Source: Candidatus Woesebacteria bacterium RIFCSPHIGHO2_02_FULL_42_20 (GTDB lineage Bacteria; Patescibacteriota; Microgenomatia; UBA8517). From it: a stretch of 64,000 bases of DNA. Under the pieces are notes generated by a model, which saw nothing but the letters and a program-made list of their open reading frames with translations, ran no database searches and had not been told where the DNA came from. The translations under genes were made by a program, and so were the position numbers. The stretch is taken from positions 64,692 through 128,691 of the forward strand of contig MGGS01000013.1 of NCBI GenBank assembly GCA_001792535.1. The letters are read 5' to 3'. Positions 1 to 64,000 of this stretch are shown piece by piece (positions within the stretch are counted from its first letter, which is position 1; every line of letters starts with the position of its first letter).

Positions 1-2
1 CA

Positions 3-341
3 AAAAGAGTAATAGTAATTGCCGATGGAGTAATTATTTTTGATGGGGGGCTTGGTGAGCTTGTAGCACTTTATGCCAAAGATAAGATAATTAAGCTTGT
101 CCTGTCTGACGATGGCGACTACAAAAAACTGGAGAAGATTGGGAAGGTAAAGGAGATTGCGATCCCAAAAGTAGAAATTGTAGTGCCCAGAAGCACGGCG
201 GCGCTGGCGGCGTCTGAGATACTTCAAAATTTTGCAGTCGAGGATCTTACTATCGAAGAAGAGCCGATAGAGAGTGTGATTCGTAGAATTTTCAGCGGCG
301 AGGTCAAAAAACCCGGTCTAAGAAAAAGGAAGAATGGATAA
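3..341 (+). CDS. ABC transporter ATP-binding protein, C-terminal fragment; the 5' end lies outside the window
   Basis: Frame-3 ORF open from the window edge (…KRVIVIADGVIIFDGGLGELVALYAK…) ending at TAA 339-341. It overlaps the start of the downstream permease genes in an ATGGATAA arrangement, as in ABC-2 operons. Confidence 0.55.
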   Translation, partial: KRVIVIADGVIIFDGGLGELVALYAKDKIIKLVLSDDGDYKKLEKIGKVKEIAIPKVEIVVPRSTAALAASEILQNFAVEDLTIEEEPIESVIRRIFSGEVKKPGLRKRKNG

Positions 342-1134
342 GTATATCGCGATTTTTAAAATTTCTTTCGCCCAGGAGTTTGTATACAAATTGAATTTCC
401 TCATGTGGCGCCTGCGCAATGTCATGCAGGTTTTTTTGGTTTTTTTTCTTTGGGATGCAATCTTTTCGGACCCGCGCTCGTCGGTTTTTGGTTATAACCG
501 TTCAACCATTTTGACCTATGTCTTTGGGTTAATTATAGTTAGATCCGTTGTTTTATCAGCAAGATCAGTTGACGTCGCCGGCGAAGTTAGCCGCGGTGAC
601 CTTTCCAATTATTTGATCAAGCCAATCAGCTATTTTAAATATTGGTTGACCAGAGATCTTTCAAGCAAAACGCTTAATTTGCTTTTCGCAGTTTTTGAGG
701 CGTCGGTTTTGATGGTGATACTAAAACCGCCGTTTTATCTGCAGACTCACTTTGTGCAGTTACTGCTTTTTGCATTGGCAATTTTTATAGCAATTTTGCT
801 GTTTTTTTTACTGATGTTTCTTTTTAGTTTGTTTCCTTTGTGGTATCCTGAACAAGCTTGGGGGGCGTCGTTTCTGCTTTTTATTTTTGTAGATTTTTTG
901 GGTGGCGGTATTTTTCCTCTCGACGTGTTGCCAGCGAATATCCAGAGTGTTTTATATCTTACTCCCTTTCCATATTTAATGTTTTCGCCGTTACAGATTT
1001 ATTTGGGGAAATTTGCCACGCCTTTGGCAGTGGAAAGGGTGCTTTTAGGGTCACTGTGGGTCGCCATACTGGTTTTTGTGGTAGGTAAGGTCTGGAAGCT
1101 GGGGCTAAAAGTTTATAGATCGGAGGGCAGATGA
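334..1134 (+). CDS. ABC-2 family transporter permease
   Basis: 266-aa polytopic hydrophobic protein directly downstream of the ABC ATPase fragment. It is translationally coupled to the next permease by an ATGA overlap. Confidence 0.7.
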   Translation: MDKYIAIFKISFAQEFVYKLNFLMWRLRNVMQVFLVFFLWDAIFSDPRSSVFGYNRSTILTYVFGLIIVRSVVLSARSVDVAGEVSRGDLSNYLIKPISYFKYWLTRDLSSKTLNLLFAVFEASVLMVILKPPFYLQTHFVQLLLFALAIFIAILLFFLLMFLFSLFPLWYPEQAWGASFLLFIFVDFLGGGIFPLDVLPANIQSVLYLTPFPYLMFSPLQIYLGKFATPLAVERVLLGSLWVAILVFVVGKVWKLGLKVYRSEGR

Positions 1135-1925
1135 TGCCTAAAAGAATAAAAAGATACTTGACGGTTTGGTGGATGATGAGCAAAAACTCATTTTTGGCGG
1201 TTTTTTATGTAAAGATTGCTCTATCAATATTTTTGACGGGAAAACTGCTGCGGTTTGGATTCTTTTTGGTATTTATGTTTTTTTTGCTAAAAGGGTCAGG
1301 TGGCCTGGCGGGATACACTCTTAATCAGTCGATATTTTTCTTCTTGACCTTTAATCTTGTTGATGTCGCGTCTCAGTTTTTATTTCGCGAAGTATATAGA
1401 TTTAGACCACATTTGGTTTCCGGAGATTTTGACCTGACTTTGGTAAAACCGCTAAGCCCGTTATTTAGGAGTTTGTTGGGCGGTGCTGATGTAATCGATT
1501 TAATAACAATTCCGCCTTTAGTTCTGGCGGTAATTTATGTAGGCGGCCTTTTAGGCCCATCCGTGTTGAATGCTGTGTACTACTTACTGCTTTTGGTAAA
1601 CGGCCTTGCTCTTGCCGCTGCATTCCACATCTTTGTACTCGGATTTGGGGTAATTACGCTGGAAGTGGATCACTTGGTTTTTATATATCGCGACTTGGTT
1701 AATTTGGGTAAATTGCCTGTAGACATCTATCGTGAGCCGATTAAGTCGGTCATAACATACCTTATCCCGGTTGGATTAATGGTAACTTTGCCCGCAAAGG
1801 CGCTGATGGGTTTGGTCAGCCCGGTGGGAATTATTACGACACTTGGGATAAGTGTGTTAGCTTTATTTGCCGCAAACAGGTTTTGGCAGTTTGCTTTGAC
1901 AAAATACACAAGCGCGTCAAGTTGA
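1131..1925 (+). CDS. ABC-2 family transporter permease (second subunit)
   Basis: 264-aa multi-TM protein with a 4-nt start/stop overlap with the upstream permease. It ends …LTKYTSASS*. Confidence 0.7.
   Translation: MMPKRIKRYLTVWWMMSKNSFLAVFYVKIALSIFLTGKLLRFGFFLVFMFFLLKGSGGLAGYTLNQSIFFFLTFNLVDVASQFLFREVYRFRPHLVSGDFDLTLVKPLSPLFRSLLGGADVIDLITIPPLVLAVIYVGGLLGPSVLNAVYYLLLLVNGLALAAAFHIFVLGFGVITLEVDHLVFIYRDLVNLGKLPVDIYREPIKSVITYLIPVGLMVTLPAKALMGLVSPVGIITTLGISVLALFAANRFWQFALTKYTSASS
1892..1925. repeat. left copy of a 34-bp imperfect direct repeat (TGCTTTGACAAAATACACAAGCGCGTCAAGTTGA)
   Basis: 30/34 identical to 2443..2476. Both copies encode the permease C-terminus LTKYTSASS*. Confidence 0.8.
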
Positions 1926-2197
1926 TGAAGAAAATAGTTTATACGAAACACGCCGAAGGGAAACTTGAGAGATTAAGGAGGGTTGGCTCTAAAGTTTCGA
2001 AAAATCTGGTTGCAGAGACTGTTTTCGAACCGGAGAATATTGATTTCGAAATTGACTATCCAAAAATTATTGCTTCTCGCCCATTAGATAAGCTGCACAT
2101 CCTCAGAGTTGTTTTTAGATATGAAGATGATAAAATTATAATCGTAACTTTGTATCCAGCAAGGAAAGGCAGATACTATGAAAGCAAAAAAAACTAA
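1925..2197 (+). CDS. DUF4258-family protein (putative toxin-like component)
   Basis: MKKIVYTKHAEGKLERL… N-terminus typical of DUF4258. The start overlaps the permease stop (TGATG). The ORF-track start at 1883 is probably too far upstream. Confidence 0.55.
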   Translation: MKKIVYTKHAEGKLERLRRVGSKVSKNLVAETVFEPENIDFEIDYPKIIASRPLDKLHILRVVFRYEDDKIIIVTLYPARKGRYYESKKN

Positions 2198-2420
2198 AAG
2201 TGGATATCCAGAGTTTGTTTATGAAAAAGAAGATGATGTTCTGAATATTTGGTTATCTAAGAGGAAAATCGATTATGCGGAGCAATCAGGCGACGTCATT
2301 ATACATTTTACCAAAAACAGCGAGCCGGTTTACATTGAAGTGCTTGACGCCTCTAAATTTCTTCGGGTACAATCCCGTGCTTTACCAAAAGACCTAAGGG
2401 AGACACTTTTTGTTGCCTGA
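2178..2420 (+). CDS. DUF2283-family protein (putative antitoxin-like partner)
   Basis: 80-aa ORF overlapping the DUF4258 gene by 20 nt. DUF4258 and DUF2283 are known to pair. The motif …YEKEDDVLNIWLS… resembles DUF2283. Confidence 0.5.
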   Translation: MKAKKTKSGYPEFVYEKEDDVLNIWLSKRKIDYAEQSGDVIIHFTKNSEPVYIEVLDASKFLRVQSRALPKDLRETLFVA

Positions 2421-2442
2421 CATGGCAGAAGCTTTTTGTAAT

Positions 2443-2476
2443 CTGCTTTGACCAAGTACACCAGCGCGTCAAGTTA
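2443..2476. repeat. right copy of the 34-bp imperfect direct repeat (TGCTTTGACCAAGTACACCAGCGCGTCAAGTTAA)
   Basis: Sits immediately before the miaA ATG at 2480. It is non-coding here but would still translate as LTKYTSASS*. Confidence 0.8.
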
Positions 2477-2479
2477 ATC

Positions 2480-3439
2480 ATGCAAAAACTACTGGTAATT
2501 TGCGGTCCTACCTCAACAGGGAAAACGAAATTGGCCCTACACCTTGCCAAGAAGTATAACAGTGAACTTATTTCTGCCGACTCCAGGCAGGTTTATAAAG
2601 GAATGAATATCGGAACAGGCAAGGAATTGCCAGCAAATTCAAAATTTAAGATCCAAAGTTCAAAATTGCCAGGATATTATGAAATCAACGAGGTTAGGGT
2701 TTGGGGTTACGATCTTGTTCCCCCCACTCGCTCTTTTAGCGTCGCACAATATAAAAAAATAATTGACAAAGTGTTACTCACTATATTTAATCGCAAGAAA
2801 TTACCCATACTTGTAGGCGGGACAGGCCTTTACATTAAAGCGATCATTGACGACATTTCTACGCTTGGCGTACCAAGAAATACTAACCTTCGAAAAAGTT
2901 TGCTAAATAAGACTTCAGACGAACTTTATGCTTTGCTGTCGCAATTTGACCCCATAAAGTCAGCTTCGTTAAATGTTTCGGACAAAAAGAATCCCAGAAG
3001 ACTGGTTCGCGCAATAGAAGTGGCTAGTCGCATCAACAAGCTTAGTGAAATTAAACCTAAAAAGATTAATTACAATTTGTTATTAATCGGTCTGATATTG
3101 TTTAGGCAAGATCTGTACAGCAAGATTGCTAAGCGAGTAGATCGGCGAATTGACCAGGGAATGGAAACGGAAATTCAAAAACTAATTAGTTCGGGAGTAA
3201 GATGGGGCAATCAGTCAATGAGTGGTATGGGCTATAAACAATGGGAGGGATACTTCAGCAAGAAAGAGAGTTTAAAAAAAGTGATCGATAAGTGGAAGGT
3301 AGCCGAGCGGAGTTATTCCCGGAAGCAGATTGCTTGGTTTAAAAAGGATAAAAGAATAACCTGGTTTGACATTGCTAACAAAGGTTATCCTCAAAATGTG
3401 GAAAGCTTGGTAAGAAAATGGTATAAAGAAACAAGCTAA
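2480..3439 (+). CDS. miaA: tRNA dimethylallyltransferase
   Basis: LLVICGPTSTGKTKLALHLAKKYNSELISADSRQVYKGMNIGTGK P-loop and substrate motifs. 319 aa. Confidence 0.9.
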   Translation: MQKLLVICGPTSTGKTKLALHLAKKYNSELISADSRQVYKGMNIGTGKELPANSKFKIQSSKLPGYYEINEVRVWGYDLVPPTRSFSVAQYKKIIDKVLLTIFNRKKLPILVGGTGLYIKAIIDDISTLGVPRNTNLRKSLLNKTSDELYALLSQFDPIKSASLNVSDKKNPRRLVRAIEVASRINKLSEIKPKKINYNLLLIGLILFRQDLYSKIAKRVDRRIDQGMETEIQKLISSGVRWGNQSMSGMGYKQWEGYFSKKESLKKVIDKWKVAERSYSRKQIAWFKKDKRITWFDIANKGYPQNVESLVRKWYKETS

Positions 3440-3442
3440 GTT

Positions 3443-4435
3443 ATGCACCAAAAAATTGAAATTTCACATAAGACTATCATTTTTACGGTTCTTTTCTTGG
3501 TGTTCTTGTGGTTTCTCTATTTTATTCGCGACATTATTTTTTTGGTTTTCGTTGCAATACTTATTTCAACGATATTAAACCCAATAGTTAAAAAGATTCA
3601 TAAGTTTAGAATACCCCGTGCATTTGCGGTGATAATTGTTTATCTATCGGGACTTGCCTTTTTGATTTTCGCCTTAGGTACTGTTCTGACTCCGCTTGTG
3701 GAGCAGACAAGAAATTTTACTAATAACTTCCCTCTTTACTTGGAGAGGTTGCAAATACCTGAAAGTGTGGTTAATCAAATTGCCAATGAGATTACTTCGC
3801 AGTTTGGAAGCATCTCTTCACAACTACTTAGGCTTGGTGTTTCAATTTTTTCAAATATATTGACAATTTTTGCAGTTTTGGTTATTGCTCTTTATCTGCT
3901 TATTACGCGGGAAAAAATTGACAAACAGCTCTATTCCATATTGGCCGCCGACAAGGCTAAAAAGATCGAAAGAGTGTTGAATCAGTTGGAGAAGGATCTG
4001 GGTGGCTGGACCAGAGGGGAATTATTGCTCATGTTTATGGTGGGGTTTACGACTTATTTGGGTTTGACTATTTTAGGTATCCCTTTTGCCGTTCCTCTGG
4101 GTGTGCTTGCCGGTTTGTTGGAAGTTGTACCAAATCTTGGCCCCGTGGTTGCAGCTATTCCTGCAACTATAGTGGGGTTTGCCATCTCCCCTATCAGTGG
4201 TTTTGCGGTTGTCGCACTTTCATTTTTAGTCCAGCAAGTGGAAAATTATGTTTTTGTTCCAAAAGTTATGGAAAAGTCTGCCGGCATTAATCCCGTCGTG
4301 ACACTGCTTGCGCTTTTGATTGGTTTTCGACTTGCAGGGGTTTCTGGGGCAATTCTGGCTGTTCCTGTAGTTATAACTCTTAGGGTAATAATTAAAGAAT
4401 ATTACCCGCCCACTGCTTCTCTTAAAGATCGATAA
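3443..4435 (+). CDS. AI-2E family transporter (PerM/YhhT-like permease)
   Basis: 330-aa polytopic membrane protein with the characteristic …LLEVVPNLGPVVAAIPA… segment of UPF0118/AI-2E transporters. Confidence 0.75.
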   Translation: MHQKIEISHKTIIFTVLFLVFLWFLYFIRDIIFLVFVAILISTILNPIVKKIHKFRIPRAFAVIIVYLSGLAFLIFALGTVLTPLVEQTRNFTNNFPLYLERLQIPESVVNQIANEITSQFGSISSQLLRLGVSIFSNILTIFAVLVIALYLLITREKIDKQLYSILAADKAKKIERVLNQLEKDLGGWTRGELLLMFMVGFTTYLGLTILGIPFAVPLGVLAGLLEVVPNLGPVVAAIPATIVGFAISPISGFAVVALSFLVQQVENYVFVPKVMEKSAGINPVVTLLALLIGFRLAGVSGAILAVPVVITLRVIIKEYYPPTASLKDR

Positions 4436-4448
4436 TATTGCGTAAATC

Positions 4449-4457
4449 TGCTATAAT
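4449..4457 (+). promoter_or_regulatory. extended -10 promoter element (TGcTATAAT) for rnpB
   Basis: TGCTATAAT ends 7 nt upstream of the predicted P1 5' end of the RNase P RNA. Confidence 0.5.
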
Positions 4458-4464
4458 ATGCCCA

Positions 4465-4782
4465 CTCTGGAGGAAGGGCAATCGATCGCCAACAGCTACG
4501 CGGTTGTGGGCGGTAGGAAAGTCCAGGCAGCTCAAGGCAGGGTGGTCGTCGTAAGGCGGCACGCGAAAGCGCTAGAAAGTGCCACAGAGACAACGACTCA
4601 TCTTGGACCTAACCGGTCTAAGAAAGAGGGTGAAAAGAGGAAAACCTCCCCGCTGCAACCTCCGAATGGGGCGTTTGCTTGCCTACGCAAGTAGAAGGTA
4701 GCCTTGCCGAGCCCCGAAGCTTGAGGGCATAGATTGATGATTGCCATAAACAGAACCTGGCTTACTATCCTCCGGAGCCAAA
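4465..4782 (+). ncRNA. rnpB: RNase P RNA, bacterial type A
   Basis: GC-rich patch in an AT-rich genome. It contains GGAAAGTCCAGGC…AAGGCAGGGTGG, GTGCCACAGAGACAACGACTC, AGGGTGAAAAGAGG and the 3' block GGTAGCC…GCTTGAGGGCATAGATTGATGATTGCCATAAACAGAACCTGGCTTAC. These align segment by segment with the E. coli M1 RNA motifs GGAAAGUCCGGGCUCC, AGGGCAGG, ACAGAGAGCAAACC and ACAGAACCCGGCUUA. P1 can form between CTCTGGAGGA (4465-4474) and TCCTCCGGAG (4768-4777). Confidence 0.85.
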
Positions 4783-5521
4783 AAAACTCACCACATGGTG
4801 GGTTTTTTTGTGGATGAGAATCATATTTTTGCGCGACAGCCAAAAGACCCACTCCTTGAGGAAAGTTTATGTGTCTTAATACTTTGTTCTCGACTGCGAG
4901 AATATACTTGAAAATAAAATTAATAAAAGGGTTCACTTTGTTAAGTGATAAGTTTTTAAATAAGATAGCAGCTGGTAGTAAAGAAAAGTTCATGAATGAG
5001 AGCTTTGCAACTCTAAACCCTGCCCTTTCCAATTTTTCCCCGATCTCGCTTTTTGAGTATCTGTGGCGGGTGTGGACTTTTTGATCATGTTCGCTGAAAA
5101 GCCAGTTGTTGGCTGCAACTCTTAGAATCAAAAATCCCTTGGGTTGTATAACTCTGTAAAACTCCTTTATAGCTAGTTTGTCGTTGACACCTTTGTGGTA
5201 TAAAACATCAATTGAAGTGACGATGTTGAATGAGCTGGCCTTAAAAGGCAGTTTATTAATGGACGCTTTTATAGCATTTATACCTCTTTGTTGACAAAAT
5301 TTTATAGCCTCCGAACTTATATCGACACTTGTTACGCGGCCGTATTGTTTCAATTTTTTACTTAGGAGTCCAGTACCGCAACCAGCGTCTAAGATGGTGA
5401 CCGGTGTCTTGTGACCGGGGATTAGCGATTTGACTACGGAAATTACTAAGTTGTGCAAAGCAACATAATAAAAATGAGTGCTTTCGTTCTCAAATAACTT
5501 TTCGTATTCCGATACTCTCAC
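4598..5521 (-). CDS. class I SAM-dependent methyltransferase
   Basis: Motif I ILDAGCGTGLLS. Probable GTG start at 5521 overlapping the GT2 stop (GTGA). The ORF-track start at 5671 would overlap the GT2 gene by 154 nt. The last ~185 nt of the ORF run antisense through rnpB, so the true 3' end is uncertain. Confidence 0.55.
   Translation of the reverse strand: MRVSEYEKLFENESTHFYYVALHNLVISVVKSLIPGHKTPVTILDAGCGTGLLSKKLKQYGRVTSVDISSEAIKFCQQRGINAIKASINKLPFKASSFNIVTSIDVLYHKGVNDKLAIKEFYRVIQPKGFLILRVAANNWLFSEHDQKVHTRHRYSKSEIGEKLERAGFRVAKLSFMNFSLLPAAILFKNLSLNKVNPFINFIFKYILAVENKVLRHINFPQGVGLLAVAQKYDSHPQKNPPCGEFFWLRRIVSQVLFMAIINLCPQASGLGKATFYLRRQANAPFGGCSGEVFLFSPSFLDRLGPR
4783..4815. terminator. A-run / short hairpin / T-run terminator-like element after rnpB
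   Basis: CAAAAAAACTCACCACATGGTGGGTTTTTTTGTGG. A weak GC stem is flanked by A7 and T7 runs, so it is potentially bidirectional. Confidence 0.45.
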
Positions 5522-6219
5522 TTTTTCAATAGAAACAATTTTACCCACAGCATGATAAGTTCTTTGAAAGTTGAAACAATTCGATTGAATCTGAAAAATT
5601 GTGATTTCCCGTAACGCCTTTGATAGTGGTGGATTGAAACTTGGCGGAATTTGGCTCCTGCAAGCTGACACTTTTTGACCAATTCTACACAGACTGCCCC
5701 CGAATTTGAAGTCAATGTTATTTTGTCGATTATTTTTTTTCTAATGAGTCTGAAATCACAGTCAACGTCGTAGGTGGGAAGCCAAAAAAGCCAACGGGCG
5801 ACAAAGCTGTAAAGATTGCCTACGAATATGCGGTATGTGGGATCTCTCCTAGTCATTTTTATTCCGTTTACAAAGTCGGTATCAGAAGTCATTAGATTTG
5901 CAAGGATGGGTAGTTCGTGTACATCGTATTGACCGTCACCGTCGGTATAGAAAATGAGGTCCTTTGTGGAATTTGTAAACCCACTTTTTAAAGTACCCCC
6001 ATATCCCCGGTTAGTCTCGTGAAAAACGAGTTTTAGCTTTGGATAACTTTTCTTAAGTTTTTTTAGCACCTCTCTACTTTTGTCTTTGGAATCGTCATCG
6101 ACAACAATTACTTCGAAGTTACGTGTGATCTTGGGGAGGACAAGAAAAGCGTCTCTGACCAAGGTACCAATATTTGTTTCGTCGTTGAAGCAGGGGAAAA
6201 AGACCGAAATGCTGACCAT
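5518..6219 (-). CDS. family 2 glycosyltransferase, polyprenyl-phosphate sugar synthase type (DPM1/GtrB/ArnC-like)
   Basis: MVSISVFFPCFNDETNIGTLV…VIVVDDDSKDKS…NRGYGG… is a GT2 DxD/N-terminal signature. The protein is 233 aa. Confidence 0.8.
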   Translation of the reverse strand: MVSISVFFPCFNDETNIGTLVRDAFLVLPKITRNFEVIVVDDDSKDKSREVLKKLKKSYPKLKLVFHETNRGYGGTLKSGFTNSTKDLIFYTDGDGQYDVHELPILANLMTSDTDFVNGIKMTRRDPTYRIFVGNLYSFVARWLFWLPTYDVDCDFRLIRKKIIDKITLTSNSGAVCVELVKKCQLAGAKFRQVSIHHYQRRYGKSQFFRFNRIVSTFKELIMLWVKLFLLKK

Positions 6220-6225
6220 AAGATT

Positions 6226-7563
6226 CTATAATAGCTCTAGCAATTTATAATCGTAAGGGGCAGTTGTAATCGTTTGTATGACTGTATCAAATTTCTGCGG
6301 ATTTTCTGTAATTATTAAATAGCCTTTGAATCTTGAAATGTCGTCATAACTTTTTATCCACCATTCGTTAATTTTGCCGCCGCTTTGGCTTGCGACAGTT
6401 ACTTCATTCAGGCCTGAATAGTATAAAAAGGATGAAAAATCCGGGCTATCCAATACTATTTTAGTTTGAGGACTATAGTTCATTTTAATAAACTTTCCCA
6501 ATTCAGCGCTGATGTATGATTTATCCGGATTTTCTTTATCTAAATTTTTGATCGAATTAAGTTGTAAGATGATCAGCAAAGATAAAATAAGAATATATTT
6601 TTTGTTAAGGCTGGAGGTAGAAAAGCCAGCGATCAGCGAAGCGAATGGATAAAGAGGTAACAAGAACCAGCCCAACTTGTCAGCCAGGAGATTTAGGGGC
6701 AAGGCGAGTGTGATAACTGACAAAGTTAGGAACAAAAGAGCTTTATTTTTAAAATTTTTTACAAAGTGAAAAATAATAGGAATAAACCAGAATCCAATAT
6801 CTCTTATGAACACTTTGGTTAATGTGGTGTCCAACATCGGCTCTTTCCAGCTTAAATTTCCGGCAAACAGATCGGTAATGTATGATTTAACAAACTCTTC
6901 ACCAAACTTTAATGATCCAAGAGCAAACCACCACAGGGATGCAATTAGTAATACGGAAATAAGCTTAATAATTTTTTTAACCTCTTTTTTACCGAGTAAA
7001 AATTCAAATAGCATAATCCAGGCTAAGGGGAAAAAACCGAATACTAAACCCTTTGTTAAAATGGCACCGGCCAAAAACACACCCGATACAACTGGTGACC
7101 TGTTTATATAAAAGTAAAACGAGAGTATAGAAAACAGTGTAAGTAGTGCGTCCAGATTTCCATGGCTGAACCTTTCCACGACCTGTCCAAGAGTAAGAAA
7201 GATAATTGCCGCAACTAAGCCTGTTTTATAATTGAATAGTTTTTTACCGATTAGATAAATCAGTGTTGGTATTAGAGTTGCCGCTGACACACTAACAAAT
7301 CTTGCTTGCCATTCCCCTGGACCGAAGATTTTTAGAATAGGGTAAGTAAGCCAGAAATACATCGGAGGTTTGTCAAAGTAATATCGGCCGTTCCAAAATG
7401 GCATCAAAAGTCCGGTGTTATTTATGGCCATGTTTTCGCTAATTTCCCCGTACCAGGCCTCATCCCAATTTCTTAATGGAAATTCGTTTATTGAGCGGAA
7501 GAATGCAAATATGGAAAGTAAAGTTAAGGCAATTAAAGGCCATCTGTTGTTTCGAAGTTTCAC
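6226..7563 (-). CDS. GT-C fold membrane glycosyltransferase (ArnT/PMT family, GT39/GT83-like)
   Basis: 445-aa polytopic protein with a DKPPMYFWL motif near the N-terminus, characteristic of ArnT/PMT-type polyprenyl-phosphate-sugar-dependent transferases. It lies directly upstream of the GT2 gene. Confidence 0.65.
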   Translation of the reverse strand: MKLRNNRWPLIALTLLSIFAFFRSINEFPLRNWDEAWYGEISENMAINNTGLLMPFWNGRYYFDKPPMYFWLTYPILKIFGPGEWQARFVSVSAATLIPTLIYLIGKKLFNYKTGLVAAIIFLTLGQVVERFSHGNLDALLTLFSILSFYFYINRSPVVSGVFLAGAILTKGLVFGFFPLAWIMLFEFLLGKKEVKKIIKLISVLLIASLWWFALGSLKFGEEFVKSYITDLFAGNLSWKEPMLDTTLTKVFIRDIGFWFIPIIFHFVKNFKNKALLFLTLSVITLALPLNLLADKLGWFLLPLYPFASLIAGFSTSSLNKKYILILSLLIILQLNSIKNLDKENPDKSYISAELGKFIKMNYSPQTKIVLDSPDFSSFLYYSGLNEVTVASQSGGKINEWWIKSYDDISRFKGYLIITENPQKFDTVIQTITTAPYDYKLLELL

Positions 7564-7605
7564 GCAAATATCTTACTCAAGACGTGAGAATGTTACAATA
7601 CTTTC

Positions 7606-8073
7606 ATGAAACTTGTTGTTCAAAGAGTAAAAAGAGCGGAGGTTAAGGTGGGCAATAAAGTTGTTGGGAAAATTGGCAAGGGGTTGTTTATTTTAGTGGG
7701 AATTGGAAAAGCTGATACAGCGAAAGAAGCAAATGCTTTGGCGGCGAAATTAGAGAAGATGAGAGTGATGAGCGATCCCACTTCGCCGAGGCTTCGAGGG
7801 GCAAGTGGGAAAGATAAAATGAACTTTAGTGTACGAGACGTAGGAGCGGAAGTTTTGGTTGTTTCTCAATTTACGCTTTATGCAAATACCGCGGATGGAA
7901 ATAGACCTTCGTTTATAGAAGCGGCTGATCCGAAAAAGGCAAAGGAAATCTACGAATACTTTATAGACGAACTCAAGAATTTGGGTTTAAAAGTTGAAAC
8001 AGGAAGTTTTGGAGAATATATGAATATAAAAACAGAACTTGACGGACCTGTTACTATAGTACTCGAAAGTTAA
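7606..8073 (+). CDS. dtd: D-aminoacyl-tRNA deacylase
   Basis: MKLVVQRVKRAEVKV… N-terminus and the SQFTLYAN motif. 155 aa, the size expected for Dtd. Confidence 0.9.
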   Translation: MKLVVQRVKRAEVKVGNKVVGKIGKGLFILVGIGKADTAKEANALAAKLEKMRVMSDPTSPRLRGASGKDKMNFSVRDVGAEVLVVSQFTLYANTADGNRPSFIEAADPKKAKEIYEYFIDELKNLGLKVETGSFGEYMNIKTELDGPVTIVLES

Positions 8074-8678
8074 TGGCCGCTAAAGCAAAACAGATTTTGT
8101 CTAAAGTCTTTACCCTGATCGCTGTTATATCCCTTTTAACAGTGTTCGGTTCAGGGTCTTTTATGGCTGGTTTTAAGCTTGGAGCGCAAAGCGAGGCTTT
8201 AAAGCCACCTGACACAGGTACCCCTTCACCGACGGTTTTGCCTATGCCAGTTGCAACCTTGATTCCAACCTTGACCCCTAAAATACAAAATACTAGTCCC
8301 AATACGCAAACGTGGGGCGGGCCTGATTTATGGGAAGCTGTGAATAAAAGGCGGAAAGACTTCGGTGTTAATGAGCTTGCCAGCAAATCGGAGCTTTGCA
8401 CAATTGCCTCAATTCGATTAAATGAACTGTTGGAATTGGGTAAACTTGATGGACATGAAGGGTTTTCTGACATGCCGGAGAGGCGGCCTGACCTGAAGTG
8501 GATTTATGATAAATATAATTTGTCGGAATTTTTGGTTTCCGGAGCGCAAAGCGCCAGTGAGGCAGTTTCTTTGTGGGAAAACACGTTGGGACACAAAAAA
8601 CTGCTTAACGGTGGTGAGTATGTCTGGGGCTGTATTTATGCCCAAAATGGCTTCGGAGTCGCGATAACTGCTTATTAG
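8073..8678 (+). CDS. CAP (SCP/PR-1-like) domain protein with N-terminal TM segment and Pro/Thr-rich linker
   Basis: TM helix, then a PTVLPMPVATLIPTLTP linker, then a C-terminal region with CAP-like GHxxLL / GEYVWGC blocks. Confidence 0.5.
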   Translation: MAAKAKQILSKVFTLIAVISLLTVFGSGSFMAGFKLGAQSEALKPPDTGTPSPTVLPMPVATLIPTLTPKIQNTSPNTQTWGGPDLWEAVNKRRKDFGVNELASKSELCTIASIRLNELLELGKLDGHEGFSDMPERRPDLKWIYDKYNLSEFLVSGAQSASEAVSLWENTLGHKKLLNGGEYVWGCIYAQNGFGVAITAY

Positions 8679-9298
8679 ATTAACTTGTTTTTCTTTAGAA
8701 AGCCCTCCAGTTTTTTCTTTGTGGGACACTGCCGCCCTACGGATACAAAAAGACGGTTAGTGTCTTTCCAATATTTTTTTGGCAGAATTTTTATCAGTTC
8801 ACGCTCTGTTTGCTCTGGGGAACTTGTTTTCACCCAGCCGAGAAGGTTGGATATTCGATGGACATGGGTATCGACGGCTATTGCCGATACACCAAAAGCG
8901 CGGTTGATAACTAAGTTGGCAGTTTTTCTGCCGACGCCCGCAAGAGTCATTAGGCCTTCCCTTGTGTTTGGTATTTTTCCGTTAAATTTCTTTAAGATGA
9001 TATTTGATAAGAGCTTTAGCTGTCTAGTTTTGGTTTTATAGAATCCGACCGGGTATATTAGTTTTGCAATTGATCTGATTTCTAATTTACCTAATTGCTC
9101 TAAGTTTGGTGCTTTTGCAAACAGGCGCTTAGACGCTTCCAAAGTTACCTCGTCGCGTGTTCGCGATGAAAGCATTGTTGAAATAAGTGTTGTGTAAGGG
9201 TTTTTGCCAAAAATTTCCAGAGGAACATGTTCGTAATGTCTTTTGAAGACGTTAAATGTTTTTGAGAAGTCATGCTTCACGGAAAGATTATACAACAA
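8675..9298 (-). CDS. HhH-GPD superfamily DNA glycosylase (endonuclease III-like, no Fe-S cluster)
   Basis: LAGVGRKTANLVINRAFG…VDTHVHRISNRLGW helix-hairpin-helix / GPD motif. The C-terminal four-Cys cluster is absent, having a single Cys. Confidence 0.7.
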   Translation of the reverse strand: MLYNLSVKHDFSKTFNVFKRHYEHVPLEIFGKNPYTTLISTMLSSRTRDEVTLEASKRLFAKAPNLEQLGKLEIRSIAKLIYPVGFYKTKTRQLKLLSNIILKKFNGKIPNTREGLMTLAGVGRKTANLVINRAFGVSAIAVDTHVHRISNLLGWVKTSSPEQTERELIKILPKKYWKDTNRLFVSVGRQCPTKKKLEGFLKKNKLI

Positions 9299-9350
9299 AA
9301 GGCCCGCGCCAGGCGGATACCTTTTGTTTTTTGTAATCTAAGATTTGAAG

Positions 9351-9488
9351 TTACCCTCCAATCTTAAACATGGTTGTGCCACAAACTTCGCACTTACCTT
9401 TCTTTGCTTTCTTCCCGTTCTTCATGGTGACATCCACCAAGTCCTTACCTTCTCTTTTAGCACGACATTTTACACAGTACATCGACAT
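9351..9488 (-). CDS. small zinc-ribbon protein (45 aa; CxxC…CxxC)
   Basis: Missing from the ORF track because it is under 60 aa. The product is MSMYCVKCRAKREGKDLVDVTMKNGKKAKKGKCEVCGTTMFKIGG. A strong SD (GGAGGGAGGTG) lies 8 nt upstream. It has two CxxC pairs and is lysine-rich. Confidence 0.5.
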   Translation of the reverse strand: MSMYCVKCRAKREGKDLVDVTMKNGKKAKKGKCEVCGTTMFKIGG

Positions 9489-9494
9489 CAATTA

Positions 9495-9764
9495 TCACCT
9501 CCCTCCACGTAGCCTAACTAAGTATAGCATTAGTTCTAAGCACAAAATAAGGCTAGCGAGCAGCAATGATTTAAGTAGCTCCCTTTTATGGCTCACGGCT
9601 AATCGAGGAATTGCCGATGTTTTGACGTTATTAGGCTTACTCGGGCTGGTAATAGCTTTGGATTTGGTAGTTTGCTTTTCCCCCTTGACAGCAGGCTTCC
9701 ATCTGACCAGAAAGTCGTAATTAACTTCCTCTTTTTGTCTTCGTGTCCGTTTCGCCATCTTCAT
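9495..9764 (-). CDS. hypothetical small protein (basic N-terminus, hydrophobic C-terminus)
   Basis: 89-aa ORF whose stop overlaps the SD of the zinc-ribbon gene. A possible TTGATA / TATTTT promoter lies upstream. No recognisable family. Confidence 0.25.
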   Translation of the reverse strand: MKMAKRTRRQKEEVNYDFLVRWKPAVKGEKQTTKSKAITSPSKPNNVKTSAIPRLAVSHKRELLKSLLLASLILCLELMLYLVRLRGGR

Positions 9765-9793
9765 GATCTAATCTCTCGATATAAAATACATTC

Positions 9794-9824
9794 TTGACAC
9801 TTATTTATCAAGATTGTGTATACT
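9794..9824 (+). promoter_or_regulatory. sigma70-like promoter (TTGACA-N19-TATACT, TG-extended)
   Basis: Consensus -35 TTGACA and TGTATACT upstream of the GTG start at 9840. It is divergent from the minus-strand small genes. Confidence 0.4.
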
Positions 9825-9839
9825 CCATAGCAAAGATAA

Positions 9840-10307
9840 GTGTCTGGACAAACAATAATATTAATAGCAATAGCGGTTTGGTTGCTGGCCCTGAGTGTGG
9901 TCTTTTATTGGATTTTGAGGCATTACCTAAGATTGGTGAAGGGGGCAAAAGAAGGTAATTTGAAGAAGATTCTGGATAATATAGTTGACTTGGAGACCAA
10001 AAACAGGAAAGATATATTAAGGCTTGAAAAAGAGCTTATTTCTTTTAGAGCGGCGAGCCAGGTTTTTGTACAAAAAGTGGGGCTTGTTAGATTTAACCCG
10101 TTAGGTGACTTTGGAGGCGAACACAGCTTTTCGCTGGCGATTTTAGACGGTAACGATAAGGGGTTTTTGGTGACAAGTATTCACGCAAGGGAGCGAACAA
10201 GGGTGTATGTTAAGCCTGTCAAAAATGGCAAAAGTAAGTATAAACTTTCCAAAGAGGAAGAAAAAGCTTTAAATGAGGCTCAAAAAAATGGTAATTATGA
10301 AGCTTAA
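9840..10307 (+). CDS. DUF4446 family protein (N-terminal TM anchor)
   Basis: 155-aa protein with a TM helix and the conserved …VGLVRFNPLGDFGGEHSFSLAILDGNDKGFLVTSIH… block typical of DUF4446. Confidence 0.55.
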   Translation: MSGQTIILIAIAVWLLALSVVFYWILRHYLRLVKGAKEGNLKKILDNIVDLETKNRKDILRLEKELISFRAASQVFVQKVGLVRFNPLGDFGGEHSFSLAILDGNDKGFLVTSIHARERTRVYVKPVKNGKSKYKLSKEEEKALNEAQKNGNYEA

Positions 10308-11508
10308 AGAATTATTAGGATCGGGGAAGGCGACTTTGGTGTTGGGTCTGTTGGGGTTGTATTTGTTGTCGGCCGGGACCTCTTGGGCGGTTTTTAGTTT
10401 GCTTGGGGAAAGCCCTGCCGGCAATGTTTTTGTGGATGTGGGAGAGCTTGAGTCTACCCGGTCCCAAATTATGCAATTACCAAAAACGGAAAGTTGTCCG
10501 ATAAATGGGAAATTGTATACAAAGCCAGAAAAAGCGATTTGGGAAACCCGACGGCCAATTGCGGCGATGATCGAAAATCACGCTGACTCGCGCCCCGTAC
10601 AGGGATTGTCACGGGCCGATGTGGTTTATGAGGCAGTAGCCGAGGGAGGGATAACCAGGCTTTTGGGAGTTTTTTATTGTGGTGCGGCCGGCAGCGAGGT
10701 GGAAATCGCACCTGTTAGATCCGTTCGAGTATATTTTGTTGACTGGGCTTCAGAATACAGCGAATTCCCGATTTTTATGCATGTCGGAGGAGCCAATGAC
10801 TTCGGAGGCTTTGGTGACACGGCAAAAGAAGCTCGCGCATTGGAACTATTAGCTTCAATGGGCTGGAGAGTTCCGGGTGGAAACGACTTTGATACAATCT
10901 ATGATTCTGGCTTCCCGGTTTTTTACAGAAATCCGGATAGGCTGGGGCACCCAATTGCTACGGAGCACACAATGGTTGCAAATCTAGACAGAGCGTACGA
11001 TGAAGCAGTTGACCGTGGATTCGCAAATAAAGACACCAGAGGTGATAGCTGGGATAAAGTCTTTATTCCTTGGAAGTTTTTTGAAGACAAACCGCTTTCC
11101 AGCCCGAAAGTGAGTGAAGTTTCATTTGAGTTTTGGTCGGATAGTCCGGATTACGACGTTAAATGGGTTTATGACAGTCAATCAAATAGCTATAAACGCT
11201 TTAATGGTGACAAATCGTATGTTGATCTGGAGTTTGATAATGTGCAGTTGACAAGTAAGAATGTCGTTGTGATGAGCGTAGTTGAACGCGGCCCCGTTGA
11301 CAGGAATAAGCACATATTATATACAACAGTTGGTAAAGGAAGCGCTTTGATCTACCAAAATGGCGACGAAATAAAGGCCACGTGGGAAAAGAAAAGCAGG
11401 ACCGACAGAACCAGGTTTTATGACTCGGCCGGGAAAGAAGTGAGCTTTGTAAATGGCGAGATTTGGATTGAAGTGGTTCCTAAAGGAAATAAAATAAACA
11501 CAAAATAA
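10273..11508 (+). CDS. DUF3048 (YerB-like) domain protein, secreted/lipoprotein-like
   Basis: RPIAAMIENHADSRPVQGLSRADVVYEAVAEGGITRLLGVF matches the DUF3048 N-terminal domain signature. The true start is probably the internal Met near 10297. Confidence 0.6.
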   Translation: MRLKKMVIMKLKELLGSGKATLVLGLLGLYLLSAGTSWAVFSLLGESPAGNVFVDVGELESTRSQIMQLPKTESCPINGKLYTKPEKAIWETRRPIAAMIENHADSRPVQGLSRADVVYEAVAEGGITRLLGVFYCGAAGSEVEIAPVRSVRVYFVDWASEYSEFPIFMHVGGANDFGGFGDTAKEARALELLASMGWRVPGGNDFDTIYDSGFPVFYRNPDRLGHPIATEHTMVANLDRAYDEAVDRGFANKDTRGDSWDKVFIPWKFFEDKPLSSPKVSEVSFEFWSDSPDYDVKWVYDSQSNSYKRFNGDKSYVDLEFDNVQLTSKNVVVMSVVERGPVDRNKHILYTTVGKGSALIYQNGDEIKATWEKKSRTDRTRFYDSAGKEVSFVNGEIWIEVVPKGNKINTK

Positions 11509-11545
11509 GTGGTATAATCAGTTGTGACTGCCTCATGGGAAGAAA

Positions 11546-12130
11546 ATGGCCGATCTTTCAGACATAATAACTTCAAAAGTTAGAATAAAAGTATTGAGGC
11601 TTTTTTTTGCAAACCCGACGGAGATGTACCATGTACGGGGAGTCGTGCGTGAGGTCGGTGAGGAAATAAACGCCGTACGGCGCGAGCTGGAAAGATTAGA
11701 GAAAGCGGGAATCCTCAAAAAAGAAGCCAGGGGAAATAGAATTTACTATTGGGTGCGCATCGACTATTCGATGTTTGGTGACCTTGTTTCGATGGTTGCA
11801 AAGTCCACTGGTCTTGGATTTCAGATTCTTTCCAATAAGTCTAAATTGGGTAAAATTGCCTTTGCAATGTTTTCTGGTAGGTTTGTAAGGTACAAGAAAA
11901 GAAAAAGAGACGAAGATGTGGATATTTTAATTGTAGGCGAGGTTACAATGCCTGAACTGGCCGCCGTTATCCGGGCTGAGGAGGCCAGGAGGAATGTGGA
12001 AATAAACTATACAGTTATGAGCAAGGAAGAATTTGAGTTTAGAAAAAAAAGAAGAGACCCTTTTGTTCAAAGTATATTGCTGGGTAGTCGTGTAATGTTA
12101 ATTGGTGACGAAGAAGACCTTGTTTCGTAA
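11546..12130 (+). CDS. winged-helix DNA-binding protein with C-terminal nucleotidyltransferase-like domain
   Basis: N-terminal ArsR/wHTH-like region (…VREVGEEINAVRRELERLEKAGIL…) followed by a small region with …DVDILIVGEV…. This architecture is common in CPR and archaea. Confidence 0.45.
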   Translation: MADLSDIITSKVRIKVLRLFFANPTEMYHVRGVVREVGEEINAVRRELERLEKAGILKKEARGNRIYYWVRIDYSMFGDLVSMVAKSTGLGFQILSNKSKLGKIAFAMFSGRFVRYKKRKRDEDVDILIVGEVTMPELAAVIRAEEARRNVEINYTVMSKEEFEFRKKRRDPFVQSILLGSRVMLIGDEEDLVS

Positions 12131-12150
12131 AAACCGATTCCCCTTTTACC

Positions 12151-13407
12151 ATGAAGAAGATATTGTTTATTATGTTTCTGACTGTTTTGGGGCTCGTGGT
12201 CGATTTGCCGATCCAGCCAGGGATTAATTTCAAACTTGGGAGCTTTGCTGTCCAGAGAAAGTTGGATTTGGTCTTAGGCTTGGACCTTGCAGGTGGGAGC
12301 CATTTAGTTTTTGAAGCTCAGGCCGGGAATTTGGACCCGGAGAAAAAAAAGTTGGCACTTGATGGGCTCAAAAATATTGTTGAGCGGAGAGTCAACTTAT
12401 TTGGGGTCTCTGAGCCCAATGTTTTGCTTTCTTCTTTTGAAGGTAATGATCGGCTTATTGTAGAGTTGCCGGGTGTCAAAGACACCAAAGAAGCAATAAA
12501 CATAATCGGTAAAACTGCAAAGCTCGAGTTTGCCACGTTTCAAGGTGAAGGTGAAGATTTTCAGATTGTACCTACCGACTTGTCGGGGGCAGATCTTACC
12601 GACGCCAGAGTTAGTTTTGACCAGACTTCCGGTCGGCCCGTAGTCTCAATTCAATTTAATAGCGAAGGCGCCGAGAAGTTTTCGAGAATAACCGAAGAAA
12701 ATATTGGGCAACCATTAAGTATTTTACTGGATGGCGAGATAATTTCTTCCCCGATAGTTCAAGAAACGATAACCGGCGGGGCGGCACAAATATCGGGAGA
12801 TTTTACGTTGGATGAAGCCCGAAACTTTGCCATCCAACTGTCAAGCGGGGCCCTCCCTGTTTCAATTAGTGTTGTGGAAGAGCGGACAATTGGGCCGACT
12901 TTAGGTGAGGAATCGGTTCAAAGAAGTGTTGAAGCCGGGCTTATTGGCCTTGCAATGGTATTGCTTTTTATGATAGCCAGCTATGGAAGGATGGGAATTG
13001 TGGCAAGTTTCGGGTTAATTATTTTTGGGATACTTTCACTCGCGCTTTATAAGCTGATACCCGTGGTAATCACGCTTCCCGGGATTGCAGGGTTTTTGCT
13101 TTCTGTCGGAATGGCTGTCGACTCCAACATCTTAATTTTTGAGAGGTTTAAAGAGGAGAAAATAAAAAGGAACACCAGAGACGCTTTGGAGGAATCTTTT
13201 GGGAGGGCGTGGGATTCCATAAGAGACGCCAATATCGCAACATTGATCACTGCTTTTATTTTGGCAAACCCCTTTGATTGGAGTTTTTTGCACACATCAG
13301 GGCCGGTTAGAGGATTTGCGATAACTTTGGCGCTTGGTATTGCAATAAGTTTATTTACCGGCGTTTTTGTCTCAAGAAATCTTTTAAGGTTGTTTATCCG
13401 GAGATGA
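12151..13407 (+). CDS. secD: protein translocase subunit SecD
   Basis: Periplasmic domain and a C-terminal 6-TM region with …LGLAMVLLFMIASYGRMGIVASFGLIIFG…. Confidence 0.9.
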   Translation: MKKILFIMFLTVLGLVVDLPIQPGINFKLGSFAVQRKLDLVLGLDLAGGSHLVFEAQAGNLDPEKKKLALDGLKNIVERRVNLFGVSEPNVLLSSFEGNDRLIVELPGVKDTKEAINIIGKTAKLEFATFQGEGEDFQIVPTDLSGADLTDARVSFDQTSGRPVVSIQFNSEGAEKFSRITEENIGQPLSILLDGEIISSPIVQETITGGAAQISGDFTLDEARNFAIQLSSGALPVSISVVEERTIGPTLGEESVQRSVEAGLIGLAMVLLFMIASYGRMGIVASFGLIIFGILSLALYKLIPVVITLPGIAGFLLSVGMAVDSNILIFERFKEEKIKRNTRDALEESFGRAWDSIRDANIATLITAFILANPFDWSFLHTSGPVRGFAITLALGIAISLFTGVFVSRNLLRLFIRR

Positions 13408-13410
13408 GAT

Positions 13411-14286
13411 ATGAACTGGATGAAATATAAATATTTTTATTTTTTGGTTTCCGCTCTCTTTGTCGGTTTGGGAATATATTCGCTTGTCCGGTGGAATCTC
13501 AATTTCGGTATAGATTTTACCGGAGGGGCGCTTATTGAGTATAGATTTGCCAATGAAATATCAACTGAAACTGCTTTGGGTAAAATTGAAGAAACCGGCA
13601 TCAAAATATCGACGGTCCAGGAGACGAGTGATAGAAGCTATTTATTTAAATCGGGGAACTTGCAGAGTGGGGACCGTGAAAAAATTAAAGACGCGTTGGT
13701 CAAGGAATTCGGTGACGGAATCGACGAGATTAAATACGAAAATGTCGGCCCTTCCATAGGCAGCGATTTGCTTAAAAAAACTGCTTATGCGATTGGCATT
13801 GCATCGGTAGGCATTTTACTCTGGGTAGCGTTTCAGTTTAAAAGTGTCAAATACGGTGTCTGTGCGGTTTTAGCTATGTTTCATGACAGTTTTATATTAA
13901 TTGGCATGTTTTCACTGTTGGGGCATAGATTTGGTGCAGAAGTTGATTTTTTGTTTGTTACGGCGCTACTTACGACTCTGTCTTTTTCGGTCCATGACAC
14001 AATAGTGGTTTATGACCGTATACGCGAATCGCAACGCAAAATTGGAGGAAGTATAACAGAAGTTTCAAATGTAGCATTGTCGGAAACAATGGTGCGTTCT
14101 TTGAATAACTCGTTTACTATAATATTTATGTTGGTTGCATTGATACTGCTTGGCGGAGTCACTATCCGCTGGTTTGCCGTCGCGCTTTTGATCGGCACAA
14201 TCTCGGGTACCTACTCTTCCCCTTTCGTCGCAGTCCCTCTGCTTGTCGTCTGGGACCAAGTTGCTTCGAAGTTAAGAAGGCGATGA
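13411..14286 (+). CDS. secF: protein translocase subunit SecF
   Basis: FGIDFTGGALIEYRF motif and SecF topology. Immediately downstream of secD. Confidence 0.9.
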   Translation: MNWMKYKYFYFLVSALFVGLGIYSLVRWNLNFGIDFTGGALIEYRFANEISTETALGKIEETGIKISTVQETSDRSYLFKSGNLQSGDREKIKDALVKEFGDGIDEIKYENVGPSIGSDLLKKTAYAIGIASVGILLWVAFQFKSVKYGVCAVLAMFHDSFILIGMFSLLGHRFGAEVDFLFVTALLTTLSFSVHDTIVVYDRIRESQRKIGGSITEVSNVALSETMVRSLNNSFTIIFMLVALILLGGVTIRWFAVALLIGTISGTYSSPFVAVPLLVVWDQVASKLRRR

Positions 14287-15615
14287 CTTGAGTTTTTTAA
14301 GTAAAACTTCTCTTTTATTTTCCAATTTTTTCTCAACTACATCTTCAAAAAGTTTGTTCAAAATTTCACCGACTTTCGGCCCGGGTTTTAGATTTAATTC
14401 TTTCATCACGTCGTTGCCGTCAATTTTAAGATCTCGGATACTAAAGGGCTGTTTTTGAACTTCAATTAATCTTCTTTTAAATTCCTCAAGTCTCCACGAA
14501 GTTTCTCTTGCCCCCCCGCCCAGTCTGTCGGCAACGCGCAGGGCCAGTATGTCAGGAATGTTTTCTACACCTACATTTTTAATAAATCTCCGGAGTGCTG
14601 CGTCTGTTTGATGCTCGTTAACCGAAAACATATGCCAGCGGACAAGTCGAAGCAACTTTTCTTTATCGATATTTGCAAGCCGGAGTTTGTCGGCGATTTT
14701 TGAAGCAATTTTTGTGCTTACCATTTCATGGTTATAAAAGGTGATTGTCCCGTCTGGAAGCTTTTTGTGGGTTTTGGCTTTACCAATGTCGTGAAGCAAG
14801 GTTGCAAAACGAGTGATCGGATCGGCCGATTGGCAGTTTTTTAAAGCCATTACAAGGTGGGTTCCCACGTCATAGAGATGATGTCTGCCGGGGGACTTTT
14901 GCTCCACGCCAAAATTTTCTTCAAATTCGGGCAACACTTCATGCATAAGGGAGGAGTTCTTTAAAATCATAACACCTTCATAGGAGTAACTTGCAGAAAG
15001 TGTTTTCAAAAGTTCATCACGGATTCGCTCAGCGGCAATTTGATTAATTAAACCGGAGTGAAGCTTCATTGCTTCGAAAGTATTTTCTTCAATGGTAAAC
15101 CCAAGTTGTGCAGCAAATCTCACTGCGCGCATCATACGAAGAGCGTCTTCGCTAAACCTTTCAGTGGGGTCTCCGACCGCGCGGATGACCCTGTTTTTTA
15201 TATCGTTTTGGCCACCGAAAAGGTCGATGATTTCATAGTTATCGTTTAACTTTAATGCCAGAGCATTGATTGTAAAATCCCGCCTTTGAAGATCTTCCTC
15301 TAAAGTTTTTCCCCAAAATACTTTATCGGGCCGCCGGTGATCACTGTATCCATGCTCTGTTCTGTATGTTGTTATCTCGTGAGGTTTAAAGTTTTCGCTT
15401 TTGATGCCGACTGTCCCGTATTTGTTGTCGTAAAAGGAGTCTTTAAATAGTTTTTGAATGTCCTCGGGCTTGGCGTTAGTTGTAAAATCCCAATCGTTTG
15501 ATAGTTTTCCCATAAGCAGGTCTCTTACAGCGCCGCCAACGATATAAACTTCAAATCCTTTACTTTCGATTTTTTTGCAAATTTCGACTACTTCTTCTGG
15601 TAACTTTGTTTCCAT
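14272..15615 (-). CDS. cca: CCA-adding tRNA nucleotidyltransferase with C-terminal HD domain
   Basis: VYIVGGAVRDLLMGKLSNDWDFTTNAKPED head domain and an HD motif (…LLHDIGK…). 447 aa. Confidence 0.85.
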   Translation of the reverse strand: METKLPEEVVEICKKIESKGFEVYIVGGAVRDLLMGKLSNDWDFTTNAKPEDIQKLFKDSFYDNKYGTVGIKSENFKPHEITTYRTEHGYSDHRRPDKVFWGKTLEEDLQRRDFTINALALKLNDNYEIIDLFGGQNDIKNRVIRAVGDPTERFSEDALRMMRAVRFAAQLGFTIEENTFEAMKLHSGLINQIAAERIRDELLKTLSASYSYEGVMILKNSSLMHEVLPEFEENFGVEQKSPGRHHLYDVGTHLVMALKNCQSADPITRFATLLHDIGKAKTHKKLPDGTITFYNHEMVSTKIASKIADKLRLANIDKEKLLRLVRWHMFSVNEHQTDAALRRFIKNVGVENIPDILALRVADRLGGGARETSWRLEEFKRRLIEVQKQPFSIRDLKIDGNDVMKELNLKPGPKVGEILNKLFEDVVEKKLENKREVLLKKLKSSPS

Positions 15616-15633
15616 TAAGTTAAATTATACGAT

Positions 15634-17304
15634 ATGAAGGCTATTAAGTGGAAGGTTTTGGGAAAACTCCAAAACTCCAAAACTCCAAGCAACAAAAAAG
15701 AGGAGATTGTAAATATTCTTTTGGAAAATCGAGGTATTAAGAAGAGACAAGAGCGAGAGGAATTTTTAAACCCAATACACCCCCGTGATTTGACTTTAGA
15801 AGAATTAAAAGTAGATAAGACTCAGGTTGAAAAAACAATCCGGAGAATTAAGGCGGCAATTGTAAATAAAGAAAAAATCATTGTTTACGGCGACTACGAC
15901 GCGGATGGAGTTTCGGGAACAGCTATTCTCTGGGAAGCGTTATGGGGATTAAAAGCAGATGTATTACCTTACATTCCGGAAAGGTTTTCGGAGGGCTATG
16001 GCCTTAATGCAGAGAGTGTAAAAAATTTGAAATCAAAATATAAAAATTTAAAGTTAATTATTACGGTCGATAACGGAATAGTTGCAAGAGACGCTGTTAA
16101 AAAAGCAAAGGACATCGGAATCAATGTAATCATTACAGATCATCACGAAAAAGGCGAGAAATATCCCGAAGACGCATTTGCGGTGATTCATACAAAGGAA
16201 ATTGGCGGTGCGGGAATAGCCTGGATTTTATCGCGGGAGATAAATAAAGATTTCGCTCTAGGCCAACTTGACCTGGCGGCTATGGGGACGATAGCAGACC
16301 AACTACCGTTAATTGGGCCAAATAGAAGTTTCGCTAAATACGGTATCCTCGCTTTGCGAGAAACAAAAAGACCGGGATTAAGAGAAATTTATAATCTTGC
16401 TTCAATTGATCCTAAATCCATTGATACATATCATGTTAATTTTATGATTGCTCCGCGAATTAACGCTATGGGCAGACTTGCACATGCCATTGAATCACTC
16501 AGACTTCTGTGTACAAAAAGCCCCACAAAGGCTCTTGAACTATCTACCTTGCTCGAGAAAACCAACAGAGACAGACAAAACTTAGTTGAGGAGACGGTCG
16601 TGCACGCGAAAGAGAAAGCCTTAAAAACCAATGAGAAAATAATAATTTTACATAGTGATAATTACCACGAAGGAATTATTGGTCTGGCTGCAAGCCGTCT
16701 TGTTGAAGAGTTTTATCGTCCGTCTATAGTTTTATCTATTAAAGGCGATATTGCAAAAGCCTCGGCCAGATCTGTTAGTGGTTTTAACATAATTAAAGCA
16801 ATTAGGTTGGTGAATGAATATTTGATCGATGGCGGCGGCCACGAAATGGCCGCCGGATTTTCAATAGAGACCAAAAATATTGAAATTTTTGCAAAACAAC
16901 TGATTCGTAAATCAAGAACTCTGTTGACGGAAAGTCTGCTGCAAAAAAGGCTCAAAATAGATGTGGAACTGGAACTGTCTGATGTAAGTTTTGATTTAAT
17001 TGATAAAATCAAACAACTTGAGCCGTTCGGAATCGGCAACCCTGCCCCTGTTTTCATGACGAGTAATGTACAGGTAACCGATGCGAGACTCGTCGGCCGT
17101 GAAGGTAAACATTTGAAAATAAAAGTTGTCAAAGGCAATATTGCTCTTGACGCGATTGCTTTTGGCAGGGGGGATATGTATTCGCAACTTGGTAAAGGCT
17201 CGGAGATCGATATTGCTTACAGCATCGAAGAGAATGAGTGGAATGGGACAAAGTCAATTCAACTAAAGGTCAGGGATATCAGATTTTTGAAAAGAGATAA
17301 GTAA
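15634..17304 (+). CDS. recJ: single-stranded-DNA-specific exonuclease RecJ
   Basis: DHH motifs (VYGDYDADGVSGTAIL, ITDHH), a DHHA1 domain and a C-terminal OB region. The N-terminus contains an AAAACTCC x3 tandem repeat. Confidence 0.9.
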   Translation: MKAIKWKVLGKLQNSKTPSNKKEEIVNILLENRGIKKRQEREEFLNPIHPRDLTLEELKVDKTQVEKTIRRIKAAIVNKEKIIVYGDYDADGVSGTAILWEALWGLKADVLPYIPERFSEGYGLNAESVKNLKSKYKNLKLIITVDNGIVARDAVKKAKDIGINVIITDHHEKGEKYPEDAFAVIHTKEIGGAGIAWILSREINKDFALGQLDLAAMGTIADQLPLIGPNRSFAKYGILALRETKRPGLREIYNLASIDPKSIDTYHVNFMIAPRINAMGRLAHAIESLRLLCTKSPTKALELSTLLEKTNRDRQNLVEETVVHAKEKALKTNEKIIILHSDNYHEGIIGLAASRLVEEFYRPSIVLSIKGDIAKASARSVSGFNIIKAIRLVNEYLIDGGGHEMAAGFSIETKNIEIFAKQLIRKSRTLLTESLLQKRLKIDVELELSDVSFDLIDKIKQLEPFGIGNPAPVFMTSNVQVTDARLVGREGKHLKIKVVKGNIALDAIAFGRGDMYSQLGKGSEIDIAYSIEENEWNGTKSIQLKVRDIRFLKRDK

Positions 17305-17498
17305 TTTTCTGGGTTTAGGATTTCCTGTGTATGTCAAAAGTGTGAAATAATATCTTGTCTTTTTGTATCGAGCTATTTCTCGTGGGCCTAATCGATCTTT
17401 TCTCATGTATCGCAAAATTTTATCTTGGTATTGCTTACCTCGATAGTTTGACTGTTTTTCACTAATGCGAACTAGATTATATCAAAGATAAAGTATAG

Positions 17499-17531
17499 CC
17501 CCTATAGTATTGCGCTAGGGGATTTAGATGG
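17499..17531. repeat. left copy (R1) of a 33-bp imperfect direct repeat flanking the six-gene island
   Basis: CCCCTATAGTATTGCGCTAGGGGATTTAGATGG is 28/33 identical to 23083..23115. It contains a CCCCTA…TAGGGG hairpin. Confidence 0.75.
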
Positions 17532-17545
17532 AAACTTTGTGCATT

Positions 17546-18601
17546 TTAAGGGGTACCTGTTCTTACCAATTGTCTTGCGAATAATTCTGTACCAAAACCA
17601 GATACGACCGTTGTTTCCTTCAGGTTAGAGGAAAGCCTTGCAACCCAATCTACTACGCCACCGTCAATAAAATCAACATCACCAACAAAGATTGTAAAAA
17701 CTTGTCCACTGTAATGTCCCCTTCCATACAATCTATCTAGTTGAAATGTATAAGTGACGTTTGGCTTGGGTGGTAAGCTTGTTAATACTCTTTCTATGGT
17801 TAAAAGTTCACCACCTATGTTTAACCCACCTGCTTGCTTTTGTGTTTCTGGCAAATTTATTATTTTCTGAGGTAATCTGCCTTGTAGGTTGTCAGCAAAT
17901 GATTCCGTCAAAAACTTGCCCTGTGTTTCCAGTTCGGCCGAACTTAAACTTGAAGAACTTTCTGGTAGTATTTTATTTGCTATTCCAACATTACCAACAC
18001 AAACCTCTAAATTTGATCCTGGTGAAATTTCACCAATAGCATTCAAGTAATAATCTATAAGATTTCTTAGAATTGAGATTTCTGGCGATCTATTATTGGT
18101 GTGTCTTAAAATCGAATCTGCTGTACCGAACATTTCAAAAGAAGTGAGATAATTTTTATCAGTATAACGTTGCAACCTCACACATTTATGAACTGCTCCA
18201 AGTTTAATTCCATTCTTGTTACCTTGTGATCTTCTTCTGTACACTTCCGTAGCTAATTGAGTGGTAGGGTCTGCAACTACATCTGCAGTTCTACCCGTAA
18301 CATGCGCCACTTTTAATGGTGATGTTCTTGCCAAAATCGAGTCCAACCCGAAAGGACTAAGAGCAGATAGATAAATCATTTCTCTGCCCCCCCGTTTCTC
18401 AAAGAGGATATTACCAATATTATGTAACACAAGTGCAGCTTCTCCGCTCAATGGTTGTCCGAAATCCCCATGGATTAGCCTTCTAATCGCCTGCAAATCA
18501 ATCTCTGCTTTACTAATTTTTCTGTGAAGTGCAGCTCTATAATCGGTATCGATTTTATCATTATTTAGATCTACACCTGCGACTCTATTTTCAATAGTCA
18601 T
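17546..18601 (-). CDS. hypothetical protein (351 aa), terminal gene of the island operon
   Basis: Long ORF packed 4 nt from the upstream methyltransferase. No motif recognised by eye (no P-loop, no radical-SAM Cys cluster). Confidence 0.4.
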   Translation of the reverse strand: MTIENRVAGVDLNNDKIDTDYRAALHRKISKAEIDLQAIRRLIHGDFGQPLSGEAALVLHNIGNILFEKRGGREMIYLSALSPFGLDSILARTSPLKVAHVTGRTADVVADPTTQLATEVYRRRSQGNKNGIKLGAVHKCVRLQRYTDKNYLTSFEMFGTADSILRHTNNRSPEISILRNLIDYYLNAIGEISPGSNLEVCVGNVGIANKILPESSSSLSSAELETQGKFLTESFADNLQGRLPQKIINLPETQKQAGGLNIGGELLTIERVLTSLPPKPNVTYTFQLDRLYGRGHYSGQVFTIFVGDVDFIDGGVVDWVARLSSNLKETTVVSGFGTELFARQLVRTGTP

Positions 18602-18604
18602 AAA

Positions 18605-19414
18605 TTAATTTAACTTCTTGGCTACTAAAATACACTGTTCTGAATCTATGTTTAAAGGTTCACCTTTGTAGCTTCCAAATGCCCTCAGAAAATGTAAACC
18701 TACACTTTCACACATCCTAATCAACTCTGAAAGTGTGTAGAATCTTATAACCATGTCAGTTCTCCGGACTTCACCATTAGGTTTTATTTTTGTGCGAGTT
18801 TCATGGTTGCGTGAAGTTAAAAAGTCGAATTTACGTTCAATTAGTACTTTTGTTCCGTCAGAATAGCTAACCCAATCTCGGGCTTGGTATATTCTCATAA
18901 TCCTTTCCCTATTAAAAAAATCCAACAAAAACCCCCCTCCATTTTTAAGTGACGTAGCTGCATTTTGAAGCACTCTTAAGTCGTCCTTCTCATCTTTAAA
19001 ATAACCAAAAGATGTAAACATGCTTATTACCACATCAAACCTGTTTTTGAAAGATACTCTACGCATATCAATTTTTATTAACTTAACCTTAAGTTTTAAC
19101 TTTATGGCATCGGATTTAGCCTTATTCAAATACCTCTTATTAATATCAATGCCTGTCAAAATATAACCTCTTTTAGCCAGCTCTAGCGTATGTCGACCAC
19201 TACCACAGGCTAAGTCAAGAATTTTATCGCCTCTTTTAAGGGTTAAGGCTTTTTCTAAAAAGTCAGCTTCTTTTTTTGTTCTATCTAAAGATATATATTC
19301 TGAAAATTCTTTAAAATAATCTTCGTTAAAGAATGGGTTAGTTTCTTCGTACCAATTATCATCATCTTTTCCCCGAAAATTATTATTACTATCTCTTCCT
19401 AATAATTTAGTCAT
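18605..19414 (-). CDS. class I SAM-dependent methyltransferase
   Basis: Motif I ILDLACGSGRHTLELAKRG, with the acidic post-I and motif II regions present. Confidence 0.7.
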   Translation of the reverse strand: MTKLLGRDSNNNFRGKDDDNWYEETNPFFNEDYFKEFSEYISLDRTKKEADFLEKALTLKRGDKILDLACGSGRHTLELAKRGYILTGIDINKRYLNKAKSDAIKLKLKVKLIKIDMRRVSFKNRFDVVISMFTSFGYFKDEKDDLRVLQNAATSLKNGGGFLLDFFNRERIMRIYQARDWVSYSDGTKVLIERKFDFLTSRNHETRTKIKPNGEVRRTDMVIRFYTLSELIRMCESVGLHFLRAFGSYKGEPLNIDSEQCILVAKKLN

Positions 19415-19417
19415 TAT

Positions 19418-20416
19418 TCAAATTACTGATCTGGAAATTTGTATTTTTCTTGTCTTAGTATCAATTAAACAGCTTGTTCCAATCGGAATAGTTGCTATCG
19501 GGTCAGTATGGCCAAAACTGACATCATATAGAACTGGTATATTTAGGCCTTTTAATATATCTTCTAAAACATCTTCTAATCTATCTGCTTTATTAAACCC
19601 AGAATTAGTTGCAAATTTGCCAAATACAATGCCCTTTATTTTACTAAATACACCTTGCTGTCTTAACCCTGTTAGATAATGATGTAACTGAGCAGTGTTT
19701 GTTTCCTCGCTTCCCTCCAAAAATAAAATGCGCCCTATAAAAGATGGACAATATGGAGTATCAATAACCGAACCTAAAGTCTCTATATTCGCCGCTACAA
19801 TTTTACCGCGTGCAGAACCCACTCTAAATACTCTTACACCATCGTTCTTTTTTATCTTTCTGTGTTCGTCGTCTTTCCTTAGATAAAAGGCATCATCCGC
19901 ATAATATTTTGGTGTTCCGATAACAGTTTTTTTCTTAGGCTTAACGCAAGTATCGGAAAAAGAACTCCATGTATATTCAAAGAAATCGGGTTTAGCAAAA
20001 GATATTACAGAAGGCCCCATAAAAGTTATCAGACCTGTTTTTTTATAAATCCCCAGTAGGAGAGAAGTTGTATCGGAAAATCCTATAAAAATTTTAGGAT
20101 TTCTTTTTATTAAATCATAATTTATATATTCCAACAATTGATTAGAGTTATATCCTCCCCAAAATGTCATTATGCAACTTATTTCTTTGTTCTCAAAAAA
20201 TTCGTGAATTGCGCGAACTCTATCTTCAATGGTTCCTGCTGAGTGCCCGTAAATTTTCCTACATTGAGGATGTTCTACAACCTTCAAGCCATGGTTTTTC
20301 AATATTCTATAACCCTTTTGTATTACCTCTTCTTTACATTCTGTTATTGGTATGGAAAGTGCAATAACACCAATCGTTTCACCATTATTTATTCGAGGAG
20401 GTTTTATTATCTTCAT
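19418..20416 (-). CDS. S66 family LD-carboxypeptidase (MccF/LdcA-like)
   Basis: …GETIGVIALSIPI…FIGFSDTTSLLLGI… The nucleophile serine sits in a GFSD context, and the protein is ~330 aa, typical of peptidase S66. Confidence 0.7.
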   Translation of the reverse strand: MKIIKPPRINNGETIGVIALSIPITECKEEVIQKGYRILKNHGLKVVEHPQCRKIYGHSAGTIEDRVRAIHEFFENKEISCIMTFWGGYNSNQLLEYINYDLIKRNPKIFIGFSDTTSLLLGIYKKTGLITFMGPSVISFAKPDFFEYTWSSFSDTCVKPKKKTVIGTPKYYADDAFYLRKDDEHRKIKKNDGVRVFRVGSARGKIVAANIETLGSVIDTPYCPSFIGRILFLEGSEETNTAQLHHYLTGLRQQGVFSKIKGIVFGKFATNSGFNKADRLEDVLEDILKGLNIPVLYDVSFGHTDPIATIPIGTSCLIDTKTRKIQISRSVI

Positions 20417-20422
20417 AAGTAA

Positions 20423-21226
20423 TTAAAATAAGATAATTTCTCGAAAATTCCTTTTTCTTAATATAAACACTCCGTATGACAAATATTTCATATTTTCACT
20501 GAATAACGTCATGATATTGAACATTCTGTTTATTGCGGCTTCTTCAATATTAGCCTGCCATCTCTTTTGACGAACAAGCTCGGTACAGTAATTCAGTATT
20601 TTCTCCTGGGTAACAGGCTCTGTCTTATTTTTATAACAATAATACATTTCAAGGTCCGCTTTGCTATAGTGATCTATCCAGTACTTTATTGGCCAGGGTA
20701 GTATTTTTGTTCCCATTAAGTGATTGATTTTATCAATCAACTTCTTGGGAGGTTTAGAATGGTAATAAAAATTGATATCGCCAACAAAACCCCAATCTTT
20801 GGTGGTTCTTCTGTATTCGCTTAATGCCCGTGGTATATCAGTGATGAAGGCTGTAGAGCCACCACTCATTACCAAATCAAATTCCCCATTTTCAAATGGT
20901 AAACTCTTTCCGTCTGCTTTAATAAAATTTACATTTCTCTTTAGATCAGAGTGATATTCATCGAGCATCCTGTTGGCTGTTTTTATCATTTTCCCGCTTA
21001 TATCTATCCCCGTTACTTTGCAATGAGTTAAGTGGGCAATCTCAAAAGAACAAAACCCAGTATTACAACCAACATCCAGAACTCTTGAGTTCCTATCTAA
21101 AAAGGTATTTTGTACGAGTTTTTTTATAGAATCTTTTCCTCCGGGGGGACGGTTGATCTCATCGAGCGTAGCTATAAGTTTAACGTAACTAAGTCTTTCT
21201 ATTAATTCTGGTGTAATCTTATCCAT
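20423..21226 (-). CDS. class I SAM-dependent methyltransferase
   Basis: Motif I VLDVGCNTGFCSFEIA. Confidence 0.7.
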   Translation of the reverse strand: MDKITPELIERLSYVKLIATLDEINRPPGGKDSIKKLVQNTFLDRNSRVLDVGCNTGFCSFEIAHLTHCKVTGIDISGKMIKTANRMLDEYHSDLKRNVNFIKADGKSLPFENGEFDLVMSGGSTAFITDIPRALSEYRRTTKDWGFVGDINFYYHSKPPKKLIDKINHLMGTKILPWPIKYWIDHYSKADLEMYYCYKNKTEPVTQEKILNYCTELVRQKRWQANIEEAAINRMFNIMTLFSENMKYLSYGVFILRKRNFREIILF

Positions 21227-21237
21227 TTACCAATTAT

Positions 21238-21618
21238 TCATTGTAGTTTTCTTGTTATTTCCTTACGTGTCACACTCGATGGACCAAATAAGGTTGAGAT
21301 TTTGTTAAATAATTCTCGTGCTTTATTACTATTGTCTTTTGAGTAGTTACATATAAACACGTTCAAGCTAACGTATCTATATTCAGGCCAAATATGGAAA
21401 GCAATATGAGACTCCGCCAAGGCAACTACTCCAGTTATTCCTCCATTTCCAAACTGATGATAGTACGAACCCAATTCTAAAAAACCTACTGACTTAATTA
21501 ACAAAGAGATTAAAGTCTGTATTTTCCTTTTAGATAAGTTGTTGATTTTTTTTTCATCGTTTCCCCACAAATCACCTACAATTTCTAGACCAACAATTTC
21601 AATTTTTTTACTCATCAT
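21238..21618 (-). CDS. pyruvoyl-dependent S-adenosylmethionine decarboxylase-like protein (SpeH/SpeD small type)
   Basis: …FGNGGITGVVALAESHIAFHIWPEYRYVSLNVFIC… aligns with the SpeH self-processing site (…[23 protein letters not shown]…). The ES|H serinolysis site is conserved. Confidence 0.75.
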   Translation of the reverse strand: MMSKKIEIVGLEIVGDLWGNDEKKINNLSKRKIQTLISLLIKSVGFLELGSYYHQFGNGGITGVVALAESHIAFHIWPEYRYVSLNVFICNYSKDNSNKARELFNKISTLFGPSSVTRKEITRKLQ

Positions 21619-21623
21619 ATCTG

Positions 21624-22670
21624 TTAAAAAGTAAATTTCTGACCATTAAATCTTGGTAAAGTTTGCATGTCTCGAATGTCGTTATGTTTTAGTAACCATA
21701 GAAAAAATCTCTCTACCCCTAGCCCGAAACCAGAAGTTTGAACAGGCACCTCATCCTTAATTGTTATATACCATTTATAAGGAGTTTCATCTATTTGATG
21801 TAAAGTAAGGGCTTCCCGCACTTCTTGTCCAGAAAGGTGGCGTTCTCCTGATCCAATAGTCTCACCAATACCCATCAGGAGGTCTGCATTAAGAGCTATC
21901 TTTTTATTTGCTCCAGGCGCAAATTTTTGATAGAAGGGAACAGCCATATGATCAAAATTGGTAAGCCAGACATATCCACCAAAATATTTCATCAATTCCG
22001 CTTCCCCTTTGCTATTAATATTTCGGTAAAGCGCATAACTCTCTACAAAATCGGGGTTGTTATCTAGAATTCTGACTGCCTCTTCAAAGGTGCATTTTGG
22101 TATGTTATATCCGTGCTGTGAGATATACTTAATATGTTCAGTAGTACCAGCAACAGATAATATCTCTTTTTCTAAAGTTTTAAGAAAGTGATTAGAAAGA
22201 TAAACGATATATTGCTCACAAAGTTTAATTACATTATCTAGTGTACCAATAATTTCTGCCTCGGAGTGGTAAAACTGGCCAAGATGACGCTCATCGGCTG
22301 ACTCGCCTCTAAATGATGGCGCGACATAATAAACGCCTTCTTTGTTTATTCGACAAGAGTATTCTAGAAAAAATTGCATGGAATCAGCCAAATAAGTATC
22401 AATTCCAGCAATTTGTACGTGCACTGGCACAGAGTCGCTACCCAAACCCATGGGACTGGAAATTGATCCAGTTGTAATTGGAAGTTGTACAGATTTAATA
22501 CCTCTCTGGCGGTAAAAGCTGACAGTTGCAAAGTTGAATTCGTCCTGTAATAAAGCCAATACTCTATACCATTCGTTTCTTAATGGAATTTTGTAATGAG
22601 TGGACAAATCTTTCCAAGATTTTGGTGGTTTTATTTTATTGTTCATATTAATAAAAATTAACTTGACCAA
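21624..22670 (-). CDS. stand-alone class II aminoacyl-tRNA-synthetase catalytic-core paralog (AsnA/AsnRS/AspRS-like; no anticodon-binding domain)
   Basis: Motif 2 PSFRGESADERHLGQFYHSEAE and motif 3 GFGLGVERFFLWLL of subclass IIb synthetases. At 348 aa it is too short to carry an OB anticodon-binding domain. Confidence 0.65.
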   Translation of the reverse strand: MVKLIFINMNNKIKPPKSWKDLSTHYKIPLRNEWYRVLALLQDEFNFATVSFYRQRGIKSVQLPITTGSISSPMGLGSDSVPVHVQIAGIDTYLADSMQFFLEYSCRINKEGVYYVAPSFRGESADERHLGQFYHSEAEIIGTLDNVIKLCEQYIVYLSNHFLKTLEKEILSVAGTTEHIKYISQHGYNIPKCTFEEAVRILDNNPDFVESYALYRNINSKGEAELMKYFGGYVWLTNFDHMAVPFYQKFAPGANKKIALNADLLMGIGETIGSGERHLSGQEVREALTLHQIDETPYKWYITIKDEVPVQTSGFGLGVERFFLWLLKHNDIRDMQTLPRFNGQKFTF

Positions 22671-23082
22671 ACAGTTATAAAGTCAATTTGTGTATTATAG
22701 ATATGAAAATTGTAATTAACAAACATTTTCTTCACCCGTTATTCATTTTGTGTTGTGCTGTCGATGAAATGTTTGATCTTTCGACTTGCCCTGTGTGAAA
22801 ACATAATTTGAAAACCCGTGTCTTTGGGTCTGTATTTGCAATGCTTTTACAAGATGCAGAGCTGTTGTTTCTTGTGGGTATAAATGATCTTTCTTCATAA
22901 CATTACATTAAAAAACCTCCTTTCAGGAGGCTTGATTCAAAGAAAGTTTATTACATCAAACCTCCGCCTTGGTCCGATTGACAAGGCGAGAGAGATGAAT
23001 GTAAAAGACAAGATATTTACGCATACGAGGGTATTATAATCTCTCCCCATAATTTTGTAAAGAAATTTTGTAAAGTGGGAAG

Positions 23083-23115
23083 CTCCTATAGTATTGCACT
23101 AGAGGATTTGGGTGG
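23083..23115. repeat. right copy (R2) of the 33-bp direct repeat
   Basis: CTCCTATAGTATTGCACTAGAGGATTTGGGTGG abuts the TATAAT of the rel/spoT gene. Confidence 0.75.
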
Positions 23116-23121
23116 TATAAT
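23116..23121 (+). promoter_or_regulatory. -10 box (TATAAT) 6 nt upstream of the rel/spoT ATG; probable leaderless transcript
   Basis: GGTGGTATAATTTGCCAATG: the ATG at 23128 falls where transcription initiation is expected. There is no SD. Confidence 0.4.
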
Positions 23122-23127
23122 TTGCCA

Positions 23128-24946
23128 ATGTCGATAGCTGAGAATAGAAGCTTTTTTGCCTCTCCTGAGATTGATCCCCAATCCAGACTGGGGATTCTTA
23201 ATATGAATGATGACGACTTAACTGGTCAAGTTCTTCAGGCGTATAAGGTAGCTGAATCGGCTCATAGAGGGCAGAGGAGGTTCTCGGATGAGCCTTATAT
23301 AAATCACTGTTTGGCGACTTTGAGAATTTTGGAAGCTATGGGCATTGAGGATTCAGAGATGCTTATGGCAGCCTTGTTGCATGATGTGGTTGAAGATGAT
23401 ACCGGAATCAATTTGGCAGCGCTAGAGCAGGAATTCGGCAATAGCGTTGCCCAACTGGTTGACGGGGTAACTAAACTACACACCGGAGATCAAGAAACAG
23501 CAGAAGCTTTAAGAGTTGTATCTTTATCTTACCTTGAGCCCAAGGTTGCAATTCTGAAGCTTGCTGATCGATTGCATAACATGATGACTTTGGGGAGCGT
23601 ACCGGACAATGAAAAGAGGATTTAGAAAGGCTAGGGAAACTTTGGAAGTCTACGCCCCTCTGGCCGAGTCACTGGGGATGTATGAAGTAAAAACTTTACT
23701 TGAAGATCTTGCTTTTGCACATATTGCCCCAGATCAGTTCGTACCGGTAAAAAGAAAGGTGGATCAGGATCCCAGATTAGATGATAAGTTTTTAGCATAT
23801 TGGATATCTAGGATTCAGGCGATACTTGACGAGAAGGGAATTAAAGGCTAGATTGAAGTCGCTCGGAATGGCTATTTTACTATAGAGACTAAGCGAAAAA
23901 ACTTGGGCAGTGCTGATACAAGGGGAATTGACGATCTAGTAAGTATAAGGGTGATCCTTCCAACACTCGATGATTGTTACCTGGCGAATGGTTTGTTGCA
24001 TATAAATCTTGGCGAAATTGTGGATTATAGTAGATTTGATGAATTCGTGGGAGCCAATGCCAGAGTCAATGGCTACTCTGCACTCCAGACAACCCTTGAG
24101 ACAAATCAGGGATCTTTAGAGGTTGCCTTGGTGACGCCGCAAATGGAAGAATTTAACCGCTGGGGAGTTGTCAGTTTACTCAGGCGTGGAGAGAGAGATC
24201 TTGAACATTTTACGCTGAAATCGGCTTTCGGGTCGGATGGAAAGGTTTTGTTTTTACCTAAACTGGCGACTGGAGTTGACTTGGTTTGTGCCATGGGGTC
24301 TAGGCTTTTGGCTAATGCCAATGCGATAAAAATAGACAATAGAGAGTTTCCGTTGACGGTAGTTGTTCCCAATGCGGCCAGATTTGAGGTAATTCTTGGT
24401 AATGAAGCAAGAATTGCCCCACTCCCGGAGCTTCTGGATTATTGTCTCCCCGCGACAAAGAGAATAATACTGGGACAGCTGGAAGTTGCGGAAAGATACG
24501 AACTGGCTAGTAAAGGCAAAAAAATATTGGAAGGAGTTCTTTCTCCTCGGGGAATTTTGGATCTCGGGGATGTCGAAGGAGTGGTCAGGGATTTGATCTA
24601 TTCACACGGTAGCCTGGAAGGCTTATATCTCAAAGTCGGATCTGGAGTAGTAAGCAGAGAAGAGGTTGCTCACTGGCTGGATGCTCACGGAATAACTAAA
24701 GATCGGTTGAAGTTAACAACAGTTCGTGTTGCAGGACTTGATCAGCCGGGTATCTTAGATGACCTGATACATCTGATTCGCAGGCAAGGCGATGGTGTTA
24801 ATATTAAAGGAATAGACCTACAAGGGGGAGACGATAACAGGTTTACATTGCGCTTAGTTGTTGAGCAGCTGGAATCTTCGTCGGAAGAAGCTATTCGGGT
24901 GGAAATAGGAAAAGATAGCCGTTTTGATGAATGGGTTGTGGTTTGA
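23128..24946 (+). pseudogene. RelA/SpoT-family (p)ppGpp synthetase/hydrolase homolog disrupted by a +1 frameshift (~23611-23625) and an in-frame TAG (23849-23851)
   Basis: Three consecutive ORFs (23122-23625, 23609-23851, 23903-24946) together cover the HD hydrolase domain (HRGQRRFSDEPYINHCL…LLHDVVEDD), a degenerate synthetase region (…DLVSIRVI…NGYSALQT), TGS and a C-terminal ACT domain (VRVAGLDQPGILDDL). The frame changes at an A-run. Confidence 0.65.
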
Positions 24947-24970
24947 GTTTCGAAATTCGACTTCTATTTT

Positions 24971-25225
24971 TTGCGTTTTGGGGTGTGGCGTAGTATCATG
25001 GCGGTCATGAAAGAGAATTTTTTGGGTCGACTATTTGGCCATCCTAGAGCTGGAAGTACACCGGCGAAGATTGCTGAAGAGGTTGCGGTTCCTGAAAGTG
25101 CGCTCCCCTATGGTTTATGGGATGGAAAACCAAGTCTTACGGAACATGGCCGCTTGGTGGATGTAACGCTTTTTTCAGCAGCGCCTTCTCTGAATGCTAA
25201 CTCCGGAGGTTCAGGAGGTGATTGA
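24971..25225 (+). CDS. hypothetical small protein
   Basis: 84-aa ORF with a Gly-rich C-terminus and no recognisable motif. It is more GC-rich than its neighbours. Confidence 0.25.
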   Translation: MRFGVWRSIMAVMKENFLGRLFGHPRAGSTPAKIAEEVAVPESALPYGLWDGKPSLTEHGRLVDVTLFSAAPSLNANSGGSGGD

Positions 25226-25244
25226 TTTTGTCAAGAATGAGAGG

Positions 25245-25440
25245 TATCATATTTCCAAACCATTTGAGCTTGACTAACATCGAGCAAGGTGAAGGAAGAA
25301 AGCCTTTTGGCAAATAGACCCTTCCGGAGGCGCCCGTAAAAGCGCATAAATGAAGTAAAATTAAGGGTGGCACCGTCCTGAGCGGAATCGAAGGACCCCT
25401 GAAGATTTCTAATATTTAGAAGTTTTCAGGGGTTTTTCTG
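25245..25440 (+). promoter_or_regulatory. T-box riboswitch leader of aspS
   Basis: Conserved T-box sequence AATTAAGGGTGGCACCG (25359-25375). It is followed by an intrinsic terminator CCCCTGAA…TTCAGGGG-TTTTT (25396-25437). A GGTGA K-turn-like element and an AGAGG box lie upstream. The specifier codon was not confidently assigned. Confidence 0.6.
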
Positions 25441-25453
25441 TTAAAATGAAATT

Positions 25454-27256
25454 ATGGAAAGAACATTAGCCAAAGAAACAATTAGTAAAGTCGGTCAAAA
25501 GATCTTGCTCAAAGGCTGGGTAGCGACTATCCGCGATCACGGGAAGATTACTTTTTTGGATTTGAGGGATAGAAGCGGTAAAGTCCAATGTGTAGGTCAG
25601 GGTTTGTCAAAAATAACTACCGAAAGCGTGGTTGAAATTGAAGGCATAGTCGCAAAGCGTCCCGAAAAATTGGTTAACAAAAACTTGGAAACCGGAACAG
25701 TTGAAGTCCAGATCGAAAAGCTTGACGTCTTATCGGTAGCGCAAGATTTGCCAATAGACATGGGTAAAGAAGATTTGGATGTTTCTTTGCCGACTCTGCT
25801 TGACTTCCGCCCTTTGACTCTGCGAAATAAAAAAGTTAACTCCATCTTTAAAGTTCAGGAGGTTGTTATTGATTCTTTCAGAGAAGCCTTAAAGAAAAAA
25901 GATTTTTTTGAATTCCAGGCTCCAGTTTTTATTCCTGAGATTGCAGAGGGAGGAGCAGAAGTATTCAAAGTTCCTTATTTTAGCCACGAAGTCTACTTGT
26001 CTCAAAGCCCCCAGCTTTATAAGCAAATTTTAGTAGGCGCATATGAAAGAGTTTTTTCGGTGAATAAGACTTTGCGGGCAGAGCCGTCGGTGACTACCCG
26101 TCATTTAACGGAGGTTACTACACTTGATGCAGAGTTTGGCTTCATAGATAACTGGACCCAAGTGAAAGATATGGCCGAATACACAATAAAATATATGTTG
26201 AAAGCAGTTGAGGACAAATGCGGTGATATATTGGAAAGTTTTGGGGTTACTATACCAAAGTTTACGGACAGTATTCCGACAATAAAACTTCGTGAAGCAC
26301 AGGAAATTATTTATAGACGAACCAAAAGGGATAATAGAAATGAACCGGATTTGCAACCAGAAGATGAGAGAGAGATCTGTAAGTGGTCACTAGAGGAAAA
26401 GGGGAGCGACTTAGTCTTTGTTTCGCATTATCCAACCAAAAAAAGGCCGTTTTATACATATCAAGAGCCAGAAGACCCTGAATTTACCCAAAGTATGGAT
26501 TTGCTTGGCAGGGGTACGGAATGGATGACCGGTGGAAGAAGAATTAATGATTATGAGTTTTTGATTAAGATGGCAAAGGAGAGAAAAGTTGACCCTGAAA
26601 AACTTGATCTTTATTTGCAGGCCTTTAAGTTCGGAATGCCGCCAGAGGGCGGGTTTTCATTCGGATCAGAAAGGGTGACGATGCACATTCTTGGACTTGC
26701 TAACATCCGAGAAGCCTCACTTTTCCCGAGAGATATGGAAAGAGTAGATATTAGGCTATCAACGATACGAAAAGAAAGCCGAGTTTTGAAGGACGAAAGA
26801 AAAGATATATTTGAGATAATTGTCGATTCATTGGACTCGAAGGACATCCCCTTTGAAAAATATGAACACGAGCCGGTTTATACAAGTGAACAGGCTGCTA
26901 AAATTCGGGGAACTGATATTCATCAGGGAGCAAAAGCGCTGGTCTTACAGGCGGACAAAGATTTTATTTTATATGTTTTACCCGCTGACTTGCAGGCCAA
27001 TTTGGAAGGACTCCAAAATAAACTAAAGGTGAAAAAGTTAAGAATGGCATCCAAAGATTCTGTTAAAGCAAAAACAGGCCTTGAGGTTGGAGCAGTTCCG
27101 CCATTAGGATCATTCGTTGGACTTAAAACCTATGTCGACCCAAGGCTTTCTGAAAATAAAGAGATTGTTTTCAATGCTGGTCGTCACGACCGATCTATAA
27201 AAATGAGATATTCTGACTTCGTTAGACTCGAAAAACCTAAAATTATTCAGTTGTAA
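25454..27256 (+). CDS. aspS: aspartyl-tRNA synthetase (archaeal/eukaryal-type core) fused to a C-terminal YbaK/ProX-like aminoacyl-tRNA deacylase domain
   Basis: N-terminal OB fold, motif 2 LRAEPSVTTRHLTEVTTLDAEFGF and motif 3 GGFSFGSERVTMHILGLANIREASLFPRD end the core near residue 433. Residues ~440-600 align with YbaK (IPFEKYEHEP…KALVLQADKDFILYVLPADLQANLEGLQNKL…KAKTGLEVGAVPPLG…EIVFNAGRHDRSIKMRYSDFVRL). Confidence 0.85.
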   Translation: MERTLAKETISKVGQKILLKGWVATIRDHGKITFLDLRDRSGKVQCVGQGLSKITTESVVEIEGIVAKRPEKLVNKNLETGTVEVQIEKLDVLSVAQDLPIDMGKEDLDVSLPTLLDFRPLTLRNKKVNSIFKVQEVVIDSFREALKKKDFFEFQAPVFIPEIAEGGAEVFKVPYFSHEVYLSQSPQLYKQILVGAYERVFSVNKTLRAEPSVTTRHLTEVTTLDAEFGFIDNWTQVKDMAEYTIKYMLKAVEDKCGDILESFGVTIPKFTDSIPTIKLREAQEIIYRRTKRDNRNEPDLQPEDEREICKWSLEEKGSDLVFVSHYPTKKRPFYTYQEPEDPEFTQSMDLLGRGTEWMTGGRRINDYEFLIKMAKERKVDPEKLDLYLQAFKFGMPPEGGFSFGSERVTMHILGLANIREASLFPRDMERVDIRLSTIRKESRVLKDERKDIFEIIVDSLDSKDIPFEKYEHEPVYTSEQAAKIRGTDIHQGAKALVLQADKDFILYVLPADLQANLEGLQNKLKVKKLRMASKDSVKAKTGLEVGAVPPLGSFVGLKTYVDPRLSENKEIVFNAGRHDRSIKMRYSDFVRLEKPKIIQL

Positions 27257-27370
27257 TCATGATGGGTGGTTTTTTTGAGTGTTGCCTATTTGTTGCGCAG
27301 GGAGCTTTTGAAAAAATAACTTCTTGTCAATTTGGTTCTTCGACTTTACACTTGAAAATACATTAATTAA

Positions 27371-28276
27371 ATGAAATTGGTTTATTTATCCGCGTCGGCT
27401 TTTGTGATAGTAAGTCTTTTTGCGATAAACTTAGTGGCAGATCGGTATGCTAAGTTAGTGTACAGCGAGGCTAAATCTGTTCTCGCCTACACGATTTCTT
27501 CAAAGTTTGTTCCGCTACTAAATAATCGAGCTTCGGCCCCGATTGTCTCGGCCCCGGGGGCAATGGCCGTGGACCTTGAGACAGGGATTCCTCTCTTTCA
27601 AAAAGACGCTCGTAAAAAGCTTCTTCCGGCATCGACGACCAAAATAGTGACTGCTTTGGTGGCCTTGGAAAGTTATCCATTGGATAAAGTTTTGGAAGTA
27701 AAAAAGGCCGGAGTTGAAGGCCAAAAAATGAGACTTGTCTTGGGGGAACAGATGTCTGTCAGGAATTTACTTTATGGGCTTCTGGTTTTTAGCGCAAACG
27801 ACGCGGCTGAAACCTTGGCGGACAATTTTCCAAAAGGACGAGACGAGTTTGTACGACACATGAACAGTCTGGCCAGAAGACTCAATTTAGCAGACACGTA
27901 TTTTGAAAACCCCACCGGCATAGATGGAAACAATCAGGTTACAAGTGCCAGAGACATGATTCGCCTTGCTTCATATGCCATGAGAGATAAGGACTTTAGG
28001 GAAATTGTATCTACGAAAGAAATTACTGTGGAAAATTTTGAAGGAAATTTAAAACACAAGCTGACGAACCTGAATGAATTACTGGGTCAGGTGGAAGGGG
28101 TTATCGGAGTCAAAACCGGCTGGACGGAGGAAGCAAGAGAAAATTTAGTGACTTATGTCGAACGAGACGATAGACGCATTGCATTGGTTGTTCTGGGCAG
28201 CCAAGACAGGTTTGGTGAAACAAAGGAACTCATAGAATGGATTTTTAACAGTTATAGTTGGATTTACTCGCCGTAA
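27371..28276 (+). CDS. serine-type D-Ala-D-Ala carboxypeptidase (PBP5/S11-like)
   Basis: SxxK (ASTTK), SxN (FSANDAA) and KTG (KTGWT) motifs after an N-terminal signal/TM. A TTGTCA-N17-TACACT promoter lies upstream. Confidence 0.8.
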   Translation: MKLVYLSASAFVIVSLFAINLVADRYAKLVYSEAKSVLAYTISSKFVPLLNNRASAPIVSAPGAMAVDLETGIPLFQKDARKKLLPASTTKIVTALVALESYPLDKVLEVKKAGVEGQKMRLVLGEQMSVRNLLYGLLVFSANDAAETLADNFPKGRDEFVRHMNSLARRLNLADTYFENPTGIDGNNQVTSARDMIRLASYAMRDKDFREIVSTKEITVENFEGNLKHKLTNLNELLGQVEGVIGVKTGWTEEARENLVTYVERDDRRIALVVLGSQDRFGETKELIEWIFNSYSWIYSP

Positions 28277-29346
28277 TACTCACGGGATACGGCCGGTACA
28301 TAAGCCATGAAATTTTTGTCCCCTTCAAAAACAATTACAGGTTGATAAAAGTCGGTGGGAAAGCCAGCGTCGTAATAAGCCAAATATACTTTTCTGATTG
28401 ACACTGAGCCTTCCAAGTTTTGGCCGATGGAGGCGATGTAGGCTTGGTTGTTTTTTAGTTCCTCGAAAGCATTGGCGGAAGACTTAAGAGAATAGGTCGC
28501 AAACTTTTCTTTGTCTACCGGAAAATAAAGATTCTCGCCCGCTAAGACTTGGTCACGGCCGCCGGATCCCGACAGGATTAGCCAGACATTGGCTTGGTTT
28601 GGGAATGGCGTCAGGCTCGGAAGACTGTCGTATGGTTCCCTAAAAAGGTTTACTTTAATGAGATTAGCTTCGGATAGGGATACTACGGGAATTAAGTTTT
28701 TTTCCTCCACTCGCAGTAGCTCGTGGGTGGCGTCGCCACGACTGATGTCGTCTGCAAGAACATTGGCAGAAGCAAGAATTGCTTTAGCGCGGGGAATGGC
28801 AACTTCGGGTGCTGGTGGCCTGTTTTCAAGGGGACTCAAAAACCCTTCCAGATCGTAGCTTATTGAAAATATCTTGGTGGCGATATTTATCTCGAGCTGT
28901 GAGGGAAGAGAAGGATGTGAAAATCTGTATACCGTCTGTGAGACTCGAAACGGGTCGGTATTAAAGCCAAGTAAGTTTGCCGTAATTCTTGAGCGCTCCA
29001 GTGAATATAAGGTGATGGTGCTTTTGGGCATAAAAAAGACCTTCCCTTGGTCGGGAAACTTTGGCAGCTCGCTGTCGACCGTGTCCAGTTTGTATTCAAA
29101 TTGCGGCAAGCCTTCAACCGCGGGAAAAGGAAGTGACGGGAGTTTTCCAAAGGCCACCGTCGGCTTGGGCGTGGGATCCGGGCGTAGCGACCTGTATACT
29201 TGTCCGCCGATTCCGATAAACGCCCTGCCGAAAATTATCAGGAGTACAAGAATCCATGAAAACCTGATAGCCGTGCGAGTGATCATGGCGACGCGCGTTA
29301 ACTTGGTCATGCTTTGAGTATAGCTTTTTAAGATGCTAGAATTCAA
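28264..29346 (-). CDS. hypothetical membrane-anchored exported protein
   Basis: 360-aa ORF with an N-terminal TM helix and no recognisable catalytic motifs. It is convergent with, and 13 nt overlapping, the carboxypeptidase gene. Confidence 0.4.
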   Translation of the reverse strand: MNSSILKSYTQSMTKLTRVAMITRTAIRFSWILVLLIIFGRAFIGIGGQVYRSLRPDPTPKPTVAFGKLPSLPFPAVEGLPQFEYKLDTVDSELPKFPDQGKVFFMPKSTITLYSLERSRITANLLGFNTDPFRVSQTVYRFSHPSLPSQLEINIATKIFSISYDLEGFLSPLENRPPAPEVAIPRAKAILASANVLADDISRGDATHELLRVEEKNLIPVVSLSEANLIKVNLFREPYDSLPSLTPFPNQANVWLILSGSGGRDQVLAGENLYFPVDKEKFATYSLKSSANAFEELKNNQAYIASIGQNLEGSVSIRKVYLAYYDAGFPTDFYQPVIVFEGDKNFMAYVPAVSREYYGE

Positions 29347-29348
29347 TT

Positions 29349-30635
29349 GTGATTAGAGTAAGAATTGCGCCTTCGCCTACAGGTTTTGCCCACATTGGCA
29401 CAGCTTACACGGCTTTATTTAATTATGCATTCGCAAGACACAATAAAGGAACTTTCGTTATACGCGTGGAAGATACGGATGTAAAAAGAAATGTAAAAGG
29501 TGCCGAGGAGGCAATCTTTGGTGGTCTAGAGTGGCTCGGACTTGACTGGGATGAGAGCGTGGTTACTGGTGGAAAACATGGTCCCTATCGGCAATCTGAA
29601 AAGCTTGATGTATACAGAAACAAGGCAAAAGAACTAGTAAAGAAAGGATGGGCAAAAAAAGAAGAAGGGGCTATTCGATTCAACGGTGGTTTGTACGAAA
29701 AGAAGATAAACAAGTGGATAACCTGGAAAGACTTAATCCGCGGCGAGATTAGTTTTCATACAAATCAATTGACGGATTTTGTAATTTTGAAATCTGACGG
29801 GTATCCGACTTATAATTTTGCTGTTGTGATCGATGACTTGGATATGGAGGTTACTCATGTGATTCGTGGCGAGGAGCATATACCCAATACTCCAAGGCAA
29901 ATAGCACTCTATAAAGTTTTTGGACAGACACATCCGGAATTTGCCCATCACGTGACGCTTAGGGGAGCCGATCGGAGGAAACTATCCAAAAGGCGGGATC
30001 CTGTGGACCTTCGAATTTATCGGGAACAAGGTTATCTGCCGGAAGCCCTGCTTAATTTTTTGTGCTTGCTTGGCTGGTCACACCCGCAGGAAAAGGAAAT
30101 ATTTAGTTTGGCCGAGTTTGTGAAACTTTTTGATCTAAAAAGAATGCGCAAAGCTGGCCCCGTCTTTGATGTCAAAAAACTTGATTGGATGAATGGAGAA
30201 TACATTAGAAAAACTCAAAACTCAAAACTCAAAACTCAAATTTACGATTTCTATGACGGGGAATATGACAAAGAAGCAATAGAAAAAGTTCTGCCCTTAG
30301 TACAGACAAGAATGAATAAATTAAGCGAGTTTGGGACTATGGCTAACTTTTTCTTTAAAGAGCTCAAAATAGACAAGAAGTTGTTTGAGAAAGATTACAA
30401 GATGTATTTGAAATCTGCCCTGGAAGTTTTAGAGCATGTTAAACCTTTCAACCTCGATGCCGTTAGTAAAGAATTAATGAGAGCAGTTAAAGAAAATAAA
30501 TATAAGACTGGCGACTTTTTCATGAGCTTGCGATTAGCTATTGCCGGAAGCCGTTTTACTCCACCGATTAACGAATCAATGGTGATATTGGGAAAAAACG
30601 AAGTGATTAAAAGGCTTAAAGAGGTGCTAGATTAA
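29349..30635 (+). CDS. gltX: glutamyl-tRNA synthetase (short form)
   Basis: PSPTGFAHIGTAYTALFN (HIGH region) and KLSKR (KMSKS variant). 428 aa. It contains an AAAACTC x4 tandem repeat at 30210-30237. Confidence 0.9.
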   Translation: MIRVRIAPSPTGFAHIGTAYTALFNYAFARHNKGTFVIRVEDTDVKRNVKGAEEAIFGGLEWLGLDWDESVVTGGKHGPYRQSEKLDVYRNKAKELVKKGWAKKEEGAIRFNGGLYEKKINKWITWKDLIRGEISFHTNQLTDFVILKSDGYPTYNFAVVIDDLDMEVTHVIRGEEHIPNTPRQIALYKVFGQTHPEFAHHVTLRGADRRKLSKRRDPVDLRIYREQGYLPEALLNFLCLLGWSHPQEKEIFSLAEFVKLFDLKRMRKAGPVFDVKKLDWMNGEYIRKTQNSKLKTQIYDFYDGEYDKEAIEKVLPLVQTRMNKLSEFGTMANFFFKELKIDKKLFEKDYKMYLKSALEVLEHVKPFNLDAVSKELMRAVKENKYKTGDFFMSLRLAIAGSRFTPPINESMVILGKNEVIKRLKEVLD

Positions 30636-30640
30636 CATAT

Positions 30641-31591
30641 ATGAAAAAATCTGCCCGGCAGCTTAGTTTTGATGATTTAAGAGAACGTCTCAAGCTCAAA
30701 AAATTGACAGAGCAAGCTACTTTCAGCAAAAATTTTCCTGCTGCAACAAAGTTTTTCAAAAATAGGAATACCGACCTGGGGAAGATAAGGGATCACTCGA
30801 TCAAACTTATCGGTAGCGGATTGGTCACCGGTTCCATACTGCTTACTCACCTGCAGGGCATCGACGAAGTTTTGCCTTCCCCGCAATCGGTGATCGAAAA
30901 ATTAAACAGTCAAATTGCCTCTACAAGTAAAGCTTCCCAAAAACTTCTTTTGGAGTCACTGAAGGAACTACTTCCGAGCAAAGTTGGGCCATTGAGTCGG
31001 GAACAGGAGAAAGCACTTGAGAGGGTGTTTGAAAAAACTTTAAATATACCAGTCCGAGCTACTTTGGAGGGTGAGCACCTGAATACTGTATATGGCTATG
31101 TTGGTGCGGAGCAGCATCTTAAGCGCTACCCAGGAGATTTCCTCAGCCAACACTCGGGTGACCCGGCGATACTAAGATCGGGGATTGCTCCGGGCCTTGG
31201 GGCTTGGGGCTATTTTGCCCAATCAAAAGCTCAACTTTCCGAGGATTTAATAGAGAAAGAAAAATGGTATACGGTTGTCCAAACGCTTTACCTGCCGGAG
31301 TGGAACAGGCGTGTCGGTTATCTTCGTGACTGGTATAGGTATCGGAAAGTTTTAATAGTGAATACCAAAAACGGTAACGCAGTTGTTGCCTCTATTGCGG
31401 ATTCCGGGCCCGCGGCGTGGACGGGTAAGCACTATGGTGGAAGTCCGGAGGTTATGGAATACCTGGGAGGATCGCGTTATAAAAAAGGACCGGTTCTTGT
31501 TTTTTTTGTGGATGACCCTGACAATAATGTTCCTTTGGGGCCGGTTGAGTATAATAAATATAGCGCACAAATACACCCGTACACCAGTTGA
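30641..31591 (+). CDS. hypothetical exported protein (possible C-terminal RlpA/3D-like barrel)
   Basis: 316 aa. The C-terminal block …NGNAVVASIADSGPAAWTGKHYGGSPEVMEYLG… loosely resembles double-psi beta-barrel lytic-transglycosylase-associated domains. The assignment is weak. Confidence 0.35.
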   Translation: MKKSARQLSFDDLRERLKLKKLTEQATFSKNFPAATKFFKNRNTDLGKIRDHSIKLIGSGLVTGSILLTHLQGIDEVLPSPQSVIEKLNSQIASTSKASQKLLLESLKELLPSKVGPLSREQEKALERVFEKTLNIPVRATLEGEHLNTVYGYVGAEQHLKRYPGDFLSQHSGDPAILRSGIAPGLGAWGYFAQSKAQLSEDLIEKEKWYTVVQTLYLPEWNRRVGYLRDWYRYRKVLIVNTKNGNAVVASIADSGPAAWTGKHYGGSPEVMEYLGGSRYKKGPVLVFFVDDPDNNVPLGPVEYNKYSAQIHPYTS

Positions 31592-31650
31592 GTAAAAGTT
31601 ATGAGCAAGATTTTTTACAGTTGCGTTAGCGAATGCTATAAAATCTGAGT

Positions 31651-32007
31651 ATGTCGAAGATTTTTTACGATGACCTTATCGACTTATCCAAAGTCGAAAG
31701 AAAAATCAGAAAAATTGCCAAAACAGAGGAAGAGCGTAGTGAACTCTGGAAAGTTGTCGATGAAATAGTTCACCACAGGGTAATGGGCTGCATTTTAGGT
31801 AAACTTCCGGGTAAAGACCACGGTGAATTTTTGGAGAGGTTTCATGAGCGGCCCCACGACGAAGGCCTTTTTGATTATTTGAAGGACAAAGCTAAAGAGG
31901 ACATAAAGTTTTTTATTAAAGAAGAAGCCATAAAATTGGGCTTCGAACTGCTTGACGAGCTCCATTCCGGGTTAATTAAATCTTCAGCTGGTTCTAAGCG
32001 AAAATAG
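31651..32007 (+). CDS. hypothetical protein (118 aa)
   Basis: Small acidic/basic ORF preceded by a 15-codon uORF that duplicates its first six codons. Confidence 0.35.
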   Translation: MSKIFYDDLIDLSKVERKIRKIAKTEEERSELWKVVDEIVHHRVMGCILGKLPGKDHGEFLERFHERPHDEGLFDYLKDKAKEDIKFFIKEEAIKLGFELLDELHSGLIKSSAGSKRK

Positions 32008-32016
32008 TATACTATT

Positions 32017-32682
32017 TTGTGCGCAACTTCCATGAGAATTTTAGTTGTCGAAGACGAACATAAAATTGCCAGCTCAATTAAACGCGGTTTGGAACAGGAA
32101 GGCTATGCTGTGGATGTTGCTTATGACGGCGAGCAGGGGTATGATCTTGCATCTAGCGAAAGTTATGACGCAATCGTCTTAGACCTCATGCTTCCTAAAA
32201 TCGACGGTCTGACGATCTGCTCAAAGCTTAGAGAAGAAGAAAAACACACACCGATATTAATTTTGACTGCCAAGGGATTTTTGAGTGACCGAGTAAATGG
32301 TCTTAATACAGGGGCCGATGATTATTTGGTGAAGCCTTTTGCTTTTGAAGAGCTGTTGGCCAGATTGCGCGCCCTTTTGCGGCGGCCGAAAAACGGAGGC
32401 TTGGCCAGGCTGGTTTATAAAGACCTGGAGTTGGATAGTGTGAATTTCGAGGTAAAGATGTCTGGAAAAAAAATAAATTTGTCCAGAAAAGAATTTGCTC
32501 TCTTGGAGTATTTGATGAGAAATTCTGGCAAAATCGTAAGTAAAGACAATATCATTGACCATGTTTGGAGTTATGACGCCGATATTTTACCAAATACGGT
32601 GGAAGTGTATATCGGCTACTTGAGAAAAAAAATTAGTGGACTTATTCAAACAGTTCGTGGTTTTGGTTACAAACTAGATTAA
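32017..32682 (+). CDS. OmpR-family response regulator
   Basis: Receiver domain MRILVVEDE…DAIVLDLMLP…ILILTAKG plus a C-terminal winged-helix domain (…VYIGYLRKKI…). The likely true start is the ATG at 32032. Confidence 0.85.
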   Translation: MCATSMRILVVEDEHKIASSIKRGLEQEGYAVDVAYDGEQGYDLASSESYDAIVLDLMLPKIDGLTICSKLREEEKHTPILILTAKGFLSDRVNGLNTGADDYLVKPFAFEELLARLRALLRRPKNGGLARLVYKDLELDSVNFEVKMSGKKINLSRKEFALLEYLMRNSGKIVSKDNIIDHVWSYDADILPNTVEVYIGYLRKKISGLIQTVRGFGYKLD

Positions 32683-33683
32683 TGCATATTTTTGACTCCG
32701 CAAGGATTAAATTAACTGCTTGGTACTTGGTCATCATTGCGTTGATCAGTATTAGCTTTAGCGCAATCATATATCAAGTGGTAACGAATGAGCTTGAAAG
32801 GGGCTTTATGGTGGCGGAATATAGAATTCGGGGAATGCCCATACCACACCAGAGAGTTAGGCTTCTTTTGGAGGATGAATTGATGGACGCAAAAAATTTA
32901 GTCGCTGCCAGATTAGCCGTTATCAATGGTTTTATCTTGATTGTGTCTGGGTTGGCAAGCTATGTTTTGGCTGGGAAATCTCTTCGACCAATTAAACTTG
33001 CCATGGACGAGCAAAAGCGTTTTGTTGCAGATGCCAGTCACGAGCTTAAAACCCCATTGACGGCTATCAAGACCGAAATTGAAGTTGCGCTCCGGGACAA
33101 AAATTTGAAGTTAAGACAAGCCAGGGAACTGCTTAAAAGCAATTTACAGGAAACGGACAAAATTAAAGATCTGGCGAATTATTTACTGACTCTTTCTAAG
33201 TATGAGGGTAATGGAAAAGATATTGTAAGGCAGAAGGTTAATTTTAAGGAGGTGGTGAGCGAAGCTGTGGAAAAAAATTTGGCTTTGGCACGAAATAACA
33301 GTACGAAATTGCTTAGCCGTTTGGAGGAGATAAATATTTATGGCAACAAACAAAGCTTGGTTGAACTTGTTTCAATACTTATTAATAACGCTATAAAATA
33401 TAGTCCAAAGAATAGGAAAGTATCTGTTGATTTGTCCAAGCGGGGCAGGAGTGCTGTTTTGGAAGTCAAAGACGAAGGGATAGGGATAGACAAAAAGGAT
33501 TTAGCTCATGTTTTTGATCGCTTTTACCGTTCGGATTCTTCGCGCTCAAAGGACAATATTGAAGGTTTTGGTCTTGGCCTTTCAATTGCAAAGTCAATTG
33601 TCGAACTTCATGAAGGAAAAATTACGGTGAGTAGTAAACCAAACAAAGGCAGTACTTTCTCAATTGTACTCCCCTTGGTCTAA
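32682..33683 (+). CDS. sensor histidine kinase
   Basis: H-box SHELKTPLTAI, N/G boxes (…NAIKYSP…, GIGLGLSIAKSIVELHEGKI) and two N-terminal TM helices. Overlaps the RR stop (ATGCAT…). Confidence 0.85.
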   Translation: MHIFDSARIKLTAWYLVIIALISISFSAIIYQVVTNELERGFMVAEYRIRGMPIPHQRVRLLLEDELMDAKNLVAARLAVINGFILIVSGLASYVLAGKSLRPIKLAMDEQKRFVADASHELKTPLTAIKTEIEVALRDKNLKLRQARELLKSNLQETDKIKDLANYLLTLSKYEGNGKDIVRQKVNFKEVVSEAVEKNLALARNNSTKLLSRLEEINIYGNKQSLVELVSILINNAIKYSPKNRKVSVDLSKRGRSAVLEVKDEGIGIDKKDLAHVFDRFYRSDSSRSKDNIEGFGLGLSIAKSIVELHEGKITVSSKPNKGSTFSIVLPLV

Positions 33684-33729
33684 GCATTTTCTCAGACTAA
33701 CTATGTAAATTCAAAATGTCCGGAAGGGG

Positions 33730-34209
33730 GTGATAAAAATGAGTAGAGTTAGTAAAAAAATGATTATTCCGACAATGCTGATTCTGACTCTTTTGACTAT
33801 CGGACTTTACGGCGTAAGCCAAGTTTCAGCCGAGGATTTGGCTAGTCACGCTCCAATTGTGCAACGAATTGCCGATAAGTTTGGTTTAAATGTGGCAGAC
33901 GTTGAGGAGGTTTTTACTCAAGAGAGACAAGAGCATCATCAGTTGATGAGACAAAACTTTGAAGAAAGACTCAATCAGGCAGTGTCCGACGGTAAATTAA
34001 CCGAGGACCAAAAAAATGCACTTTTGGAGAAGATAGATGAAGTCAAAGCGGAGCGCGAGGCATATAGATTACAAAACCGCGAGGAAATGCAAGCTTGGTT
34101 TAGTCAACAAGGAATTGATCCTGAGGTGCTGGGCAAATATTTGGGTGGGTTTGCCAAAGGTTTCGGCCGTGGCGGTCATCACGGTTTGATGATAGGGACA
34201 GGTCAATAA
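33730..34209 (+). CDS. secreted LTXXQ-motif protein (Spy/CpxP-like periplasmic chaperone family)
   Basis: Signal/TM segment, an LTEDQ motif, helical repeats and a Gly-rich C-terminus. It lies immediately downstream of the two-component system. Confidence 0.45.
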   Translation: MIKMSRVSKKMIIPTMLILTLLTIGLYGVSQVSAEDLASHAPIVQRIADKFGLNVADVEEVFTQERQEHHQLMRQNFEERLNQAVSDGKLTEDQKNALLEKIDEVKAEREAYRLQNREEMQAWFSQQGIDPEVLGKYLGGFAKGFGRGGHHGLMIGTGQ

Positions 34210-34226
34210 TTTCAACTTGTGCTACT

Positions 34227-34255
34227 TGGGGGTGCCAAATGGTACCCCTTTTTTT
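34227..34255 (+). terminator. rho-independent terminator
   Basis: GGGGTGCCAAATGGTACCCC followed by T7. Confidence 0.6.
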
Positions 34256-34327
34256 GCCAAGTTAAAATTCGGAGGCAGGGTCTTTGATTTTTATTGATTG
34301 AGGAAAAGATTTTTTTATGGTGGGTGT

Positions 34328-35158
34328 TCATAGTGGGCTTTTGATGTTTTTAAGTTTTGGATTGGTTACTTTAGTATAGATTTGGGTTGTTCGGATATTT
34401 GCATGCCCCAGAAGTTCTTGGACATATCGAACATCAGTCCCATTTTCCAGTAGGTGTGTGGCAAAACTATGTCTTAATGAGTGGAATGTGGCAGGTTTTT
34501 TAATATATGCTTTTTTAAGCGCATATGAAAAAACTTTTTGTGCGGTTCTGGTTGTAAGTTTGCCTCCCTGCTCACTTTCAAATACTATATTGTCCGCTTT
34601 TTTTCCTGTGATAAGGTTTTGGATATCAGTTTTTATTTTTGCGGGCACAATGGTTATTCTGTCTTTTGCTCCCTTGGCGTTTTTAATGTGAATTGTCAAC
34701 TCGTCCAAATCTATATCTTTCACTTTTAGATTTATGACCTCACTTACTCTTAACCCTGCTCCGTATGATAAAGAAATAAGAATCTTGTGTTTTGAATTGC
34801 TGATAGATTCTATTATTTTTCTTATATCCCGACGTGACAAAATGACAGGGAGTTTTATTGCATGCTTAGTGCGGGGAATGTTAATAAAGAACCTTCTGTG
34901 CATAATCTTTTCGAAGTAGAACAAAAGCGCACTGTATGCAGTATTTATTGTGGAGTTTGATTTTTTCTGACTCGCAAGTCTTTCTAAGTAATTTCTGATA
35001 TCAACAGAATTTATGGTTTTGGGGCTTTTGTTAGTATATTTTAAAACCTTGGTAATGTATCCTAAATATGCTTTTCTTGTTCTTAGACTGAAACCGCGAA
35101 GTTTCATTTCTTGCTCAAGTTTTCTGATTGGATCTTGACTGGGATATTTGTATTTCAT
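34328..35158 (-). CDS. tyrosine-type site-specific recombinase (XerC/XerD family)
   Basis: C-terminal catalytic block …HSLRHSFATHLLENGTDVRYVQELLGHANIRTTQIYTKV (R…HxxR…Y). N-terminal SAM-like core-binding domain. Confidence 0.75.
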   Translation of the reverse strand: MKYKYPSQDPIRKLEQEMKLRGFSLRTRKAYLGYITKVLKYTNKSPKTINSVDIRNYLERLASQKKSNSTINTAYSALLFYFEKIMHRRFFINIPRTKHAIKLPVILSRRDIRKIIESISNSKHKILISLSYGAGLRVSEVINLKVKDIDLDELTIHIKNAKGAKDRITIVPAKIKTDIQNLITGKKADNIVFESEQGGKLTTRTAQKVFSYALKKAYIKKPATFHSLRHSFATHLLENGTDVRYVQELLGHANIRTTQIYTKVTNPKLKNIKSPL

Positions 35159-35307
35159 AAACTAGTTATGGTTGAAAGTATTATAACCAATATTACCGTG
35201 ATTTTGGCATTTTAGTCAACAGTTCGGATATAAGAAGTTAAGCGACATATTACTCGGGCAGCGGCTAAAAGAAACTTTTATAATCCTGCTTCCATTTTAT
35301 ATAGACT

Positions 35308-35865
35308 ATGACCAACATTATAATCATTCATGACACTGGCGGAAATCCTAACGGAAATTGGTTTCCTTGGCTAAAATCTGAACTTGAAAAATTAGATTGT
35401 AGAGTTTTCGTCCCTAAATTTCCTACGCCAGAAAATCAATCATTAGAAAATTGGCTTAAAGTTTTCAAAGCATATGAGCAATACTTGGACGAAAACTCTA
35501 TTGTTGTTGGTCATAGTCTTGGACCTGCATTTTTGTTAAGTGTTCTTGAAAATCTCAATCGCCCAATCAAAGCTGCGTTTTTCGTTGTTGGGTTTACTGG
35601 TTTATTGAATAATCCTGATTTTGACGAACTCAATGAATCTTTTGTTACAAAGAGCTTTGATTGGGCTAAAATCAAGAACAACTGCAAGAGATTTTATGTC
35701 ATCAATTCAGATAACGACCCTTATGTTCCACTTGAAAAAGGAAAATCTCTTGCTGAAAATCTTGGCACTGAATTAATTGTTCTCAAAAATGCAGGTCATA
35801 TTAACGAGGAAGCAGGATATACTGAATTTAGTTTCTTACTTGATAAAATAAAGAATGAATTGTAA
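35308..35865 (+). CDS. RBBP9/YdeN-like serine hydrolase (alpha/beta fold)
   Basis: IIIIHDTGGNPNGNWFPW… N-terminus, nucleophile GHSLG and a C-terminal …NAGHINEEAGY. It is a paralog of 49642..50217. Confidence 0.65.
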   Translation: MTNIIIIHDTGGNPNGNWFPWLKSELEKLDCRVFVPKFPTPENQSLENWLKVFKAYEQYLDENSIVVGHSLGPAFLLSVLENLNRPIKAAFFVVGFTGLLNNPDFDELNESFVTKSFDWAKIKNNCKRFYVINSDNDPYVPLEKGKSLAENLGTELIVLKNAGHINEEAGYTEFSFLLDKIKNEL

Positions 35866-36050
35866 CGCCGCCGCGCTGCATCATACGCCTCCGCTCCTTT
35901 CAGTCGCTCGGGGGACGCTGCGCTTTCGTCGCTACGCTCCTCACCCTCGCTTAACAAGGATTATGAGGAAAATGCCTCAGCTCGGCATTTTCCCAAATTT
36001 GCTCCACTTCATTCCGCAAACTTCTCATAATCCTGACGTTATATGACATA
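35866..36050. repeat. GC-rich intergenic repeat element, copy E1
   Basis: Shares blocks with E2 and E3: ACGCTGCGCT(T/C)TC, TAACAAGG(G)AT(T)AT, TTTCCCAAAT, GCTCGGC and TTC(T/G)CATAATCC. Confidence 0.5.
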
Positions 36051-36081
36051 GAAAACATTTTACTAATTTTTTTAAATAACA

Positions 36082-36504
36082 ATGATAAATAAACGATTAC
36101 AAAATTTATTTCTTGTGGGAGCAATTTTAGAGATTCTTCATATGCCTTTAGAGCTGTGGCTTTTTGGTTTAGACCATTCAGTTTACAGCGATGCAAGGGC
36201 CGTTTTTGATTTTATGCAGGAAAAACTTAGTTATTTTTCCTCAAATAGCGATGAATCATTTATTATCCTTATTGGTATGTTTGGATTTTTTTGGCTCTTA
36301 ACAACATACCTCATGTTAAATGGGAAAAAGTGGCAATTGGTTGTTGTTATTTTTTTCAGTCTTCTCTTTATATCAGAAGTACATCATCTTATTCGCTCTA
36401 TAATAAAGACGAGCTATTATCCAGGAACTTTAATAGGCTTGGTAATTTGTATAATAGGGATCGTTATTTTCATAGAATCTCTAAAATCTTTAAAGGAAAA
36501 GTAA
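36082..36504 (+). CDS. hypothetical polytopic membrane protein
   Basis: 140 aa with 4 predicted TM helices. Confidence 0.4.
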   Translation: MINKRLQNLFLVGAILEILHMPLELWLFGLDHSVYSDARAVFDFMQEKLSYFSSNSDESFIILIGMFGFFWLLTTYLMLNGKKWQLVVVIFFSLLFISEVHHLIRSIIKTSYYPGTLIGLVICIIGIVIFIESLKSLKEK

Positions 36505-36667
36505 AAATGTTTTCTACATCATATAACACGGCATATCTGGCTTCGGCTTTTACAAAGCCTACGCTCAAATCGCTTCGCGACTTCAGATATGCCGGAACGT
36601 TATATAAAATATTTTTTAGGGGGCCTACCGAAAGCAATATAAGTATTTAATTCTTTACATTACTATT

Positions 36668-37243
36668 ATGGCAAATCAAGATATCGAAATTGAAATAAAA
36701 ACTACCTTGGATAATCCAGATGATGTAAAGGAATTTCTTAATGAGAATGGAAAATTAGTATCAAAAGATGTTTTTCAGAAAGATACATATTTTATTCCAA
36801 CCCACAGGGATTTTCTAAACGTAAAATATCCTTTCGAATGGTTGAGATTAAGGGAATCACAAAAAGGATTTTCAATAAACTATAAGCATTTTCATCCTGA
36901 AAATGTCAAAAAGACGGACTATTGCGATGAATTTGAAACAAAAATTGAAAATGTTGAAGCAATAAAAAAGATTTTTCAAAACTTGAATATAAAAGAAACT
37001 GTTGTTGTAGAAAAGGTTAGAACTACTTGGATGTTTGAAGAAGTTGAAATTGTAATTGATGAAGTAAAAGATTTGGGTTCATACATTGAATTAGAAACAA
37101 CAGCACATTTTGAAAAGCCTCAAGAGGGCAAGAAATTTCTTTACAAGATACTTAAAAAATTAAATGCTAAAGTAGGAGAAGAGGATTTGAGAGGTTACCC
37201 TTTTAGAATCTTAGAAAACAAAGGATATAAATTTGGAGAATAA
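36668..37243 (+). CDS. CYTH-domain protein (class IV adenylate cyclase / triphosphate tunnel metalloenzyme family)
   Basis: N-terminal EIEIK signature (MANQDIEIEIKTTL…) and alternating acidic/basic beta-strand pattern typical of CYTH. Confidence 0.6.
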   Translation: MANQDIEIEIKTTLDNPDDVKEFLNENGKLVSKDVFQKDTYFIPTHRDFLNVKYPFEWLRLRESQKGFSINYKHFHPENVKKTDYCDEFETKIENVEAIKKIFQNLNIKETVVVEKVRTTWMFEEVEIVIDEVKDLGSYIELETTAHFEKPQEGKKFLYKILKKLNAKVGEEDLRGYPFRILENKGYKFGE

Positions 37244-37254
37244 CGGCCACCTAA

Positions 37255-37440
37255 AAATTACTCTGTGGAAAATAAAAGATTTTCCTTGCCACGCTGCGCT
37301 CTCCTCCCGTTGGTTGTCGGGGTGTATAACAAGGGATATTCAGTTCAGGGCTCTGCTCGCCCCTCACCCAAATTGCTCGTTTCTGCCAAAATATAGCTAA
37401 GGTTAAACGAGCAACTTACGTATAGCTCGGTGCGTTGTGG
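37255..37440. repeat. GC-rich intergenic repeat element, copy E2
   Basis: Shares CCACGCTGCGCTCTCCTCCCG and GTATAACAAGGGATATTCAG blocks with E1. It has an internal 10-bp inverted repeat TTGCTCGTTT…AAACGAGCAA. Confidence 0.45.
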
Positions 37441-37532
37441 TAATATTACTCGGATTTTATAAACAAAAAGTATTTAATTAATAAAAGTTATAGAATAAAA
37501 ATATGGAGGGATAATATATAAGAAGAGAATAC

Positions 37533-37751
37533 TTGGCGCAAGACAGAACTCATCTTGCAAACGAAAGAACACTTTTAGCATATTGGAGAACTACGCTTGC
37601 ATTTTTAGTTTTAGGAGCATTTCTAATCAAATTTTTTGTTTCAATATATTCCATGATATTGGCTTTAGTTTCAATGCTTTTTGGAGTTGTATTATTTATT
37701 TATGGTATTGTAAGGTATCTCAAATATAAGGCAAAAATAAATCACAGATAA
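37533..37751 (+). CDS. DUF202 (YidH-like) small membrane protein
   Basis: RTHLANERTLLAYWRTTLAFLVLGAF matches the DUF202 signature. TTG start as given by the ORF track. Confidence 0.55.
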   Translation: MAQDRTHLANERTLLAYWRTTLAFLVLGAFLIKFFVSIYSMILALVSMLFGVVLFIYGIVRYLKYKAKINHR

Positions 37752-37905
37752 TCAAACCCTGCGTCATACAGTCGGTTGCTTCGTTCCCTCGTTCGCCTTG
37801 CGGGATTACCACATAACACGGCTTAAACAAAATTTCTTGCAGAAATTTCCCAAATGCTCGGCTATGCCTAGCACTTCGCATAATCCGATATGTTAATTTG
37901 AAAAT
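37752..37905. repeat. GC-rich intergenic repeat element, copy E3
   Basis: CCCTGCGTCATACAGTCGG…TTTCCCAAATGCTCGGCTATGCC…TTCGCATAATCC parallels E1. Confidence 0.45.
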
Positions 37906-37953
37906 CTCGAGAAGTTTTAACTGACACCCCAGATTTTAGAGGCATTGGCTGTT

Positions 37954-39774
37954 TCATTGCTTTTCTTTTCTCGAAAACCTTTTTCTTTCTATCTCATTCA
38001 GTAACTTTTTCCGAATCCTAAGTGACGAAGGGGTGATTTCGAGTAACTCGTCTTTTTCCAAGAAATCCAGAGATTGCTCGAGCGAATATTTTGTTGCAGG
38101 CGTAAGCTGGATAACCCCGTCGGATATTTTAGACCTCATATTTGTCAGTTTTTTACCTTTACAGACATTAATGGCTATGTCCTCGTCTTTTGCGTTCATC
38201 CCAACTATCATTCCCTCATAAACCTTTTCTCCGGGGTCTATAAAGGTAATTCCCCTGCCTTGAGCATTTTCAAGTCCGTAGGTAAGGGCAACTCCTGACT
38301 CGTTTGCAATTAGTGCCCCCCTTCTCATTTTGGGAATGGTTCTGCCCATTTTTTCGTAGCCTGTGATTTGTGAGCTATAGACGACCGTTCCTTTGGTTGC
38401 CGTAAGCAGAAGGCTTCGAAGTCCGATGAGCGCGCGGGTAGGCATTTTGTAGACAAACTCGACTTCTTCGGCATTGATTGGGCCCATTTTAATTATATTA
38501 GCGTAACGCCTTCCGAACTCTTCTGTAATGACTCCTATGAATTCGTTTGGGATGACAATAGAGACTTCCTCGACGGGTTCGATAGTTTTACCGTCGACCA
38601 CTTTTGTAATTACCTCAGGTTTTCCGGCTTCCATTTCGTAATCCTCTCGTCTCATGGTTTCCAGTAGAACCGAAAGATGGAGTTCTCCCCGCCCTGACAA
38701 TTTAAATTTTCCGGAGGAGATTTTTTCAACATGCAGACTCAGATTGCTTTCAAGTTCGGCCAGCAGTCTTTCTTCGATTTGCCGGCTTGTGACAAATTTA
38801 CCAACACGGCCTGCAAAAGGTGAAGTATTAGGGCCGATTGTGATGTGGATAGTTGGTTCGCCTACGGATATGGAAGGGAGGGGTGTTGTGTCAGCCGGGT
38901 CACAAACAGTTTCGCCGATTTTGACATTTCCGAGTCCAGAAAAGGAAACAATTTCTCCGCCATCAGCCGAGTCAACCTCTTTCTTTTTGAGGCCCTGATA
39001 CACGAAAAGTTTCTCTATGGAGAAAAGTTTTTTTAAGTTTCCAGATATCACCACTTTCATGCTCTTTTGGATAACTCCGCTATGAATTTTCCCGACGGCA
39101 ATTCTTCCTAGGTGATTGTCGTATTCAAGGGAAGTTACGACCATTTTAAACGGCCCGGAGTTTCTTGTGGCGGCTGGGACGGTAGAAACGATAGTGTCTA
39201 AAAGCGGAAAAATATCAGCCGACCCTCCGAGTATTTCTGGCAAAGTAGTATAAACTGCGCCGAGTTTTCCGACTGAGTATAAAACAGGAAATTCCAATTG
39301 GGAGTCTTTGTTGGCCAGTTCCAAAAACAGGGAATCTACTCTCGAAAGAGTTTCTTCAGGGCGGGCAAATTTCTTGTCGATTTTGTTTATGACAACAATG
39401 ATTTTGAGCCCAAGGGCAAGCGCTTTTTTGAGAACAAACCGGGTTTGCGGCATTGGGCCTTCTTGGGCGTCGACGATCAGAAGTGCTCCGTCAGCCATTC
39501 CTAAAGTACGCTCAACCTCACCCGAAAAATCAGCGTGGCCGGGTGTATCTATGATATTTATCTTTGTGTTTTTGTAGCGGATTGAACAGACCTTAGCCAG
39601 AATTGTAATTCCCCGCTCGCGTTCCAAAGTGTTACTGTCCATAATTTGTGTTTGGTTCATCTCCTCTTCGTTGTCACGAAAGACGTGAGTTTGCTTTAAA
39701 AGAGCATCCACCAAGGTAGTTTTACCATGGTCAACATGGGCAATAACGGCAACATTTATAATTTTTTCGTTCAT
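37954..39774 (-). CDS. typA: translational GTPase TypA/BipA
   Basis: AHVDHGKTTLVD, DTPGHADF, NKID G-motifs, 606 aa and a C-terminal BipA-specific domain. Confidence 0.9.
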   Translation of the reverse strand: MNEKIINVAVIAHVDHGKTTLVDALLKQTHVFRDNEEEMNQTQIMDSNTLERERGITILAKVCSIRYKNTKINIIDTPGHADFSGEVERTLGMADGALLIVDAQEGPMPQTRFVLKKALALGLKIIVVINKIDKKFARPEETLSRVDSLFLELANKDSQLEFPVLYSVGKLGAVYTTLPEILGGSADIFPLLDTIVSTVPAATRNSGPFKMVVTSLEYDNHLGRIAVGKIHSGVIQKSMKVVISGNLKKLFSIEKLFVYQGLKKKEVDSADGGEIVSFSGLGNVKIGETVCDPADTTPLPSISVGEPTIHITIGPNTSPFAGRVGKFVTSRQIEERLLAELESNLSLHVEKISSGKFKLSGRGELHLSVLLETMRREDYEMEAGKPEVITKVVDGKTIEPVEEVSIVIPNEFIGVITEEFGRRYANIIKMGPINAEEVEFVYKMPTRALIGLRSLLLTATKGTVVYSSQITGYEKMGRTIPKMRRGALIANESGVALTYGLENAQGRGITFIDPGEKVYEGMIVGMNAKDEDIAINVCKGKKLTNMRSKISDGVIQLTPATKYSLEQSLDFLEKDELLEITPSSLRIRKKLLNEIERKRFSRKEKQ

Positions 39775-39822
39775 TCGGGAGCTATATTTTAACAGAATTT
39801 AGGGCAATTTACTAAAAAATAT

Positions 39823-40431
39823 CTAAAGCTGTCCCGGAATAGGAGAGTCTGAGGGCGAAGGCGAGGGGAAAACTGTCGGAATGGGTTGGGGAGAGGTGGG
39901 AAGAATAGCTAGGCCGGATATGTCTGAAACTATTAAAACGTCTGTCAATTTATTATATTTTCCCGCCGCAAAAATTCTTTTGCCTACTAAGCGTGCGACG
40001 TCCACGGATGGGGGTACTTCTAAAGTGATTGCCTCCGCAGAGGTTGTTGTTAGATAATATTTGCTTGTTACCGAGGAGTAGCGCAAAGTCCCCGAAAAAG
40101 CTGTTTCTTTCCATGGACTTGTGGTTGGTGTGGGAGTAACTACGGGTGCGGGTGTCGGAAGTACATCTTTGATATAAGGCACTTTGGCCAGAAACGCCGT
40201 GATAACTCCTAAACCGTAAGTTCCCGTTAAGACCAGAGCCACGATTAAAAGTGTTGTAATGGGCCGGACTTTTACTTTTATTTCGACACCTTCGTTACCG
40301 ATTATTTTCTTCCACCAGTTTCGAATGTAGGTAATTGGATTTCTGACTTCGAGATCAAAAATCGGAGGATCGGGATTAATCTTTGGAGCCTTTTTCTTAA
40401 CAGAAACGTAGTTTTTTGTCCACTTGGTCAC
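39823..40431 (-). CDS. hypothetical membrane-anchored protein with Pro/Thr-rich linkers
   Basis: 202 aa, single TM helix, PTPAPVVTPTPTTSP and PTSPQPIPTVFPSPSPSDSPIP low-complexity stretches. Confidence 0.4.
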   Translation of the reverse strand: MTKWTKNYVSVKKKAPKINPDPPIFDLEVRNPITYIRNWWKKIIGNEGVEIKVKVRPITTLLIVALVLTGTYGLGVITAFLAKVPYIKDVLPTPAPVVTPTPTTSPWKETAFSGTLRYSSVTSKYYLTTTSAEAITLEVPPSVDVARLVGKRIFAAGKYNKLTDVLIVSDISGLAILPTSPQPIPTVFPSPSPSDSPIPGQL

Positions 40432-40489
40432 GTTAGTATCAGTGTAGTACTAAAATGGCAAGACTTTCAATATCGCATATAATAGAAAA

Positions 40490-41209
40490 ATGAAATTTCT
40501 TTCAATAATTGTTCTGACATTTGTTGCATCGGTTGTTGGGACAATTAGCGGCTTTGGTTTATCAACGATTATGGTGCCTGTGGTTTTGTTTTTCTTCCCG
40601 CTTCCGACAACGCTTTTGTTCGTGGGTATCATTCATGCTTTTGGTGATGTTTGGAAAGTGGTTCTTTTTAAGCGAGGGGTGGCAAAATGGCGGACTATTT
40701 TGGCTTTTGGTGTGCTGGGAGTGATCGCCAGCTTTTTGGGTGCCGGAATTGTCCTTTCCACGCCAAGCGAAATTCTTCAAAAGGTTTTGGGCGGAGTCCT
40801 TGTTGGTTACGTCATTCTCCTCGCTTTCGAGCCAAAATTTAAGTTTCCACAAACCACTCTCTTTTCTGGGATTGGGGGAGTGTTTTCTGGTTTATTGGCC
40901 GGAATTTCAGGGATTGGCGGGCCAGTCCGAAGTATGTTTCTTTCTGCTTACAGCTTTCCCAAAGAGGTATATATTTTCGCGTCCGGCGTAATTGGTTTGT
41001 TTATAGATACTGGCCGACTGTTTATTTATTCGGCTGGAGGAATAAAACTTGATTCAAATCTTGGATGGGGCTTGTTAGTATTTATCCCGATTTCATTTAT
41101 CGGTGCCGAAGTCGCCAAAAAATTAGTGGACAAGATTTCCCAGAAAGCTTTCAGGGGTGTCGTAGCAGCGTTTTTATTTCTGGTAGGCGCGCGCCTGCTA
41201 TTGGCCTAA
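40490..41209 (+). CDS. TauE/SafE (TSUP) family membrane transporter
   Basis: 239-aa polytopic protein with the internal duplication and GxGGG-like motifs (GISGIGGP) typical of TSUP. Confidence 0.7.
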   Translation: MKFLSIIVLTFVASVVGTISGFGLSTIMVPVVLFFFPLPTTLLFVGIIHAFGDVWKVVLFKRGVAKWRTILAFGVLGVIASFLGAGIVLSTPSEILQKVLGGVLVGYVILLAFEPKFKFPQTTLFSGIGGVFSGLLAGISGIGGPVRSMFLSAYSFPKEVYIFASGVIGLFIDTGRLFIYSAGGIKLDSNLGWGLLVFIPISFIGAEVAKKLVDKISQKAFRGVVAAFLFLVGARLLLA

Positions 41210-41383
41210 AGCTTACTCCCAATTTTGATCCGCGTAGTGCCAGGATAGTTCCTTTTCAATAGCTTGTTTCAAACCAAATAGACTTTACGTGGGGATTGCC
41301 TTTTTTGTCAGCCGTTGCCAAATAGACAATGTCCGTTTTCAGAAGCTTCTCAGTCTCTTTCCTGTTTAATGCCATAATTAAAT

Positions 41384-42148
41384 CTATGTTTTTATTAAAG
41401 ACAAGATCTTATCATGCACTTTTCCGTTACTTGCGACGACAAGCATATCGTCAGCAAGCCAGTTTATTGGTTTGCCCTTGGCGTTTGTGACTTTTCCACC
41501 CGCTTCCTCAATAATTGCTGCACCCGCAGCGAAATCCCATGGATATGCCCAGTGAATATAACCTCCGTAAACTCCTTCGGCTACGTAGGACAAGCCAGCT
41601 ACAGTACAGCCCAAAATGGGTGTGTATCTTACTTTATCCACCAGTGGTAACACTAGATTATTAACTTCCTTTGCTCTTTCACCCATCCAACCCAAGTCAT
41701 AACCGACCATTATGTCTCTAAGAGCAGATTTAGCATTTACTTTTATCGGCTGGTCATTTTTAAATGCCCCCTTTCCTTCTACAGACCAATAAATACTTTT
41801 TAATGCAGGGAAGTAAATTACCCCTAACTGCGGTTTGCCATTCCTTAAAAGGCCGATGGAAATGCCAAAAGTCGGCATACCCGAAAAATATGGACCTGTT
41901 CCGTCAATAGGGTCAATTACCCACCAATAATCCGAGCCATTATCTTCTCCGCCGGTTTCTTCGGATAAATAGTTATGATTTGGAAATTCTGACTTTAAAA
42001 CTTTCAATATTCGTGCTTCCGAAGCTTTATCGACCTCCGTTGCTATGTTGTCAACTGTTCCCTTTCTTTTAACTGAATGGTTTGCAAAACGTCTGGCGAG
42101 GGTTATTTCTCCGGCTTCGAGTGATGCTCTTTTTGCAACCTCAATCAT
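41384..42148 (-). CDS. inositol monophosphatase family protein (SuhB/IMPase-like)
   Basis: WVIDPIDGT metal-binding motif and …ASNGKVH… C-terminal motif. Confidence 0.8.
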   Translation of the reverse strand: MIEVAKRASLEAGEITLARRFANHSVKRKGTVDNIATEVDKASEARILKVLKSEFPNHNYLSEETGGEDNGSDYWWVIDPIDGTGPYFSGMPTFGISIGLLRNGKPQLGVIYFPALKSIYWSVEGKGAFKNDQPIKVNAKSALRDIMVGYDLGWMGERAKEVNNLVLPLVDKVRYTPILGCTVAGLSYVAEGVYGGYIHWAYPWDFAAGAAIIEEAGGKVTNAKGKPINWLADDMLVVASNGKVHDKILSLIKT

Positions 42149-42149
42149 G

Positions 42150-42761
42150 TTATTTATTGTTTAAGGCCAGATAATTATTAACTTTCAGAATAAGAGCTGC
42201 TGTTGCACCATGGGTTATTTTGCTGTCCATTACCCACAGGACTGCTTTTTTAAAAGGAACTTTTATGACTTTAATATTCTCAGTTCCTTCAGGATTTGCT
42301 TGTGAAAAGGATAAATCTCTAGCAAAAAACATATGATTTGGTGAGTAAATAGCTGTGGTAAAGGGGTCAATATATCCCAGGTCTATCCATTCCTTTGCAG
42401 AAATACCTGTCTCCTCTTTAAGTTCTCGTCTCGCAGCCGCGAGTTTATTTTCTCGCTTATTTATTCCTCCACTGATTGCCTCAATAGTTATTCTTTCCAC
42501 TGCATAGTGGTACTCTTTAGTTAAGTAAACATTTCCATTATTGTCTATCGGAAGGACGGATACGCCGGGTTTCATTTCCACAACTCCGAAGATACCTTTC
42601 TTTTTGTCCGGGCGAATTACTTTATCTTCACGAACTCTTAGCCACGGATTTTGGTAGACAGTTTTGGTTCCGGTAACTTCCCAAGGCCCCTTTTTGATTC
42701 TCACAAGGCTATTATACTCTAACCTTCTCGTACTCTTCGTCGAAGATATTAGGGAGTGCAT
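42150..42761 (-). CDS. NUDIX hydrolase
   Basis: Nudix box …AARRELKEETGI…. Confidence 0.75.
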   Translation of the reverse strand: MHSLISSTKSTRRLEYNSLVRIKKGPWEVTGTKTVYQNPWLRVREDKVIRPDKKKGIFGVVEMKPGVSVLPIDNNGNVYLTKEYHYAVERITIEAISGGINKRENKLAAARRELKEETGISAKEWIDLGYIDPFTTAIYSPNHMFFARDLSFSQANPEGTENIKVIKVPFKKAVLWVMDSKITHGATAALILKVNNYLALNNK

Positions 42762-43644
42762 GGATGAAGGCTTTATTTGTGTTTCCTTCCATCATCCAAT
42801 CAACTTCCTTCGGTGCATAGTTTGGCGGGCGAAAATCGTTGATTCTCTTAATCTCGCTTTTGTCCATTTCAAAATTCAAGCTTTCCAAATTTTCAACAAT
42901 GTGCTCGATTGTTTCGGATTTTACCAAAGGGTGCATGCCCTTGGTCGTCATCCAGTTTAAAATTATCTGGTTTTGAGTTCTGTTGTATTTTTTGGCAAGT
43001 TCGGCAAGTAACGGCCAGTTTTGCTTGGCGGTTCTATTCCGGCGCAAAGGTTGATAAAGAACATTTATGATTTTGTTTTTATTGTCAAAATCAATTATCC
43101 CCAAGTCATCTACGGTTCTGATTTCGAAGCTGTAATGCAGTTCGTGAGAAAAAATTTTGTCCCCAAACTCTGCGTGATACCTTTTCAAATTTTCTAGATC
43201 AAAGTTTGTAACACTGGCAAAGCGCGCCAAGTTTTGGTCAAGGAAACTTCTGACAAGTTTGACCAAAGGCTTGAATCCGTAAACTTTAATCGCGGTTACT
43301 GGAAATTGAATAGAATCGACTTTATTAATATCAAAAGTTTTAAGACACAGTTCAAATTCTTTTTTGACGTCACCGATGGTCGGGTTGTAATAGTTATAAA
43401 TAGACTGGAGTAAAAAAAGCTTATCGCGTGCTACACCCGAGCGGTTAACCGCTTCTTTAATAAGTTTCACTGAGTGACCTTGAGAGTTCCAAAAGTTTAT
43501 TTCGACAAAATTCATACCTCGGGAAAGCTGGTGGGTAAGTGCTTTTATCTGCTTTTCATCGTCGTTATTTGTGTCGTGCTCGGCAAAGCCGCCAATTCCC
43601 CAGGTCCCGATACCTATTTTGGAAAAATTGTTTCTGTTTATCAT
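42712..43644 (-). CDS. aldo/keto reductase-like protein (divergent)
   Basis: N-terminal IGIGTWGIGG resembles the AKR LGLGTW start. The rest is divergent. It overlaps the upstream Nudix gene by 50 nt, so the start may be internal. Confidence 0.45.
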   Translation of the reverse strand: MINRNNFSKIGIGTWGIGGFAEHDTNNDDEKQIKALTHQLSRGMNFVEINFWNSQGHSVKLIKEAVNRSGVARDKLFLLQSIYNYYNPTIGDVKKEFELCLKTFDINKVDSIQFPVTAIKVYGFKPLVKLVRSFLDQNLARFASVTNFDLENLKRYHAEFGDKIFSHELHYSFEIRTVDDLGIIDFDNKNKIINVLYQPLRRNRTAKQNWPLLAELAKKYNRTQNQIILNWMTTKGMHPLVKSETIEHIVENLESLNFEMDKSEIKRINDFRPPNYAPKEVDWMMEGNTNKAFIHALPNIFDEEYEKVRV

Positions 43645-43681
43645 TTTGATTGGTATATCACAATAGTTGAGGTAAAAAATG

Positions 43682-44362
43682 TTACTTGAAAATTTCCTTT
43701 TTCATATCTCTTGCCAGTTTCAAATAGAAGTTCTCCATTTCTTTCCATTTGAATGGAACCAGCATTTTTGGGTAGTCTTTAAATTCTACCACTCTTAAAA
43801 ATTGTCTAGCTAAGTGTATACTGTCGGTATGAATTCCAAATTTTATGGCCGAATCCTTTCTTATTTTTTCCAAATTAAACTCCTCCTTTAAAGATATAAA
43901 ATATAAGTCGATATAATCTTTGGCTCTTGGGCTTGCACTTATCGTTTCAAATTTGTTAAGTGTAATATCGTACAGACTATCGATACGTAAACCATTCCAA
44001 ACAATTCCCAATTCGGCCCTTTCTGAAGGATAATAACTAAAGTCCACCTTCAACGTATCGCCGTTTGGGTACTCAAAAGTGTAAAAATAAAACCCCAGCT
44101 GTTCTGTACGACCAACTTCGTTAAATCCGATTTTCTTTTTATTCTTCTGCAGGAACTTTTGAATATGTTGTGCGTTAACCTCAAATTTTTCACTAAAAAA
44201 GTCAAGATCATATGATTCGCGGTGATGTAAATACCAACAAGAAAGGGCTGTACCGCCAGAAAGATAAAAGTTCTTTAGGATGTATGGCTCTTGAAGTACC
44301 ACTGCCAGAAATTGCTTCTGTCGGCTAGTAAGCCCGGCTCCTTTTTCCATAACTTCCCCCAT
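43682..44362 (-). CDS. AbiEii/AbiGii-family nucleotidyltransferase (DUF1814; type IV TA toxin-like)
   Basis: …ILKNFYLSGGTALSCWYLHHRESYDLDFF… N-terminal NTase signature of the AbiEii family. Confidence 0.6.
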   Translation of the reverse strand: MGEVMEKGAGLTSRQKQFLAVVLQEPYILKNFYLSGGTALSCWYLHHRESYDLDFFSEKFEVNAQHIQKFLQKNKKKIGFNEVGRTEQLGFYFYTFEYPNGDTLKVDFSYYPSERAELGIVWNGLRIDSLYDITLNKFETISASPRAKDYIDLYFISLKEEFNLEKIRKDSAIKFGIHTDSIHLARQFLRVVEFKDYPKMLVPFKWKEMENFYLKLARDMKKEIFK

Positions 44363-44571
44363 ACAAAGAATTCTATAGTTTTACGGCTGTCTGGATCAAG
44401 CCCCTTTTTTATCTTCGGCCAGGCGCGTTTTACCTCGCGCTCATCCAGTTTTTCACCGTCAAGGCCGTAGTTAATGAGTTGAGTCAGCCTCCAAAGCCTG
44501 TATTCTTTGGGGTTTTCTTTTTTAAACTTTTTTTCATCAACCGACCAGTTAATCATAACTAATTGTAGCAT
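44275..44571 (-). CDS. hypothetical protein; possible cognate partner of the AbiEii-like gene
   Basis: 98-aa ORF directly upstream whose 3' end overlaps the AbiEii ORF by ~80 nt. No recognisable family. Confidence 0.3.
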   Translation of the reverse strand: MLQLVMINWSVDEKKFKKENPKEYRLWRLTQLINYGLDGEKLDEREVKRAWPKIKKGLDPDSRKTIEFFVWGKLWKKEPGLLADRSNFWQWYFKSHTS

Positions 44572-44668
44572 TTCGGCCGGGTAGACTCTAGCCTCAATTT
44601 AATCGGACTAAATCGATCTAGTTTCACTCAGTAATTATGTCGGCAAAAAAGTTGTATAATCTGGGCAG

Positions 44669-45640
44669 ATGAAATACCGCAAGTTTGGAAAAATGGGGTG
44701 GGAAGTGAGTGCGCTGGGCCATGGTATGTGGGGGATGGGTGACTGGACCGGTTCGGACGATAAAGAATCCCTGCGGGCATTGCATCGGACGGTGGAACTA
44801 GGTATTAACTTTTTCGATACTGCCTGGATTTACGGAAACGGCAGGAGCGAAAAGCTTCTTGGTAAATTACTTCGTGCATATCCCAATGAGTGTTTATATA
44901 CGGCAACAAAAATCCCGCCTAAAAATTTCAAATGGCCGATGGAACCGCAATATACTCTTGATGAAACCTTTCCGGCCAAGCACATGATTGAATATGTCGA
45001 GAAAAGCTTGAAAAATTTTGGCATTGACCACATTGATCTTATTCAACTGCACGGATGGGATGACGTTTGGGCTTTAGACCCCAGCTGGCAAAAAGCTGCC
45101 GAGGATTTGAAAAGACGGGGACTAGTTGGTGCGTTTGGTATAAGTATCGATAGATGGGAGCCGGAGAACGCAATCAAAGCAATCAAAACCGGCGCGGTGG
45201 ATTCTTTGCAAGTGATCTATAACATTTTTGACCAAGCTCCCGAGGACAAATTATTCCCGGTCTGCCGCAAATATAATGTGGCTGTTATCGCCCGCGTGCC
45301 GCTTGACGAAGGCACGTTAACCGGTACTTTGACCTTAAAAAGTAAATGGCCGGAAGGGGATTGGCGCAATAAATATTTCAATAAAGAAACCTTAAAAGCA
45401 AGCGTTGAACACGCGGGGAAATTGAAGAAAGTTTTACCAAAAGGTATGGCGATGTCGGAACTTGCTTTGAGGTTTATTCTCTCAAACCGCGATGTTAGCA
45501 CTACAATTCCTGGGATGCGCAAGAGAAGACATGTCGAAGAAAATGCTGGAGCAGGTGAGAAAGGAAAACTTGCGAAGCAATTAATTAAAAAACTAAGAAG
45601 CCATCGTTGGGATCGCAGACCAACTCCTTCAGCCGGTTAG
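44669..45640 (+). CDS. aldo/keto reductase
   Basis: MKYRKFGKMGWEVSALGHGMWGMG…LGINFFDTAWIYGNGRSEKLLGK… canonical AKR catalytic tetrad region. Confidence 0.85.
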   Translation: MKYRKFGKMGWEVSALGHGMWGMGDWTGSDDKESLRALHRTVELGINFFDTAWIYGNGRSEKLLGKLLRAYPNECLYTATKIPPKNFKWPMEPQYTLDETFPAKHMIEYVEKSLKNFGIDHIDLIQLHGWDDVWALDPSWQKAAEDLKRRGLVGAFGISIDRWEPENAIKAIKTGAVDSLQVIYNIFDQAPEDKLFPVCRKYNVAVIARVPLDEGTLTGTLTLKSKWPEGDWRNKYFNKETLKASVEHAGKLKKVLPKGMAMSELALRFILSNRDVSTTIPGMRKRRHVEENAGAGEKGKLAKQLIKKLRSHRWDRRPTPSAG

Positions 45641-45697
45641 CGTTTTTTTGTAATACGGGCTTTCGGTTTTGGAAATCGTTCTCACATTCTCTCTAAA

Positions 45698-46321
45698 TTA
45701 CTTTGTTATATTAATAATTTCCACACATTTATCCTGCACATGTATGTATTGGTTGTTGGTCAGTAAAATGAATGGGCCTTGGCCTTTCTTGTAAACCGTT
45801 TTAAGCCTTGTCTTTAGATACCGATCTTTGAAGTCAGGGTCTCCCCAATGAGGCATAATTGTAAAATTTACAAAACCATAGCCATTGCGGTTTTTTAGCT
45901 TTAAATTTTTGTCGGCTAAATAACCAGGAACCATCTCGCCGGCAATGATTGAACCGGCACTAGTGCCAATATATGTTTTTCCTCTTTTTAGAACTAAATC
46001 TTTGACAAGCGAGGCAAATCCCGATTTCTGGGATTGTTCAAGAAGATAAAAAGTGTCTCCGCCGGACAGATAAATGTAGTCAAAGCTGGCAAGGTCTTTT
46101 TCAAGTTGGCTCTTTTTCTTACCAGCAAGTGTGTAATCGGTAATATTAAATCCTGCTTTGACCAATGCTCGCCTGTCCTTTTTGAGCCAATTCTTGTTTC
46201 CTGTTACAACTTCTGCCGCAGTATCTATAAAAACAAGTTTATTGCCCTTAGAAAGATTAACCCGTTTAGCAATATCGTGAGCTACACCATGAACTGCTGA
46301 TGTTAAAAACAGTCTTTTCAT
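45698..46321 (-). CDS. peptidase S51 (dipeptidase E-like) / class I glutamine amidotransferase-like protein
   Basis: …YIGTSAGSIIAG… nucleophile-serine context and size typical of PepE/S51. Confidence 0.6.
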   Translation of the reverse strand: MKRLFLTSAVHGVAHDIAKRVNLSKGNKLVFIDTAAEVVTGNKNWLKKDRRALVKAGFNITDYTLAGKKKSQLEKDLASFDYIYLSGGDTFYLLEQSQKSGFASLVKDLVLKRGKTYIGTSAGSIIAGEMVPGYLADKNLKLKNRNGYGFVNFTIMPHWGDPDFKDRYLKTRLKTVYKKGQGPFILLTNNQYIHVQDKCVEIINITK

Positions 46322-46383
46322 ATTTGAAGTATAGCAGGTTGGGGGAAAACTGGACTTATATAAATAAGATGAGGCAAGCTTAA

Positions 46384-46617
46384 TTATTTATATTGCTGAT
46401 TGGCGACATAATAGTCAAGCAATCTTCGGATCATTGCCTGATATGAAGCGTTGTGTTTTTTGGCTGCCTTTTTAAAGAAATCAATACTGTGTCTCGTTAG
46501 GGTTAGAGTAACTCTTTTTTTCTTCTCACGCAAAACAAGATTTTCTGGTCGTGGCAGGAAATCGCTAACCACCCGAGCTTCTATAGATTCGTTGCTATAT
46601 TTTATTTTGCTTTTCAT
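46384..46617 (-). CDS. brnA: BrnA antitoxin (ribbon-helix-helix)
   Basis: …VTLTLTRHSIDFFKKAAKKHNASYQAMIRRLLDYYV matches the BrnA C-terminal signature. Overlaps brnT by 23 nt. Confidence 0.75.
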   Translation of the reverse strand: MKSKIKYSNESIEARVVSDFLPRPENLVLREKKKRVTLTLTRHSIDFFKKAAKKHNASYQAMIRRLLDYYVANQQYK

Positions 46618-46876
46618 ATATCTTTTTTCCTTTTCTCCAAAAACCTGCCCCGATTATTCGGATACGATCGTTTCTGTACGTAAAACGGACTGTTAAAATA
46701 CCTCCTTTCACTTTCCCAAAACAATAGTAACGTTTTTCGGGTCTGCTATGTGCTAAATCTTTTGCTATTACACGCTTTCGGAATAAAAACGCATATTGCG
46801 CTTCTGTAAAAACAACCCCGTGTTTCTTTTTGTTTTTCCTGTTTTTGTCTTCGTTCCACTCAAAGTTTGTATGCAT
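46595..46876 (-). CDS. brnT: BrnT toxin (DUF497 ribonuclease)
   Basis: FEWNEDKNRKNKKKHGVVFTEAQ…RIRIIGAGFWRKGKKIYEKQ is the typical BrnT signature. Confidence 0.8.
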   Translation of the reverse strand: MHTNFEWNEDKNRKNKKKHGVVFTEAQYAFLFRKRVIAKDLAHSRPEKRYYCFGKVKGGILTVRFTYRNDRIRIIGAGFWRKGKKIYEKQNKI

Positions 46877-46912
46877 AAGTATATTACCATATTAGCATAT
46901 AAATTACTACAT

Positions 46913-47419
46913 TTAAATTAAATATTTTCTTGACTCCTCAAGAAAAACAGTATCTCGTGGAACAATATAAGCGCTTCCTTCAATTGAAGTGGCAACATTT
47001 TTAGAAATAGCTTGTAAGGCGTCTTCGAGACTTAACCAAACAGGTTCAAAGTTACCTTCAACTTCTTCATCTGTAAAACTAGGGTTACCTTTATTGCCTT
47101 TCAGTTTGGCCAAGTAACAGTAAGAGATTTGTTTAAGTTTGAATATTTTTCTATATTCGACGATGGAGCCTATTTCGTCAAGGATTTCAATTTCAGACCC
47201 GACTTCCTCTTGACACTCTCGTTTCAAGGCTCGCTTTTTATCCTCGCCTTTTTCAATGCCACCGCCGGGCAATTTATAATATTTGCTTTTAACTACGTGT
47301 AAGAGCGCTATTTTTCCGTCGTTGTCAAAGACTATGGCCCGCACCGCCTCACGGGTAGGATAGCTCTTGACCTCTTTCTTAGTGACTTTTTCAGGATTGA
47401 TAACCAGAAGCTGTTTCAT
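46913..47419 (-). CDS. NUDIX hydrolase
   Basis: Nudix box GGGIEKGEDKKRALKRECQEEVG. Confidence 0.75.
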   Translation of the reverse strand: MKQLLVINPEKVTKKEVKSYPTREAVRAIVFDNDGKIALLHVVKSKYYKLPGGGIEKGEDKKRALKRECQEEVGSEIEILDEIGSIVEYRKIFKLKQISYCYLAKLKGNKGNPSFTDEEVEGNFEPVWLSLEDALQAISKNVATSIEGSAYIVPRDTVFLEESRKYLI

Positions 47420-47422
47420 TAG

Positions 47423-47803
47423 CTACTCCTTGACTGCTACCATACTAATTTCCACTTTTGCCCCAAGAGGTAGTTCTTTGACGCAAACCGTTTCGCGGGC
47501 GGGGTATGGATCGGATAAATAGCTGCCATAGACCTCATTCACTTTCCCGTAAATAGACATGTCTGTTACATAAATTGTTGTTTTGACGACATTTGCAAAA
47601 GAAGTTCCGGCTTCTGTTAAAATAGCTTGCAGATTTTTCATTATCTGATGGACTTGTTCTTCGATGGTTCCCTCGAGTGGCGTGCCGTCGGGAGTTAAAT
47701 GAAATTGCCCTGCTGTAAAAACAAAATTGTTTGCAATTATGGCTTGGGAGAATGGGGTAGTCTTCGGCGGCGGCGCACCCTTCGTCTCAACCTTTGTTTT
47801 CAT
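47423..47803 (-). CDS. ridA: RidA/YjgF-family reactive intermediate deaminase
   Basis: …AIIANNFVFTAGQ… and C-terminal …ETVCVKELPLGAKVEISMVA. 126 aa. Confidence 0.8.
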   Translation of the reverse strand: MKTKVETKGAPPPKTTPFSQAIIANNFVFTAGQFHLTPDGTPLEGTIEEQVHQIMKNLQAILTEAGTSFANVVKTTIYVTDMSIYGKVNEVYGSYLSDPYPARETVCVKELPLGAKVEISMVAVKE

Positions 47804-47853
47804 TTTTTAACTATAACATTTTAGGCCAAATTTCTGGGAGTATTCTATTAATT

Positions 47854-48425
47854 TCAATCTAACTGTTTAAGGAATTTCATTCTGTGGTGCCGAGTCATTC
47901 TTCCTTCAAAACCCATGTCTAGATTGATGTTTACTCCGGAAATTACTCCCAACCTAGCTCTGACTAAAGCTATAAAGCCATTCGTTTCTATAAGGCGATA
48001 AGGTTTTACTTTTCCTTGAAACGTTTCTGTTATTAATTTTTCTATCTCATCACCATGAAGAAATGTATCTAGGTCGATTTGGAAATGGGGAAGCCAGTAA
48101 TTTTTCCACTTGTCATCTGTTTTTTCCAGCAGTACCAATTCGACCAACGGATCCGACGAATTTTTTCGATCAACTTTTCTTTTTCGTCCGCTATGGATTT
48201 CACTTGATAGCAAAACCCCAGGTGATTTAACCTTTGGAATAAATTACCTGAAACTAGATGGTTAACAAGTTTTCCGACTTGCTGATAGGGGACGAAGCTG
48301 TCTTTTAGTGGACTTGGAGTACTGAAGAGGTTATTCGCAATAGCAATCCCTGGAATTTCCATGCCTGTGGTTGAGATGTTCAACAGTGGCTTTCCACCGG
48401 AACCTATTATAGTTATAAACATCAA
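47854..48425 (-). pseudogene. hypothetical gene split into two overlapping frames (frameshift near 48069-48213)
   Basis: ORFs 48069..48425 and 47854..48213 are on the same strand, overlap by 145 nt in different frames and are contiguous. No family recognised. Confidence 0.35.
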
Positions 48426-48642
48426 ACAAAAGGGTGGTTTTTAGAGTTTGCCTTGCTTTACTAATTCTATTGACGAAGGGCCGGTTTGGATTTTCAGGGT
48501 GACTTCGTTTTTAAGTTCTATTGTAGTCGCGCCGCTTACAGAGAAGTGCTCTTCTTTGTTTGTCGAGTATTATTGCAAACACACCAATTTTGAAAGTCAT
48601 CGGATTATTATTTGCGATTATAGCCCCTTTTTTATCTTTTGA

Positions 48643-49152
48643 CTATTTTAAACGCGGGAGAAGATTTTTGTATATTGTTACTTTTTGAGACTTGCTCATT
48701 AGGGCATAACGCGGGGATGGAGATGGGAGAGTAATGAGTTCAATTTTGGGAAATTTTAGAATAAGATCTTTAAATTCTTTTTTGAATAACTTTTCGACGA
48801 ATCTGCTGGTGAAATAAATTGAGGTGATTTTGTTTTTTTTCACAATCTCGGCAATTGCTTGGGTGTTAAAAACCAGGCATTTAAGGTTCATGTCCGAATT
48901 ACTGTTATTTTCCCGATCGCATTCCAGAATGATATCGGTAATAGCCAAGCCTAGTCTGGTGAACAGATGTTGCTGGGCTTTTTTTGTTCGGAGATTTATG
49001 CCGTATACCTCCTCGAGTATCGGCCAGAATAGATTTCTGCCATTTGCGTAGAACCACTCATAACCATCTGCTGGTTTAGCGACAAAACTGCCAAGAAGCA
49101 AATACTTGGACTTTACCAGGACAAAATTCCCGAATGGGTGTTTTTCAATCAT
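48643..49152 (-). CDS. uracil-DNA glycosylase superfamily-like protein
   Basis: Size and the motif pattern …LLLGSFVAKP… / …LPSPSPRY… are reminiscent of UDG family 4/5 (GxPG … HPSP). Confidence 0.4.
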   Translation of the reverse strand: MIEKHPFGNFVLVKSKYLLLGSFVAKPADGYEWFYANGRNLFWPILEEVYGINLRTKKAQQHLFTRLGLAITDIILECDRENNSNSDMNLKCLVFNTQAIAEIVKKNKITSIYFTSRFVEKLFKKEFKDLILKFPKIELITLPSPSPRYALMSKSQKVTIYKNLLPRLK

Positions 49153-49160
49153 GAGCTGTT

Positions 49161-49430
49161 TTACAACGGTTTACCCGCAGCAGACTCGGCTAATAATGCT
49201 ATGGTGGCTACAAATTCACCTTTTCCTGCTTCGTAGTCGTGTTGTCGACCGTAGGCATCGCTCATTACGCAGTGCGTGTCCAGAACTTGCCACGTTGTCA
49301 TTTGTGGGTGTTGTTGAAGATGCTCCGATGCTGGACAAAAATTTAAAGAGCAAACGGTACTTTTGGTGTCATTTTGAAAACACGGTGTTGGCCCATGGGT
49401 TTGCTGTAAACAAATTTTCTCCTTCTTCAT
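49161..49430 (-). CDS. hypothetical Cys-rich small protein
   Basis: 89-aa ORF with 6 Cys/His clustered in the N-terminal half. The family is unclear. Confidence 0.3.
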   Translation of the reverse strand: MKKEKICLQQTHGPTPCFQNDTKSTVCSLNFCPASEHLQQHPQMTTWQVLDTHCVMSDAYGRQHDYEAGKGEFVATIALLAESAAGKPL

Positions 49431-49641
49431 GATAAGTAAGTATGAATTGTAGCAGAATCCCAGGATTTTTTGTATGGAGTGATTGACTTTGGTACTCTGA
49501 AGGTCAAATTACAAATCGTAGAAAAAAGTTAGCGCATCATATGTTATCCCAAGTAATGCAAATATCAATCAAGGACTTCTTTTAAGGCTCATTAGCTAAC
49601 CTGGCGGATTTTGGCGCATCGATTTTTATGATAGACTCTAA

Positions 49642-50217
49642 ATGTATTTGACGCGGAGAATATTTTTGATACATGGTTGGGGAGGAAGTCCGAAAAATGA
49701 CTGGTTTCCTTGGGCTAAAGAAGAACTTTCTAAAAGTGGTTTTGATGTAATTGTGCCCGAAATGCCGGAAACAAATCACCCTAAAATTGGCTTATGGACC
49801 AACAAATTAAAAATGGTTGTCGGGAAACCAAAAAGAGATGATATTTTTGTTGGCCATAGTGTTGGTTGCCAAGCTATCTTGAGATATTTGGAAACCATTT
49901 CAGATAATGTCGATAAAGTAGTTTTGATTGCACCTTGGTGGTATTTAACGTTGGATAAAAATGAAGAACAGTCAGACGCTGATCCTTGGCTAAAAGCAGA
50001 TGTAGACTTTGATAAAGTTAAATCAAAGGCTAATAAATTTATTGCCGTTTTTTCTGACGATGATCTATATGTACCGCTTCAGGAAAATGGTGAATTTTTT
50101 AAAGAGAAAATAAACCCCGAAATTTTAGTCGAAAACAAAATGGGTCACTTTACAGAAAGTGATGGTGTCAATAAAATTCCATTCCTTACAAAACTAGTAA
50201 AACAATCTTTTAATTAA
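49642..50217 (+). CDS. RBBP9/YdeN-like serine hydrolase (second paralog)
   Basis: FLIHGWGGSPKNDWFPW…GHSVGC…MGHF parallels 35308..35865. Confidence 0.65.
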   Translation: MYLTRRIFLIHGWGGSPKNDWFPWAKEELSKSGFDVIVPEMPETNHPKIGLWTNKLKMVVGKPKRDDIFVGHSVGCQAILRYLETISDNVDKVVLIAPWWYLTLDKNEEQSDADPWLKADVDFDKVKSKANKFIAVFSDDDLYVPLQENGEFFKEKINPEILVENKMGHFTESDGVNKIPFLTKLVKQSFN

Positions 50218-51376
50218 CGAAAGTGAGCGCGACACCTTTTTTGTCTGCCCTGCCTGTCCTGCCGATTCTGTGAATGTAGGCTTCGTAAGAATCGGGTAAA
50301 TCGTAATTAATAACGTGGCTGACGTTGGGTATGTCTAATCCGCGGGAAGCCACGTCGGTTGCTATGAGTATACGAATAATATTAGCCTTGAATCTTTCTA
50401 GAGTTCTGGCTCTTTGACTTTGTTTTTTATTTCCATGAATGGCATCTGCCTTAAAACCTCTTTTGACAAGTTCATTGGAAAGCCTTTGTACGCCGTGTTT
50501 TGTTCTTCCAAAGACGAGGACTTTTTCATACTCGGGGTTACTAAGCAGTTGGTGAAGTTTATTCACTTTAATGCTGGAATTAGAGACCCTAATAATACTT
50601 TGGGTAATGTTTTCTATGGTGTCCTTTGTTTTGACAGATACCGTAAAAGGTTTATGGACGAAACTTTGCAAAATTCCGTTTACTTTTTGGCTGATTGTTG
50701 CCGAGAAAAAAAGTGACTGGCGGACTTTAGGAAGAAGTGAAACTATGTACTTTATGTCTTTGATAAACCCGATATCAACCATTCTATCCGTTTCGTCGAG
50801 TACAACAACTCCAAAATATGACAGGTTGAGAGAGTGAGTTCTAAGCAGGTCTTGGATTCTTCCCGGGGTCCCGATTACAAAATTTGGGTTTCTCCTCAAG
50901 TCTCTGATTTGCCTTCTAATATTTGCTCCGCCAATACACAAGGCATAATGAATTCCAAGACCTTTTGAAAAGTCAAGAAATTCATCTCTAATTTGAGTAG
51001 CTAGCTCGCGAGTGGGGGTAAGGATTAATACCTTCTGACTCCTGTTTTTAAAAACTTTATCTATTAAGGGAATTAAAAATGCTGCCGTTTTTCCGGTTCC
51101 GGTATTTGCAATTCCAATAATGTCTTTTCCTGCCAGGATTGAAGGGATTGCTTGATCTTGAATAGGGGTCGGGGTTGTGTATCCCTTTTGCAATATGTTT
51201 TCTCTTATTCTATCCGAGATCTGAAAATCGGCAAATGTGTGGGATACAACCTGCTCTTCAGTTATCTGATTCTGGTGGGTTGCGTTAATGATATTTGAAG
51301 GGTCAAAAGATTTAATAGTTCTGTATCCACTACGGAAAGCGCCTCTTCTTTGTTTGTTATTAAACTTTCTATACAT
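50210..51376 (-). CDS. DEAD-box ATP-dependent RNA helicase
   Basis: Q-motif/motif I …PTPIQDQAIP…ANTGTGKTAAF, motif II VLDETDRM (DEAD variant), SAT and HRIGRTGR. Confidence 0.85.
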   Translation of the reverse strand: MYRKFNNKQRRGAFRSGYRTIKSFDPSNIINATHQNQITEEQVVSHTFADFQISDRIRENILQKGYTTPTPIQDQAIPSILAGKDIIGIANTGTGKTAAFLIPLIDKVFKNRSQKVLILTPTRELATQIRDEFLDFSKGLGIHYALCIGGANIRRQIRDLRRNPNFVIGTPGRIQDLLRTHSLNLSYFGVVVLDETDRMVDIGFIKDIKYIVSLLPKVRQSLFFSATISQKVNGILQSFVHKPFTVSVKTKDTIENITQSIIRVSNSSIKVNKLHQLLSNPEYEKVLVFGRTKHGVQRLSNELVKRGFKADAIHGNKKQSQRARTLERFKANIIRILIATDVASRGLDIPNVSHVINYDLPDSYEAYIHRIGRTGRADKKGVALTFVN

Positions 51377-51904
51377 AGGTTACGCTTCGGATTAAAGAAA
51401 TAAAACTGCCTAAATTAAGAAAGATATAAAGTTGCGGAGAAAAGATACAAAAAAGTAGTTAACAAAATTGGAGTATCTTTATCTGGCGAAACTCAAAATA
51501 AACTTACAATTTAAGCAGATCTATGACTTCAACCTGCTGACTTGGAAGTAAGTGTATCACTAAATAACAGAGATGTCAAATGACTATAGGGTTTTTGTGA
51601 TATTTAAGTGAGAGCTTTGGTGAGTGCCTCACGGATGTTTTTCCCGCCAAACCACCCTCCGAGGTAGACGGTTGCGTGTTTGTTTCTGTTCCAGTCACGA
51701 AGGTAATATTTATCGATGCGCCCGCCCCTTTTTAAAAATGTTTGAATCAGCTCGTCCAACGAAAGTTTAGTATTAATAATTCATTCTACACTTAAAAAGG
51801 GGCTTTGTCAGCTGCAGTTTGTTTGTTGCTTTTTTCCAAAGCTTTTTCAACAGCTGCTTCGGCCAAAAGTTGTGACACAGCTTCGGATTCGTAATTGGTG
51901 GGTT

Positions 51905-53662
51905 TTAAGAAAGCTCGAAGCCCTCGAGAAGTTTTTTGTTGCCCTCGATTTGATATTTAAGTAGATCCGAATATGCGCCTTTTTGCCTTGCCAGTTCTTT
52001 TGGCGTGCCCGATTGAGTAATTTTGCCGTTGTCGATGACTATGACGTGGTCGACGTTTTGCAGTGTTGAGAATCTGTGGGCGATAATGATAACCAGCTTG
52101 TCTTGCATCAGTTTTTCCAATGCACCCTGGACTTCCATCTCACTTTTGGCGTCCAAACTGCTTGTCGCCTCATCTAAAATCAGTATTGGGGCATTTTTAA
52201 GAATTGCCCGGGCAATCTGGATTCGCTGCTTTTGGCCGCCGGAAAGCTTTACCCCGCGCTCTCCTATTTCGGTGTCGATTCCCTTGGGAAGTTTTTCGGC
52301 AAAACCTAAAGCATTTGCCGCCTTGAGAGCTGCTATAATTTCTTTGTCCGAAGCCGGTGTTCCGTAAGCGACGTTTTCGCGCACACTTGTTGAGAAAAGT
52401 TCATTTTCCTGAAAAACCAAAGCGATGTTTTGCCTTACCTGGCTAAATTCCAAATTTTTATAACTTTTGCCACCGATATAAATATTGCCGCGCCTAGGTT
52501 CGTAAAGCTTTAAAATTAAATTGGTTATTGTTGTTTTGCCGGAACCCGAGTGGCCAACCAGTGCCACCTTTCGCTTGGCTGGAATTGTAAAAGAGACGTC
52601 AGTTAAGACTTTGCCGGAATCTTTGTAGCTAAACGACACGTTCCTAAATTCCAAAGAATGATTGGTAAGTTTTTTATAATTAGTCTTTTTGTCTGTCATT
52701 TCGCTCCCGGGAAGCTCCAGTATTTCGAAAAATTCTTTGGAGCCGCTTTCGGCATTTTGCAGTTGGGTCAAAATGAATGACATGGCGAACAAGGGCCTTC
52801 TGGCTTGGATAACCAATTGAATTATGAGCACCATTTCACCAATGGTTATGGCACCTTCAAAAGTTTGGTAAAAAACAACGACGTTTATCCCCAAAAGAAT
52901 GATAACCAAACTTAAGTTTCGGGCAAAATCTATCAAATGATAGGTTTGGCTTTGACCGGCGTAAATTTCATTTACCTTAGCTAGTCTCTTGGACACAAAA
53001 TTATACTCTTTGGTCTCGGTCAGAAAGCCTTTGACTATCTTTATATTGCCTACCACCTCTTGGATACGGCCTCTTAATCGGTCTTCAAGCTTGTTTTTCT
53101 TGACTTCTTCCCGGCCCCACCTTAGCGACGAATAGTAAGAAAGTGCCAGGTAGATTGGGAAAAGCATGAATACAAAGCCGGCAATGGGCAAGCTGTAGCG
53201 CGCCAGAATGAGTACGGTGAAAATGCTTTGCAAAAATGAAGGGAGGATAAAATTTGTTGCTGCATTGGTGAAATTTTGAATCGTAGAAATACCCCGACTT
53301 AATTGATTAACAATTTTGCCCGACATTTCGGAGTCAAAATATGTTTGGGGTAGAAACAAAACTTTGTTGTAAAACTTTTCGGTTAAAAGTTTTCTCTGAA
53401 GCCCTGCAAAGTGGTCACCCAACCGGTCCGAAATTCCCGAAACGACAATGCCGATAAAATTTAGGGCAAACATCAATGCTATTAAAAATGTCAACGTCTG
53501 CTGACTACCGCTTTCTTGGGCGACAATTTCGTCGACAATCGATTTGGAAACGACTGGTGTGGTCAGCTCTAAAAGAGCCGAAGCGACAATTAGAAGCGTG
53601 ATAATTGCCAGGATTTTATAGAGCGGTCTGGAGACTTTTACAATTTTAAGTATATTTTTCAC
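51905..53662 (-). CDS. ABC exporter, fused permease/ATPase (MsbA-like)
   Basis: 6-TM N-terminal domain. Walker A GHSGSGKTT, signature LSGGQKQRIQIARAIL, Walker B ILILDEATS. Confidence 0.85.
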   Translation of the reverse strand: MKNILKIVKVSRPLYKILAIITLLIVASALLELTTPVVSKSIVDEIVAQESGSQQTLTFLIALMFALNFIGIVVSGISDRLGDHFAGLQRKLLTEKFYNKVLFLPQTYFDSEMSGKIVNQLSRGISTIQNFTNAATNFILPSFLQSIFTVLILARYSLPIAGFVFMLFPIYLALSYYSSLRWGREEVKKNKLEDRLRGRIQEVVGNIKIVKGFLTETKEYNFVSKRLAKVNEIYAGQSQTYHLIDFARNLSLVIILLGINVVVFYQTFEGAITIGEMVLIIQLVIQARRPLFAMSFILTQLQNAESGSKEFFEILELPGSEMTDKKTNYKKLTNHSLEFRNVSFSYKDSGKVLTDVSFTIPAKRKVALVGHSGSGKTTITNLILKLYEPRRGNIYIGGKSYKNLEFSQVRQNIALVFQENELFSTSVRENVAYGTPASDKEIIAALKAANALGFAEKLPKGIDTEIGERGVKLSGGQKQRIQIARAILKNAPILILDEATSSLDAKSEMEVQGALEKLMQDKLVIIIAHRFSTLQNVDHVIVIDNGKITQSGTPKELARQKGAYSDLLKYQIEGNKKLLEGFELS

Positions 53663-53782
53663 CCTGATATTTTAACTCCAAACACACTTTTACAAAAGAG
53701 AAATTTTAACCAATTTCCAGAATCAATTTTTCCTGCAACAAAAGATCGTTTAAGTGACTTTAAATTCTAACCATGTGGTTAG

Positions 53783-53805
53783 GCTGAGCGGGCCAGTCTA
53801 GGACC
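53783..53805. repeat. 23-bp direct repeat, copy 1 (GCTGAGCGGGCCAGTCTAGGACC)
   Basis: 22/23 identical to 54607..54629. The two copies bracket gene 53815..54588. Confidence 0.7.
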
Positions 53806-53814
53806 TTCTTGTTC

Positions 53815-54588
53815 TTATATTATTACGTTATAGGGAGTTGGGAGTTTAAAAAGAAAACTTCCGTAATTTATCAAGTGTCCCAGATTATTTTTAATTGCCC
53901 ATTTAGTACATATCTTTCGATTATAAAGTTGTCCCTTTGAGGTTAACCTATTCTTTTTCCAATAAGATTCATGTATTTGATGATAACTAAGCCATTTTAT
54001 TGGTTCCGGTAAGCCAGATTTTAGCATTGCCGCCATAACACAGGCATCCCAGGCCTCAAAACCAATTAATGCGTCGGGTAAATTTCCTTTGTGGTTATTC
54101 CACCACCTTCGGGTGAAAAAGAAGACATCTGAACCAGCAGACCAACGACCTAGAGGTAGCTTATCTCTCAGTTGATCTCTGGTAATAGTATTTTTAGGAA
54201 GGTCCTTTTTTGAAAAATCTACTCTATGAGAATACCCACACTCCCATTTTTTCAGAGAGTCTCTAATAAAATTTGACGCGTTAGTTACAAATGAGATGTC
54301 GGAATTTGTATATAAGAATAAATCACAATCAGGATAGGCTGAAAGGCCGTAGTCAACGACATCTTTTAAAAATGGCATAGTTTTCTTCTCGCCCAAGCTT
54401 AAAGAATTTCTTTGTCCATTTTCTAAACTAAACTCTGCAATTAAAAACCCATATTTATCGTTGTTGTAAAATTCCTGCCATGTTCTTTTTGCTCTTATCA
54501 TCCTGTCCGTGGTTAAATTGTTTGCTTTCCACCAGTTGTAGATATGAACTATCTTCTTATTCATAGAGAAATTTGTGAAATTATACAC
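53815..54588 (-). CDS. hypothetical protein (possibly a DxD-type sugar transferase-like protein)
   Basis: 257 aa. …CDLFLYTNSDISF… is a possible DxD-like segment. No confident family. Confidence 0.35.
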   Translation of the reverse strand: MYNFTNFSMNKKIVHIYNWWKANNLTTDRMIRAKRTWQEFYNNDKYGFLIAEFSLENGQRNSLSLGEKKTMPFLKDVVDYGLSAYPDCDLFLYTNSDISFVTNASNFIRDSLKKWECGYSHRVDFSKKDLPKNTITRDQLRDKLPLGRWSAGSDVFFFTRRWWNNHKGNLPDALIGFEAWDACVMAAMLKSGLPEPIKWLSYHQIHESYWKKNRLTSKGQLYNRKICTKWAIKNNLGHLINYGSFLFKLPTPYNVII

Positions 54589-54606
54589 CGGACAAGCTAA
54601 TAAAAT

Positions 54607-54629
54607 GCTGAGCAGGCCAGTCTAGGACC
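54607..54629. repeat. 23-bp direct repeat, copy 2 (GCTGAGCAGGCCAGTCTAGGACC)
   Basis: Located 19 nt upstream of the start codon of the 257-aa gene. Confidence 0.7.
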
Positions 54630-54646
54630 CAATTGTCCCATAATCG

Positions 54647-55048
54647 CTATTCCAGCTCAAACCATAATGGACTCTTTTTTGGATTACCGTTGTAGTAATT
54701 AACTGTTATCTCATCATCTTTCTTAATATTTTTTAAAGCAACAAAATCAATTATCATATCTTTTTGTTTTATCTTGAATCTTGCGTTTCGTTTATATGTA
54801 TGGTTATATATTGATCCAAAACCCAAGGCAATTGCTGATCGTTCCTTATTTCTGCCAAAATAAAAGAAATAAGTAACAAGAATACTCTCTCTTAAATTAG
54901 ATGTGTCGTATTTTGGAACTTCAATAACAGGGCATCTTTCAATAATTTCGTCTTTTTTAATATCATGCCTGGCAAAAACACCTCGGCCTGCATTATGAAT
55001 TTTTGATTTACTAATATACACATTGTCAGAAGCGGGAAAATTTTTCAT
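54647..55048 (-). CDS. SET-domain protein (putative protein-lysine methyltransferase)
   Basis: NAGRGVFARHDIKKDEIIERCP (GxG/SET-N), GSIYNHTYKRNARF (NHxxxPN-like) and DEITVNY (ELxxDY) motifs. The start is set at the internal ATG 55048, because the ORF-track N-terminal extension would run through the tRNA-Gln gene. A TTGTTATAAT box lies 6 nt upstream of the ATG. Confidence 0.65.
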   Translation of the reverse strand: MKNFPASDNVYISKSKIHNAGRGVFARHDIKKDEIIERCPVIEVPKYDTSNLRESILVTYFFYFGRNKERSAIALGFGSIYNHTYKRNARFKIKQKDMIIDFVALKNIKKDDEITVNYYNGNPKKSPLWFELE

Positions 55049-55090
55049 GATGTGATTATAACAAAGTTGATGTTGTCTTTGAGAAGAGAG

Positions 55091-55161
55091 CTGCCCAGCC
55101 ACGATTCGAACGTGGATTAGATGGTTCAGAGCCATCTGGCCTACCGTTAGCCGACCGGGCA
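55091..55161 (-). tRNA. tRNA-Gln (anticodon CUG)
   Basis: 71-nt cloverleaf folded by hand. The acceptor stem is TGCCCGG/CTGGGCA with a U1:A72 pair and discriminator G73, a hallmark of bacterial tRNA-Gln. D-arm GGCT/GGCC, anticodon stem GATGG/CCATC with loop CTCTGAA (U33, CUG, A37), and T-arm CCACG-TTCGAAT-CGTGG. No CCA is encoded. Confidence 0.85.
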
Positions 55162-55199
55162 ATAATGCCTTTGCAAGTATATCAAAATTATGGCCGGAA

Positions 55200-55859
55200 T
55201 CACACGATGGAGATTGAAGCTTCTTGTTCAAGGACTTGTAAACTTCCCACGACAATTTTCTTATGCGAGCGGGCTATAACTTTCTTTCTTGCCAATTTCT
55301 CCATGGCAAGACTTACGGTTTCTCTGGTAATCCCCGCTAAGTCCGCGATATCCTGGTGGGTGAGTGAAAGATCGATTAAAACGCTGCCATCTTTAAAACG
55401 CTTGCCAAACCTTTTTGCAGAAATAAGAATAGCCGAGGCAACTCTGTTATACGAACTTCCGTAAAGGAGTTGCGAAACATTGGTAAGCAGGCCATCCAAC
55501 CCTACCAGAATGCGTTTTGTCAGATCAAATAATACGCTTGGATCTTCTTTTACAAACCTTAGCACTTTTTCTTTCGGGACACGGTAAATATTAGCGGTGG
55601 ATATTGTCTGGTAGAAATAGGTATTTTTAGCCTCACCCAAGGCCCACATCATTGGAAAAAATGACCCGTGTTTGAATATATTTAACGTAAGCTCCGAACC
55701 ATTTTTGAAAATTGAATTCATTTTTACATACCCTTTGCTCAAATAGTAAACGCCATTGGGTTCATCCCCGGCGTTAATTAAGATTTCTCCACGCTTACAT
55801 TTCAAAAAGGTGCCGTGTGAGAAGAAATCTGAAATTTTTCTATCAATAACTTTCCCCAT
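55200..55859 (-). CDS. Crp/Fnr-family transcriptional regulator
   Basis: N-terminal cNMP-binding beta-roll and C-terminal HTH …HQDIADLAGITRETVSLAMEKL…. Confidence 0.8.
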   Translation of the reverse strand: MGKVIDRKISDFFSHGTFLKCKRGEILINAGDEPNGVYYLSKGYVKMNSIFKNGSELTLNIFKHGSFFPMMWALGEAKNTYFYQTISTANIYRVPKEKVLRFVKEDPSVLFDLTKRILVGLDGLLTNVSQLLYGSSYNRVASAILISAKRFGKRFKDGSVLIDLSLTHQDIADLAGITRETVSLAMEKLARKKVIARSHKKIVVGSLQVLEQEASISIV

Positions 55860-55928
55860 TGTTGTTAGAATTCTTACAGAATTAAACCCTTAGGTATTCT
55901 AAAATGCTTATTCTGTTTCCGAAAGGGG

Positions 55929-56321
55929 GTGATTAAAATGATTAAAGGAATTGAGAGCGTGACGTTGTTTAGCGAAAACGCTAAAAAGTTGGCTGATTTT
56001 TATAGCAAGAAAGTCGGTTTAAAAGTATCGATGGAAGCCGAGATGGGTGACAAAGGCGAAAAACTTTTTGGATTTGAGTTTGCAAGTAGCAGTGGCTTCT
56101 ACGTCGTTGACCACTCAAGAGTCAGGGGTAAAAACAAAAATCCGGAAAGAATGATTGTCAACTTTGAGGTCGATGATATTAAAAAAGAAGTTAAAAAACT
56201 TTACAAGGCAAAGGTCAAAAAGATTCAAGAGATTTACCATATAGAGAGTTATGGCTGGATCGCCACTTTTGAAGATGTTGATGGAAATTATTTCCAGCTA
56301 GTTCAAATAAGACCCAGTTAG
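55929..56321 (+). CDS. VOC (glyoxalase/bleomycin-resistance) family protein
   Basis: 130-aa beta-alpha-beta-beta-beta modules, with …IATFEDVDGNYFQLVQ… typical of VOC proteins. Confidence 0.65.
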   Translation: MIKMIKGIESVTLFSENAKKLADFYSKKVGLKVSMEAEMGDKGEKLFGFEFASSSGFYVVDHSRVRGKNKNPERMIVNFEVDDIKKEVKKLYKAKVKKIQEIYHIESYGWIATFEDVDGNYFQLVQIRPS

Positions 56322-56397
56322 TAATTCGCTCGGGGAAGTTGGTGTGGGGGTGGGCGTGAATGAATAAGTAAAATAAATAAACTGTAATTTCAGTATA

Positions 56398-56934
56398 TTA
56401 CCAAAAAGGTACGCTTTCAACAGAGGTTGAGTTGTCTACTATCTCAATATTTAATATTTTCGCTTCCTCGGTTAAATATTCTTGAATCATTCTTGCTGAC
56501 TTAAATTCGCTACTTTTTAAATCTAGAAGTCTATCTACATGATAAAGGAATTGTATTCGGTGTCTTTTTTCATTAGCGGTGGTTAGCAGAATAGGCCTAC
56601 CTAATCGTTTTAATGAATATGGATCCAAGAATGCGCCTTCGAAAATTGCGGCTGTATACTTTTTAGCCTCGTCTGCTACTGCTTTTCTTAAAGCTAATCT
56701 AACTGCAATTAACCCCTTAATGGTGTTTTCTTTATTTAGGCCGCCGAATTTACAATATGCTTTGCAGGTTCCCAAATAAAGAAACGGGAACCGGTCTTTT
56801 GTTTTTCCTTTCCTTGCCTTTCTTTTTATTCTGTCCATTTCTACAACGGGCATGTTAAAGTTTTTCCCAAAGATTTTTGATAAACGTGTTTTACCAACTC
56901 CCGGGACGCCGTATATAAATATCCTTTCAGTCAT
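56398..56934 (-). CDS. P-loop NTPase/kinase-like protein
   Basis: Walker A IYGVPGVGKT at the N-terminus. 178 aa. The subfamily is unclear. Confidence 0.45.
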   Translation of the reverse strand: MTERIFIYGVPGVGKTRLSKIFGKNFNMPVVEMDRIKRKARKGKTKDRFPFLYLGTCKAYCKFGGLNKENTIKGLIAVRLALRKAVADEAKKYTAAIFEGAFLDPYSLKRLGRPILLTTANEKRHRIQFLYHVDRLLDLKSSEFKSARMIQEYLTEEAKILNIEIVDNSTSVESVPFW

Positions 56935-56960
56935 AGTTGAATTATATTAGAATTTAATAC

Positions 56961-57602
56961 GTGGTGCAGAAAATTACAGGGCCGGTATTGATGGTGGGAG
57001 TATATTTCGCTTTTGTTATTGCTGGCTATATACTTTACGACTCCGGGGAGCTTGATGGCTTAGTTGTTTGGGCAAGACAGAATTTGGTTGTCTATTTTAT
57101 CTTTCTGGTGGCCGTAAAAACGATGGGTTTGATTTTCCCGCCGATTCCGGGTGGGCTTGTTACATGGGGATCTATTGTAATAATCGGTTGGCAGATGGCA
57201 TTTGCGGCTGATTTCATCGGAGCAATGATTGGTGCCATAGCAAACTACTACATGGGTAAAAAATGGGGAGTGACTATTGTTAAGAAAATTTTCGGAGACA
57301 CAATATCAAATAAGATATCAAAGTTAAAAATTAGAAAGGGAAGGGAGGTTGAGTCCGTGGCCGTTTTTAAAATTGCCGGCGGTGGAACTATTGTAGAGGC
57401 GATATCTTTTTTTGCAGGAATTATTGATCTAAACCTAAAACAGTTTCTGGCCGGAAGCGCAATCGCAAGCTTGGTAATCGGGTTGCCGACTTACATCCTG
57501 ACAGACAACTTACTGAGTTCCAGAAATATAGCTTTGAACCTGGCCGCAATTGTTGCCGGGTTTCTTGTTTTATATAAAGTGAAAGGACGGTATTTTGAAT
57601 AG
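56961..57602 (+). CDS. hypothetical polytopic membrane protein
   Basis: 213 aa with about 5 TM helices. Possibly of the VTT/DedA-related superfamily. Confidence 0.35.
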   Translation: MVQKITGPVLMVGVYFAFVIAGYILYDSGELDGLVVWARQNLVVYFIFLVAVKTMGLIFPPIPGGLVTWGSIVIIGWQMAFAADFIGAMIGAIANYYMGKKWGVTIVKKIFGDTISNKISKLKIRKGREVESVAVFKIAGGGTIVEAISFFAGIIDLNLKQFLAGSAIASLVIGLPTYILTDNLLSSRNIALNLAAIVAGFLVLYKVKGRYFE

Positions 57603-57840
57603 TTACCGAAATCAGATTTACACACGATATATAACTATCTAAATGAAGCCCGCTTGGTTCGAAGGTTATATTGGCTTTGATTGAATGCAAAAAGCAAATA
57701 TCGATTTATCAGGACTGGACTTGGTGGAACTGAGGAATACACTAAAGAGTATAGGGGTGGTACGTTTTACTTCTGAAAAAGGTTATCATAAAACACAACC
57801 CTAGGTGAAAAACCTAAATGACGGGAGTTAGGTCCTCAGC

Positions 57841-59046
57841 TTATTTTTTGACGAATAAAATCGCGTTGGGCAAGTCGCGGCCGGGGCCGACTTTGTAACC
57901 GCCGGACCAAAGGGCGGTCGACCCACCGTCGTCTAAATTAAGCGCATTTTCCATTCCCAATACTTTCATAACACGGGCGCTCTCGGCGACTGTGGCACTG
58001 TGAACAACGCCTATATAAATAGTATTACCCTTATTGGCCACGAAACTTCGTGAACCCTTACTTCCCTTTTTAGGGTCATCGTCCCCGCCAAATGTGACAT
58101 TCCCTCCTGAGACTAAAAGCGGATAATTGGACAAGACCCCGTCGACACCCGTGTCCCGGCCCCACTGGCTTGCGCCTGACACAAACCTGACGTATCCACC
58201 CCCGAAAATTACCGCGGGATTATTGCTGTAGACATTGTTTGCTGAATTAAAGTAATACTTATTCTTATTCATAACGAGTAGGTCGAAGGTATTGGTTTTG
58301 CCGGCGCATGACGGATAGCTTGCCGGACAAAAATATGTTCCGTTGACTCCGGCAAATGCACCGTTGCGCGAGACATATGTTGCCAGCGGGAGTACAGGGC
58401 AGTTGTCCGGGCAATCGGAGTCCGACGCAGTATCGACGACCACTCTGGTAGAGCCGATATCTGTTGCGATAAGAGATACCATAAAAGTTCCAGCATCGGT
58501 TGAAACTTGCTGGCGGCTATATCCGGCACCCGGTGGGCTATTATTTTCGGGAACATTTGCAGGTATTGTGAAACTGGCCGCAATTTTTGCGTTTTCATCG
58601 CTTATACTTTTAGTCAAGTCGGAAAGTTTTTTATCCGCGTCGTTATAATTTTGCTTAGAAAGAAGGGCTAAGACTTCTGAGAAATCTTTATCCATGTCCG
58701 TTGTCTTGGTTGTTTTAGCCTTGAGGTCAAGCAAATCTTCGTAGACCGAAACCGCTTTTTTGTAAGTAGTTTCTATACTAGTTATTTTCGACTCAAGGTC
58801 TTTGTTTATCTTTATTTGATCCTGGTTTTTCAAATTCTCCAGTTCCTTGCCGATTTTTTCCAATTCGACCAGATTTTGATCCTTTTGATTAGTAAGATTT
58901 TGAATAATGTTTTGTAGGGATGCTATTTTAGTGTTTGAGAGGGAGTAACCCGCGACGACGAAAACTACCAAAACAATTATTATCGGCAAGTGTTTATCGG
59001 GCTTGATGCTTTTACGAAGATTTAGCCCGGGCAGTTTTATTTTCAT
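57841..59046 (-). CDS. phosphodiester glycosidase family protein (DUF2233/NAGPA-like), membrane-anchored
   Basis: N-terminal TM helix plus coiled-coil, and a C-terminal …ALNLDDGGSTALWSGG… signature of DUF2233. Confidence 0.55.
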   Translation of the reverse strand: MKIKLPGLNLRKSIKPDKHLPIIIVLVVFVVAGYSLSNTKIASLQNIIQNLTNQKDQNLVELEKIGKELENLKNQDQIKINKDLESKITSIETTYKKAVSVYEDLLDLKAKTTKTTDMDKDFSEVLALLSKQNYNDADKKLSDLTKSISDENAKIAASFTIPANVPENNSPPGAGYSRQQVSTDAGTFMVSLIATDIGSTRVVVDTASDSDCPDNCPVLPLATYVSRNGAFAGVNGTYFCPASYPSCAGKTNTFDLLVMNKNKYYFNSANNVYSNNPAVIFGGGYVRFVSGASQWGRDTGVDGVLSNYPLLVSGGNVTFGGDDDPKKGSKGSRSFVANKGNTIYIGVVHSATVAESARVMKVLGMENALNLDDGGSTALWSGGYKVGPGRDLPNAILFVKK

Positions 59047-59115
59047 TGTCTAACTTTATCAAAGTGGAGTTGTGCAGGTCAATTAAGGTATGCTAGACTT
59101 TTTTAACCACTTATT

Positions 59116-60441
59116 ATGAACGATAATTCACAGACTAGTCAGACCTCTTCCCAGGAACCGGCGGTTGCAGCGGGGCCTCCGCCTGCGGGTGATCCTAATT
59201 TGGAAAATTTGTCCAAAGGTGTCCCTCCGGATATGAAGCTTGATCAGGTTCCCCCGGATTTGCAGGAAAGCCCACAAGTTGTCCAGACGACTACCTCCAC
59301 GGATGAACTGATCCCTGAGCGCCAGGAACTTAGAAAAAGCAAAAAAGGTCTAAAGCTTTTCTTAGCCCTCCTTCTATTGTTTTTGCTGGTTTTTGGTATT
59401 GGAGGGGGGGTGTTTTACGCTGTTGCCTATGAAAAGATAGACATAGGGAACAAAGATCTGCAAAGGTCAGTTGCATATTTTGTGCAAGATTTACCTTTTA
59501 CTCCCAAAACTCCTAAATACGTTTTAGAAAAGGCGTATTTGGTACAAAAAGATGTTCAGTCGGTAAGCTTTGACGCATCGGTAGCTTTAAGCTCCGGTAG
59601 TTTATCTATACTTGGCCTTGGGAATTTCGATATGCAGTTTGTGGGGGATATTGATTATCTTGATCTGGAAAATCTGAAGGCAAAAATGAATGTCTCCGTG
59701 GTTAAAGAATTTGATATGGATATTGTGACTGTTGGCGACAAAGCATATTTGCGTGTGAATAAAGTTCCGTCTTTGGTTTTGAGTTTTGTTGGAATTTCAA
59801 GTGACAAAATCAGCCCCTTTTTGGGTACGTGGGTGGCTTTGGAGCAGGAAGACTTGTATGGTTCCGGCACGGTCCAAAATCCGACTCCGTCATCTGGCAT
59901 GACCGGGGACGAGTTGGCAAAAAGCCTTGAGTTGGCGCTTGAAGAAAAGGTGCTGGCAGCGATGGAAATGACAGAAGAACTACTTGACGGCAAGAAGTCA
60001 TACAAGTTTCATTTTTCGCCAAGCGCCGATTTGCTTGATTACATTATGAAAAGGGCAGGCGATATCAATAACCAGGACAGTAGTTACTCGGGTGATTATA
60101 AGGCCTCCGATTACTATAAAGATTTGAGCCTTGATGTTTGGGTTGATGCAAACACCTATTATACGACCAAAGTATCTGTTTCGATTGTTTTGGATAGCGG
60201 ATCTAGCCTCCCGGGTGGTAGTGCATTTTTAGACGACCCGCTTTCAATGCTAGGTTCATCCCAACAATTTGACATCGCCTTTGTTATGAAGTTAAGCAAT
60301 CACGGCAACGTTCCTGAAATAGTTGCACCGGCGGATGCAAAGTCTGTAGAACAATTTAGCAAAGAGCTTGAGGCCGCATTTATGAGTGAACTCGGCTCTA
60401 TCGGTGTTGACGAGTTTGGTAACGATTTTCTTTCAATCTGA
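59116..60441 (+). CDS. hypothetical membrane-anchored exported protein with Pro/Gln-rich N-terminus
   Basis: 441 aa. Low-complexity N-terminal ~70 aa, one TM helix and a large extracytoplasmic domain with no recognised motif. Confidence 0.4.
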   Translation: MNDNSQTSQTSSQEPAVAAGPPPAGDPNLENLSKGVPPDMKLDQVPPDLQESPQVVQTTTSTDELIPERQELRKSKKGLKLFLALLLLFLLVFGIGGGVFYAVAYEKIDIGNKDLQRSVAYFVQDLPFTPKTPKYVLEKAYLVQKDVQSVSFDASVALSSGSLSILGLGNFDMQFVGDIDYLDLENLKAKMNVSVVKEFDMDIVTVGDKAYLRVNKVPSLVLSFVGISSDKISPFLGTWVALEQEDLYGSGTVQNPTPSSGMTGDELAKSLELALEEKVLAAMEMTEELLDGKKSYKFHFSPSADLLDYIMKRAGDINNQDSSYSGDYKASDYYKDLSLDVWVDANTYYTTKVSVSIVLDSGSSLPGGSAFLDDPLSMLGSSQQFDIAFVMKLSNHGNVPEIVAPADAKSVEQFSKELEAAFMSELGSIGVDEFGNDFLSI

Positions 60442-60477
60442 AGTAAACTTCCTGTTTTTATTGTTATAATTGTCTTA

Positions 60478-60786
60478 ATGGATTCAAATTACGGCGGTGT
60501 TGTTTGGACAAAGCACGTACTACAAAGGTTGGCGGAGCGGGGGATGAAGCAAGGTGATGTTTGGGCTACATGGAGCCGGCCCCAAAACAACCGGTTTTCG
60601 CAGGTGCGAGGTGGATGGGTTTTTGACAGAATTTGGGGAAATCAAAAAATCGAAGTCGTAGCCAAAAAAAATGCTAAGGACAGGTGGGTAATTCTTTCCG
60701 CTTGGTCCAAACCGGTTCATAAAAAGCAACAAAAACAAAACATTCCGGTTTTGTTTAATTTCGTTAAAAAGCTATTTCGCAAATGA
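60478..60786 (+). CDS. DUF4258-family protein (second copy)
   Basis: …VWTKHVLQRLAERGMKQGDV… parallels the YTKHAEGKLERL block of 1925..2197. Confidence 0.5.
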   Translation: MDSNYGGVVWTKHVLQRLAERGMKQGDVWATWSRPQNNRFSQVRGGWVFDRIWGNQKIEVVAKKNAKDRWVILSAWSKPVHKKQQKQNIPVLFNFVKKLFRK

Positions 60787-61193
60787 AGCATAAAGAAGAA
60801 AATCTGGCTAAAATACTTAAAGACTTTAATACAAGATTAGTGGGAGATGAGGAAACTAAAAAAATTATTTGCGCAACCCTACTTGTATTTCCAAAAGAAG
60901 TGATCGATTTCGTTGTAAAAAATGTCTGGTTCGTGTCCGCTTTTGATGACGCTTGGTCGTTTACACTGGACTCGGAAGAATTATGCGGAAGGACAATAGT
61001 CTTTTTGAGCGACGATTTACTTCGTCAGAGTAAGGACAGGGTTACTTATTCCGTTGCCCATGAAATTGCCCATATAATGCTCGGCCACAAAAATCCATAT
61101 AATGCAAAGTTGCCTCAAACAACCGAAAAGAAGTTTGAAACGGGGGCGGACGAGTTTGCGAAGTATTATTTGGATTTATCTAAAATTAGTTGA
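60783..61193 (+). CDS. ImmA/IrrE-like HExxH metallopeptidase-domain protein
   Basis: HEIAHIMLGH zinc-binding motif. Overlaps the upstream DUF4258 gene by 4 nt (ATGA). Confidence 0.5.
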   Translation: MKHKEENLAKILKDFNTRLVGDEETKKIICATLLVFPKEVIDFVVKNVWFVSAFDDAWSFTLDSEELCGRTIVFLSDDLLRQSKDRVTYSVAHEIAHIMLGHKNPYNAKLPQTTEKKFETGADEFAKYYLDLSKIS

Positions 61194-62310
61194 CTTGCGC
61201 AATTAATTCTTTTTCTTTGTCGCCAATTATTTCAGAGATGTTTTTTGTCGATTTTGTCAAAACGCTATTTTTTAAACTGCTAAAGTTGTCCAAGATGCCG
61301 GTGTTTTTGATCGGTTGACCTTTTGTTTTAGGTAAATTTGATATCAGGTCAAAAAACTTAAAGTAGTCTCCTGAAGCAGGATTTTTGAATGAAAAACCAT
61401 TAAATGGTTCTTGCAGGTAATCCAGGACAAATGGTGTAACGGCGACAAGGTTACTTTTGTTCCACACTTTAGTGAACGCGGTCAAATAATTTGATACGAT
61501 AGTTTCTTCGCTGTTTGAATTTGTCGACCAGCCTGTTTCTGTAATAAAAACCGGTATGTTTTCGTTTATGCCGTAGCTTGCGAGCAACTCAATCTCGCGT
61601 TCCCAGCTTGCGACTGTTCCCAGCCCAGTGTCATATGGACTGCCGGAAAATCCCGGATTTGGATAGGAATGAGAATTCCATCCGTCGATGTAGGAAAGTA
61701 AGTCCGGCATGTAAGAAAACATACCTTCTACAAACTCTTTGAAGCTGGTTGTAGTCTTGGTATTTGTCGAAGATGGGTCAATGGCTGCAGGAAGAATGAA
61801 AAAGTCGTCGGACTTGCTTTTAAAGGTCAGTGAATATGTTTTAAGGATATTTGCGTATTGCTGAGAATTGATGTCGCCTCCCCATTCGGCCGCGTGATTT
61901 GGTTCATTAAAAATAACTACGTATCTATTGCTTATTGGCCAATTTAAGTTATTAAAAAAAACCGCCCAGTTTTCCGCCTCTTGAGGTGTAGGGGCTTTCC
62001 AGTTTGGCCCGTAGATTTTAGTGGCAATTCGCACAATCGGAATAAGTTTAAGGTCGGTGAGCAGGTCAAAAAATTTTTGCCAGCGAAGGCTGTCTCGTTC
62101 GTCTTCGCGAATGACAAAGGTAACATAACCCCACTGTCCGCGGCCCCCGTTAACTAATTTTGCCGCGTCTTCTAAATCGGATTCATCGCTGATGTGGATT
62201 CCAAAATGGTTGTTGTCAAAGTCTGTTGGTACATAGGCCGAATAGACAGAACCCGGCAGTAAAAAAATGAGCAAGATAAGTACTGCAAAAGCTAATAATG
62301 CATTTTTCAT
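61186..62310 (-). CDS. clan GH-A glycoside hydrolase (GH5-like), secreted
   Basis: Signal peptide, catalytic acid/base in NEPN (…VVIFNEPNHAAEWGG…) and nucleophile in TETGW (…FITETGWS…). Confidence 0.65.
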   Translation of the reverse strand: MKNALLAFAVLILLIFLLPGSVYSAYVPTDFDNNHFGIHISDESDLEDAAKLVNGGRGQWGYVTFVIREDERDSLRWQKFFDLLTDLKLIPIVRIATKIYGPNWKAPTPQEAENWAVFFNNLNWPISNRYVVIFNEPNHAAEWGGDINSQQYANILKTYSLTFKSKSDDFFILPAAIDPSSTNTKTTTSFKEFVEGMFSYMPDLLSYIDGWNSHSYPNPGFSGSPYDTGLGTVASWEREIELLASYGINENIPVFITETGWSTNSNSEETIVSNYLTAFTKVWNKSNLVAVTPFVLDYLQEPFNGFSFKNPASGDYFKFFDLISNLPKTKGQPIKNTGILDNFSSLKNSVLTKSTKNISEIIGDKEKELIAQVN

Positions 62311-62359
62311 CGCAAACTATTATACCCAAAATACTTTAGTTTGCATCTAAAATAATATT

Positions 62360-62905
62360 TTGGGGGATCAAAATCACTTGCGAGCTTGCCTGCGCAAGCA
62401 GGGATTGCAAATTCGAGTAAGTGGAGTTTATAGTATTAATATCAAGTGTATGAACAAACAAATTGTAATCGTGATTTTGTTAATAGTTGGTTTAGTGACT
62501 TTTGCATTGATCGGGCTCGGAAAATTTATCGACCTCAATTTAGCTGATCTTGGAGTGTCAGATATCCAAACCAGAAAACTTGCGGCCAGTGACGTGAATA
62601 TTGTGCGGCTGATTAGTTGTCAGAAAGGTAAAATTTCCTTTCTGCCAAGTATCGGCGGGTCAATTGAATTTGATCCGGATACTTTTAGGGCAACCAAAGG
62701 CGAAACCATTTCGATAGTCAACCGTGACAGCCTAGCGCATGAGATTGGTGTGTCCAGTACACACATTATCTTAAATGTTAACCCTGCCGAGTATGTTGAA
62801 ATCGACACAAGTTTGCTTGCGGTTCCTGGTCCTTGGGGTATAACTTGCGACGGGATTAACCTGGGTGACAAGGGGCCGCTACTTTATCTCCTTGAGCCTT
62901 TTTAA
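62360..62905 (+). CDS. hypothetical membrane-anchored protein
   Basis: The probable true start is MNKQIVIV near 62450. One TM helix and a small beta-rich extracytoplasmic domain. Confidence 0.35.
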   Translation: MGDQNHLRACLRKQGLQIRVSGVYSINIKCMNKQIVIVILLIVGLVTFALIGLGKFIDLNLADLGVSDIQTRKLAASDVNIVRLISCQKGKISFLPSIGGSIEFDPDTFRATKGETISIVNRDSLAHEIGVSSTHIILNVNPAEYVEIDTSLLAVPGPWGITCDGINLGDKGPLLYLLEPF

Positions 62906-62907
62906 AA

Positions 62908-63507
62908 ATGTTACTTAATTTTGACATTGTCGAACTGATCAAAACTTGGGGTTACATAGGTTTGTTTTTTATTGTTTTCGCCGAGTCGGGTCTTTTTTTT
63001 GGTTTTTTTCTACCTGGCGATAGCCTGCTTTTCACTGCAGGTTTTTTAGCATCGCAGAATTTTTTGAACATAGTGGTCTTAGTCCCTCTATTGATTATTG
63101 CTGCGATTTCTGGCGATAGTGTCGGCTATTGGATGGGGAGAAGGTTTGGCAACTGGCTGATGAGGCAAAAGGAAACTTTCTTTTTTCAGAAAAAATATAT
63201 GACTCGCGCCCAGGAGTTTTATGATAAACACGGAGGAAAGACGATAGTGATGGCCAGATTCGTTCCGGCAGTTAGGACTTTTGCGCCAGTTGTCGCCGGA
63301 ATGGCTAAGATGCACTACAGGACCTTTTTGAGTTTCAACATTTTTGGCGGAATTTTCTGGTCTGCCGGCATGCTCCTTTTAGGCTACTTTCTGGGTAGTC
63401 TCATTCCTGATATAGATAAATATCTATTGCCGATAGTTGGCGTGATAATTATTGTTTCTGTACTTCCGGGAGTAATTCATTTCATTAAAGAAAGTAAAAA
63501 GAAGTAA
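62908..63507 (+). CDS. DedA-family membrane protein
   Basis: …FAESGLFFGFFLPGDSLLFTAGFLAS… DedA/SNARE-associated signature. Confidence 0.8.
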   Translation: MLLNFDIVELIKTWGYIGLFFIVFAESGLFFGFFLPGDSLLFTAGFLASQNFLNIVVLVPLLIIAAISGDSVGYWMGRRFGNWLMRQKETFFFQKKYMTRAQEFYDKHGGKTIVMARFVPAVRTFAPVVAGMAKMHYRTFLSFNIFGGIFWSAGMLLLGYFLGSLIPDIDKYLLPIVGVIIIVSVLPGVIHFIKESKKK

Positions 63508-63551
63508 TTGACATGCCAAAATTTGTCTGTAGAATTGATTGTTATTAGATA

Positions 63552-64000
63552 ATGAAATTTTGGAAATTTTTCCTAGCTGCCAACTTAGTCTTAAGCCAAA
63601 TTCTAAGCCTCTTGATATATGCGAGTCCGGCTAAAGCAACCCCTCCGACCGACTTTATTAACGAGACACTTCTCACCGGGCTTAACGAGCCGACGGCAAT
63701 CCAGTTTTTGCCGGATGGGCGGATGCTGATTTTGTCCCGGTACGGAAGTATAAGAGTCGCCCAGCCTGGAGCCATTCAGGTCGATCCGACGCCGTTTTTG
63801 GATTTAACTTCGGTGACTAATACTTCACAAGGAGAAAGAGGGCTTACCGGTATCGCTCTTGATCCGGGTTTTTTAACAAACGGATTTGTCTATCTTTTTT
63901 ATACCAGAAATTTGCCGTTACGCGATCGGGTTGCCAGGTTTACTGCTAGCGGAAATACGGCTGATCCGGGAAGCGAAATTGTTATTTGGCAGGATAACGT
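63552..64000 (+). CDS. PQQ-dependent sugar dehydrogenase-like (SGDH) beta-propeller protein, N-terminal part; the 3' end lies outside the window
   Basis: Signal peptide then …LNEPTAIQFLPDGRMLILSRYGSIRV… and …ERGLTGIALDPGF…GFVYLFYT… blades typical of glucose/sorbosone dehydrogenases. Confidence 0.5.
   Translation, partial: MKFWKFFLAANLVLSQILSLLIYASPAKATPPTDFINETLLTGLNEPTAIQFLPDGRMLILSRYGSIRVAQPGAIQVDPTPFLDLTSVTNTSQGERGLTGIALDPGFLTNGFVYLFYTRNLPLRDRVARFTASGNTADPGSEIVIWQDN

Follow-up and report, generated by a model that had tools for sequence, protein, structure and literature searches.

The stretch of DNA analysed here (the window, 64,000 nucleotides) belongs to a Woesebacteria-type (CPR) genome and carries a small two-gene toxin-antitoxin-like (TA-like) cassette between an ABC-transporter permease gene and miaA (Table 1). 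ABC transporter genes, miaA, an AI-2E transporter gene and the RNase P RNA make up the neighbourhood, and no mobility gene was found among the genes next to the cassette. The permease ends in ...FALTKYTSASS followed by TGA, and the C-terminal peptide (K/R)YTSASS is kept in relatives down to 46% identity, with FYTSASS in lineage L059. The GC content of the cassette is 0.35-0.36 and that of the flanks 0.38-0.44; since the cassette falls within the local range, composition is uninformative as a sign of recent import.

Table 1. Features of the permease-miaA junction and of a separate module in the same window.
Feature	Position	Strand	Evidence or remark
Permease gene, second of an ABC-2 transporter operon, 264 aa	1131-1925	+	Pfam ABC2_membrane_6, E 1.7e-27
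R1, functional last 34 nt of the permease gene including TGA	1892-1925	+	30/34 identical to 2444-2477
Insert	1925-2443	+	90-aa toxin-like gene and 80-aa DUF2283 gene
Toxin-like gene, 90 aa, divergent DUF4258-like	1925-2197	+	Family matches and AlphaFold2 fold
DUF2283 gene, 80 aa, presumed antitoxin	2178-2420	+	Pfam DUF2283, E 1.2e-8
3' flank of insert, 23 nt, CATGGCAGAAGCTTTTTGTAATC	2421-2443	+	Weak hairpin 2413-2428, then T-run
R2, non-coding copy of the permease 3' end, TAA stop	2444-2477	+	Followed by TC and the miaA ATG
miaA, tRNA dimethylallyltransferase, 319 aa	2480-3439	+	Pfam IPPT, E 6.7e-53
DUF4258-like gene, 102 aa (separate module)	60478-60786	+	DUF4258 E 2e-4, 22.1 bits, below the 25-bit cut-off
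ImmA/IrrE-type gene, 136 aa, HEIAH motif (separate module)	60783-61193	+	Peptidase_M78 E 5.7e-5, above cut-off

Family membership and structure prediction both bear on the nature of the first cassette gene. Against Pfam DUF4258 (PF14076) the 90-aa protein scores 16.2 bits (E 0.013), short of the gathering cut-off of 25 bits, and it is a divergent relative of DUF4258, not a threshold member. Within its own toxin family 24 of the 26 members match DUF4258 at E <= 0.1 (best E 1.8e-5), while 14 match PBECR3 and 9 match BrnT, and the protein retains all invariant and near-invariant residues of that family, including T7, K8, H9, P36, R61, E67 and KGRYY. Its AlphaFold2 model (pLDDT 88, pTM 0.78) was compared with the PDB by Foldseek, and the top 23 matches all belong to the RelE/ParE superfamily, with probabilities of 0.87-1.0, TM values of about 0.45-0.6 and modest E-values (best 2.9e-3); among them are HP0894/HP0892, BrnT, YoeB, ParE2, HigB2, RelE, YafQ and Cami1. 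The model thus predicts a toxin-like protein with a BECR, or RelE-ParE, fold. A profile search against PDB sequences returned noise only (ribosomal protein S17 at E 0.2), and neither cassette protein was matched by PADLOC or NCBIfam. For type II TA modules, DUF4258 is included in the list of toxin families with a BECR fold, with no activity assigned (PMC11980606). Judging from these families, the 90-aa protein would be a small growth inhibitor of the ribonuclease type.

The second cassette gene encodes a bona fide DUF2283 protein, which matches positions 4-49 of the 49 in Pfam profile PF10049 at 35.4 bits, above the cut-off of 23 bits. Of the DUF4258/DUF2283 label that an earlier note had given the cassette from the letters alone, the latter half holds at the Pfam cut-off, whereas the former stays below it and has family and fold in its favour. 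The two genes are adjacent on the same strand with a 20-nt overlap, and the DUF2283 gene lies downstream of its toxin partner in each of the ten genomic contexts examined (the window, L019, L021, L022, L023, L026, L030 and L059, with L024 and L025 seen in part). From fold and conserved pairing we predict that they form a toxin-antitoxin-like pair, and the two-gene TA-like module proposed at the outset is in this respect borne out. Like type II TA systems (RelE/ParE, DUF4258 with DUF2283), the cassette consists of two small, overlapping, co-directional genes; its toxin model shares the fold of RelE, BrnT, YoeB and ParE, and its family occupies varied genomic positions, as is usual for TA cassettes. 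It differs from them in lacking a promoter and a toxin Shine-Dalgarno (SD, ribosome-binding) sequence of its own, and its start codon merges with the stop of the host gene in front. The gene order is toxin then antitoxin, whereas the order tabulated for DUF4258 is A/T (PMC11980606). By analogy with its family, the DUF2283 protein would neutralise the toxin by binding, and addiction to the antitoxin would penalise loss of the cassette.

A second DUF4258-like gene elsewhere in the window is paired with an ImmA/IrrE-type gene. The M78 domain of the latter has an RmrA/CapP-like match in PADLOC and an spr1629-antitoxin-like match in NCBIfam that lies far below the curated cut-off. The two toxin-like proteins are 26% identical over 74 aa (BLASTP, E 5e-4), and the module at 60478-61193 is best regarded, on this comparison, as a distant paralogue outside the inserted cassette. 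The gene at 60478 had been taken as a sign that the module is mobile in this genome; a distant paralogue does not carry that claim, and it is the varied contexts of the cassette family elsewhere that show mobility.

The anatomy of the junction suggests how the cassette is expressed. The toxin ATG overlaps the permease stop in the sequence TGATG and no SD precedes it, and translation of the toxin is therefore probably achieved by termination-reinitiation coupled to the ABC-transporter operon. The DUF2283 gene would be served by its own SD, as the SD-like AAGGAAAGG can be read at 2161-2169, 5' of this gene; miaA has no upstream SD in the window. Promoter and terminator scans gave counts equal to shuffle level, the weak hairpin at 2413-2428 being the sole feature, and the 0.5-kb cassette counts as promoterless, with a 5-bp hairpin near its 3' end as a terminator-like site. 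In the R2 region we found no RNA structure and no Rfam family (fold z-score +1.1). In this arrangement R1 preserves the reading frame of the permease, and R2 the native 34 nt before miaA.

The permease 3' end flanks the insert on both sides as a direct repeat. R1 (1892-1925, TGCTTTGACAAAATACACAAGCGCGTCAAGTTGA) and R2 (2444-2477, TGCTTTGACCAAGTACACCAGCGCGTCAAGTTAA) are identical at 30 of 34 positions in an ungapped alignment, and both encode ALTKYTSASS and a stop. The recurrence of these 34 nt before miaA, with the same identity and the same peptide, had already been described in the earlier note and is confirmed, its second copy (2443-2476) being one base off. The pair is the top repeat family of the window, with a weak extension to 1878-1934 and 2430-2486 at 79%. 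A chance repeat is ruled out, since among direct 34-mer matches spaced 100-1500 nt apart this 30/34 is the best anywhere in the window and five shuffles yielded 24-25. Immediately outside the repeat, 2430-2443 agrees with permease positions 1878-1891 at 9 of 14 positions, a likeness that could be fortuitous or due to microhomology at the right-hand join. Upstream of R2 the frame is closed by a TAA at 2439-2441, which keeps R2 out of any long ORF. Two nucleotides (TC) separate the R2 stop from the miaA ATG at 2480.

The four differences between the copies (ACA/ACC, AAA/AAG, ACA/ACC and TGA/TAA) are all synonymous, the functional permease stop in R1 being TGA and the stop in R2 TAA, and R2 contains no indels relative to R1. 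The probability of four synonymous differences out of four is 0.002-0.003 if differences fall at random, and about 0.02 if R1 drifts at synonymous sites only and R2 freely, a figure to be read with some caution since the sample is small (four sites). This pattern speaks against one copy having simply decayed under neutrality. The synonymous sites of the permease-end stretch vary freely across lineages, and constraint on R2 at the nucleotide level is therefore not evident; outgroup codons give inconsistent polarity for the four differences. An assembly artefact is ruled out by 15 independently assembled contigs (from the NCBI MAGs GCA_001793275.1 and GCA_001793255.1 and from JGI and ENA metagenomes) that are identical across their overlap with window positions 1101-3524, together with a sixteenth that has one SNP, at position 2052. 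Throughout these 15 contigs of the population the cassette is fixed and shows no differences.

Comparison with related lineages reveals the state of the junction before the cassette arrived. In at least nine of them the site is empty, an intact permease gene being followed by its stop, 2-4 nt and miaA: the junction reads TAA-AT-ATG in the nearest, L016 (permease 77% identical), and TGA-TACC-ATG in L017 (62% identical), and a metagenome scan of the junction pattern added at least seven more. A stop-NN-ATG junction occurs in at least eight lineages besides the window, and the ORF that ends there is a full-length permease of 258-277 aa in all matches uncut by a contig end. Neither the cassette nor a duplication of the permease end was found in the at least nine empty-site lineages. 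These lineages confirm that the ancestral order, within a tight operon, was permease stop, two nucleotides, miaA ATG, and that the cassette is a later insertion. Relatives lacking the cassette had been expected to show the permease directly followed by miaA, which is what L016, L017 and at least seven others do, and the duplication without an insert that had been named as contrary evidence is absent from all of them. The ancestral junction proposed in the earlier note, permease-TAA-N3-ATG, agrees with the direct contact seen in at least nine lineages but not in its details, as the permease in fact stops at TGA and the spacer has two nucleotides (TC). Between 78% and 100% permease identity a genome scan, a metagenome DNA-pattern scan and a permease homologue search yielded no relative. 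Other irregularities occur at this junction: in the L043 and L039 groups miaA has N-terminal extensions resembling short duplications of its 5' end, and in L054 the spacer is 66 nt long and holds a relic stop-GC-ATG.

The toxin family comprises roughly 570 cluster representatives. The cassette family is also found in unrelated contexts in other genomes, namely after rpsI and after carbohydrate kinase, 6PGD-like and TrxB-like genes, and between murJ and a dTDP-sugar isomerase gene; this distribution shows the family to be mobile. In two such copies the start codon likewise overlaps the upstream stop (ATGA in L022, TAATG in L026). As a new observation, three further Woesebacteria lineages, L021, L023 and L059 (permease identity to the window 72%, 61% and 46%), have a reversed cassette adjoining the miaA ATG, and these cassettes belong to another sub-lineage. 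These reversed copies have a common spacer of 20-22 nt with TATAATA(C/T)CAG, and their antitoxins are 68-81% identical among themselves. The window cassette is nearer to the copies in unrelated contexts (toxin 54-62%, antitoxin 60-65% identity) than to those that sit reversed at the permease-miaA junction (toxin 39-55%, antitoxin 46-48%), and it therefore arrived independently. Ten other cassette copies were included in a flank-duplication test: flanking repeats are absent at the eight family loci with adequate flank (L019, L021, L022, L026, L027, L030, L031 and L059), and two loci had too little flank. At L023 a borderline duplicate of the miaA 5' end flanks the copy (score 26, null 99th percentile 24), and this reversed cassette may thus carry a 23-nt repeat. 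No YTSAS-like remnant of a permease end was found beside cassettes in other contexts. Viral contigs contained no relative, and a phage or viral carrier was rejected on that ground.

We consider it likely that the TA-like cassette entered the junction after the split from L016, leaving the order R1-cassette-R2, by recombination with DNA of a related Woesebacterium. The insert contains no transposase, integrase, terminal inverted repeats or attC (the scan of cassette ends for inverted repeats covered one copy, L018, which equals the window locus), and the mechanism was probably recombinational rather than a target-site duplication made by a transposase. The target duplication proposed in the earlier note is to that extent retained as a description of the structure and abandoned as a transposition-type mechanism, transposase and inverted repeats being absent and all four differences synonymous. 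The route of entry, which would have involved neither transposase nor integrase, is the least certain part of the scheme. One join would have been homologous or microhomologous and the other illegitimate, as in homology-facilitated illegitimate recombination (HFIR) or a template switch. R1 and R2 would then descend from two functional permease alleles, an origin that would leave all four differences synonymous, and exact excision of the cassette would follow from recombination of R1 with R2. A donor in which a forward cassette follows a permease gene was not found.

The simplest course with a single event is that the target was duplicated in situ at insertion, one template being copied twice, either by fill-in of a long staggered break or by a template switch that re-copied the last 34-48 nt, and that the two later accumulated their differences where they stand. 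This predicts exactly the structure observed, an insert with a direct target repeat on either side, and the patchy likeness of 1878-1891 and 2430-2443 (9/14) could be a decayed extension or microhomology at the switch point. We nevertheless regard this course as possible but rather doubtful, as about 62% of the differences in a non-coding R2 should change the peptide and none of four does (p about 0.02, small sample), R2 is free of indels, and no enzyme making staggered cuts is encoded nearby; indeed, we know of no enzyme that makes 34-bp staggered cuts for a 0.5-kb insert. Duplication could also have come before insertion, a tandem duplication of the junction creating a harmless gap between copies where the cassette landed later. 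The junction does seem prone to rearrangement, as in the L043 and L039 groups and L054, yet none of the at least nine empty-site lineages has a duplicated permease end and their permeases are full-length wherever no contig end cuts the match, which makes this order of events very unlikely. Still further down the scale, and close to negligible in our judgement, is an ancient cassette inherited vertically at the junction and inverted in the window lineage, with the empty sites as precise losses. The reversed homologues with a common spacer at the miaA ATG in L021, L023 and L059 speak for it; against it, antitoxin identities place the window copy in another sub-lineage, an inversion makes no direct repeat of the permease end, and at least nine precise losses would be needed, each restoring stop-NN-ATG.

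The occurrence of one cassette family at the same junction in four lineages and in both orientations brings to mind a site-specific mobile element, with R1 and R2 as attL and attR, a recombinase encoded elsewhere and the permease-miaA junction as target. The possible 23-nt duplicate at L023 fits such an element, and the repeats would permit exact excision. An integrase is, however, absent in and beside the cassette, L021 and L059 have no flanking repeat, other members sit at unrelated sites with none, the duplicated segment differs (the permease end in the window, the miaA start in L023), and viral contigs hold no relative; we hold such an element to be highly improbable. Somewhat less improbable, though still unlikely, is that the junction serves as a specific landing site for one recombinase-less TA family, entered in either orientation and left exactly by way of 23-34-nt duplications. 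If true, this would amount to homing or Campbell-type mobility of a TA module that needs no element-encoded enzyme, and two fossils of it would survive, in the window locus and in L023.

Known routes of insertion resemble this event in part. HFIR and microhomology-mediated template switching are routes for the insertion of foreign DNA, and with them the cassette shares the lack of an element-encoded recombinase, one boundary in conserved host sequence and patchy microhomology (9/14) at the other, a target duplication being a possible by-product. Classical experimental cases of HFIR usually delete target DNA and do not duplicate it. Integrative elements that target gene 3' ends (tRNA, tmRNA or protein genes) likewise leave a direct repeat of the 3' end around the insert, with the upstream copy keeping the gene intact and with copy differences that resemble two functional alleles. 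Unlike them, the insert here is 0.5 kb without integrase or excisionase and other copies of the family lack repeats; neither a recombinase nor the same att core at every site was found. A direct repeat around a discrete insert also recalls transposons and IS elements, but 34 nt far exceeds typical target-site duplications, and the insert, devoid of transposase and terminal inverted repeats, consists of two small genes only. The cassette resembles integron cassettes in being promoterless and expressed from upstream and differs from them in having no attC-like palindrome and no integrase; judged by hairpin and context, the 23 nt after the stop with their 5-bp hairpin and the housekeeping neighbours do not describe an integron cassette.

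How TA cassettes that lack mobility genes pass from one chromosome to another is still little understood, and insertions that preserve both boundaries and the empty site are, to our knowledge, rarely documented. Our literature search returned nothing specific on TA insertions with long flank duplications or on TA modules in Patescibacteria. The present insertion scar is unusually clean, while the element itself is ordinary in kind. The locus gives an exact before and after, from stop-NN-ATG to a stop/ATG overlap, the cassette, a 34-nt remnant and ATG, and the pattern of differences between the repeat copies bears on mechanism.

In conclusion, a selfish module appears to have been tied into a host operon by a start/stop overlap, while the downstream essential-type gene retains its native upstream sequence. 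Cassettes of a single family have come to occupy one and the same operon junction of streamlined CPR genomes more than once. The definition of a TA module is unchanged by these results; their value lies in a clean case study and in a lead for a systematic survey.

The cassette, a pair of small genes (1925-2443) inserted between an ABC-transporter permease gene and miaA, is absent from several relatives. The nearest relatives are all Candidatus Woesebacteria. A permease protein search of species-representative genomes found two empty sites (L016 and L017), in which an intact permease ends in ...RYTSASS and miaA begins 2 or 4 nt further on. Scanning a degenerate junction DNA pattern against metagenome contigs added at least seven lineages, whose permeases share 52-62% identity with that of the window; in all of them the full-length permease ORF stops 2 nt ahead of the miaA ORF. 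Neither a cassette nor a duplicated permease end was found in L016, L017 or these metagenome lineages. The earlier note had expected the permease to be followed directly by miaA in relatives without the cassette, and this is the arrangement at all these sites; the opposite case, a duplication without an insert, was not found among them. Its ancestral junction, permease-TAA-N3-ATG, is right as to the direct succession, but the spacer here is TC (2 nt) and the stop of the first repeat copy is TGA. Since no relative closer than 77-78% was found in any collection searched, the insertion can be dated only to after the split from the L016 lineage.

Genes around the insertion in the window, whose 5' edge falls within the ABC-transporter operon, and permease-miaA loci of relatives
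Feature	Position	Strand	Remarks
ATPase gene, 3' end	window start		ABC-transporter operon
Permease 1	334-1134		Pfam ABC2_membrane_6
Permease 2	1131-1925		Pfam ABC2_membrane_6
Toxin-like ORF	1925-2197		90 aa
DUF2283 ORF	2178-2420		80 aa
miaA	2480-3439		
AI-2E-family transporter gene	3443-4435		
RNase P RNA	4466-4780	+	bacterial class A, 109 bits
Cassette, L021	2052-2532		permease 61% identical to window's; cassette between permease and miaA
Cassette, L023	442-927		permease 46%; extra DUF218-like gene between permease and cassette
Cassette, L059 (Woesebacteria RIFCSPHIGHO2_02_FULL_38_9)	4513-5010		permease 72%; extra 268-aa gene between permease and cassette
Empty site, L016 (Woesebacteria RIFCSPHIGHO2_01_FULL_39_23)			permease 77%
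Empty site, L017 (RBG_13_46_13)			permease 62%

The insertion is marked by a direct repeat. Its first copy, R1 (1892-1925), is the 34-nt 3' end of permease 2, and the second, R2, lies at 2444-2477; the duplication described in the earlier note thus stands, with its second interval (2443-2476) one base off. The copies are identical at 30 of 34 positions without gaps, both encode ALTKYTSASS plus a stop, and after R2 come TC and the miaA ATG. This is the top 34-mer direct match window-wide at spacings of 100-1500 nt (maximum in shuffles 24-25), and the first-ranked family in a repeat scan of the window. An assembly artefact is ruled out, because the identical sequence occurs in 15 contigs of different assemblies and, with one SNP, in a 16th. 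To the left of the repeat, 1878-1891 and 2430-2443 are weakly similar (9/14), possibly as a decayed extension of the duplication, possibly as microhomology guiding the right-hand join, or possibly by chance, given that both stretches are T-rich and 2430-2443 overlaps a terminator-like T-run.

Three enzyme-borne origins, a transposon, an integron cassette and an integrase-borne island, were rejected, since the defining features of each were sought and not found: neither the cassette nor the sequence adjoining it encodes a transposase or integrase, the cassette has no attC-like palindrome, and a repeat scan of L018, a copy of the window locus, reported no inverted repeat at its ends. The search for viral relatives gave none, and the GC content of the cassette is unremarkable. 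We settle on a recombinational origin not tied to a specific enzyme. The most informative mechanistic datum is that all four R1/R2 differences (ACA/ACC, AAA/AAG, ACA/ACC and TGA/TAA) are synonymous, as expected from two functional permease alleles; the cassette would then have come with, or recombined beside, the permease end of a related genome. The probability of this pattern is 0.002-0.003 if differences are random, and ~0.02 if R1 drifts at synonymous sites only and the non-coding R2 freely. Synonymous positions of the repeated stretch vary freely between lineages, so that R2 appears unconstrained at the nucleotide level. Homology-facilitated illegitimate recombination or a Campbell-type event would be a fitting route, recent enough that R2 has not yet decayed. 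However, four differing sites are a small sample, and in-situ duplication, for example by a template switch that copied the last 34-48 nt again, is for that reason viable. Outgroup codons polarise the R1/R2 changes inconsistently. On balance we regard the foreign-allele origin as somewhat more likely.

The earlier note had labelled the cassette DUF4258/DUF2283. The second half of the label is secure (E 1.2e-8), whereas the 90-aa protein matches DUF4258 (E 0.013, 16.2 bits) under the 25-bit Pfam cut-off. Despite this score, several lines of evidence place it among the BECR-fold toxins. It belongs to a family of ~85-aa proteins with 25 close homologues and 568 cluster representatives at E <= 1e-3; aligned members match DUF4258 in 24 of 26 cases (best E 1.8e-5), PBECR3 in 14 and BrnT in 9. 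The AlphaFold2 model is confident (pLDDT 88), and its best PDB matches are HP0894, BrnT, YoeB, ParE2, HigB2, RelE and YafQ (probability 0.87-1.0, TM ~0.45-0.6). The window toxin looks intact, as all invariant and nearly invariant residues of the family are conserved in it (T7 K8 H9, P36, D40, R61, E67, KGRYY). PMC11980606 includes DUF4258 in its list of BECR-fold toxins of type II TA modules and gives its activity as unknown. With this evidence, and a DUF2283 gene after the toxin gene in 10 of 10 contexts inspected, we accept the proposed TA-like nature. PADLOC and NCBIfam hold no model for either protein. In its likely working the cassette matches the type II TA modules of the RelE/ParE (BECR) superfamily, and it is best filed as a putative one of DUF4258-like/DUF2283 type, inserted bare. 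Among homologues, the toxin at L059:4762-5010 (minus strand) has TKN for the family-invariant TKH and ends in KEE, not KGRYY; it looks like a decaying gene adjoining a well-kept antitoxin. The toxin-profile search also returned P0037 (1971 aa), with 13 separate stretches matching the profile, perhaps as a repeat protein, perhaps as an array of the domain like those of polymorphic toxins.

A 102-aa protein at 60478-60786 scores below cut-off for DUF4258 (E 2e-4) and is 26% identical to the cassette toxin over 74 aa (E 5e-4). Its partner (60783-61193) has an ImmA/IrrE-type metallopeptidase domain (Peptidase_M78 above cut-off, HEIAH motif) and is similar to the RmrA and CapP models and, to a lesser degree, to an antitoxin model of the spr1629 type. 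The pair is a separate module, whose toxin is a distant relative of that in the cassette. The earlier note had taken it as a sign that the DUF4258 module is mobile and modular; it supports modularity only broadly and does not bear on mobility. Independent support for modularity comes from contig L027 (1422-1951, minus strand; also L026:2785-3021), where a PBECR2-domain protein and a second DUF2283 gene form a pair within a few hundred bases of a cassette copy, so DUF2283 partners with different BECR-type toxins.

We read the expression anatomy from the sequence, and functions are put forward on that basis. The permease TGA and toxin ATG share an A (TGATG), with nothing SD-like upstream of the toxin; the antitoxin gene is preceded by AAGGAAAGG, eight nt before its start, and shares 20 nt with the toxin gene. 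The cassettes of L022 and L026 are likewise fused to an unrelated gene in front of them, by ATGA to a 6PGD-like gene in L022 and by TAATG to a gene for a carbohydrate kinase in L026. Free-standing family copies, in contrast, possess a TGnTATAAT-like extended -10 box that lies 7-10 nt ahead of the start codon, so the window cassette appears to be a promoterless version wired into the host operon. miaA lacks an SD in the window and relatives; ancestrally it lay 2 nt after the permease stop, and R2 keeps exactly that upstream sequence. Two features are at chance level: a weak terminator-like hairpin (2413-2428) overlapping the DUF2283 stop codon, with a T-run at 2433-2437, which if functional would lower read-through into miaA, and a promoter-like TTGACG-18-TACAAT (2344-2373) within the DUF2283 gene.

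Elsewhere in the window, a 30-nt direct repeat (53783-53812 and 54607-54636, 26/30), whose 23-nt core occurs only at these two places, follows the stops of a SET-domain gene and of a 257-aa gene (53815-54588, minus strand); the latter thus has long direct repeats on either side, in much the same way as the cassette. A tRNA gene (55091-55161, minus strand) lies inside the mechanical ORF 54647-55255, so the SET-domain gene starts further downstream than that ORF suggests. The RNase P RNA accounts for the GC-rich sequence that follows the AI-2E transporter gene and makes several mechanical ORFs there spurious.

Three other Woesebacteria lineages (L021, L023 and L059) carry a homologous cassette reversed at the permease-miaA junction, with 20-22 nt between its 5' end and the miaA ATG. 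The motif TATAATA(C/T)CAG is common to their spacers and, read on the cassette strand, is the extended -10 box of the cassette itself. Among the three, antitoxin identity is 68-81%, against only 46-48% to the window antitoxin. The window cassette is closest to copies in unrelated contexts (toxin 54-62%, antitoxin 60-65%), so in the window lineage a different sub-lineage of cassette reached this junction independently. With these reversed cassettes, and additional unrelated genes in L023 and L059, the junction has the look of an insertion hot spot. Beyond the reversed cassette of L023 lies a 23-nt stretch similar to the miaA 5' end (945-968 against 397-421, 19/23); its score of 26 compares with a null 99th percentile of 24 and maximum of 27 (500 shuffles), so that a second long flank duplication may be present, as a suggestion only. 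No comparable duplication was found in L021 and L059. Among the empty sites, L043, L045, L052 and L039, L041, L051, L057 have a miaA extended at its N-terminus (MKKLFDLNKLLII..., MNKQKLGKIGTGKLLVI...), apparently by short duplications of the gene's 5' end, and L054 (reverse strand, ~975-1065) has a 66-nt spacer with a relic stop-GC-ATG at its beginning; earlier events at the junction may have left these features as scars. With ~10 contexts, repeated occupancy could reflect either targeting or the few insertion-tolerant sites of a streamlined genome; site-specific homing without a recombinase we consider improbable. The interest of the locus lies in a clean insertion scar together with the repeated occupancy of one junction.

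Follow-up and report, generated by a model that had tools for sequence, protein, structure and literature searches.

The window analysed here is a 64,000-nt stretch from Candidatus Woesebacteria, a tiny-genome groundwater bacterium of the CPR. Six minus-strand ORFs at 17546-22670 are separated by 3, 3, 6, 11 and 5 nt, and these 3-11-nt gaps indicate a single transcription unit. No terminator-like site was found on the minus strand inside 17546-22670. The coordinates and spacing given by a previous sequence-only reading were reproduced, and with them its proposal of one operon. The island carries the following features:

17546..18601, minus strand: ORF6, 351 aa, divergent HisRS/HisZ-like class II aaRS core without anticodon-binding domain (AF2 and Foldseek)
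18605..19414, minus strand: MTase-B, second class I SAM methyltransferase (Methyltransf_25, E 6e-19)
19418..20416, minus strand: MccF/AgnC5-like S66 serine peptidase (PF02016 and PF17676)
20423..21226, minus strand: MTase-A, AgnB1/MccD-like class I SAM-dependent transferase (AgnB1 and MccD homology)
21238..21618, minus strand: AdoMetDC, small pyruvoyl-type S-adenosylmethionine decarboxylase, SpeH/class 1b (PF02675, E 8e-22; TIGR03330)
21624..22670, minus strand: AgnA-like class II aaRS catalytic-core ligase, AsnA/AsnRS-type, without anticodon domain (PF00152 and AgnA homology)
22694..22722, minus strand: promoter-like site TTGTTA-17-TATAAT just upstream of the operon (consensus scan, 10/12; a consensus match only)

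The composition check against the flanks that the sequence-only reading had suggested set the island apart: its GC is the lowest among all 5.1-kb spans of the window, and GC3 is 0.24-0.35 in its genes vs 0.36-0.52 in the flanks. The island ORFs include no exporter, resistant aaRS copy or carrier/uptake-moiety gene. The window contains no spermidine synthase, and no recombinase accompanies the island.

Families of the encoded proteins

Profile searches bore out the families proposed from the letters: tRNA-synt_2, AdoMet_dc with an ESH site, two class I methyltransferases, and the N- and C-terminal domains of Peptidase_S66. The true start of the ligase gene is probably the ATG at 22646 (340 aa), which gene callers chose and to which a 70%-identical orthologue aligns. 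PF00152 (tRNA-synt_2) matched residues 30-340 of the ligase (E 1e-31). Like AsnA and the archaeal AsnRS-paralogue type, the ligase has an Asp/Asn-type class II core without anticodon domain, and its best NCBIfam matches are AsnA models. In contrast, its scores of 260 and 246 bits lie well under the curated cutoffs of 389 and 322, and an MTase/S66 cassette surrounds the ligase in all contexts seen. AgnA and the plasmid homologues score against the AsnA models in the same way, and the solved archaeal AsnA 3p8t gave only 38 bits. Identity is 38% with AgnA (E 7e-86), the proposed maker of the phosphoramide bond (PMC8323819), and 45-53% with the plasmid homologues. AgnA-like proteins form a large family (1763 clusters at E<=1e-60); with inspection covering only about 10 contexts, it may include ordinary amidoligases.

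ORF6 had been described as a protein of no recognisable family, and profile searches gave no Pfam or NCBIfam match. Structure prediction and Foldseek overturned that description. For the AF2 model (pLDDT 72.5, pTM 0.75), the Foldseek top 50 were all HisRS, HisZ or GCN2 HisRS-like domains (best E 2e-12), and the ORF6 profile weakly matched HisRS 1wu7 and HisZ 5m8h. ORF6 shares the catalytic-core fold of the HisZ/HisRS paralogues and lacks the anticodon-binding domain, as HisZ does. Unlike these paralogues, it has no hisG partner, its His-binding HisA/HisB motifs are changed (GHY.G, DGG.VDW), the motif-3 arginine of class II is absent, and it bears its own strongly conserved signature. Because that arginine is missing and HisA/HisB are altered, ORF6 may be non-catalytic, like HisZ. 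Only 13 close clusters were found among 5.8e9 proteins; a broader, uncharacterised family comprises about 1000 representatives, a few of which carry a fused GNAT or MBL domain.

By sequence comparison, the S66 protein falls in the MccF clade. In phmmer searches of the PDB, MccF and MccF-like entries scored 173-190 bits vs 48-97 bits for LdcA-type enzymes, in agreement with the earlier placement in the MccF-containing family. It is 32% identical to AgnC5 ('MccF-like', E 2e-51). With LdcA it shares the S66 fold and the Ser-Glu-His triad, intact here (S118, E243 and H311 in E. coli MccF numbering); unlike LdcA, it is much nearer MccF, misses the equivalog cutoff of the NCBIfam LdcA model (112 bits, under 378), and has no murein-recycling genes among its neighbours. 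The column of the MccF W186 stacking residue holds Leu, adjoined by Phe-Tyr, and the Trp is not kept. MccF cleaves an acyl-N bond (PMC8323819).

The AdoMetDC contains the self-cleavage motif AESHIAFHIWPE and passes TIGR03330 (77.4 bits vs a cutoff of 75.65). In three independent loci (the island, L001 and L005) the MccD-like gene is immediately preceded by AdoMetDC, and L001 additionally encodes a SpeE-type aminopropyltransferase (240 bits). AdoMetDC is an accessory gene of the cassette, and because both AdoMetDC and SpeE are missing from most cassette loci, so is the polyamine part as a whole.

Judged from its alignments, MTase-A is a specific MccD homologue. Over 191 aa it shares 31% identity with E. 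coli MccD (E 2e-27), identity with AgnB1 is 32% (E about 2e-48 to 4e-50), and an N-terminal NRPPGG-type motif is common to MTase-A, MccD and all AgnB1-like proteins. Against MccD, the AgnB1-like proteins all score 87-102 bits vs about 31 bits for AgnC3, an unrelated class I MTase. MTase-A orthologues were found in L001, L005, L009 and L014. MccD transfers a 3-amino-3-carboxypropyl group onto the McC phosphate (PMC8323819). MTase-B has no orthologue in the other cassette loci, being confined to the cassette of this lineage, and weakly resembles AgnC3 (28% over 119 aa, E about 1e-6 to 3e-8).

Flanking repeats and recurrence of the cassette

Several sequence features bracket the island or lie beside it:

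17349..17363, plus strand: left arm of an inverted pair, exact 15 nt (AATATCTTGTCTTTT; repeat search)
17497..17531, plus strand: R1, left imperfect direct repeat, 30/35 identical to R2
22868..22898, plus strand: second collinear block, 24/31 identical to 17376-17406 (blastn E 8e-4)
23003..23017, minus strand: right arm of the inverted pair, exact 15 nt (repeat search)
23081..23115, plus strand: R2, right direct repeat, abutting TATAAT (23116-23121) and the rel/spoT start
23122..24946, plus strand: split rel/spoT, three ORFs (HD_4, 86 bits; middle ORF, no match; partial RelA_SpoT, 31 bits)

The 33-bp direct repeats first reported at 17499-17531 and 23083-23115 were recovered at 28/33 identity and extend to 30/35. 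Only two copies occur in the window, vs 0 expected in shuffles; blastn of the two intergenic regions against each other gave E 3e-7, and R1 showed no significant RNA fold. Similarity around the island reaches beyond R1/R2, with the second block and the inverted pair also bracketing it. Exact copies of the 15-nt sequence likewise number only two in the window, and their orientations are opposed. Two small minus-strand ORFs (MKKDHLYPQE / MRKDRLGPRE) have their starts within the second block and are not conserved in other cassette loci.

Horizontal acquisition is indicated by the GC and GC3 values and by the RecJ-AspRS interval, which the island occupies and which varies among relatives. That part of the earlier proposal of acquisition by insertion stands. 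The R1/R2 relationship is lineage-specific, confined to this organism's assemblies and absent from relatives and from other loci with the cassette, and there is no recombinase; reading R1/R2 as insertion scars is consequently conjecture. The rel/spoT gene is disrupted, as had been noted, and all 8 assemblies from this population show its three-way split. It lies outside the cassette and is context only, filling the remainder of the variable interval, and it is missing from the syntenic RecJ-AspRS interval of L027. As for the suggestion that R2 sits in the rel/spoT promoter, direct reading finds a TTGCAC-N16-TATAAT that overlaps R2, which ends 6 nt before the TTG, but the promoter scan made no call there.

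A quartet made up of an AgnA-like ligase, a second truncated class II core, a SAM transferase and an S66 peptidase was seen in about 20 loci whose flanks and hosts are otherwise unrelated. Among them are metagenome contigs from the CPR and plasmids from Bacillus, Peribacillus, Xenorhabdus, Streptomyces, Bradyrhizobium and Agrobacterium. The core genes stay together across many unrelated genomes and plasmids, which answers the call of the sequence-only reading for a neighbourhood check. Next to the quartet there is often an additional synthetase of full length (Pro, Glu, Ala or Leu). Of the loci examined, all but those of Pantoea and Bradyrhizobium have a second truncated class II core, AgnC1 being counted as one on the review alone (PMC8323819). 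About 11 loci with ORF6 have S66 as well as an AsnA-like gene, and often ProRS too. Most cassettes of the ORF6 type have ProRS as their co-located synthetase; in several loci ORF6 and ProRS are translationally coupled. The loci include:

L038, with the nearest AsnA-like relative (70% identity): MTase, S66, HisRS-like and AsnA-like genes
pAgK84: agn cluster, same gene set
Xenorhabdus: LeuRS, class IIa-like core, MFS transporter
Peribacillus: AlaRS, AlaRS-like core, MFS transporter, ATP-grasp enzyme
B. pseudomycoides: GluRS, ORF6-like protein, MFS transporter, S66
Exiguobacterium, Streptomyces and Bradyrhizobium: further loci with the same gene set

Known relatives, proposed pathway and alternatives

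Agrocin 84 (agn, pAgK84, Rhizobium rhizogenes K84) is the sole member with a known product. To our knowledge its 5'-phosphoramidate carries no alkyl group, so the role given below to the AgnB1-like enzyme is drawn from MccD alone. The island encodes homologues of AgnA, AgnB1 and AgnC5, agnB1 adjoining agnA on pAgK84. Each system also has another class II aaRS-like protein of divergent sequence (AgnC1 in agn, ORF6 in the island) and lies on mobile or accessory DNA, and sister cassettes include a full-length aaRS, as agn includes AgnB2, the immunity LeuRS (PMC8323819). In contrast, the island lacks a resistant aaRS, an AgnG-type exporter, agnC2/C4/C6/C7 and agnD-F (pentanamide, 3'-deoxy sugar, opine-like moiety). 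ORF6 is HisRS-like, with no sequence homology to AgnC1 detectable; agn has no counterpart of AdoMetDC or MTase-B; the island's host belongs to the CPR, and identity is only 32-38%.

With microcin C (mccABCDEF, E. coli) the island shares the MccD homologue and an MccF homologue with intact triad, and it can make an aminopropyl donor, as for the aminopropyl on the McC phosphate (PMC8323819). Unlike mcc, it has no ThiF-like MccB, MccC pump or MccE, and no requirement for an MccA precursor peptide; class II aaRS paralogues stand in for the enzyme that forms the N-P bond. Aminopropyl would derive from dcSAM through AdoMetDC, whereas in McC transfer is followed by PLP-dependent decarboxylation.

Phosmidosine, a Streptomyces prolyl-AMP mimic with O-methyl on its phosphoramidate, invites comparison through that methyl, which would fit an MccD/AgnB1-like transferase, and through the ProRS of most ORF6-type cassettes. 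No phosmidosine gene cluster is known to us, which makes the likeness a chemical analogy only, and the island itself has no ProRS. The predicted product class is the same, an N-acyl phosphoramidate nucleotide resembling aminoacyl-AMP (PMC6429109, PMC11229370).

We lean towards reading the island as a horizontally acquired agn/mcc-type cassette that makes a non-hydrolysable aminoacyl-nucleotide aaRS inhibitor and carries its own detoxifying hydrolase. The earlier suggestion of an aminoacyl-nucleoside-like molecule, with S66 as hydrolase or immunity factor, is now favoured by the AgnA/AgnB1/AgnC5 homology, the MccD- and MccF-likeness and the neighbourhoods. The predicted product is most likely an N-acyl phosphoramidate that mimics an aminoacyl-adenylate, possibly aminopropylated through AdoMetDC and the MccD-like enzyme. 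We infer the chemistry of each step, the product and the target as follows. The AgnA-like ligase and ORF6 would select an amino-acid-derived acyl unit and link it to a nucleotide via an amide-N-P bond; one class II paralogue may amidate the carboxylate in AsnA fashion and the other may attack the NTP alpha-phosphate. AdoMetDC would supply decarboxylated SAM, MTase-A would alkylate the phosphoramidate phosphate (aminopropyl if dcSAM is used, methyl if SAM), and MTase-B would add one further methyl group. The S66 peptidase would cleave the acyl-N bond of product accumulating within the producer.

It is unlikely that the product is instead a non-nucleotide amide, formed when the AsnA-type ligase joins an amino acid carboxylate to an aminopropyl or polyamine amine made via AdoMetDC, with S66 as the cognate amidase turning it over. 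AsnA does make an amide from carboxylate and amine, the operon includes AdoMetDC, L001 adds SpeE, and the island has neither exporter nor resistant aaRS. Against this, most cassette loci do without AdoMetDC and SpeE, the transferase and the peptidase specifically resemble MccD and MccF, both of which act on phosphoramidate nucleotides, and a toxic inhibitor of an aaRS would account for the full-length aaRS and MFS pumps of sister clusters.

Modification of a macromolecule was the other option raised in the sequence-only reading. Truncated class II paralogues with such roles exist (EpmA, YadB); EpmA/GenX performs an aminoacylation-type modification of EF-P. It is nevertheless very unlikely that the paralogues here aminoacylate a protein or tRNA, with methyl or aminopropyl added and S66 erasing the mark, even given the ProRS-ORF6 coupling and the missing exporter. 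The EpmA model scores just E 0.06, the Agn homologies point to a genetically defined small-molecule cluster, and sister clusters, borne on plasmids, include duplicated synthetases together with ATP-grasp enzymes and MFS pumps.

A purely protective role, in which MccF-like hydrolysis and modifying enzymes neutralise neighbours' aminoacyl-nucleotide antibiotics and nothing is synthesised, strikes us as highly improbable. Stand-alone MccF homologues do confer McC resistance (PMC8323819), and exporter and precursor genes are lacking, but detoxification offers no obvious part for two ligase paralogues of the adenylate-forming type or for a SAM decarboxylase, and the agn production cluster requires the same ligase (PMC8323819). 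Hardly credible is a chance adjacency of housekeeping genes (genuine AsnA, polyamine-making SpeH, murein-recycling LdcA, generic methyltransferases): PGAP does label homologues 'asparagine synthetase A' and 'LD-carboxypeptidase' and AdoMetDC passes its cutoff, but the AsnA and LdcA cutoffs are missed widely, the core genes are found together in some 20 loci, the gaps make one transcription unit, S66 sits in the MccF clade, and spermidine synthase is lacking from the window.

The core enzymes of this CPR island are common to the agrocin 84 and microcin C clusters, and therefore aminoacyl-nucleotide synthesis with self-protection is its most likely function.

Layout of the island and kinship of its enzymes

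The six minus-strand ORFs (17546-22670) lie exactly where the sequence-only reading had placed them, with intergenic gaps of 3, 3, 6, 11 and 5 nt. A terminator scan of 17546-22670 found no minus-strand terminator-like sites inside the block, and a promoter scan identified a promoter-like site directly upstream of it (22722->22694). With such short gaps, no internal terminator-like site and a promoter-like site upstream, a single operon is a reasonable reading. The first gene, encoding the AsnA-like ligase, more likely starts at ATG 22646, yielding a protein of 340 aa, since it is the start called in other assemblies and the one to which the closest orthologue aligns. Pfam and NCBIfam bore out five of the family calls made previously, with the refinements described below.

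Agrocin 84 is a commercial biocontrol antibiotic. Its cluster (agn) on plasmid pAgK84 is ordered agnA, the SAM methyltransferase gene agnB1, the resistant LeuRS gene agnB2 and agnC1-C7, including the "MccF-like" agnC5. A tblastn search of plasmids with the AsnA-like protein recovered AgnA, the "agrocin 84 synthetase" of pAgK84, at 38% identity (333 aa, E 7e-86), together with matches of 45-54% identity in Bacillus pseudomycoides, Peribacillus, Exiguobacterium, Pantoea, Streptomyces and Xenorhabdus. In the identity matrix the window protein falls inside the AgnA clade. Against the NCBIfam asparagine synthetase A models NF005055 and NF005053 it scores 260 and 246 bits, where 389 and 322 are required; the scores of AgnA and of the plasmid homologues are comparable, and these proteins too miss the equivalog cutoffs. 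Pantoea agglomerans plasmids (L031, 8758-11269) encode a fusion of an N-terminal GNAT-annotated region with an AgnA-like ligase (48% identity to the window protein), followed by an MFS transporter, with no methyltransferase or S66 gene close by; this arrangement may be a different minimal variant.

The S66 peptidase is 32% identical to AgnC5 (337 aa, E 2e-51). Compared with solved structures, it scores 173-190 bits against MccF and MccF-like proteins (173 bits for E. coli MccF) and 48-97 bits against LdcA-type enzymes, while its 111.7 bits against the LdcA model NF008424 do not reach the cutoff of 378. When aligned to E. coli MccF (reference sequence from plasmid MccC7-H22), the S118/E243/H311 triad is kept; at the column of W186, which stacks on adenine in MccF, it carries Leu, with Phe-Tyr one or two residues upstream, in a loop whose alignment is uncertain. 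The automatic names "asparagine synthetase A" and "LD-carboxypeptidase" are probably misleading for these two genes.

MTase-A (20423..21226, minus strand) matches AgnB1 at 32% identity (265 aa, E 2e-48) and the microcin C (McC) enzyme MccD at 31% (191 aa, E 2e-27). MTase-A and all AgnB1-like proteins score 87-102 bits against MccD, versus about 31 bits for an unrelated class I methyltransferase, and an N-terminal NRPPGG-type motif is common to MccD, MTase-A and all AgnB1-like proteins. Judged by sequence, MTase-A and the AgnB1-like proteins are specifically related to MccD. The AdoMetDC is only narrowly above the TIGR03330 cutoff (77.4 versus 75.65 bits), and carries the ESH self-cleavage site within AESHIAFH. 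Paralogues that act on other substrates are known.

The island resembles agn in having homologues of AgnA, AgnB1 (whose gene adjoins agnA) and AgnC5, and resembles the mcc operon of E. coli in having an MccD-type SAM-dependent transferase. It differs from agn in that its six genes include no AgnB2-like resistant synthetase and no AgnG-type exporter, nor the tailoring genes agnC2, C4, C6, C7 and agnD-F, which serve the nucleoside or carrier moiety; no transporter, dehydrogenase, dioxygenase or radical-SAM gene was found in 17546-22670. It differs from mcc in lacking the ThiF-like adenylyltransferase MccB, since none of its six proteins gave a Pfam match to a ThiF or E1 domain. These homologies place the island, as a predicted variant, among the aminoacyl-nucleotide systems of the agrocin 84 and microcin C type.

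Several features of the known pathways bear on this comparison. The agrocin 84 pathway is not yet settled; AgnA and, alternatively, the ProRS-like AgnC1 are the proposed candidates for forming the phosphoramide bond in the leucyl-adenylate mimic, and AgnB2 is the immunity LeuRS (PMC8323819). In McC, the aminopropyl group is installed by MccD and MccE, with MccD adding a 3-amino-3-carboxypropyl group to the phosphate, and MccF cuts the acyl-N bond in both McC and processed McC (PMC8323819).

ORF6 and the related loci

The sixth protein, ORF6 (351 aa; 17546..18601, minus strand), had been considered to belong to no recognisable family, and it indeed has no Pfam or NCBIfam match. That verdict does not survive structure prediction. 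For an AlphaFold model built with 13 homologues as input (pLDDT 72.5, pTM 0.75), the 50 best Foldseek matches were all to HisRS, HisZ or the HisRS-like domain of GCN2 (best E 2e-12, probability 1.0, TMq 0.5-0.6), and the ORF6 sequence profile gave weak matches to HisRS and HisZ. Together, these matches indicate that ORF6 is, as modelled, a truncated and divergent class IIa synthetase core. Although it shares the predicted HisRS-type catalytic-core fold, ORF6 fails the HisRS sequence models: a motif-2-like R..R.Q is present, but the motif-3 arginine is replaced by a hydrophobic residue, the histidine-binding HisA and HisB motifs are altered, and the protein stops at the core without an anticodon-binding domain. 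Its catalytic status, read from these motifs, is doubtful.

No AgnC1 homologue was detected in the island, where ORF6 is a different second synthetase-like protein: hhalign of the ORF6 profile with AgnC1 gave a probability of 0.1 and, with the Xenorhabdus aaRS-related protein, returned nothing. ORF6 would be at most a functional analogue of AgnC1.

The close ORF6 family is very rare, with 13 clusters among 5.8 billion proteins. A full HMM scan revealed a broader family of about 1000 representatives at 50% identity, mostly of 310-390 aa, whose members (for example P0141-P0276, L028 8872-10032 and L038 8865-9998) have absent or sub-threshold Pfam matches; some carry a fused GNAT domain (including the RimL-type Acetyltransf_3) or metallo-beta-lactamase domain.

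The core genes occur together in about 20 related loci, across many genomes and plasmids, which upholds the expectation that the neighbourhood would be conserved. All ORF6 loci long enough to judge encode an S66 peptidase and an AsnA-like core, usually with a class I methyltransferase. Six of them also carry a class IIa synthetase, often overlapping ORF6 by the stop codon, which we initially took for HisRS and which NCBIfam identifies as ProRS without the INS editing domain. Phosmidosine, a phosphoramidate that resembles prolyl-AMP (PMC6429109, PMC11229370), offers a chemical precedent for these ProRS-linked cassettes. In the other ORF6 loci the AsnA-like proteins belong to a second, more AsnRS-like clade and are 30-35% identical to the window protein, and the window cassette therefore pairs the rare ORF6 type with an AgnA-clade ligase. 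AdoMetDC is also present in two comparison loci, L001 and L005, both times directly upstream of the MTase-A orthologue, and L001 additionally encodes a SpeE-type aminopropyltransferase.

The closest relative of the window AsnA-like protein, a metagenomic sequence of 70% identity, is encoded in a row of four genes: methyltransferase, S66 peptidase, HisRS-like protein (of the broad ORF6 family, E 2e-35) and AsnA-like ligase. In B. pseudomycoides the neighbours of an ORF6-family protein include a methyltransferase, an additional GluRS, an MFS pump and an S66 peptidase. An MFS pump accompanies the same set both in Xenorhabdus, where LeuRS and a class IIa-like core are also present, and in Peribacillus, where AlaRS, an AlaRS-like core and an ATP-grasp enzyme are; the set recurs in Exiguobacterium, Streptomyces and Bradyrhizobium. 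The full-length synthetases of the sister cassettes are thus ProRS, GluRS, AlaRS and LeuRS. A second truncated class II core, of varying family, is found in every agn-like locus examined except those of Pantoea and Bradyrhizobium. For pAgK84, AgnC1 is counted as such a core from a review only, Pfam finding nothing in it.

Other genes accompany some of these loci. Two NUDIX hydrolase genes and a CYTH gene flank the L001 cassette (16674-18692), in a MAG labelled Gammaproteobacteria, and two NUDIX genes likewise adjoin the agn region of pAgK84 (L030, 5994-6935); they may share an accessory function on nucleotide products. On B. pseudomycoides plasmid pBTZ_2 (L041, 2936-4243), the methyltransferase/AgnA-like pair has an adenosylhomocysteinase gene (ahcY) in its vicinity, echoing the SAH hydrolase that agrocin 84 production is reported to need (PMC8323819). 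Two cassette-bearing MAGs (L001/L007 and L008) are titled "uncultured Gammaproteobacteria bacterium", and L001 has a GC content of 34%. This would mean that the cassette is found in more than one phylum, unless the labels of these MAGs cannot be trusted.

Genomic setting and origin of the island

The island is the 5.1-kb span of lowest GC in the window (0.35, versus 0.41 in the rest), and GC3 is 0.24-0.35 in its genes compared with 0.36-0.52 in the flanking genes, in support of horizontal acquisition. The organisation of the locus is identical in 8 assemblies. A related Woesebacterium (L027) has SecDF-CCA-RecJ and AspRS-S11-x-GluRS as syntenic blocks, with four unrelated genes separating RecJ from AspRS, while a closer relative (L026) carries yet other genes after recJ. 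The following features are referred to in this region and elsewhere in the window:

4466-4780, plus strand: bacterial RNase P RNA class A (109 bits)
17349-17363 and 23003-23017: exact 15-nt inverted pair AATATCTTGTCTTTT, with exactly two occurrences in the window; with R1/R2 it brackets the island
17376-17406 and 22868-22898: second collinear block, 24/31 identical
within 22913-23061, minus strand: near-consensus promoter-like site TTTACA-17-TATAAT (11/12)
within 22913-23061, minus strand: strong terminator-like hairpin AAGCCTCCTGAAAGGAGGTTT and T run, about 100 nt after the TTTACA-17-TATAAT site
23122-24946, plus strand: rel/spoT homologue in three ORFs (HD_4; no domain; partial RelA_SpoT and weak ACT)
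25454-27256, plus strand: AspRS with an archaeal/non-discriminating type core and a C-terminal YbaK-type editing domain (PF04073, 107 bits)

The RecJ-AspRS interval filled by the island and the split rel/spoT is thus variable, which supports horizontal acquisition of the island. A search for a close relative without the island, which would define the insertion site, recovered the variable interval and no empty site carrying the repeat; the nearest RecJ homologues with contigs are 75% and 57% identical. No recombinase (integrase or transposase) is encoded between RecJ and AspRS, and tRNA-linked integration was rejected, the sole tRNA in the window lying at 55090. The rel/spoT split recurs in 8/8 assemblies of the population, so it does not stem from faulty assembly, and the gene is either a pseudogene or naturally split; with a GC of 0.44-0.45 it resembles the genome and not the island. 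The syntenic AspRS of L027 (455 aa) has no YbaK-type domain. Elsewhere, a mechanically listed minus-strand ORF (4598-5671) overlaps the RNase P RNA and is probably spurious at that end.

The direct repeats R1 and R2 flanking the island are real, with 28/33 identities as first described and 30/35 (86%) when extended to 17497-17531 and 23081-23115. At this level of identity they do not form an exact target duplication or att sites. A blastn comparison of the two flanking intergenic regions gave E 3e-7, and the window contains two copies of the repeat, with none in shuffled sequences. Both R1/R2 and the 15-nt pair occur in this lineage only. Since none of the other cassette loci and none of the relatives contain the R1/R2 motif, an element intrinsic to the cassette was rejected. 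A structured RNA, riboswitch or T-box was likewise rejected: Rfam searches (gathering and E-value thresholds) of the 450-nt upstream region and of R1/R2 returned nothing meaningful, and R1/R2 RNA folds no better than shuffled sequence (z-scores near 0). R1/R2 and the 15-nt pair may be scars of an insertion, may descend from a duplicated and since decayed stretch upstream of rel/spoT, or may have some other origin. The promoter-like site and hairpin at 22913-23061, a region with no Rfam match, may mark a small transcript or a leader upstream of the operon.

Proposed product and significance

It had been suggested, among other options, that the operon makes an aminoacyl-nucleoside-like molecule, with the S66 enzyme as a hydrolase or immunity factor. 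The homology to AgnA, AgnB1/MccD and AgnC5/MccF, combined with the co-localisation of these genes, supports and sharpens this proposal. Our model suggests that the two synthetase paralogues, AgnA-like and ORF6, would assemble an N-acyl-phosphoramidate nucleotide, and that the MccD-like enzyme would alkylate its phosphate. Where an AdoMetDC gene adjoins, as it does at three loci, decarboxylated SAM (dcSAM) would be the donor and aminopropyl the group transferred. The S66 peptidase would then provide self-protection to the producer. Each of these steps is predicted from homology and conserved association. The weak points of the model are that the island has no exporter or resistant synthetase, that catalysis by ORF6 is doubtful, and that the contexts inspected are few for an AgnA-like family of roughly 1763 homologues.

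A defence system was rejected, as PADLOC models matched only generic methyltransferases, and the flanking small ORFs (MKKDHLYPQE.. and MRKDRLGPRE..) are unsupported as precursor peptides, being conserved in no other locus.

We tentatively hypothesize, with rather more doubt than confidence, that widespread and undescribed minimal cassettes, consisting of an AgnA-like ligase, a second truncated class II paralogue, an MccD-like or other SAM transferase and an MccF-like peptidase, build aminoacyl-phosphoramidate adenylate mimics without a ribosomal peptide or a ThiF-type enzyme; that the co-located full-length synthetase (Pro, Glu, Ala or Leu) names the target; and that candidate phyla radiation (CPR)/Patescibacteria, including this Woesebacterium, deploy a dcSAM-aminopropylated version, perhaps against hosts or competitors. 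No description of the cassette was found in the literature searched, whose coverage was incomplete and hence no proof of absence.

The island is a reduced, six-gene relative of the agn cluster, and the approximately 20 related loci point to a conserved four-gene core, whose reconstitution could reveal the route by which class II synthetase paralogues form N-P-linked adenylate mimics. A HisRS-like family of about 1000 sequence clusters, hitherto uncharacterised, gains a predicted fold and a genomic role. What is notable here is the CPR host, the minimal gene set, and the HisRS-like second ligase found together with the pairing of AdoMetDC and an MccD-like enzyme. If the proposal is true, the product would be a candidate chemical weapon or signal for CPR bacteria, whose biosynthetic capacity is minimal.

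Follow-up and report, generated by a model that had tools for sequence, protein, structure and literature searches.

The 64,000-nt stretch of DNA analysed here (the window) corresponds to positions 64,692-128,691, forward strand, of contig MGGS01000013.1 in the assembly of Candidatus Woesebacteria bacterium RIFCSPHIGHO2_02_FULL_42_20 (GCA_001792535.1). It carries a compact operon of six co-directional genes (g1 to g6; 22646..17546, minus strand) separated by intergenic gaps of 5, 11, 6, 3 and 3 nt [Table 1]. An earlier note on this DNA had placed g1, the gene for a truncated aaRS, at the head of an operon with SAM-utilising enzymes, and this description holds: g1 comes first and is accompanied by genes for an S-adenosylmethionine decarboxylase (AdoMetDC) and two class I methyltransferases. 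Independent assemblies contain the same operon on 24 or more contigs, with all six ORFs intact and identical throughout, and its GC content is 0.353 compared to 0.42 in the flanks. The RelA/SpoT gene adjoining the operon is a pseudogene. Neither an exporter nor a resistant aaRS is linked to the operon. PADLOC returned no match for g1, g2, g4 or g6 and generic methyltransferase matches only for g3 and g5, leaving an anti-phage defence system unsupported.

Table 1. Genes and putative regulatory features of the operon (window coordinates)
Feature	Coordinates	Strand	Description
g1	21624..22646	-	AgnA-type truncated AsnRS-like catalytic core, 340 aa (longest ORF, to TTG at 22670, 348 aa)
g2	21238..21618	-	SpeH-type AdoMetDC, 126 aa; PF02675, TIGR03330
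g3	20423..21226	-	AgnB1/MccD-like class I SAM-dependent transferase, 267 aa
g4	19418..20416	-	MccF-type S66 serine peptidase, 332 aa; candidate hydrolase for self-immunity or processing
g5	18605..19414	-	Second class I methyltransferase, 269 aa, weakly AgnC3-like
g6	17546..18601	-	Second truncated class II aaRS core, HisRS/HisZ-like fold, 351 aa; hypothetical protein A3D84_02975
Promoter-like site directly 5' of g1	22694..22722	-	TTGTTA-17-TATAAT, 10/12 consensus matches; pattern match only
Upstream leader	22913..23061	-	Promoter-like site 23061-23033 (11/12), then hairpin and T-run 22933-22913

The longest ORF at g1 has the 348 codons reported previously, and its translation contains both of the strings quoted at that time, APSFRGESADERHLGQFYHSEAEIIG and SGFGLGVERFFLWLLKHN. 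In all g1 homologues, among them the 340-aa P0001 (99% identical), the start corresponds to the ATG at 22646, and an independent gene call at the same locus (L101) gives a protein of 340 aa; g1 most likely starts at this ATG, and the figure of 348 aa therefore describes the ORF rather than the probable gene. The leader listed in Table 1 may not belong to the operon and is perhaps separate. A scan of positions 17000-25600 identified no Rfam family at E<=1, leaving a riboswitch or T-box in the 450-nt leader unsupported. Also set aside was a ribosomal precursor peptide encoded by a 52-aa ORF (22896-22738, minus strand) that ends in Asn-Asn; no conservation of this ORF was seen and the operon has no MccB.

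In agreement with the earlier description of g1 as a stand-alone class II core devoid of an OB fold, residues 30-340 of the protein match the Pfam family tRNA-synt_2 (PF00152, class II D/K/N; E=1.1e-31) and no Pfam match to the tRNA_anti-codon OB fold (PF01336) was found. Its AlphaFold model (pLDDT 89.7, pTM 0.90) superimposes on AsnRS catalytic domains with TM-scores of 0.82-0.83 and an rmsd of 2.5-2.9 A, and the motif 2 residues R121/E123, the Mg ligands D263/E270 and the motif 3 arginine R321 are all present, as befits a class II catalytic core of subclass IIb (D/N/K). By these conserved residues, g1 keeps the full ATP/Mg2+ adenylation machinery. It is not a canonical AsnRS or AspRS, scoring 121 bits against a cutoff of 342.6 with TIGR00457 (asnS), 131 against 414 with NF003037, and 80 against 353 with the AspRS model NF003483. 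A full AspRS is encoded elsewhere in the window, as had been noted (25454-27256, plus strand; NF003483, 445 bits); this enzyme carries an OB fold, is fused to an editing domain of the YbaK type and is of the non-discriminating archaeal type. Where AsnRS and AspRS have their "EG..ELF" flipping-loop region, members of the g1 clade have an invariant SSPMGLGSDSxPV instead; the AsnRS-type Glu/Arg pair of the pocket is kept in g1 (E137, R277). The 32 active-site positions inspected are identical in 26 clade members whichever aaRS is linked to them (Leu, Pro, Phe, Lys or Asp), with the exceptions of M98L in AgnA and of position 278 (H in g1, C in AgnA, N in Xenorhabdus), indicating a constant step performed by g1.

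The family of g1 is that of AgnA, an enzyme of the pathway to agrocin 84, the crown-gall biocontrol antibiotic whose agn cluster resides on plasmid pAgK84 of Rhizobium rhizogenes K84. AgnA has been reviewed as a truncated homologue of AsnRS in which the anticodon domain is likewise missing. The two proteins are 38.1% identical over 333 of the 340 residues of g1 (98%; E=4e-87) and share the signature loop S-S-P-x-G-x-G-S-D-S-x-P, a YLADS(M/L)QF motif and every ATP/Mg ligand, as well as the Glu/Arg pair of the pocket. A neighbour-joining tree, built only from the AgnA clade and AsnRS, AspRS and LysRS cores, places the g1 clade in a monophyletic group with AgnA in 100 of 100 bootstraps, apart from the other cores; AgnA itself branches basal to the remainder of the clade, and a grouping with AsnRS in preference to AspRS has a support of only 35/100. 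From sequence comparison we thus assign g1 to the AgnA family of "agrocin 84 synthetase"-like truncated AsnRS paralogues, a family that the earlier note had not considered.

That note had proposed a ligase derived from a truncated aaRS paralogue, with AsnA, EpmA/PoxA and amino acid:carrier protein ligases as comparators. While the truncated class IIb core with its ATP/Mg2+ residues stands, the comparators proved to be the wrong ones. Archaeal AsnA (AS-AR of Pyrococcus; PDB 3p8t/1nnh; NCBIfam PRK06462 models) is likewise a stand-alone class IIb core without an anticodon domain, and PRK06462-type models, annotated as "asparagine synthetase A" equivalogs, are the best-scoring named HMMs for g1 (NF005055, 260 bits; NF005053, 246 bits); yet g1 falls below every AsnA cutoff (260 vs 389, 246 vs 322, 70 vs 309 and 66 vs 368 bits), as do five homologues from four lineages, the best of which scores 282 against 322. 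Among PDB sequences, 3p8t is matched with an E-value of 1e-8 compared to 5e-21 for AsnRS, and this structure is missing from the top 50 fold matches of g1, the fold being nearer AsnRS. In its genomic setting and its distribution, too, g1 is wholly unlike the archaeal enzyme. Neither the bacterial AsnA Pfam model nor TIGR00462 (genX, EpmA/PoxA) figures among the g1 matches at E<=0.01, and EpmA/PoxA and the E. coli type of AsnA were discarded for this reason. The operon contains no carrier protein gene, making an amino acid:carrier protein ligase unlikely.

Among about 185,600 species genomes, only 290 contain an AgnA-like gene; they belong to at least eight phyla in a scattered pattern, with identities near 50%. 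Partner genes within 10 kb were counted at 80 species-representative loci from at least eight phyla. An MccF-type S66 peptidase is found near the AgnA-like gene at 58 of the 80 (72%; 42 of the 55 with full flanks), a class I methyltransferase at 63 (79%), and another aaRS or aaRS-like gene at 54 (68%); all three partner classes are present at 45 loci. The nearest partner copies are concentrated within 2.5 kb of the AgnA-like gene, adjacency of the S66 gene having been judged by the decay with distance, and a g3-type methyltransferase lies at a median of 37 bp in 30 loci. Thus, the association of g1 with an AgnB1-type methyltransferase (g3) and an MccF-like peptidase (g4) in one operon is general across the clade, and the AgnA/AgnB1/MccF-like triad is widespread and modular. 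For the earlier note, clustering of g1 within AsnA clades lacking the other five genes would have told against its reading; the clade of g1 is instead nearly always accompanied by a methyltransferase and an S66 peptidase. Neither of the two was found at 13 of the 80 loci, so the AgnA-like family may have other roles as well. A further full-length aaRS, exporters and additional biosynthetic tailoring genes of the sort seen in aaRS-inhibitor clusters recur at related loci. There, the type of the second aaRS-like enzyme varies with the full aaRS nearby: a HisS/HisZ-like enzyme goes with ProRS, a short AlaRS core with GlyRS and a ProRS-like enzyme with LeuRS. Close CPR relatives have only the methyltransferase, S66, g6-like and AgnA-like genes, set in unrelated flanks; together with the low GC content of the operon, this arrangement suggests that it behaves as a mobile cassette. 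The general idea of the earlier note therefore holds: the acceptor of g1 is almost certainly something other than tRNA, and there is a functional tie between g1 and SAM-using enzymes.

The product of g4 contains both S66 domains (PF02016, E=4e-35; PF17676, E=1e-28) and matches MccF and MccF-like chains of the PDB with E-values of 1e-50 to 1e-55, compared to 1e-12 to 1e-26 for LdcA-type chains. It shares 33% identity with E. coli MccF and 32% with AgnC5 (E=1e-52), and the contexts of its Ser-His-Glu triad (GFSD, FLEGS, FGHT) align with those of MccF; by sequence it belongs to the MccF-type S66 peptidases, nearer MccF than LdcA. The product of g3 is 32% identical over 265 aa (E=1e-49) to AgnB1, the methyltransferase encoded next to agnA, 31% identical over 191 of its 267 residues (E=4e-27) to the methyltransferase at the MccD position of an E. 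coli mcc operon, and 28% identical over 99% of its length to the Yersinia homologue. Among 72,556 plasmids, AgnB1-type genes are closest to g3 and MccD-position genes come directly after, a kinship compatible with methyl, aminocarboxypropyl or aminopropyl transfer. The second methyltransferase, g5, matches Pfam Methyltransf_25/31/11 and is 28% identical to AgnC3 over 119 aa (E=8e-8); it clusters with methyltransferases from four AgnA-like loci (L064, L022, L014, L088) that match AgnC3 more strongly. AdoMetDC is represented by g2 (PF02675, E=7.7e-22), which reaches the SpeH-type equivalog level (TIGR03330, 77.4 bits against a cutoff of 75.65) and contains LAESHIAFHIWPE, which we take to be the Glu-Ser self-cleavage context of the enzyme. 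It is predicted to be a source of decarboxylated SAM. A diverged CPR relative, L104, has an AdoMetDC at the same position (49% identical to g2) and also carries a SpeE-like aminopropyltransferase. This locus came from a look-up based on g6, and tblastn detected no AdoMetDC in the other 99 AgnA-like loci.

The second aaRS-like protein, g6, has no Pfam, NCBIfam (hisS and hisZ included) or PDB phmmer sequence match, and its fold was assigned by structure prediction and Foldseek only. The AlphaFold model (pLDDT 83.5, pTM 0.83) has HisRS, HisZ and the HisRS-like domain of GCN2 as its top matches (E=1.4e-13, probability 1.0, TM-scores of 0.5-0.63), and we thus model g6 as a truncated class II (class IIa) core of the HisRS/HisZ fold. 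Like HisZ, it ends with the catalytic core and has no anticodon-binding domain, and the conserved R142-x-Q144, R290..G293..Y297 and D313-G-G..W319 resemble HisRS motifs, an HisRS-like motif 2 and HisA-like residues being retained. Identity to HisZ and HisRS is just 12-17%, and no hisG lies in the neighbourhood. The motif 3 sequence of HisRS is "GGGRYD"; g6 has "DGGxxxW" at this place, and the missing arginine suggests that it may be non-catalytic, like HisZ. At least 11 loci combine a g6-type gene with an AgnA-like one. ProRS as a possible target is suggested by its presence beside a HisRS/HisZ-like partner at L104, a CPR locus, and at four loci of Firmicutes, where that partner is more HisRS-like; most g6-type loci have no ProRS nearby. 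Both g6 and the MccF-like g4, the most informative neighbours of g1, had been missed in the earlier note.

We propose, with a probability of roughly 60%, that the six genes form a horizontally acquired, minimal cassette of the agrocin 84/microcin C type that makes, and protects against, an N-acyl-phosphoramidate mimic of an aminoacyl-adenylate inhibiting an aaRS. We infer the chemistry of the product from homology, folds, conserved residues, gene linkage and operon structure. In this scheme, g1 would use ATP and build the adenylate/phosphoramidate (N-P) core, a step common to all such clusters; for AgnA itself, reviews give this role as a proposal. The variable module would be g6, selecting or transferring the aminoacyl part, conceivably proline by analogy with the relatives in which a g6-type partner is paired with a ProRS. 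The product would then be alkylated by g3, with g2 supplying decarboxylated SAM for an aminopropyl decoration like that found on microcin C, and g5 would add a methyl group. By analogy with MccF, g4 would hydrolyse the acyl-N bond of the toxic compound and thereby provide self-immunity, processing or both. The reading of the operon as an antibiotic cassette is supported by the resemblance of three further genes to members of characterised Trojan-horse pathways (g3 to AgnB1 and MccD, g4 to AgnC5 and MccF, g5 to AgnC3), and that of an aminopropyl decoration by the recurrence of AdoMetDC in L104 along with a SpeE-like gene and by MccD-type chemistry. SpeE-type enzymes normally aminopropylate amines; given the SpeE-type enzyme beside the AdoMetDC of L104, the aminopropyl acceptor need not be the phosphoramidate oxygen.

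Comparison with known systems helps to situate the operon. On pAgK84, the g3-like agnB1 lies directly 3' of agnA, and the MccF-like AgnC5, the methyltransferase AgnC3 and AgnC1, another aaRS-like protein with a remote similarity to class IIa, are encoded in the same cluster. The agn cluster has 17 genes to the six of the window operon, which is chromosomal, resides in a CPR host, and has no counterpart of the exporter (AgnG), of the sugar, deoxy-nucleoside and pentanamide tailoring genes, or of AgnB2, the resistant LeuRS that provides a proven precedent for a co-located aaRS. Conversely, the window operon adds an AdoMetDC and g6, for which no Agn counterpart was detectable, AgnC1 being missed by the g6-family HMM. 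The likeness to the microcin C system lies in g4, in g3 and in the vicinity of this MccD-like gene to a SAM-acting decarboxylase. MccD is a class I methyltransferase-fold enzyme that places a SAM-derived three-carbon amino chain on the phosphoramidate, decarboxylation then yielding the aminopropyl group, the value of which is documented for microcin C. In that pathway MccE1 follows MccD, whereas decarboxylation would precede transfer in the window operon (dcSAM). The latter also differs in having no ThiF-like MccB, ribosomal precursor peptide, MFS pump or GNAT, and in the aaRS-derived nature of its adenylating enzyme.

Another parallel is found in ascamycin biosynthesis (AcmF, AcmD, AcmE), where AcmF, a truncated class II aaRS-like protein, aminoacylates a nucleoside sulfamate to give an aminoacyl-adenylate mimic, a full-length cognate aaRS (the AcmF/AcmD precedent) encoded in the cluster supplies the aa-tRNA and doubles as the resistant enzyme, and the reaction is undone by a hydrolase. 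Partners resembling an AlaRS core are found at 25 of the 80 AgnA-like loci. AcmF has lost the residues for ATP and amino acid activation and needs aa-tRNA, whereas g1 keeps them all; no full-length aaRS accompanies g1 in the window operon, whose expected linker is a phosphoramidate rather than a sulfamate. Phosmidosine, a natural phosphoramidate nucleotide antibiotic from Streptomyces, is the N-prolyl, O-methyl phosphoramidate of 8-oxoadenosine. By chemical analogy only, it is the kind of product expected from an AgnA-like enzyme working with an O-alkylating methyltransferase, a proline module and a ProRS, a combination to which five loci (L007, L028, L029, L057, L104) would correspond; no phosmidosine gene cluster was found in the literature searched. 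The window differs in having no ProRS and an AdoMetDC that suggests an aminopropyl rather than a methyl substituent.

More tentatively, AgnA-type enzymes might represent a second, MccB-independent route to the N-P bond which, alongside an alkyltransferase of the AgnB1/MccD kind, an amidase resembling MccF and a second, exchangeable class II aaRS-like module, would mark out an extensive and largely uncharted family of aaRS-targeting nucleotide antibiotics spanning some 290 species in at least eight phyla, CPR included, with the Woesebacteria operon as a minimal, aminopropyl-decorated form. Our literature search found no published description of an AgnA/AgnB1/MccF-like cluster family. In a sharper version of this proposal, asparagine may be the nitrogen donor: g1 would adenylylate Asn, the MccF-like enzyme would free adenosine 5'-phosphoramidate and the second module would acylate it, which would explain the constant Asn-type pocket and the S66 gene despite the varying target aaRS. 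The four- to six-gene versions are small enough for in vitro reconstitution, making the mechanism directly testable. Should their products be aaRS inhibitors with exchangeable amino acid modules, they would constitute a sizeable untapped antibiotic class, and the operon would be a rare predicted toxin pathway in the ultra-small CPR bacteria.

Against the cassette reading, the operon has no linked exporter or resistant aaRS, unlike pAgK84 or the Xenorhabdus locus. This, together with the AdoMetDC within the operon, the SpeE-like aminopropyltransferase of L104, the inclusion of murein LD-carboxypeptidases among S66 enzymes and, to our knowledge, the rarity of antibiotic clusters in CPR genomes, would fit the synthesis of a small molecule that bears an aminoacyl or aminopropyl group and is not toxic, for example an amino acid-polyamine conjugate or a cell-envelope or osmolyte component, for which g1 and g6 would act as ATP-dependent ligases, g2 (and SpeE elsewhere) in polyamine supply and g4 as a recycling amidase. 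We consider this explanation unlikely given that g4 is far nearer MccF and AgnC5 than LdcA, that the plasmid genes nearest to g3 are those for AgnB1 and then MccD, and that related loci carry extra full aaRS, exporters and aaRS-inhibitor-type tailoring genes; furthermore, the want of AdoMetDC in the other 99 loci marks polyamine chemistry as an accessory rather than the core of the function.

Stand-alone, resistance-conferring MccF homologues are common, and the cassette might accordingly be mainly protective or decaying, with g4 kept against microcin C/agrocin-type toxins of neighbours and the biosynthetic genes as relics, a view with which the missing exporter and resistant aaRS and the adjoining pseudogene agree. 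The six intact, tightly spaced ORFs and the conservation of all catalytic and signature residues of g1 make this improbable, as does the four-gene core kept at 62-72% identity in several diverged CPR lineages, indicative of purifying selection on the whole set.

Least credible of all is that g1 is a housekeeping archaeal-type AsnA (Asp + ATP + NH3 -> Asn) with unrelated neighbours, for although the two AsnA equivalogs are its top NCBIfam matches, the E137/R277 pair could bind Asn or Asp and the genome uses a non-discriminating AspRS, this identity is rejected on HMM cutoffs, fold ranking, sparse distribution, conserved synteny with S66 and methyltransferase genes at operon spacing, and monophyly with AgnA, and tRNA-dependent Asn-tRNA synthesis lowers an organism's need for free Asn synthesis. 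Source records also name the g1 homologues "asparagine synthetase A" or "asparaginase"; if the cassette reading is right, this systematic mis-annotation would be corrected.

The six-gene operon headed by g1 is, with a probability of roughly 60%, a minimal cassette of the agrocin 84/microcin C type for the production of an aminoacyl-adenylate mimic, a reading based on homology, folds, residues, linkage and operon structure in which each enzyme activity assigned to g1-g6 is putative. The decisive link came from a search of annotated plasmids, where g1 was matched to agnA of pAgK84 ('Agrocin84-synthetase'; 38% identity over 98% of the length). The SAM-dependent methyltransferase (MTase) encoded next after agnA, unnamed in the record and called AgnB1 here by position, shares 32% identity with g3 across 97% of the length; the same cluster encodes AgnC5, annotated 'MccF-like protein' (32% identical to g4), and AgnC3, weakly similar to g5. 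A further match of g3 is the class I MTase that occupies the place of MccD in an E. coli mcc operon (ThiF-MFS-MTase-GNAT-S66), together with the Yersinia homologue of that MTase. In a neighbor-joining tree, AgnA and all its relatives form a single clade (100/100 bootstraps), with AgnA as basal member, parted by a long branch from the AsnRS, AspRS and LysRS cores. According to reviews, AgnA is a truncated AsnRS homologue devoid of an anticodon domain and AgnC1 is remotely ProRS-like; AgnA was proposed to join a pentanamide precursor to AMP via a phosphoramide bond, in a pathway that the reviews stress is unsolved.

The earlier note had described g1 as a stand-alone class II aminoacyl-tRNA synthetase (aaRS) core. 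The reading frame is present, its translation contains the motif 2 and motif 3 strings quoted there, and Pfam assigns residues 30-340 to a class II D/K/N catalytic domain (E=1.1e-31) and finds no OB-fold anticodon domain, in agreement with the claimed lack of an N-terminal OB fold. The protein likely starts at ATG 22646, giving 340 aa, since all homologues and one independent gene call (L101, the same locus in another assembly) begin there. The AlphaFold model is confident (pLDDT 89.7, pTM 0.90) and its top superpositions are AsnRS catalytic domains (T. thermophilus 9sh8, P. horikoshii 1x54; TM 0.82-0.83, rmsd 2.5-2.9 Å, 24-26% identity), with AspRS ranking lower.

That g1 might be an asparagine synthetase (AsnA) was considered and rejected. 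Its best-named HMMs are indeed the 'asparagine synthetase A' equivalogs of NCBIfam, whose cutoffs it fails (260 against 389; 246 against 322); every AsnA cutoff is likewise missed by five homologues (Bacillus, Paludifilum, Streptomyces, CPR), and their AsnA names in databases therefore have no passing model behind them. By sequence, the solved archaeal AsnA matches at E=1e-8 only, it is not among the top 50 fold matches of the g1 model, and no bacterial-AsnA or EpmA model in Pfam or NCBIfam matches g1.

The six genes are co-directional, separated from g1 to g6 by 5, 11, 6, 3 and 3 nt, and bounded by convergent recJ on one side and a divergent relA/spoT remnant on the other. Their GC content is ~6-7 points lower than that of the flanks (0.417 and 0.425), which carry ordinary housekeeping genes (secDF, the CCA-adding enzyme and recJ; aspS and gltX), a dip consistent with insertion via horizontal transfer. 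In g4, the catalytic Ser/Glu/His contexts align with those of the MccF type. g6 has no sequence match in Pfam, NCBIfam or PDB; its predicted structure (pLDDT 83.5) is that of a HisRS/HisZ-type class IIa catalytic core without anticodon-binding domain (Foldseek, E=1.4e-13), and the operon thus codes for two truncated class II aaRS paralogues. Conserved motifs in g6 resemble HisRS; the arginine of the HisRS 'GGGRYD' element appears absent, and g6 may be non-catalytic.

Features of the operon, its surroundings and two related loci (window positions unless a locus is named)
Feature	Position (strand)	Description
Operon	17546-22670 (-)	GC 0.353
g1	22670-21624 (-)	aaRS-like core; Pfam class II D/K/N, AlphaFold fold
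g2		SpeH-type AdoMetDC; TIGR03330 score over cutoff
g3		class I MTase
g4		S66 peptidase, MccF type; MccF E=1e-50 to 1e-55, LdcA 1e-12 to 1e-26
g5		second class I MTase
g6		351-aa protein without sequence-level annotation
Leader of g1	22671-23121 (-)	450 nt 5' of g1
Leader, promoter	23061-23033	strong promoter-like site
Leader, hairpin	22933-22913	hairpin and T-run
Leader, ORF	22896-22738	52 aa, last residues Asn-Asn
Leader, promoter	22722-22694	second promoter-like site
RelA/SpoT gene	23122-24946 (+)	HD_4 + RelA_SpoT; divergent from operon; split into three ORFs
RelA/SpoT lesion	near 23609-23625	A-run frameshift
RelA/SpoT lesion	23849-23851	in-frame TAG within synthetase domain
Lesion segment	23560-23940	identical in four independent assemblies (L100-L103)
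AspRS	25454-27256 (+)	archaeal-type, non-discriminating; C-terminal YbaK/ProX-type trans-editing domain (PF04073, residues 472-592)
L104 ORF	7735-7956 (+)	73 aa, immediately 5' of g6-like gene; repeat ..IEQYIKDHL.. / ..IAQYIKGHL..
L097 AgnA-like gene	8746-10029	48% identical to g1; within 427-aa 'GNAT family N-acetyltransferase'

The AgnA-family signature occurs in 290 of ~185,600 species-representative genomes (~50-60% identity). Its hosts include the CPR (Shapiro-, Dojka- and Saccharibacteria), the group of ultra-small bacteria to which the source organism, Candidatus Woesebacteria bacterium RIFCSPHIGHO2_02_FULL_42_20, belongs, as well as Clostridia, Bacilli, Erysipelotrichia/Tenericutes, many actinomycetes, Chloroflexota, Legionella, a deltaproteobacterium and Rikenellaceae. 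Within 10 kb of the gene in the best 80 loci (tblastn), an S66 peptidase is encoded in 58 (42 of the 55 that extend 5 kb or more to each side), a class I MTase in 63, one or more further aaRS or aaRS-like proteins in 54, and S66, MTase and a second activating enzyme together in 45. The nearest partner copies pile up within the first 2.5 kb, the g3-type MTase at a median of 37 bp. Other neighbors are AlaRS-core-like proteins (25 loci), ATP-grasp amino-acid ligases (24), AMP-binding enzymes (16), HisRS-like proteins (11), B12-radical-SAM enzymes (9) and g6-type proteins (8); PheRS alpha/beta, ProRS, GlyRS, MFS/ABC exporters, a P-loop kinase and an MTA/SAH-nucleosidase-like gene also recur. Close CPR relatives (66-70% identity) have just MTase, S66, g6-like and AgnA-like genes between unrelated flanks; a Xenorhabdus bovienii megaplasmid combines AgnA-like, MTase and S66 genes with a nucleoside phosphorylase, LeuRS, a ProRS-like paralogue and MFS. 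Neither S66 nor MTase is found in 13 of the 80 loci, so other contexts exist.

Across 26 clade members linked to Leu, Pro, Phe, Lys, Asp, His-like or Ala-like aaRS, 32 positions of g1 are identical, comprising the signature loop, the amino-acid pocket (the AsnRS-type pair E137/R277, and L102/E103) and all ATP/Mg ligands; the sole exceptions are M98L in AgnA and C or N at position 278 in the two LeuRS-linked clusters. From this invariance whichever aaRS is linked, we infer a constant substrate for the AgnA-type enzyme. The second class II-like protein differs among clusters and tracks the co-located full-length aaRS: ProRS pairs with sub-threshold HisS/HisZ-like paralogues (L007, L028, L029, L057 and CPR locus L104), LeuRS with ProRS-like paralogues (Xenorhabdus, AgnC1), and, in L080, GlyRS with a short AlaRS-core-like partner. 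Four gut Bacilli/Clostridia MAGs (L037, L039, L080, L086) combine such a partner (~320-340 aa) with two class IIa aaRS genes that fall in one cluster; the L080 gene that was tested scores 608 bits with NF003211 (cutoff 312) and codes for a full GlyRS, pointing to a variant in which the mimic is a glycyl-adenylate and the target genes are duplicated. Precedents come from AgnB2, a LeuRS with resistance shown by experiment, and from the ascamycin pathway, where the truncated AlaRS-like AcmF aminoacylates a nucleoside sulfamate with Ala-tRNA supplied by AcmD, a resistant AlaRS, and AcmE acts on the product as a hydrolase.

In the proposed pathway, g1 would perform the constant adenylate/N-P step, g6 would act as the variable module for the amino acid (possibly proline), decoration of the product would fall to g3, g2 and g5, and g4 would serve immunity or processing. 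By analogy with the MccB mechanism, in which Asn is the nitrogen donor, it is attractive to propose that Asn plays this part here too, that the MccF-like enzyme then frees adenosine 5'-phosphoramidate and that the variable module acylates it; such a scheme would account for an Asn-type pocket and an S66 gene that stay constant while targets vary. The antibiotic reading is weakened by the lack of a linked exporter or resistant aaRS in the window, whose only exporter-type ABC protein sits 30 kb from the operon, and by a g6 that is perhaps non-catalytic.

As to decoration, all 99 other loci lack an AdoMetDC. One is present in a further locus, L104, where it occupies the same position as in the window operon (identities of 46% for g6, 57% for g3 and 49% for g2) and adjoins a SpeE-like aminopropyltransferase and ProRS. 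Microcin C gains its aminopropyl group in two steps: MccD, a class I MTase, places 3-carboxy-3-aminopropyl from SAM on the phosphoramidate with release of MTA, and MccE1 decarboxylates the added group; the resulting aminopropyl raises toxicity and evades some immunity proteins. By analogy, we infer that this CPR sub-lineage may reach aminopropyl decoration via dcSAM, with a phosphoramidate oxygen or an amine as acceptor. The 73-aa ORF of L104, which matches no family, could serve the cassette as a small partner, a carrier or a precursor protein.

The AgnA family is already known genetically, the pAgK84 sequence having reportedly been published by Kim et al. in 2006, and the finding is therefore not categorically new. 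The breadth and modularity of the AgnA/AgnB1/MccF-like triad, the four- to six-gene AgnA-type cassettes of CPR bacteria and the HisZ-like plus AdoMetDC variant of the window operon appear undescribed in the searchable literature. The practical value of the operon is as a minimal system for solving how AgnA-type enzymes form the phosphoramidate.

The leader of g1, which matches no Rfam family, may act as an attenuator or encode a small RNA or a small protein. The breakage of the RelA/SpoT gene is real, reflecting a pseudogene or a recoded gene, because the lesions are the same in four independent assemblies. An intact RSH gene adjoins the AgnA-like gene in 11 of the 80 loci; in gut Bacilli it lies directly upstream in the same orientation, and in CPR locus L010 it is divergent. 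Either regulatory coupling to the stringent response or a hot spot of insertion could underlie this proximity. The full AspRS that the earlier note had mentioned is present in the window. YbaK/ProX-type domains normally clear mischarged tRNA-Pro or tRNA-Cys, and the fusion of one to AspRS is therefore unusual. In CPR locus L001, too, an archaeal-type AspRS adjoins the cassette, and in Clostridiales L055 and L063 one lies immediately 5' of the AgnA-like gene.

Among loci without S66 and MTase, five Clostridia/Bacilli MAGs (L055, L063, L083, L034, L053) share an order in which the AgnA-like gene, an amidohydrolase and a conserved ~220-aa protein come first, about seven further conserved genes follow in a row, and an archaeal-type AspRS marks the edge; the function here may not be that of the main group. 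The AgnA-like enzyme of L097, from ~200-kb Pantoea agglomerans plasmids, appears fused to an acetyltransferase domain and is followed only by an MFS transporter, an arrangement found in six such plasmids that would represent a two-gene version of the system. Two families without Pfam match, 'u11' (~300-330 aa; 8 of the 80 loci, CPR included) and 'u12' (~280-445 aa; 14 of the 80, actinomycetes only), lie within 5 kb of the AgnA-like gene (L008, L010, L036, L038, L039, L053, L068, L086, L089 and actinomycete loci) and may be further unrecognised pathway enzymes.
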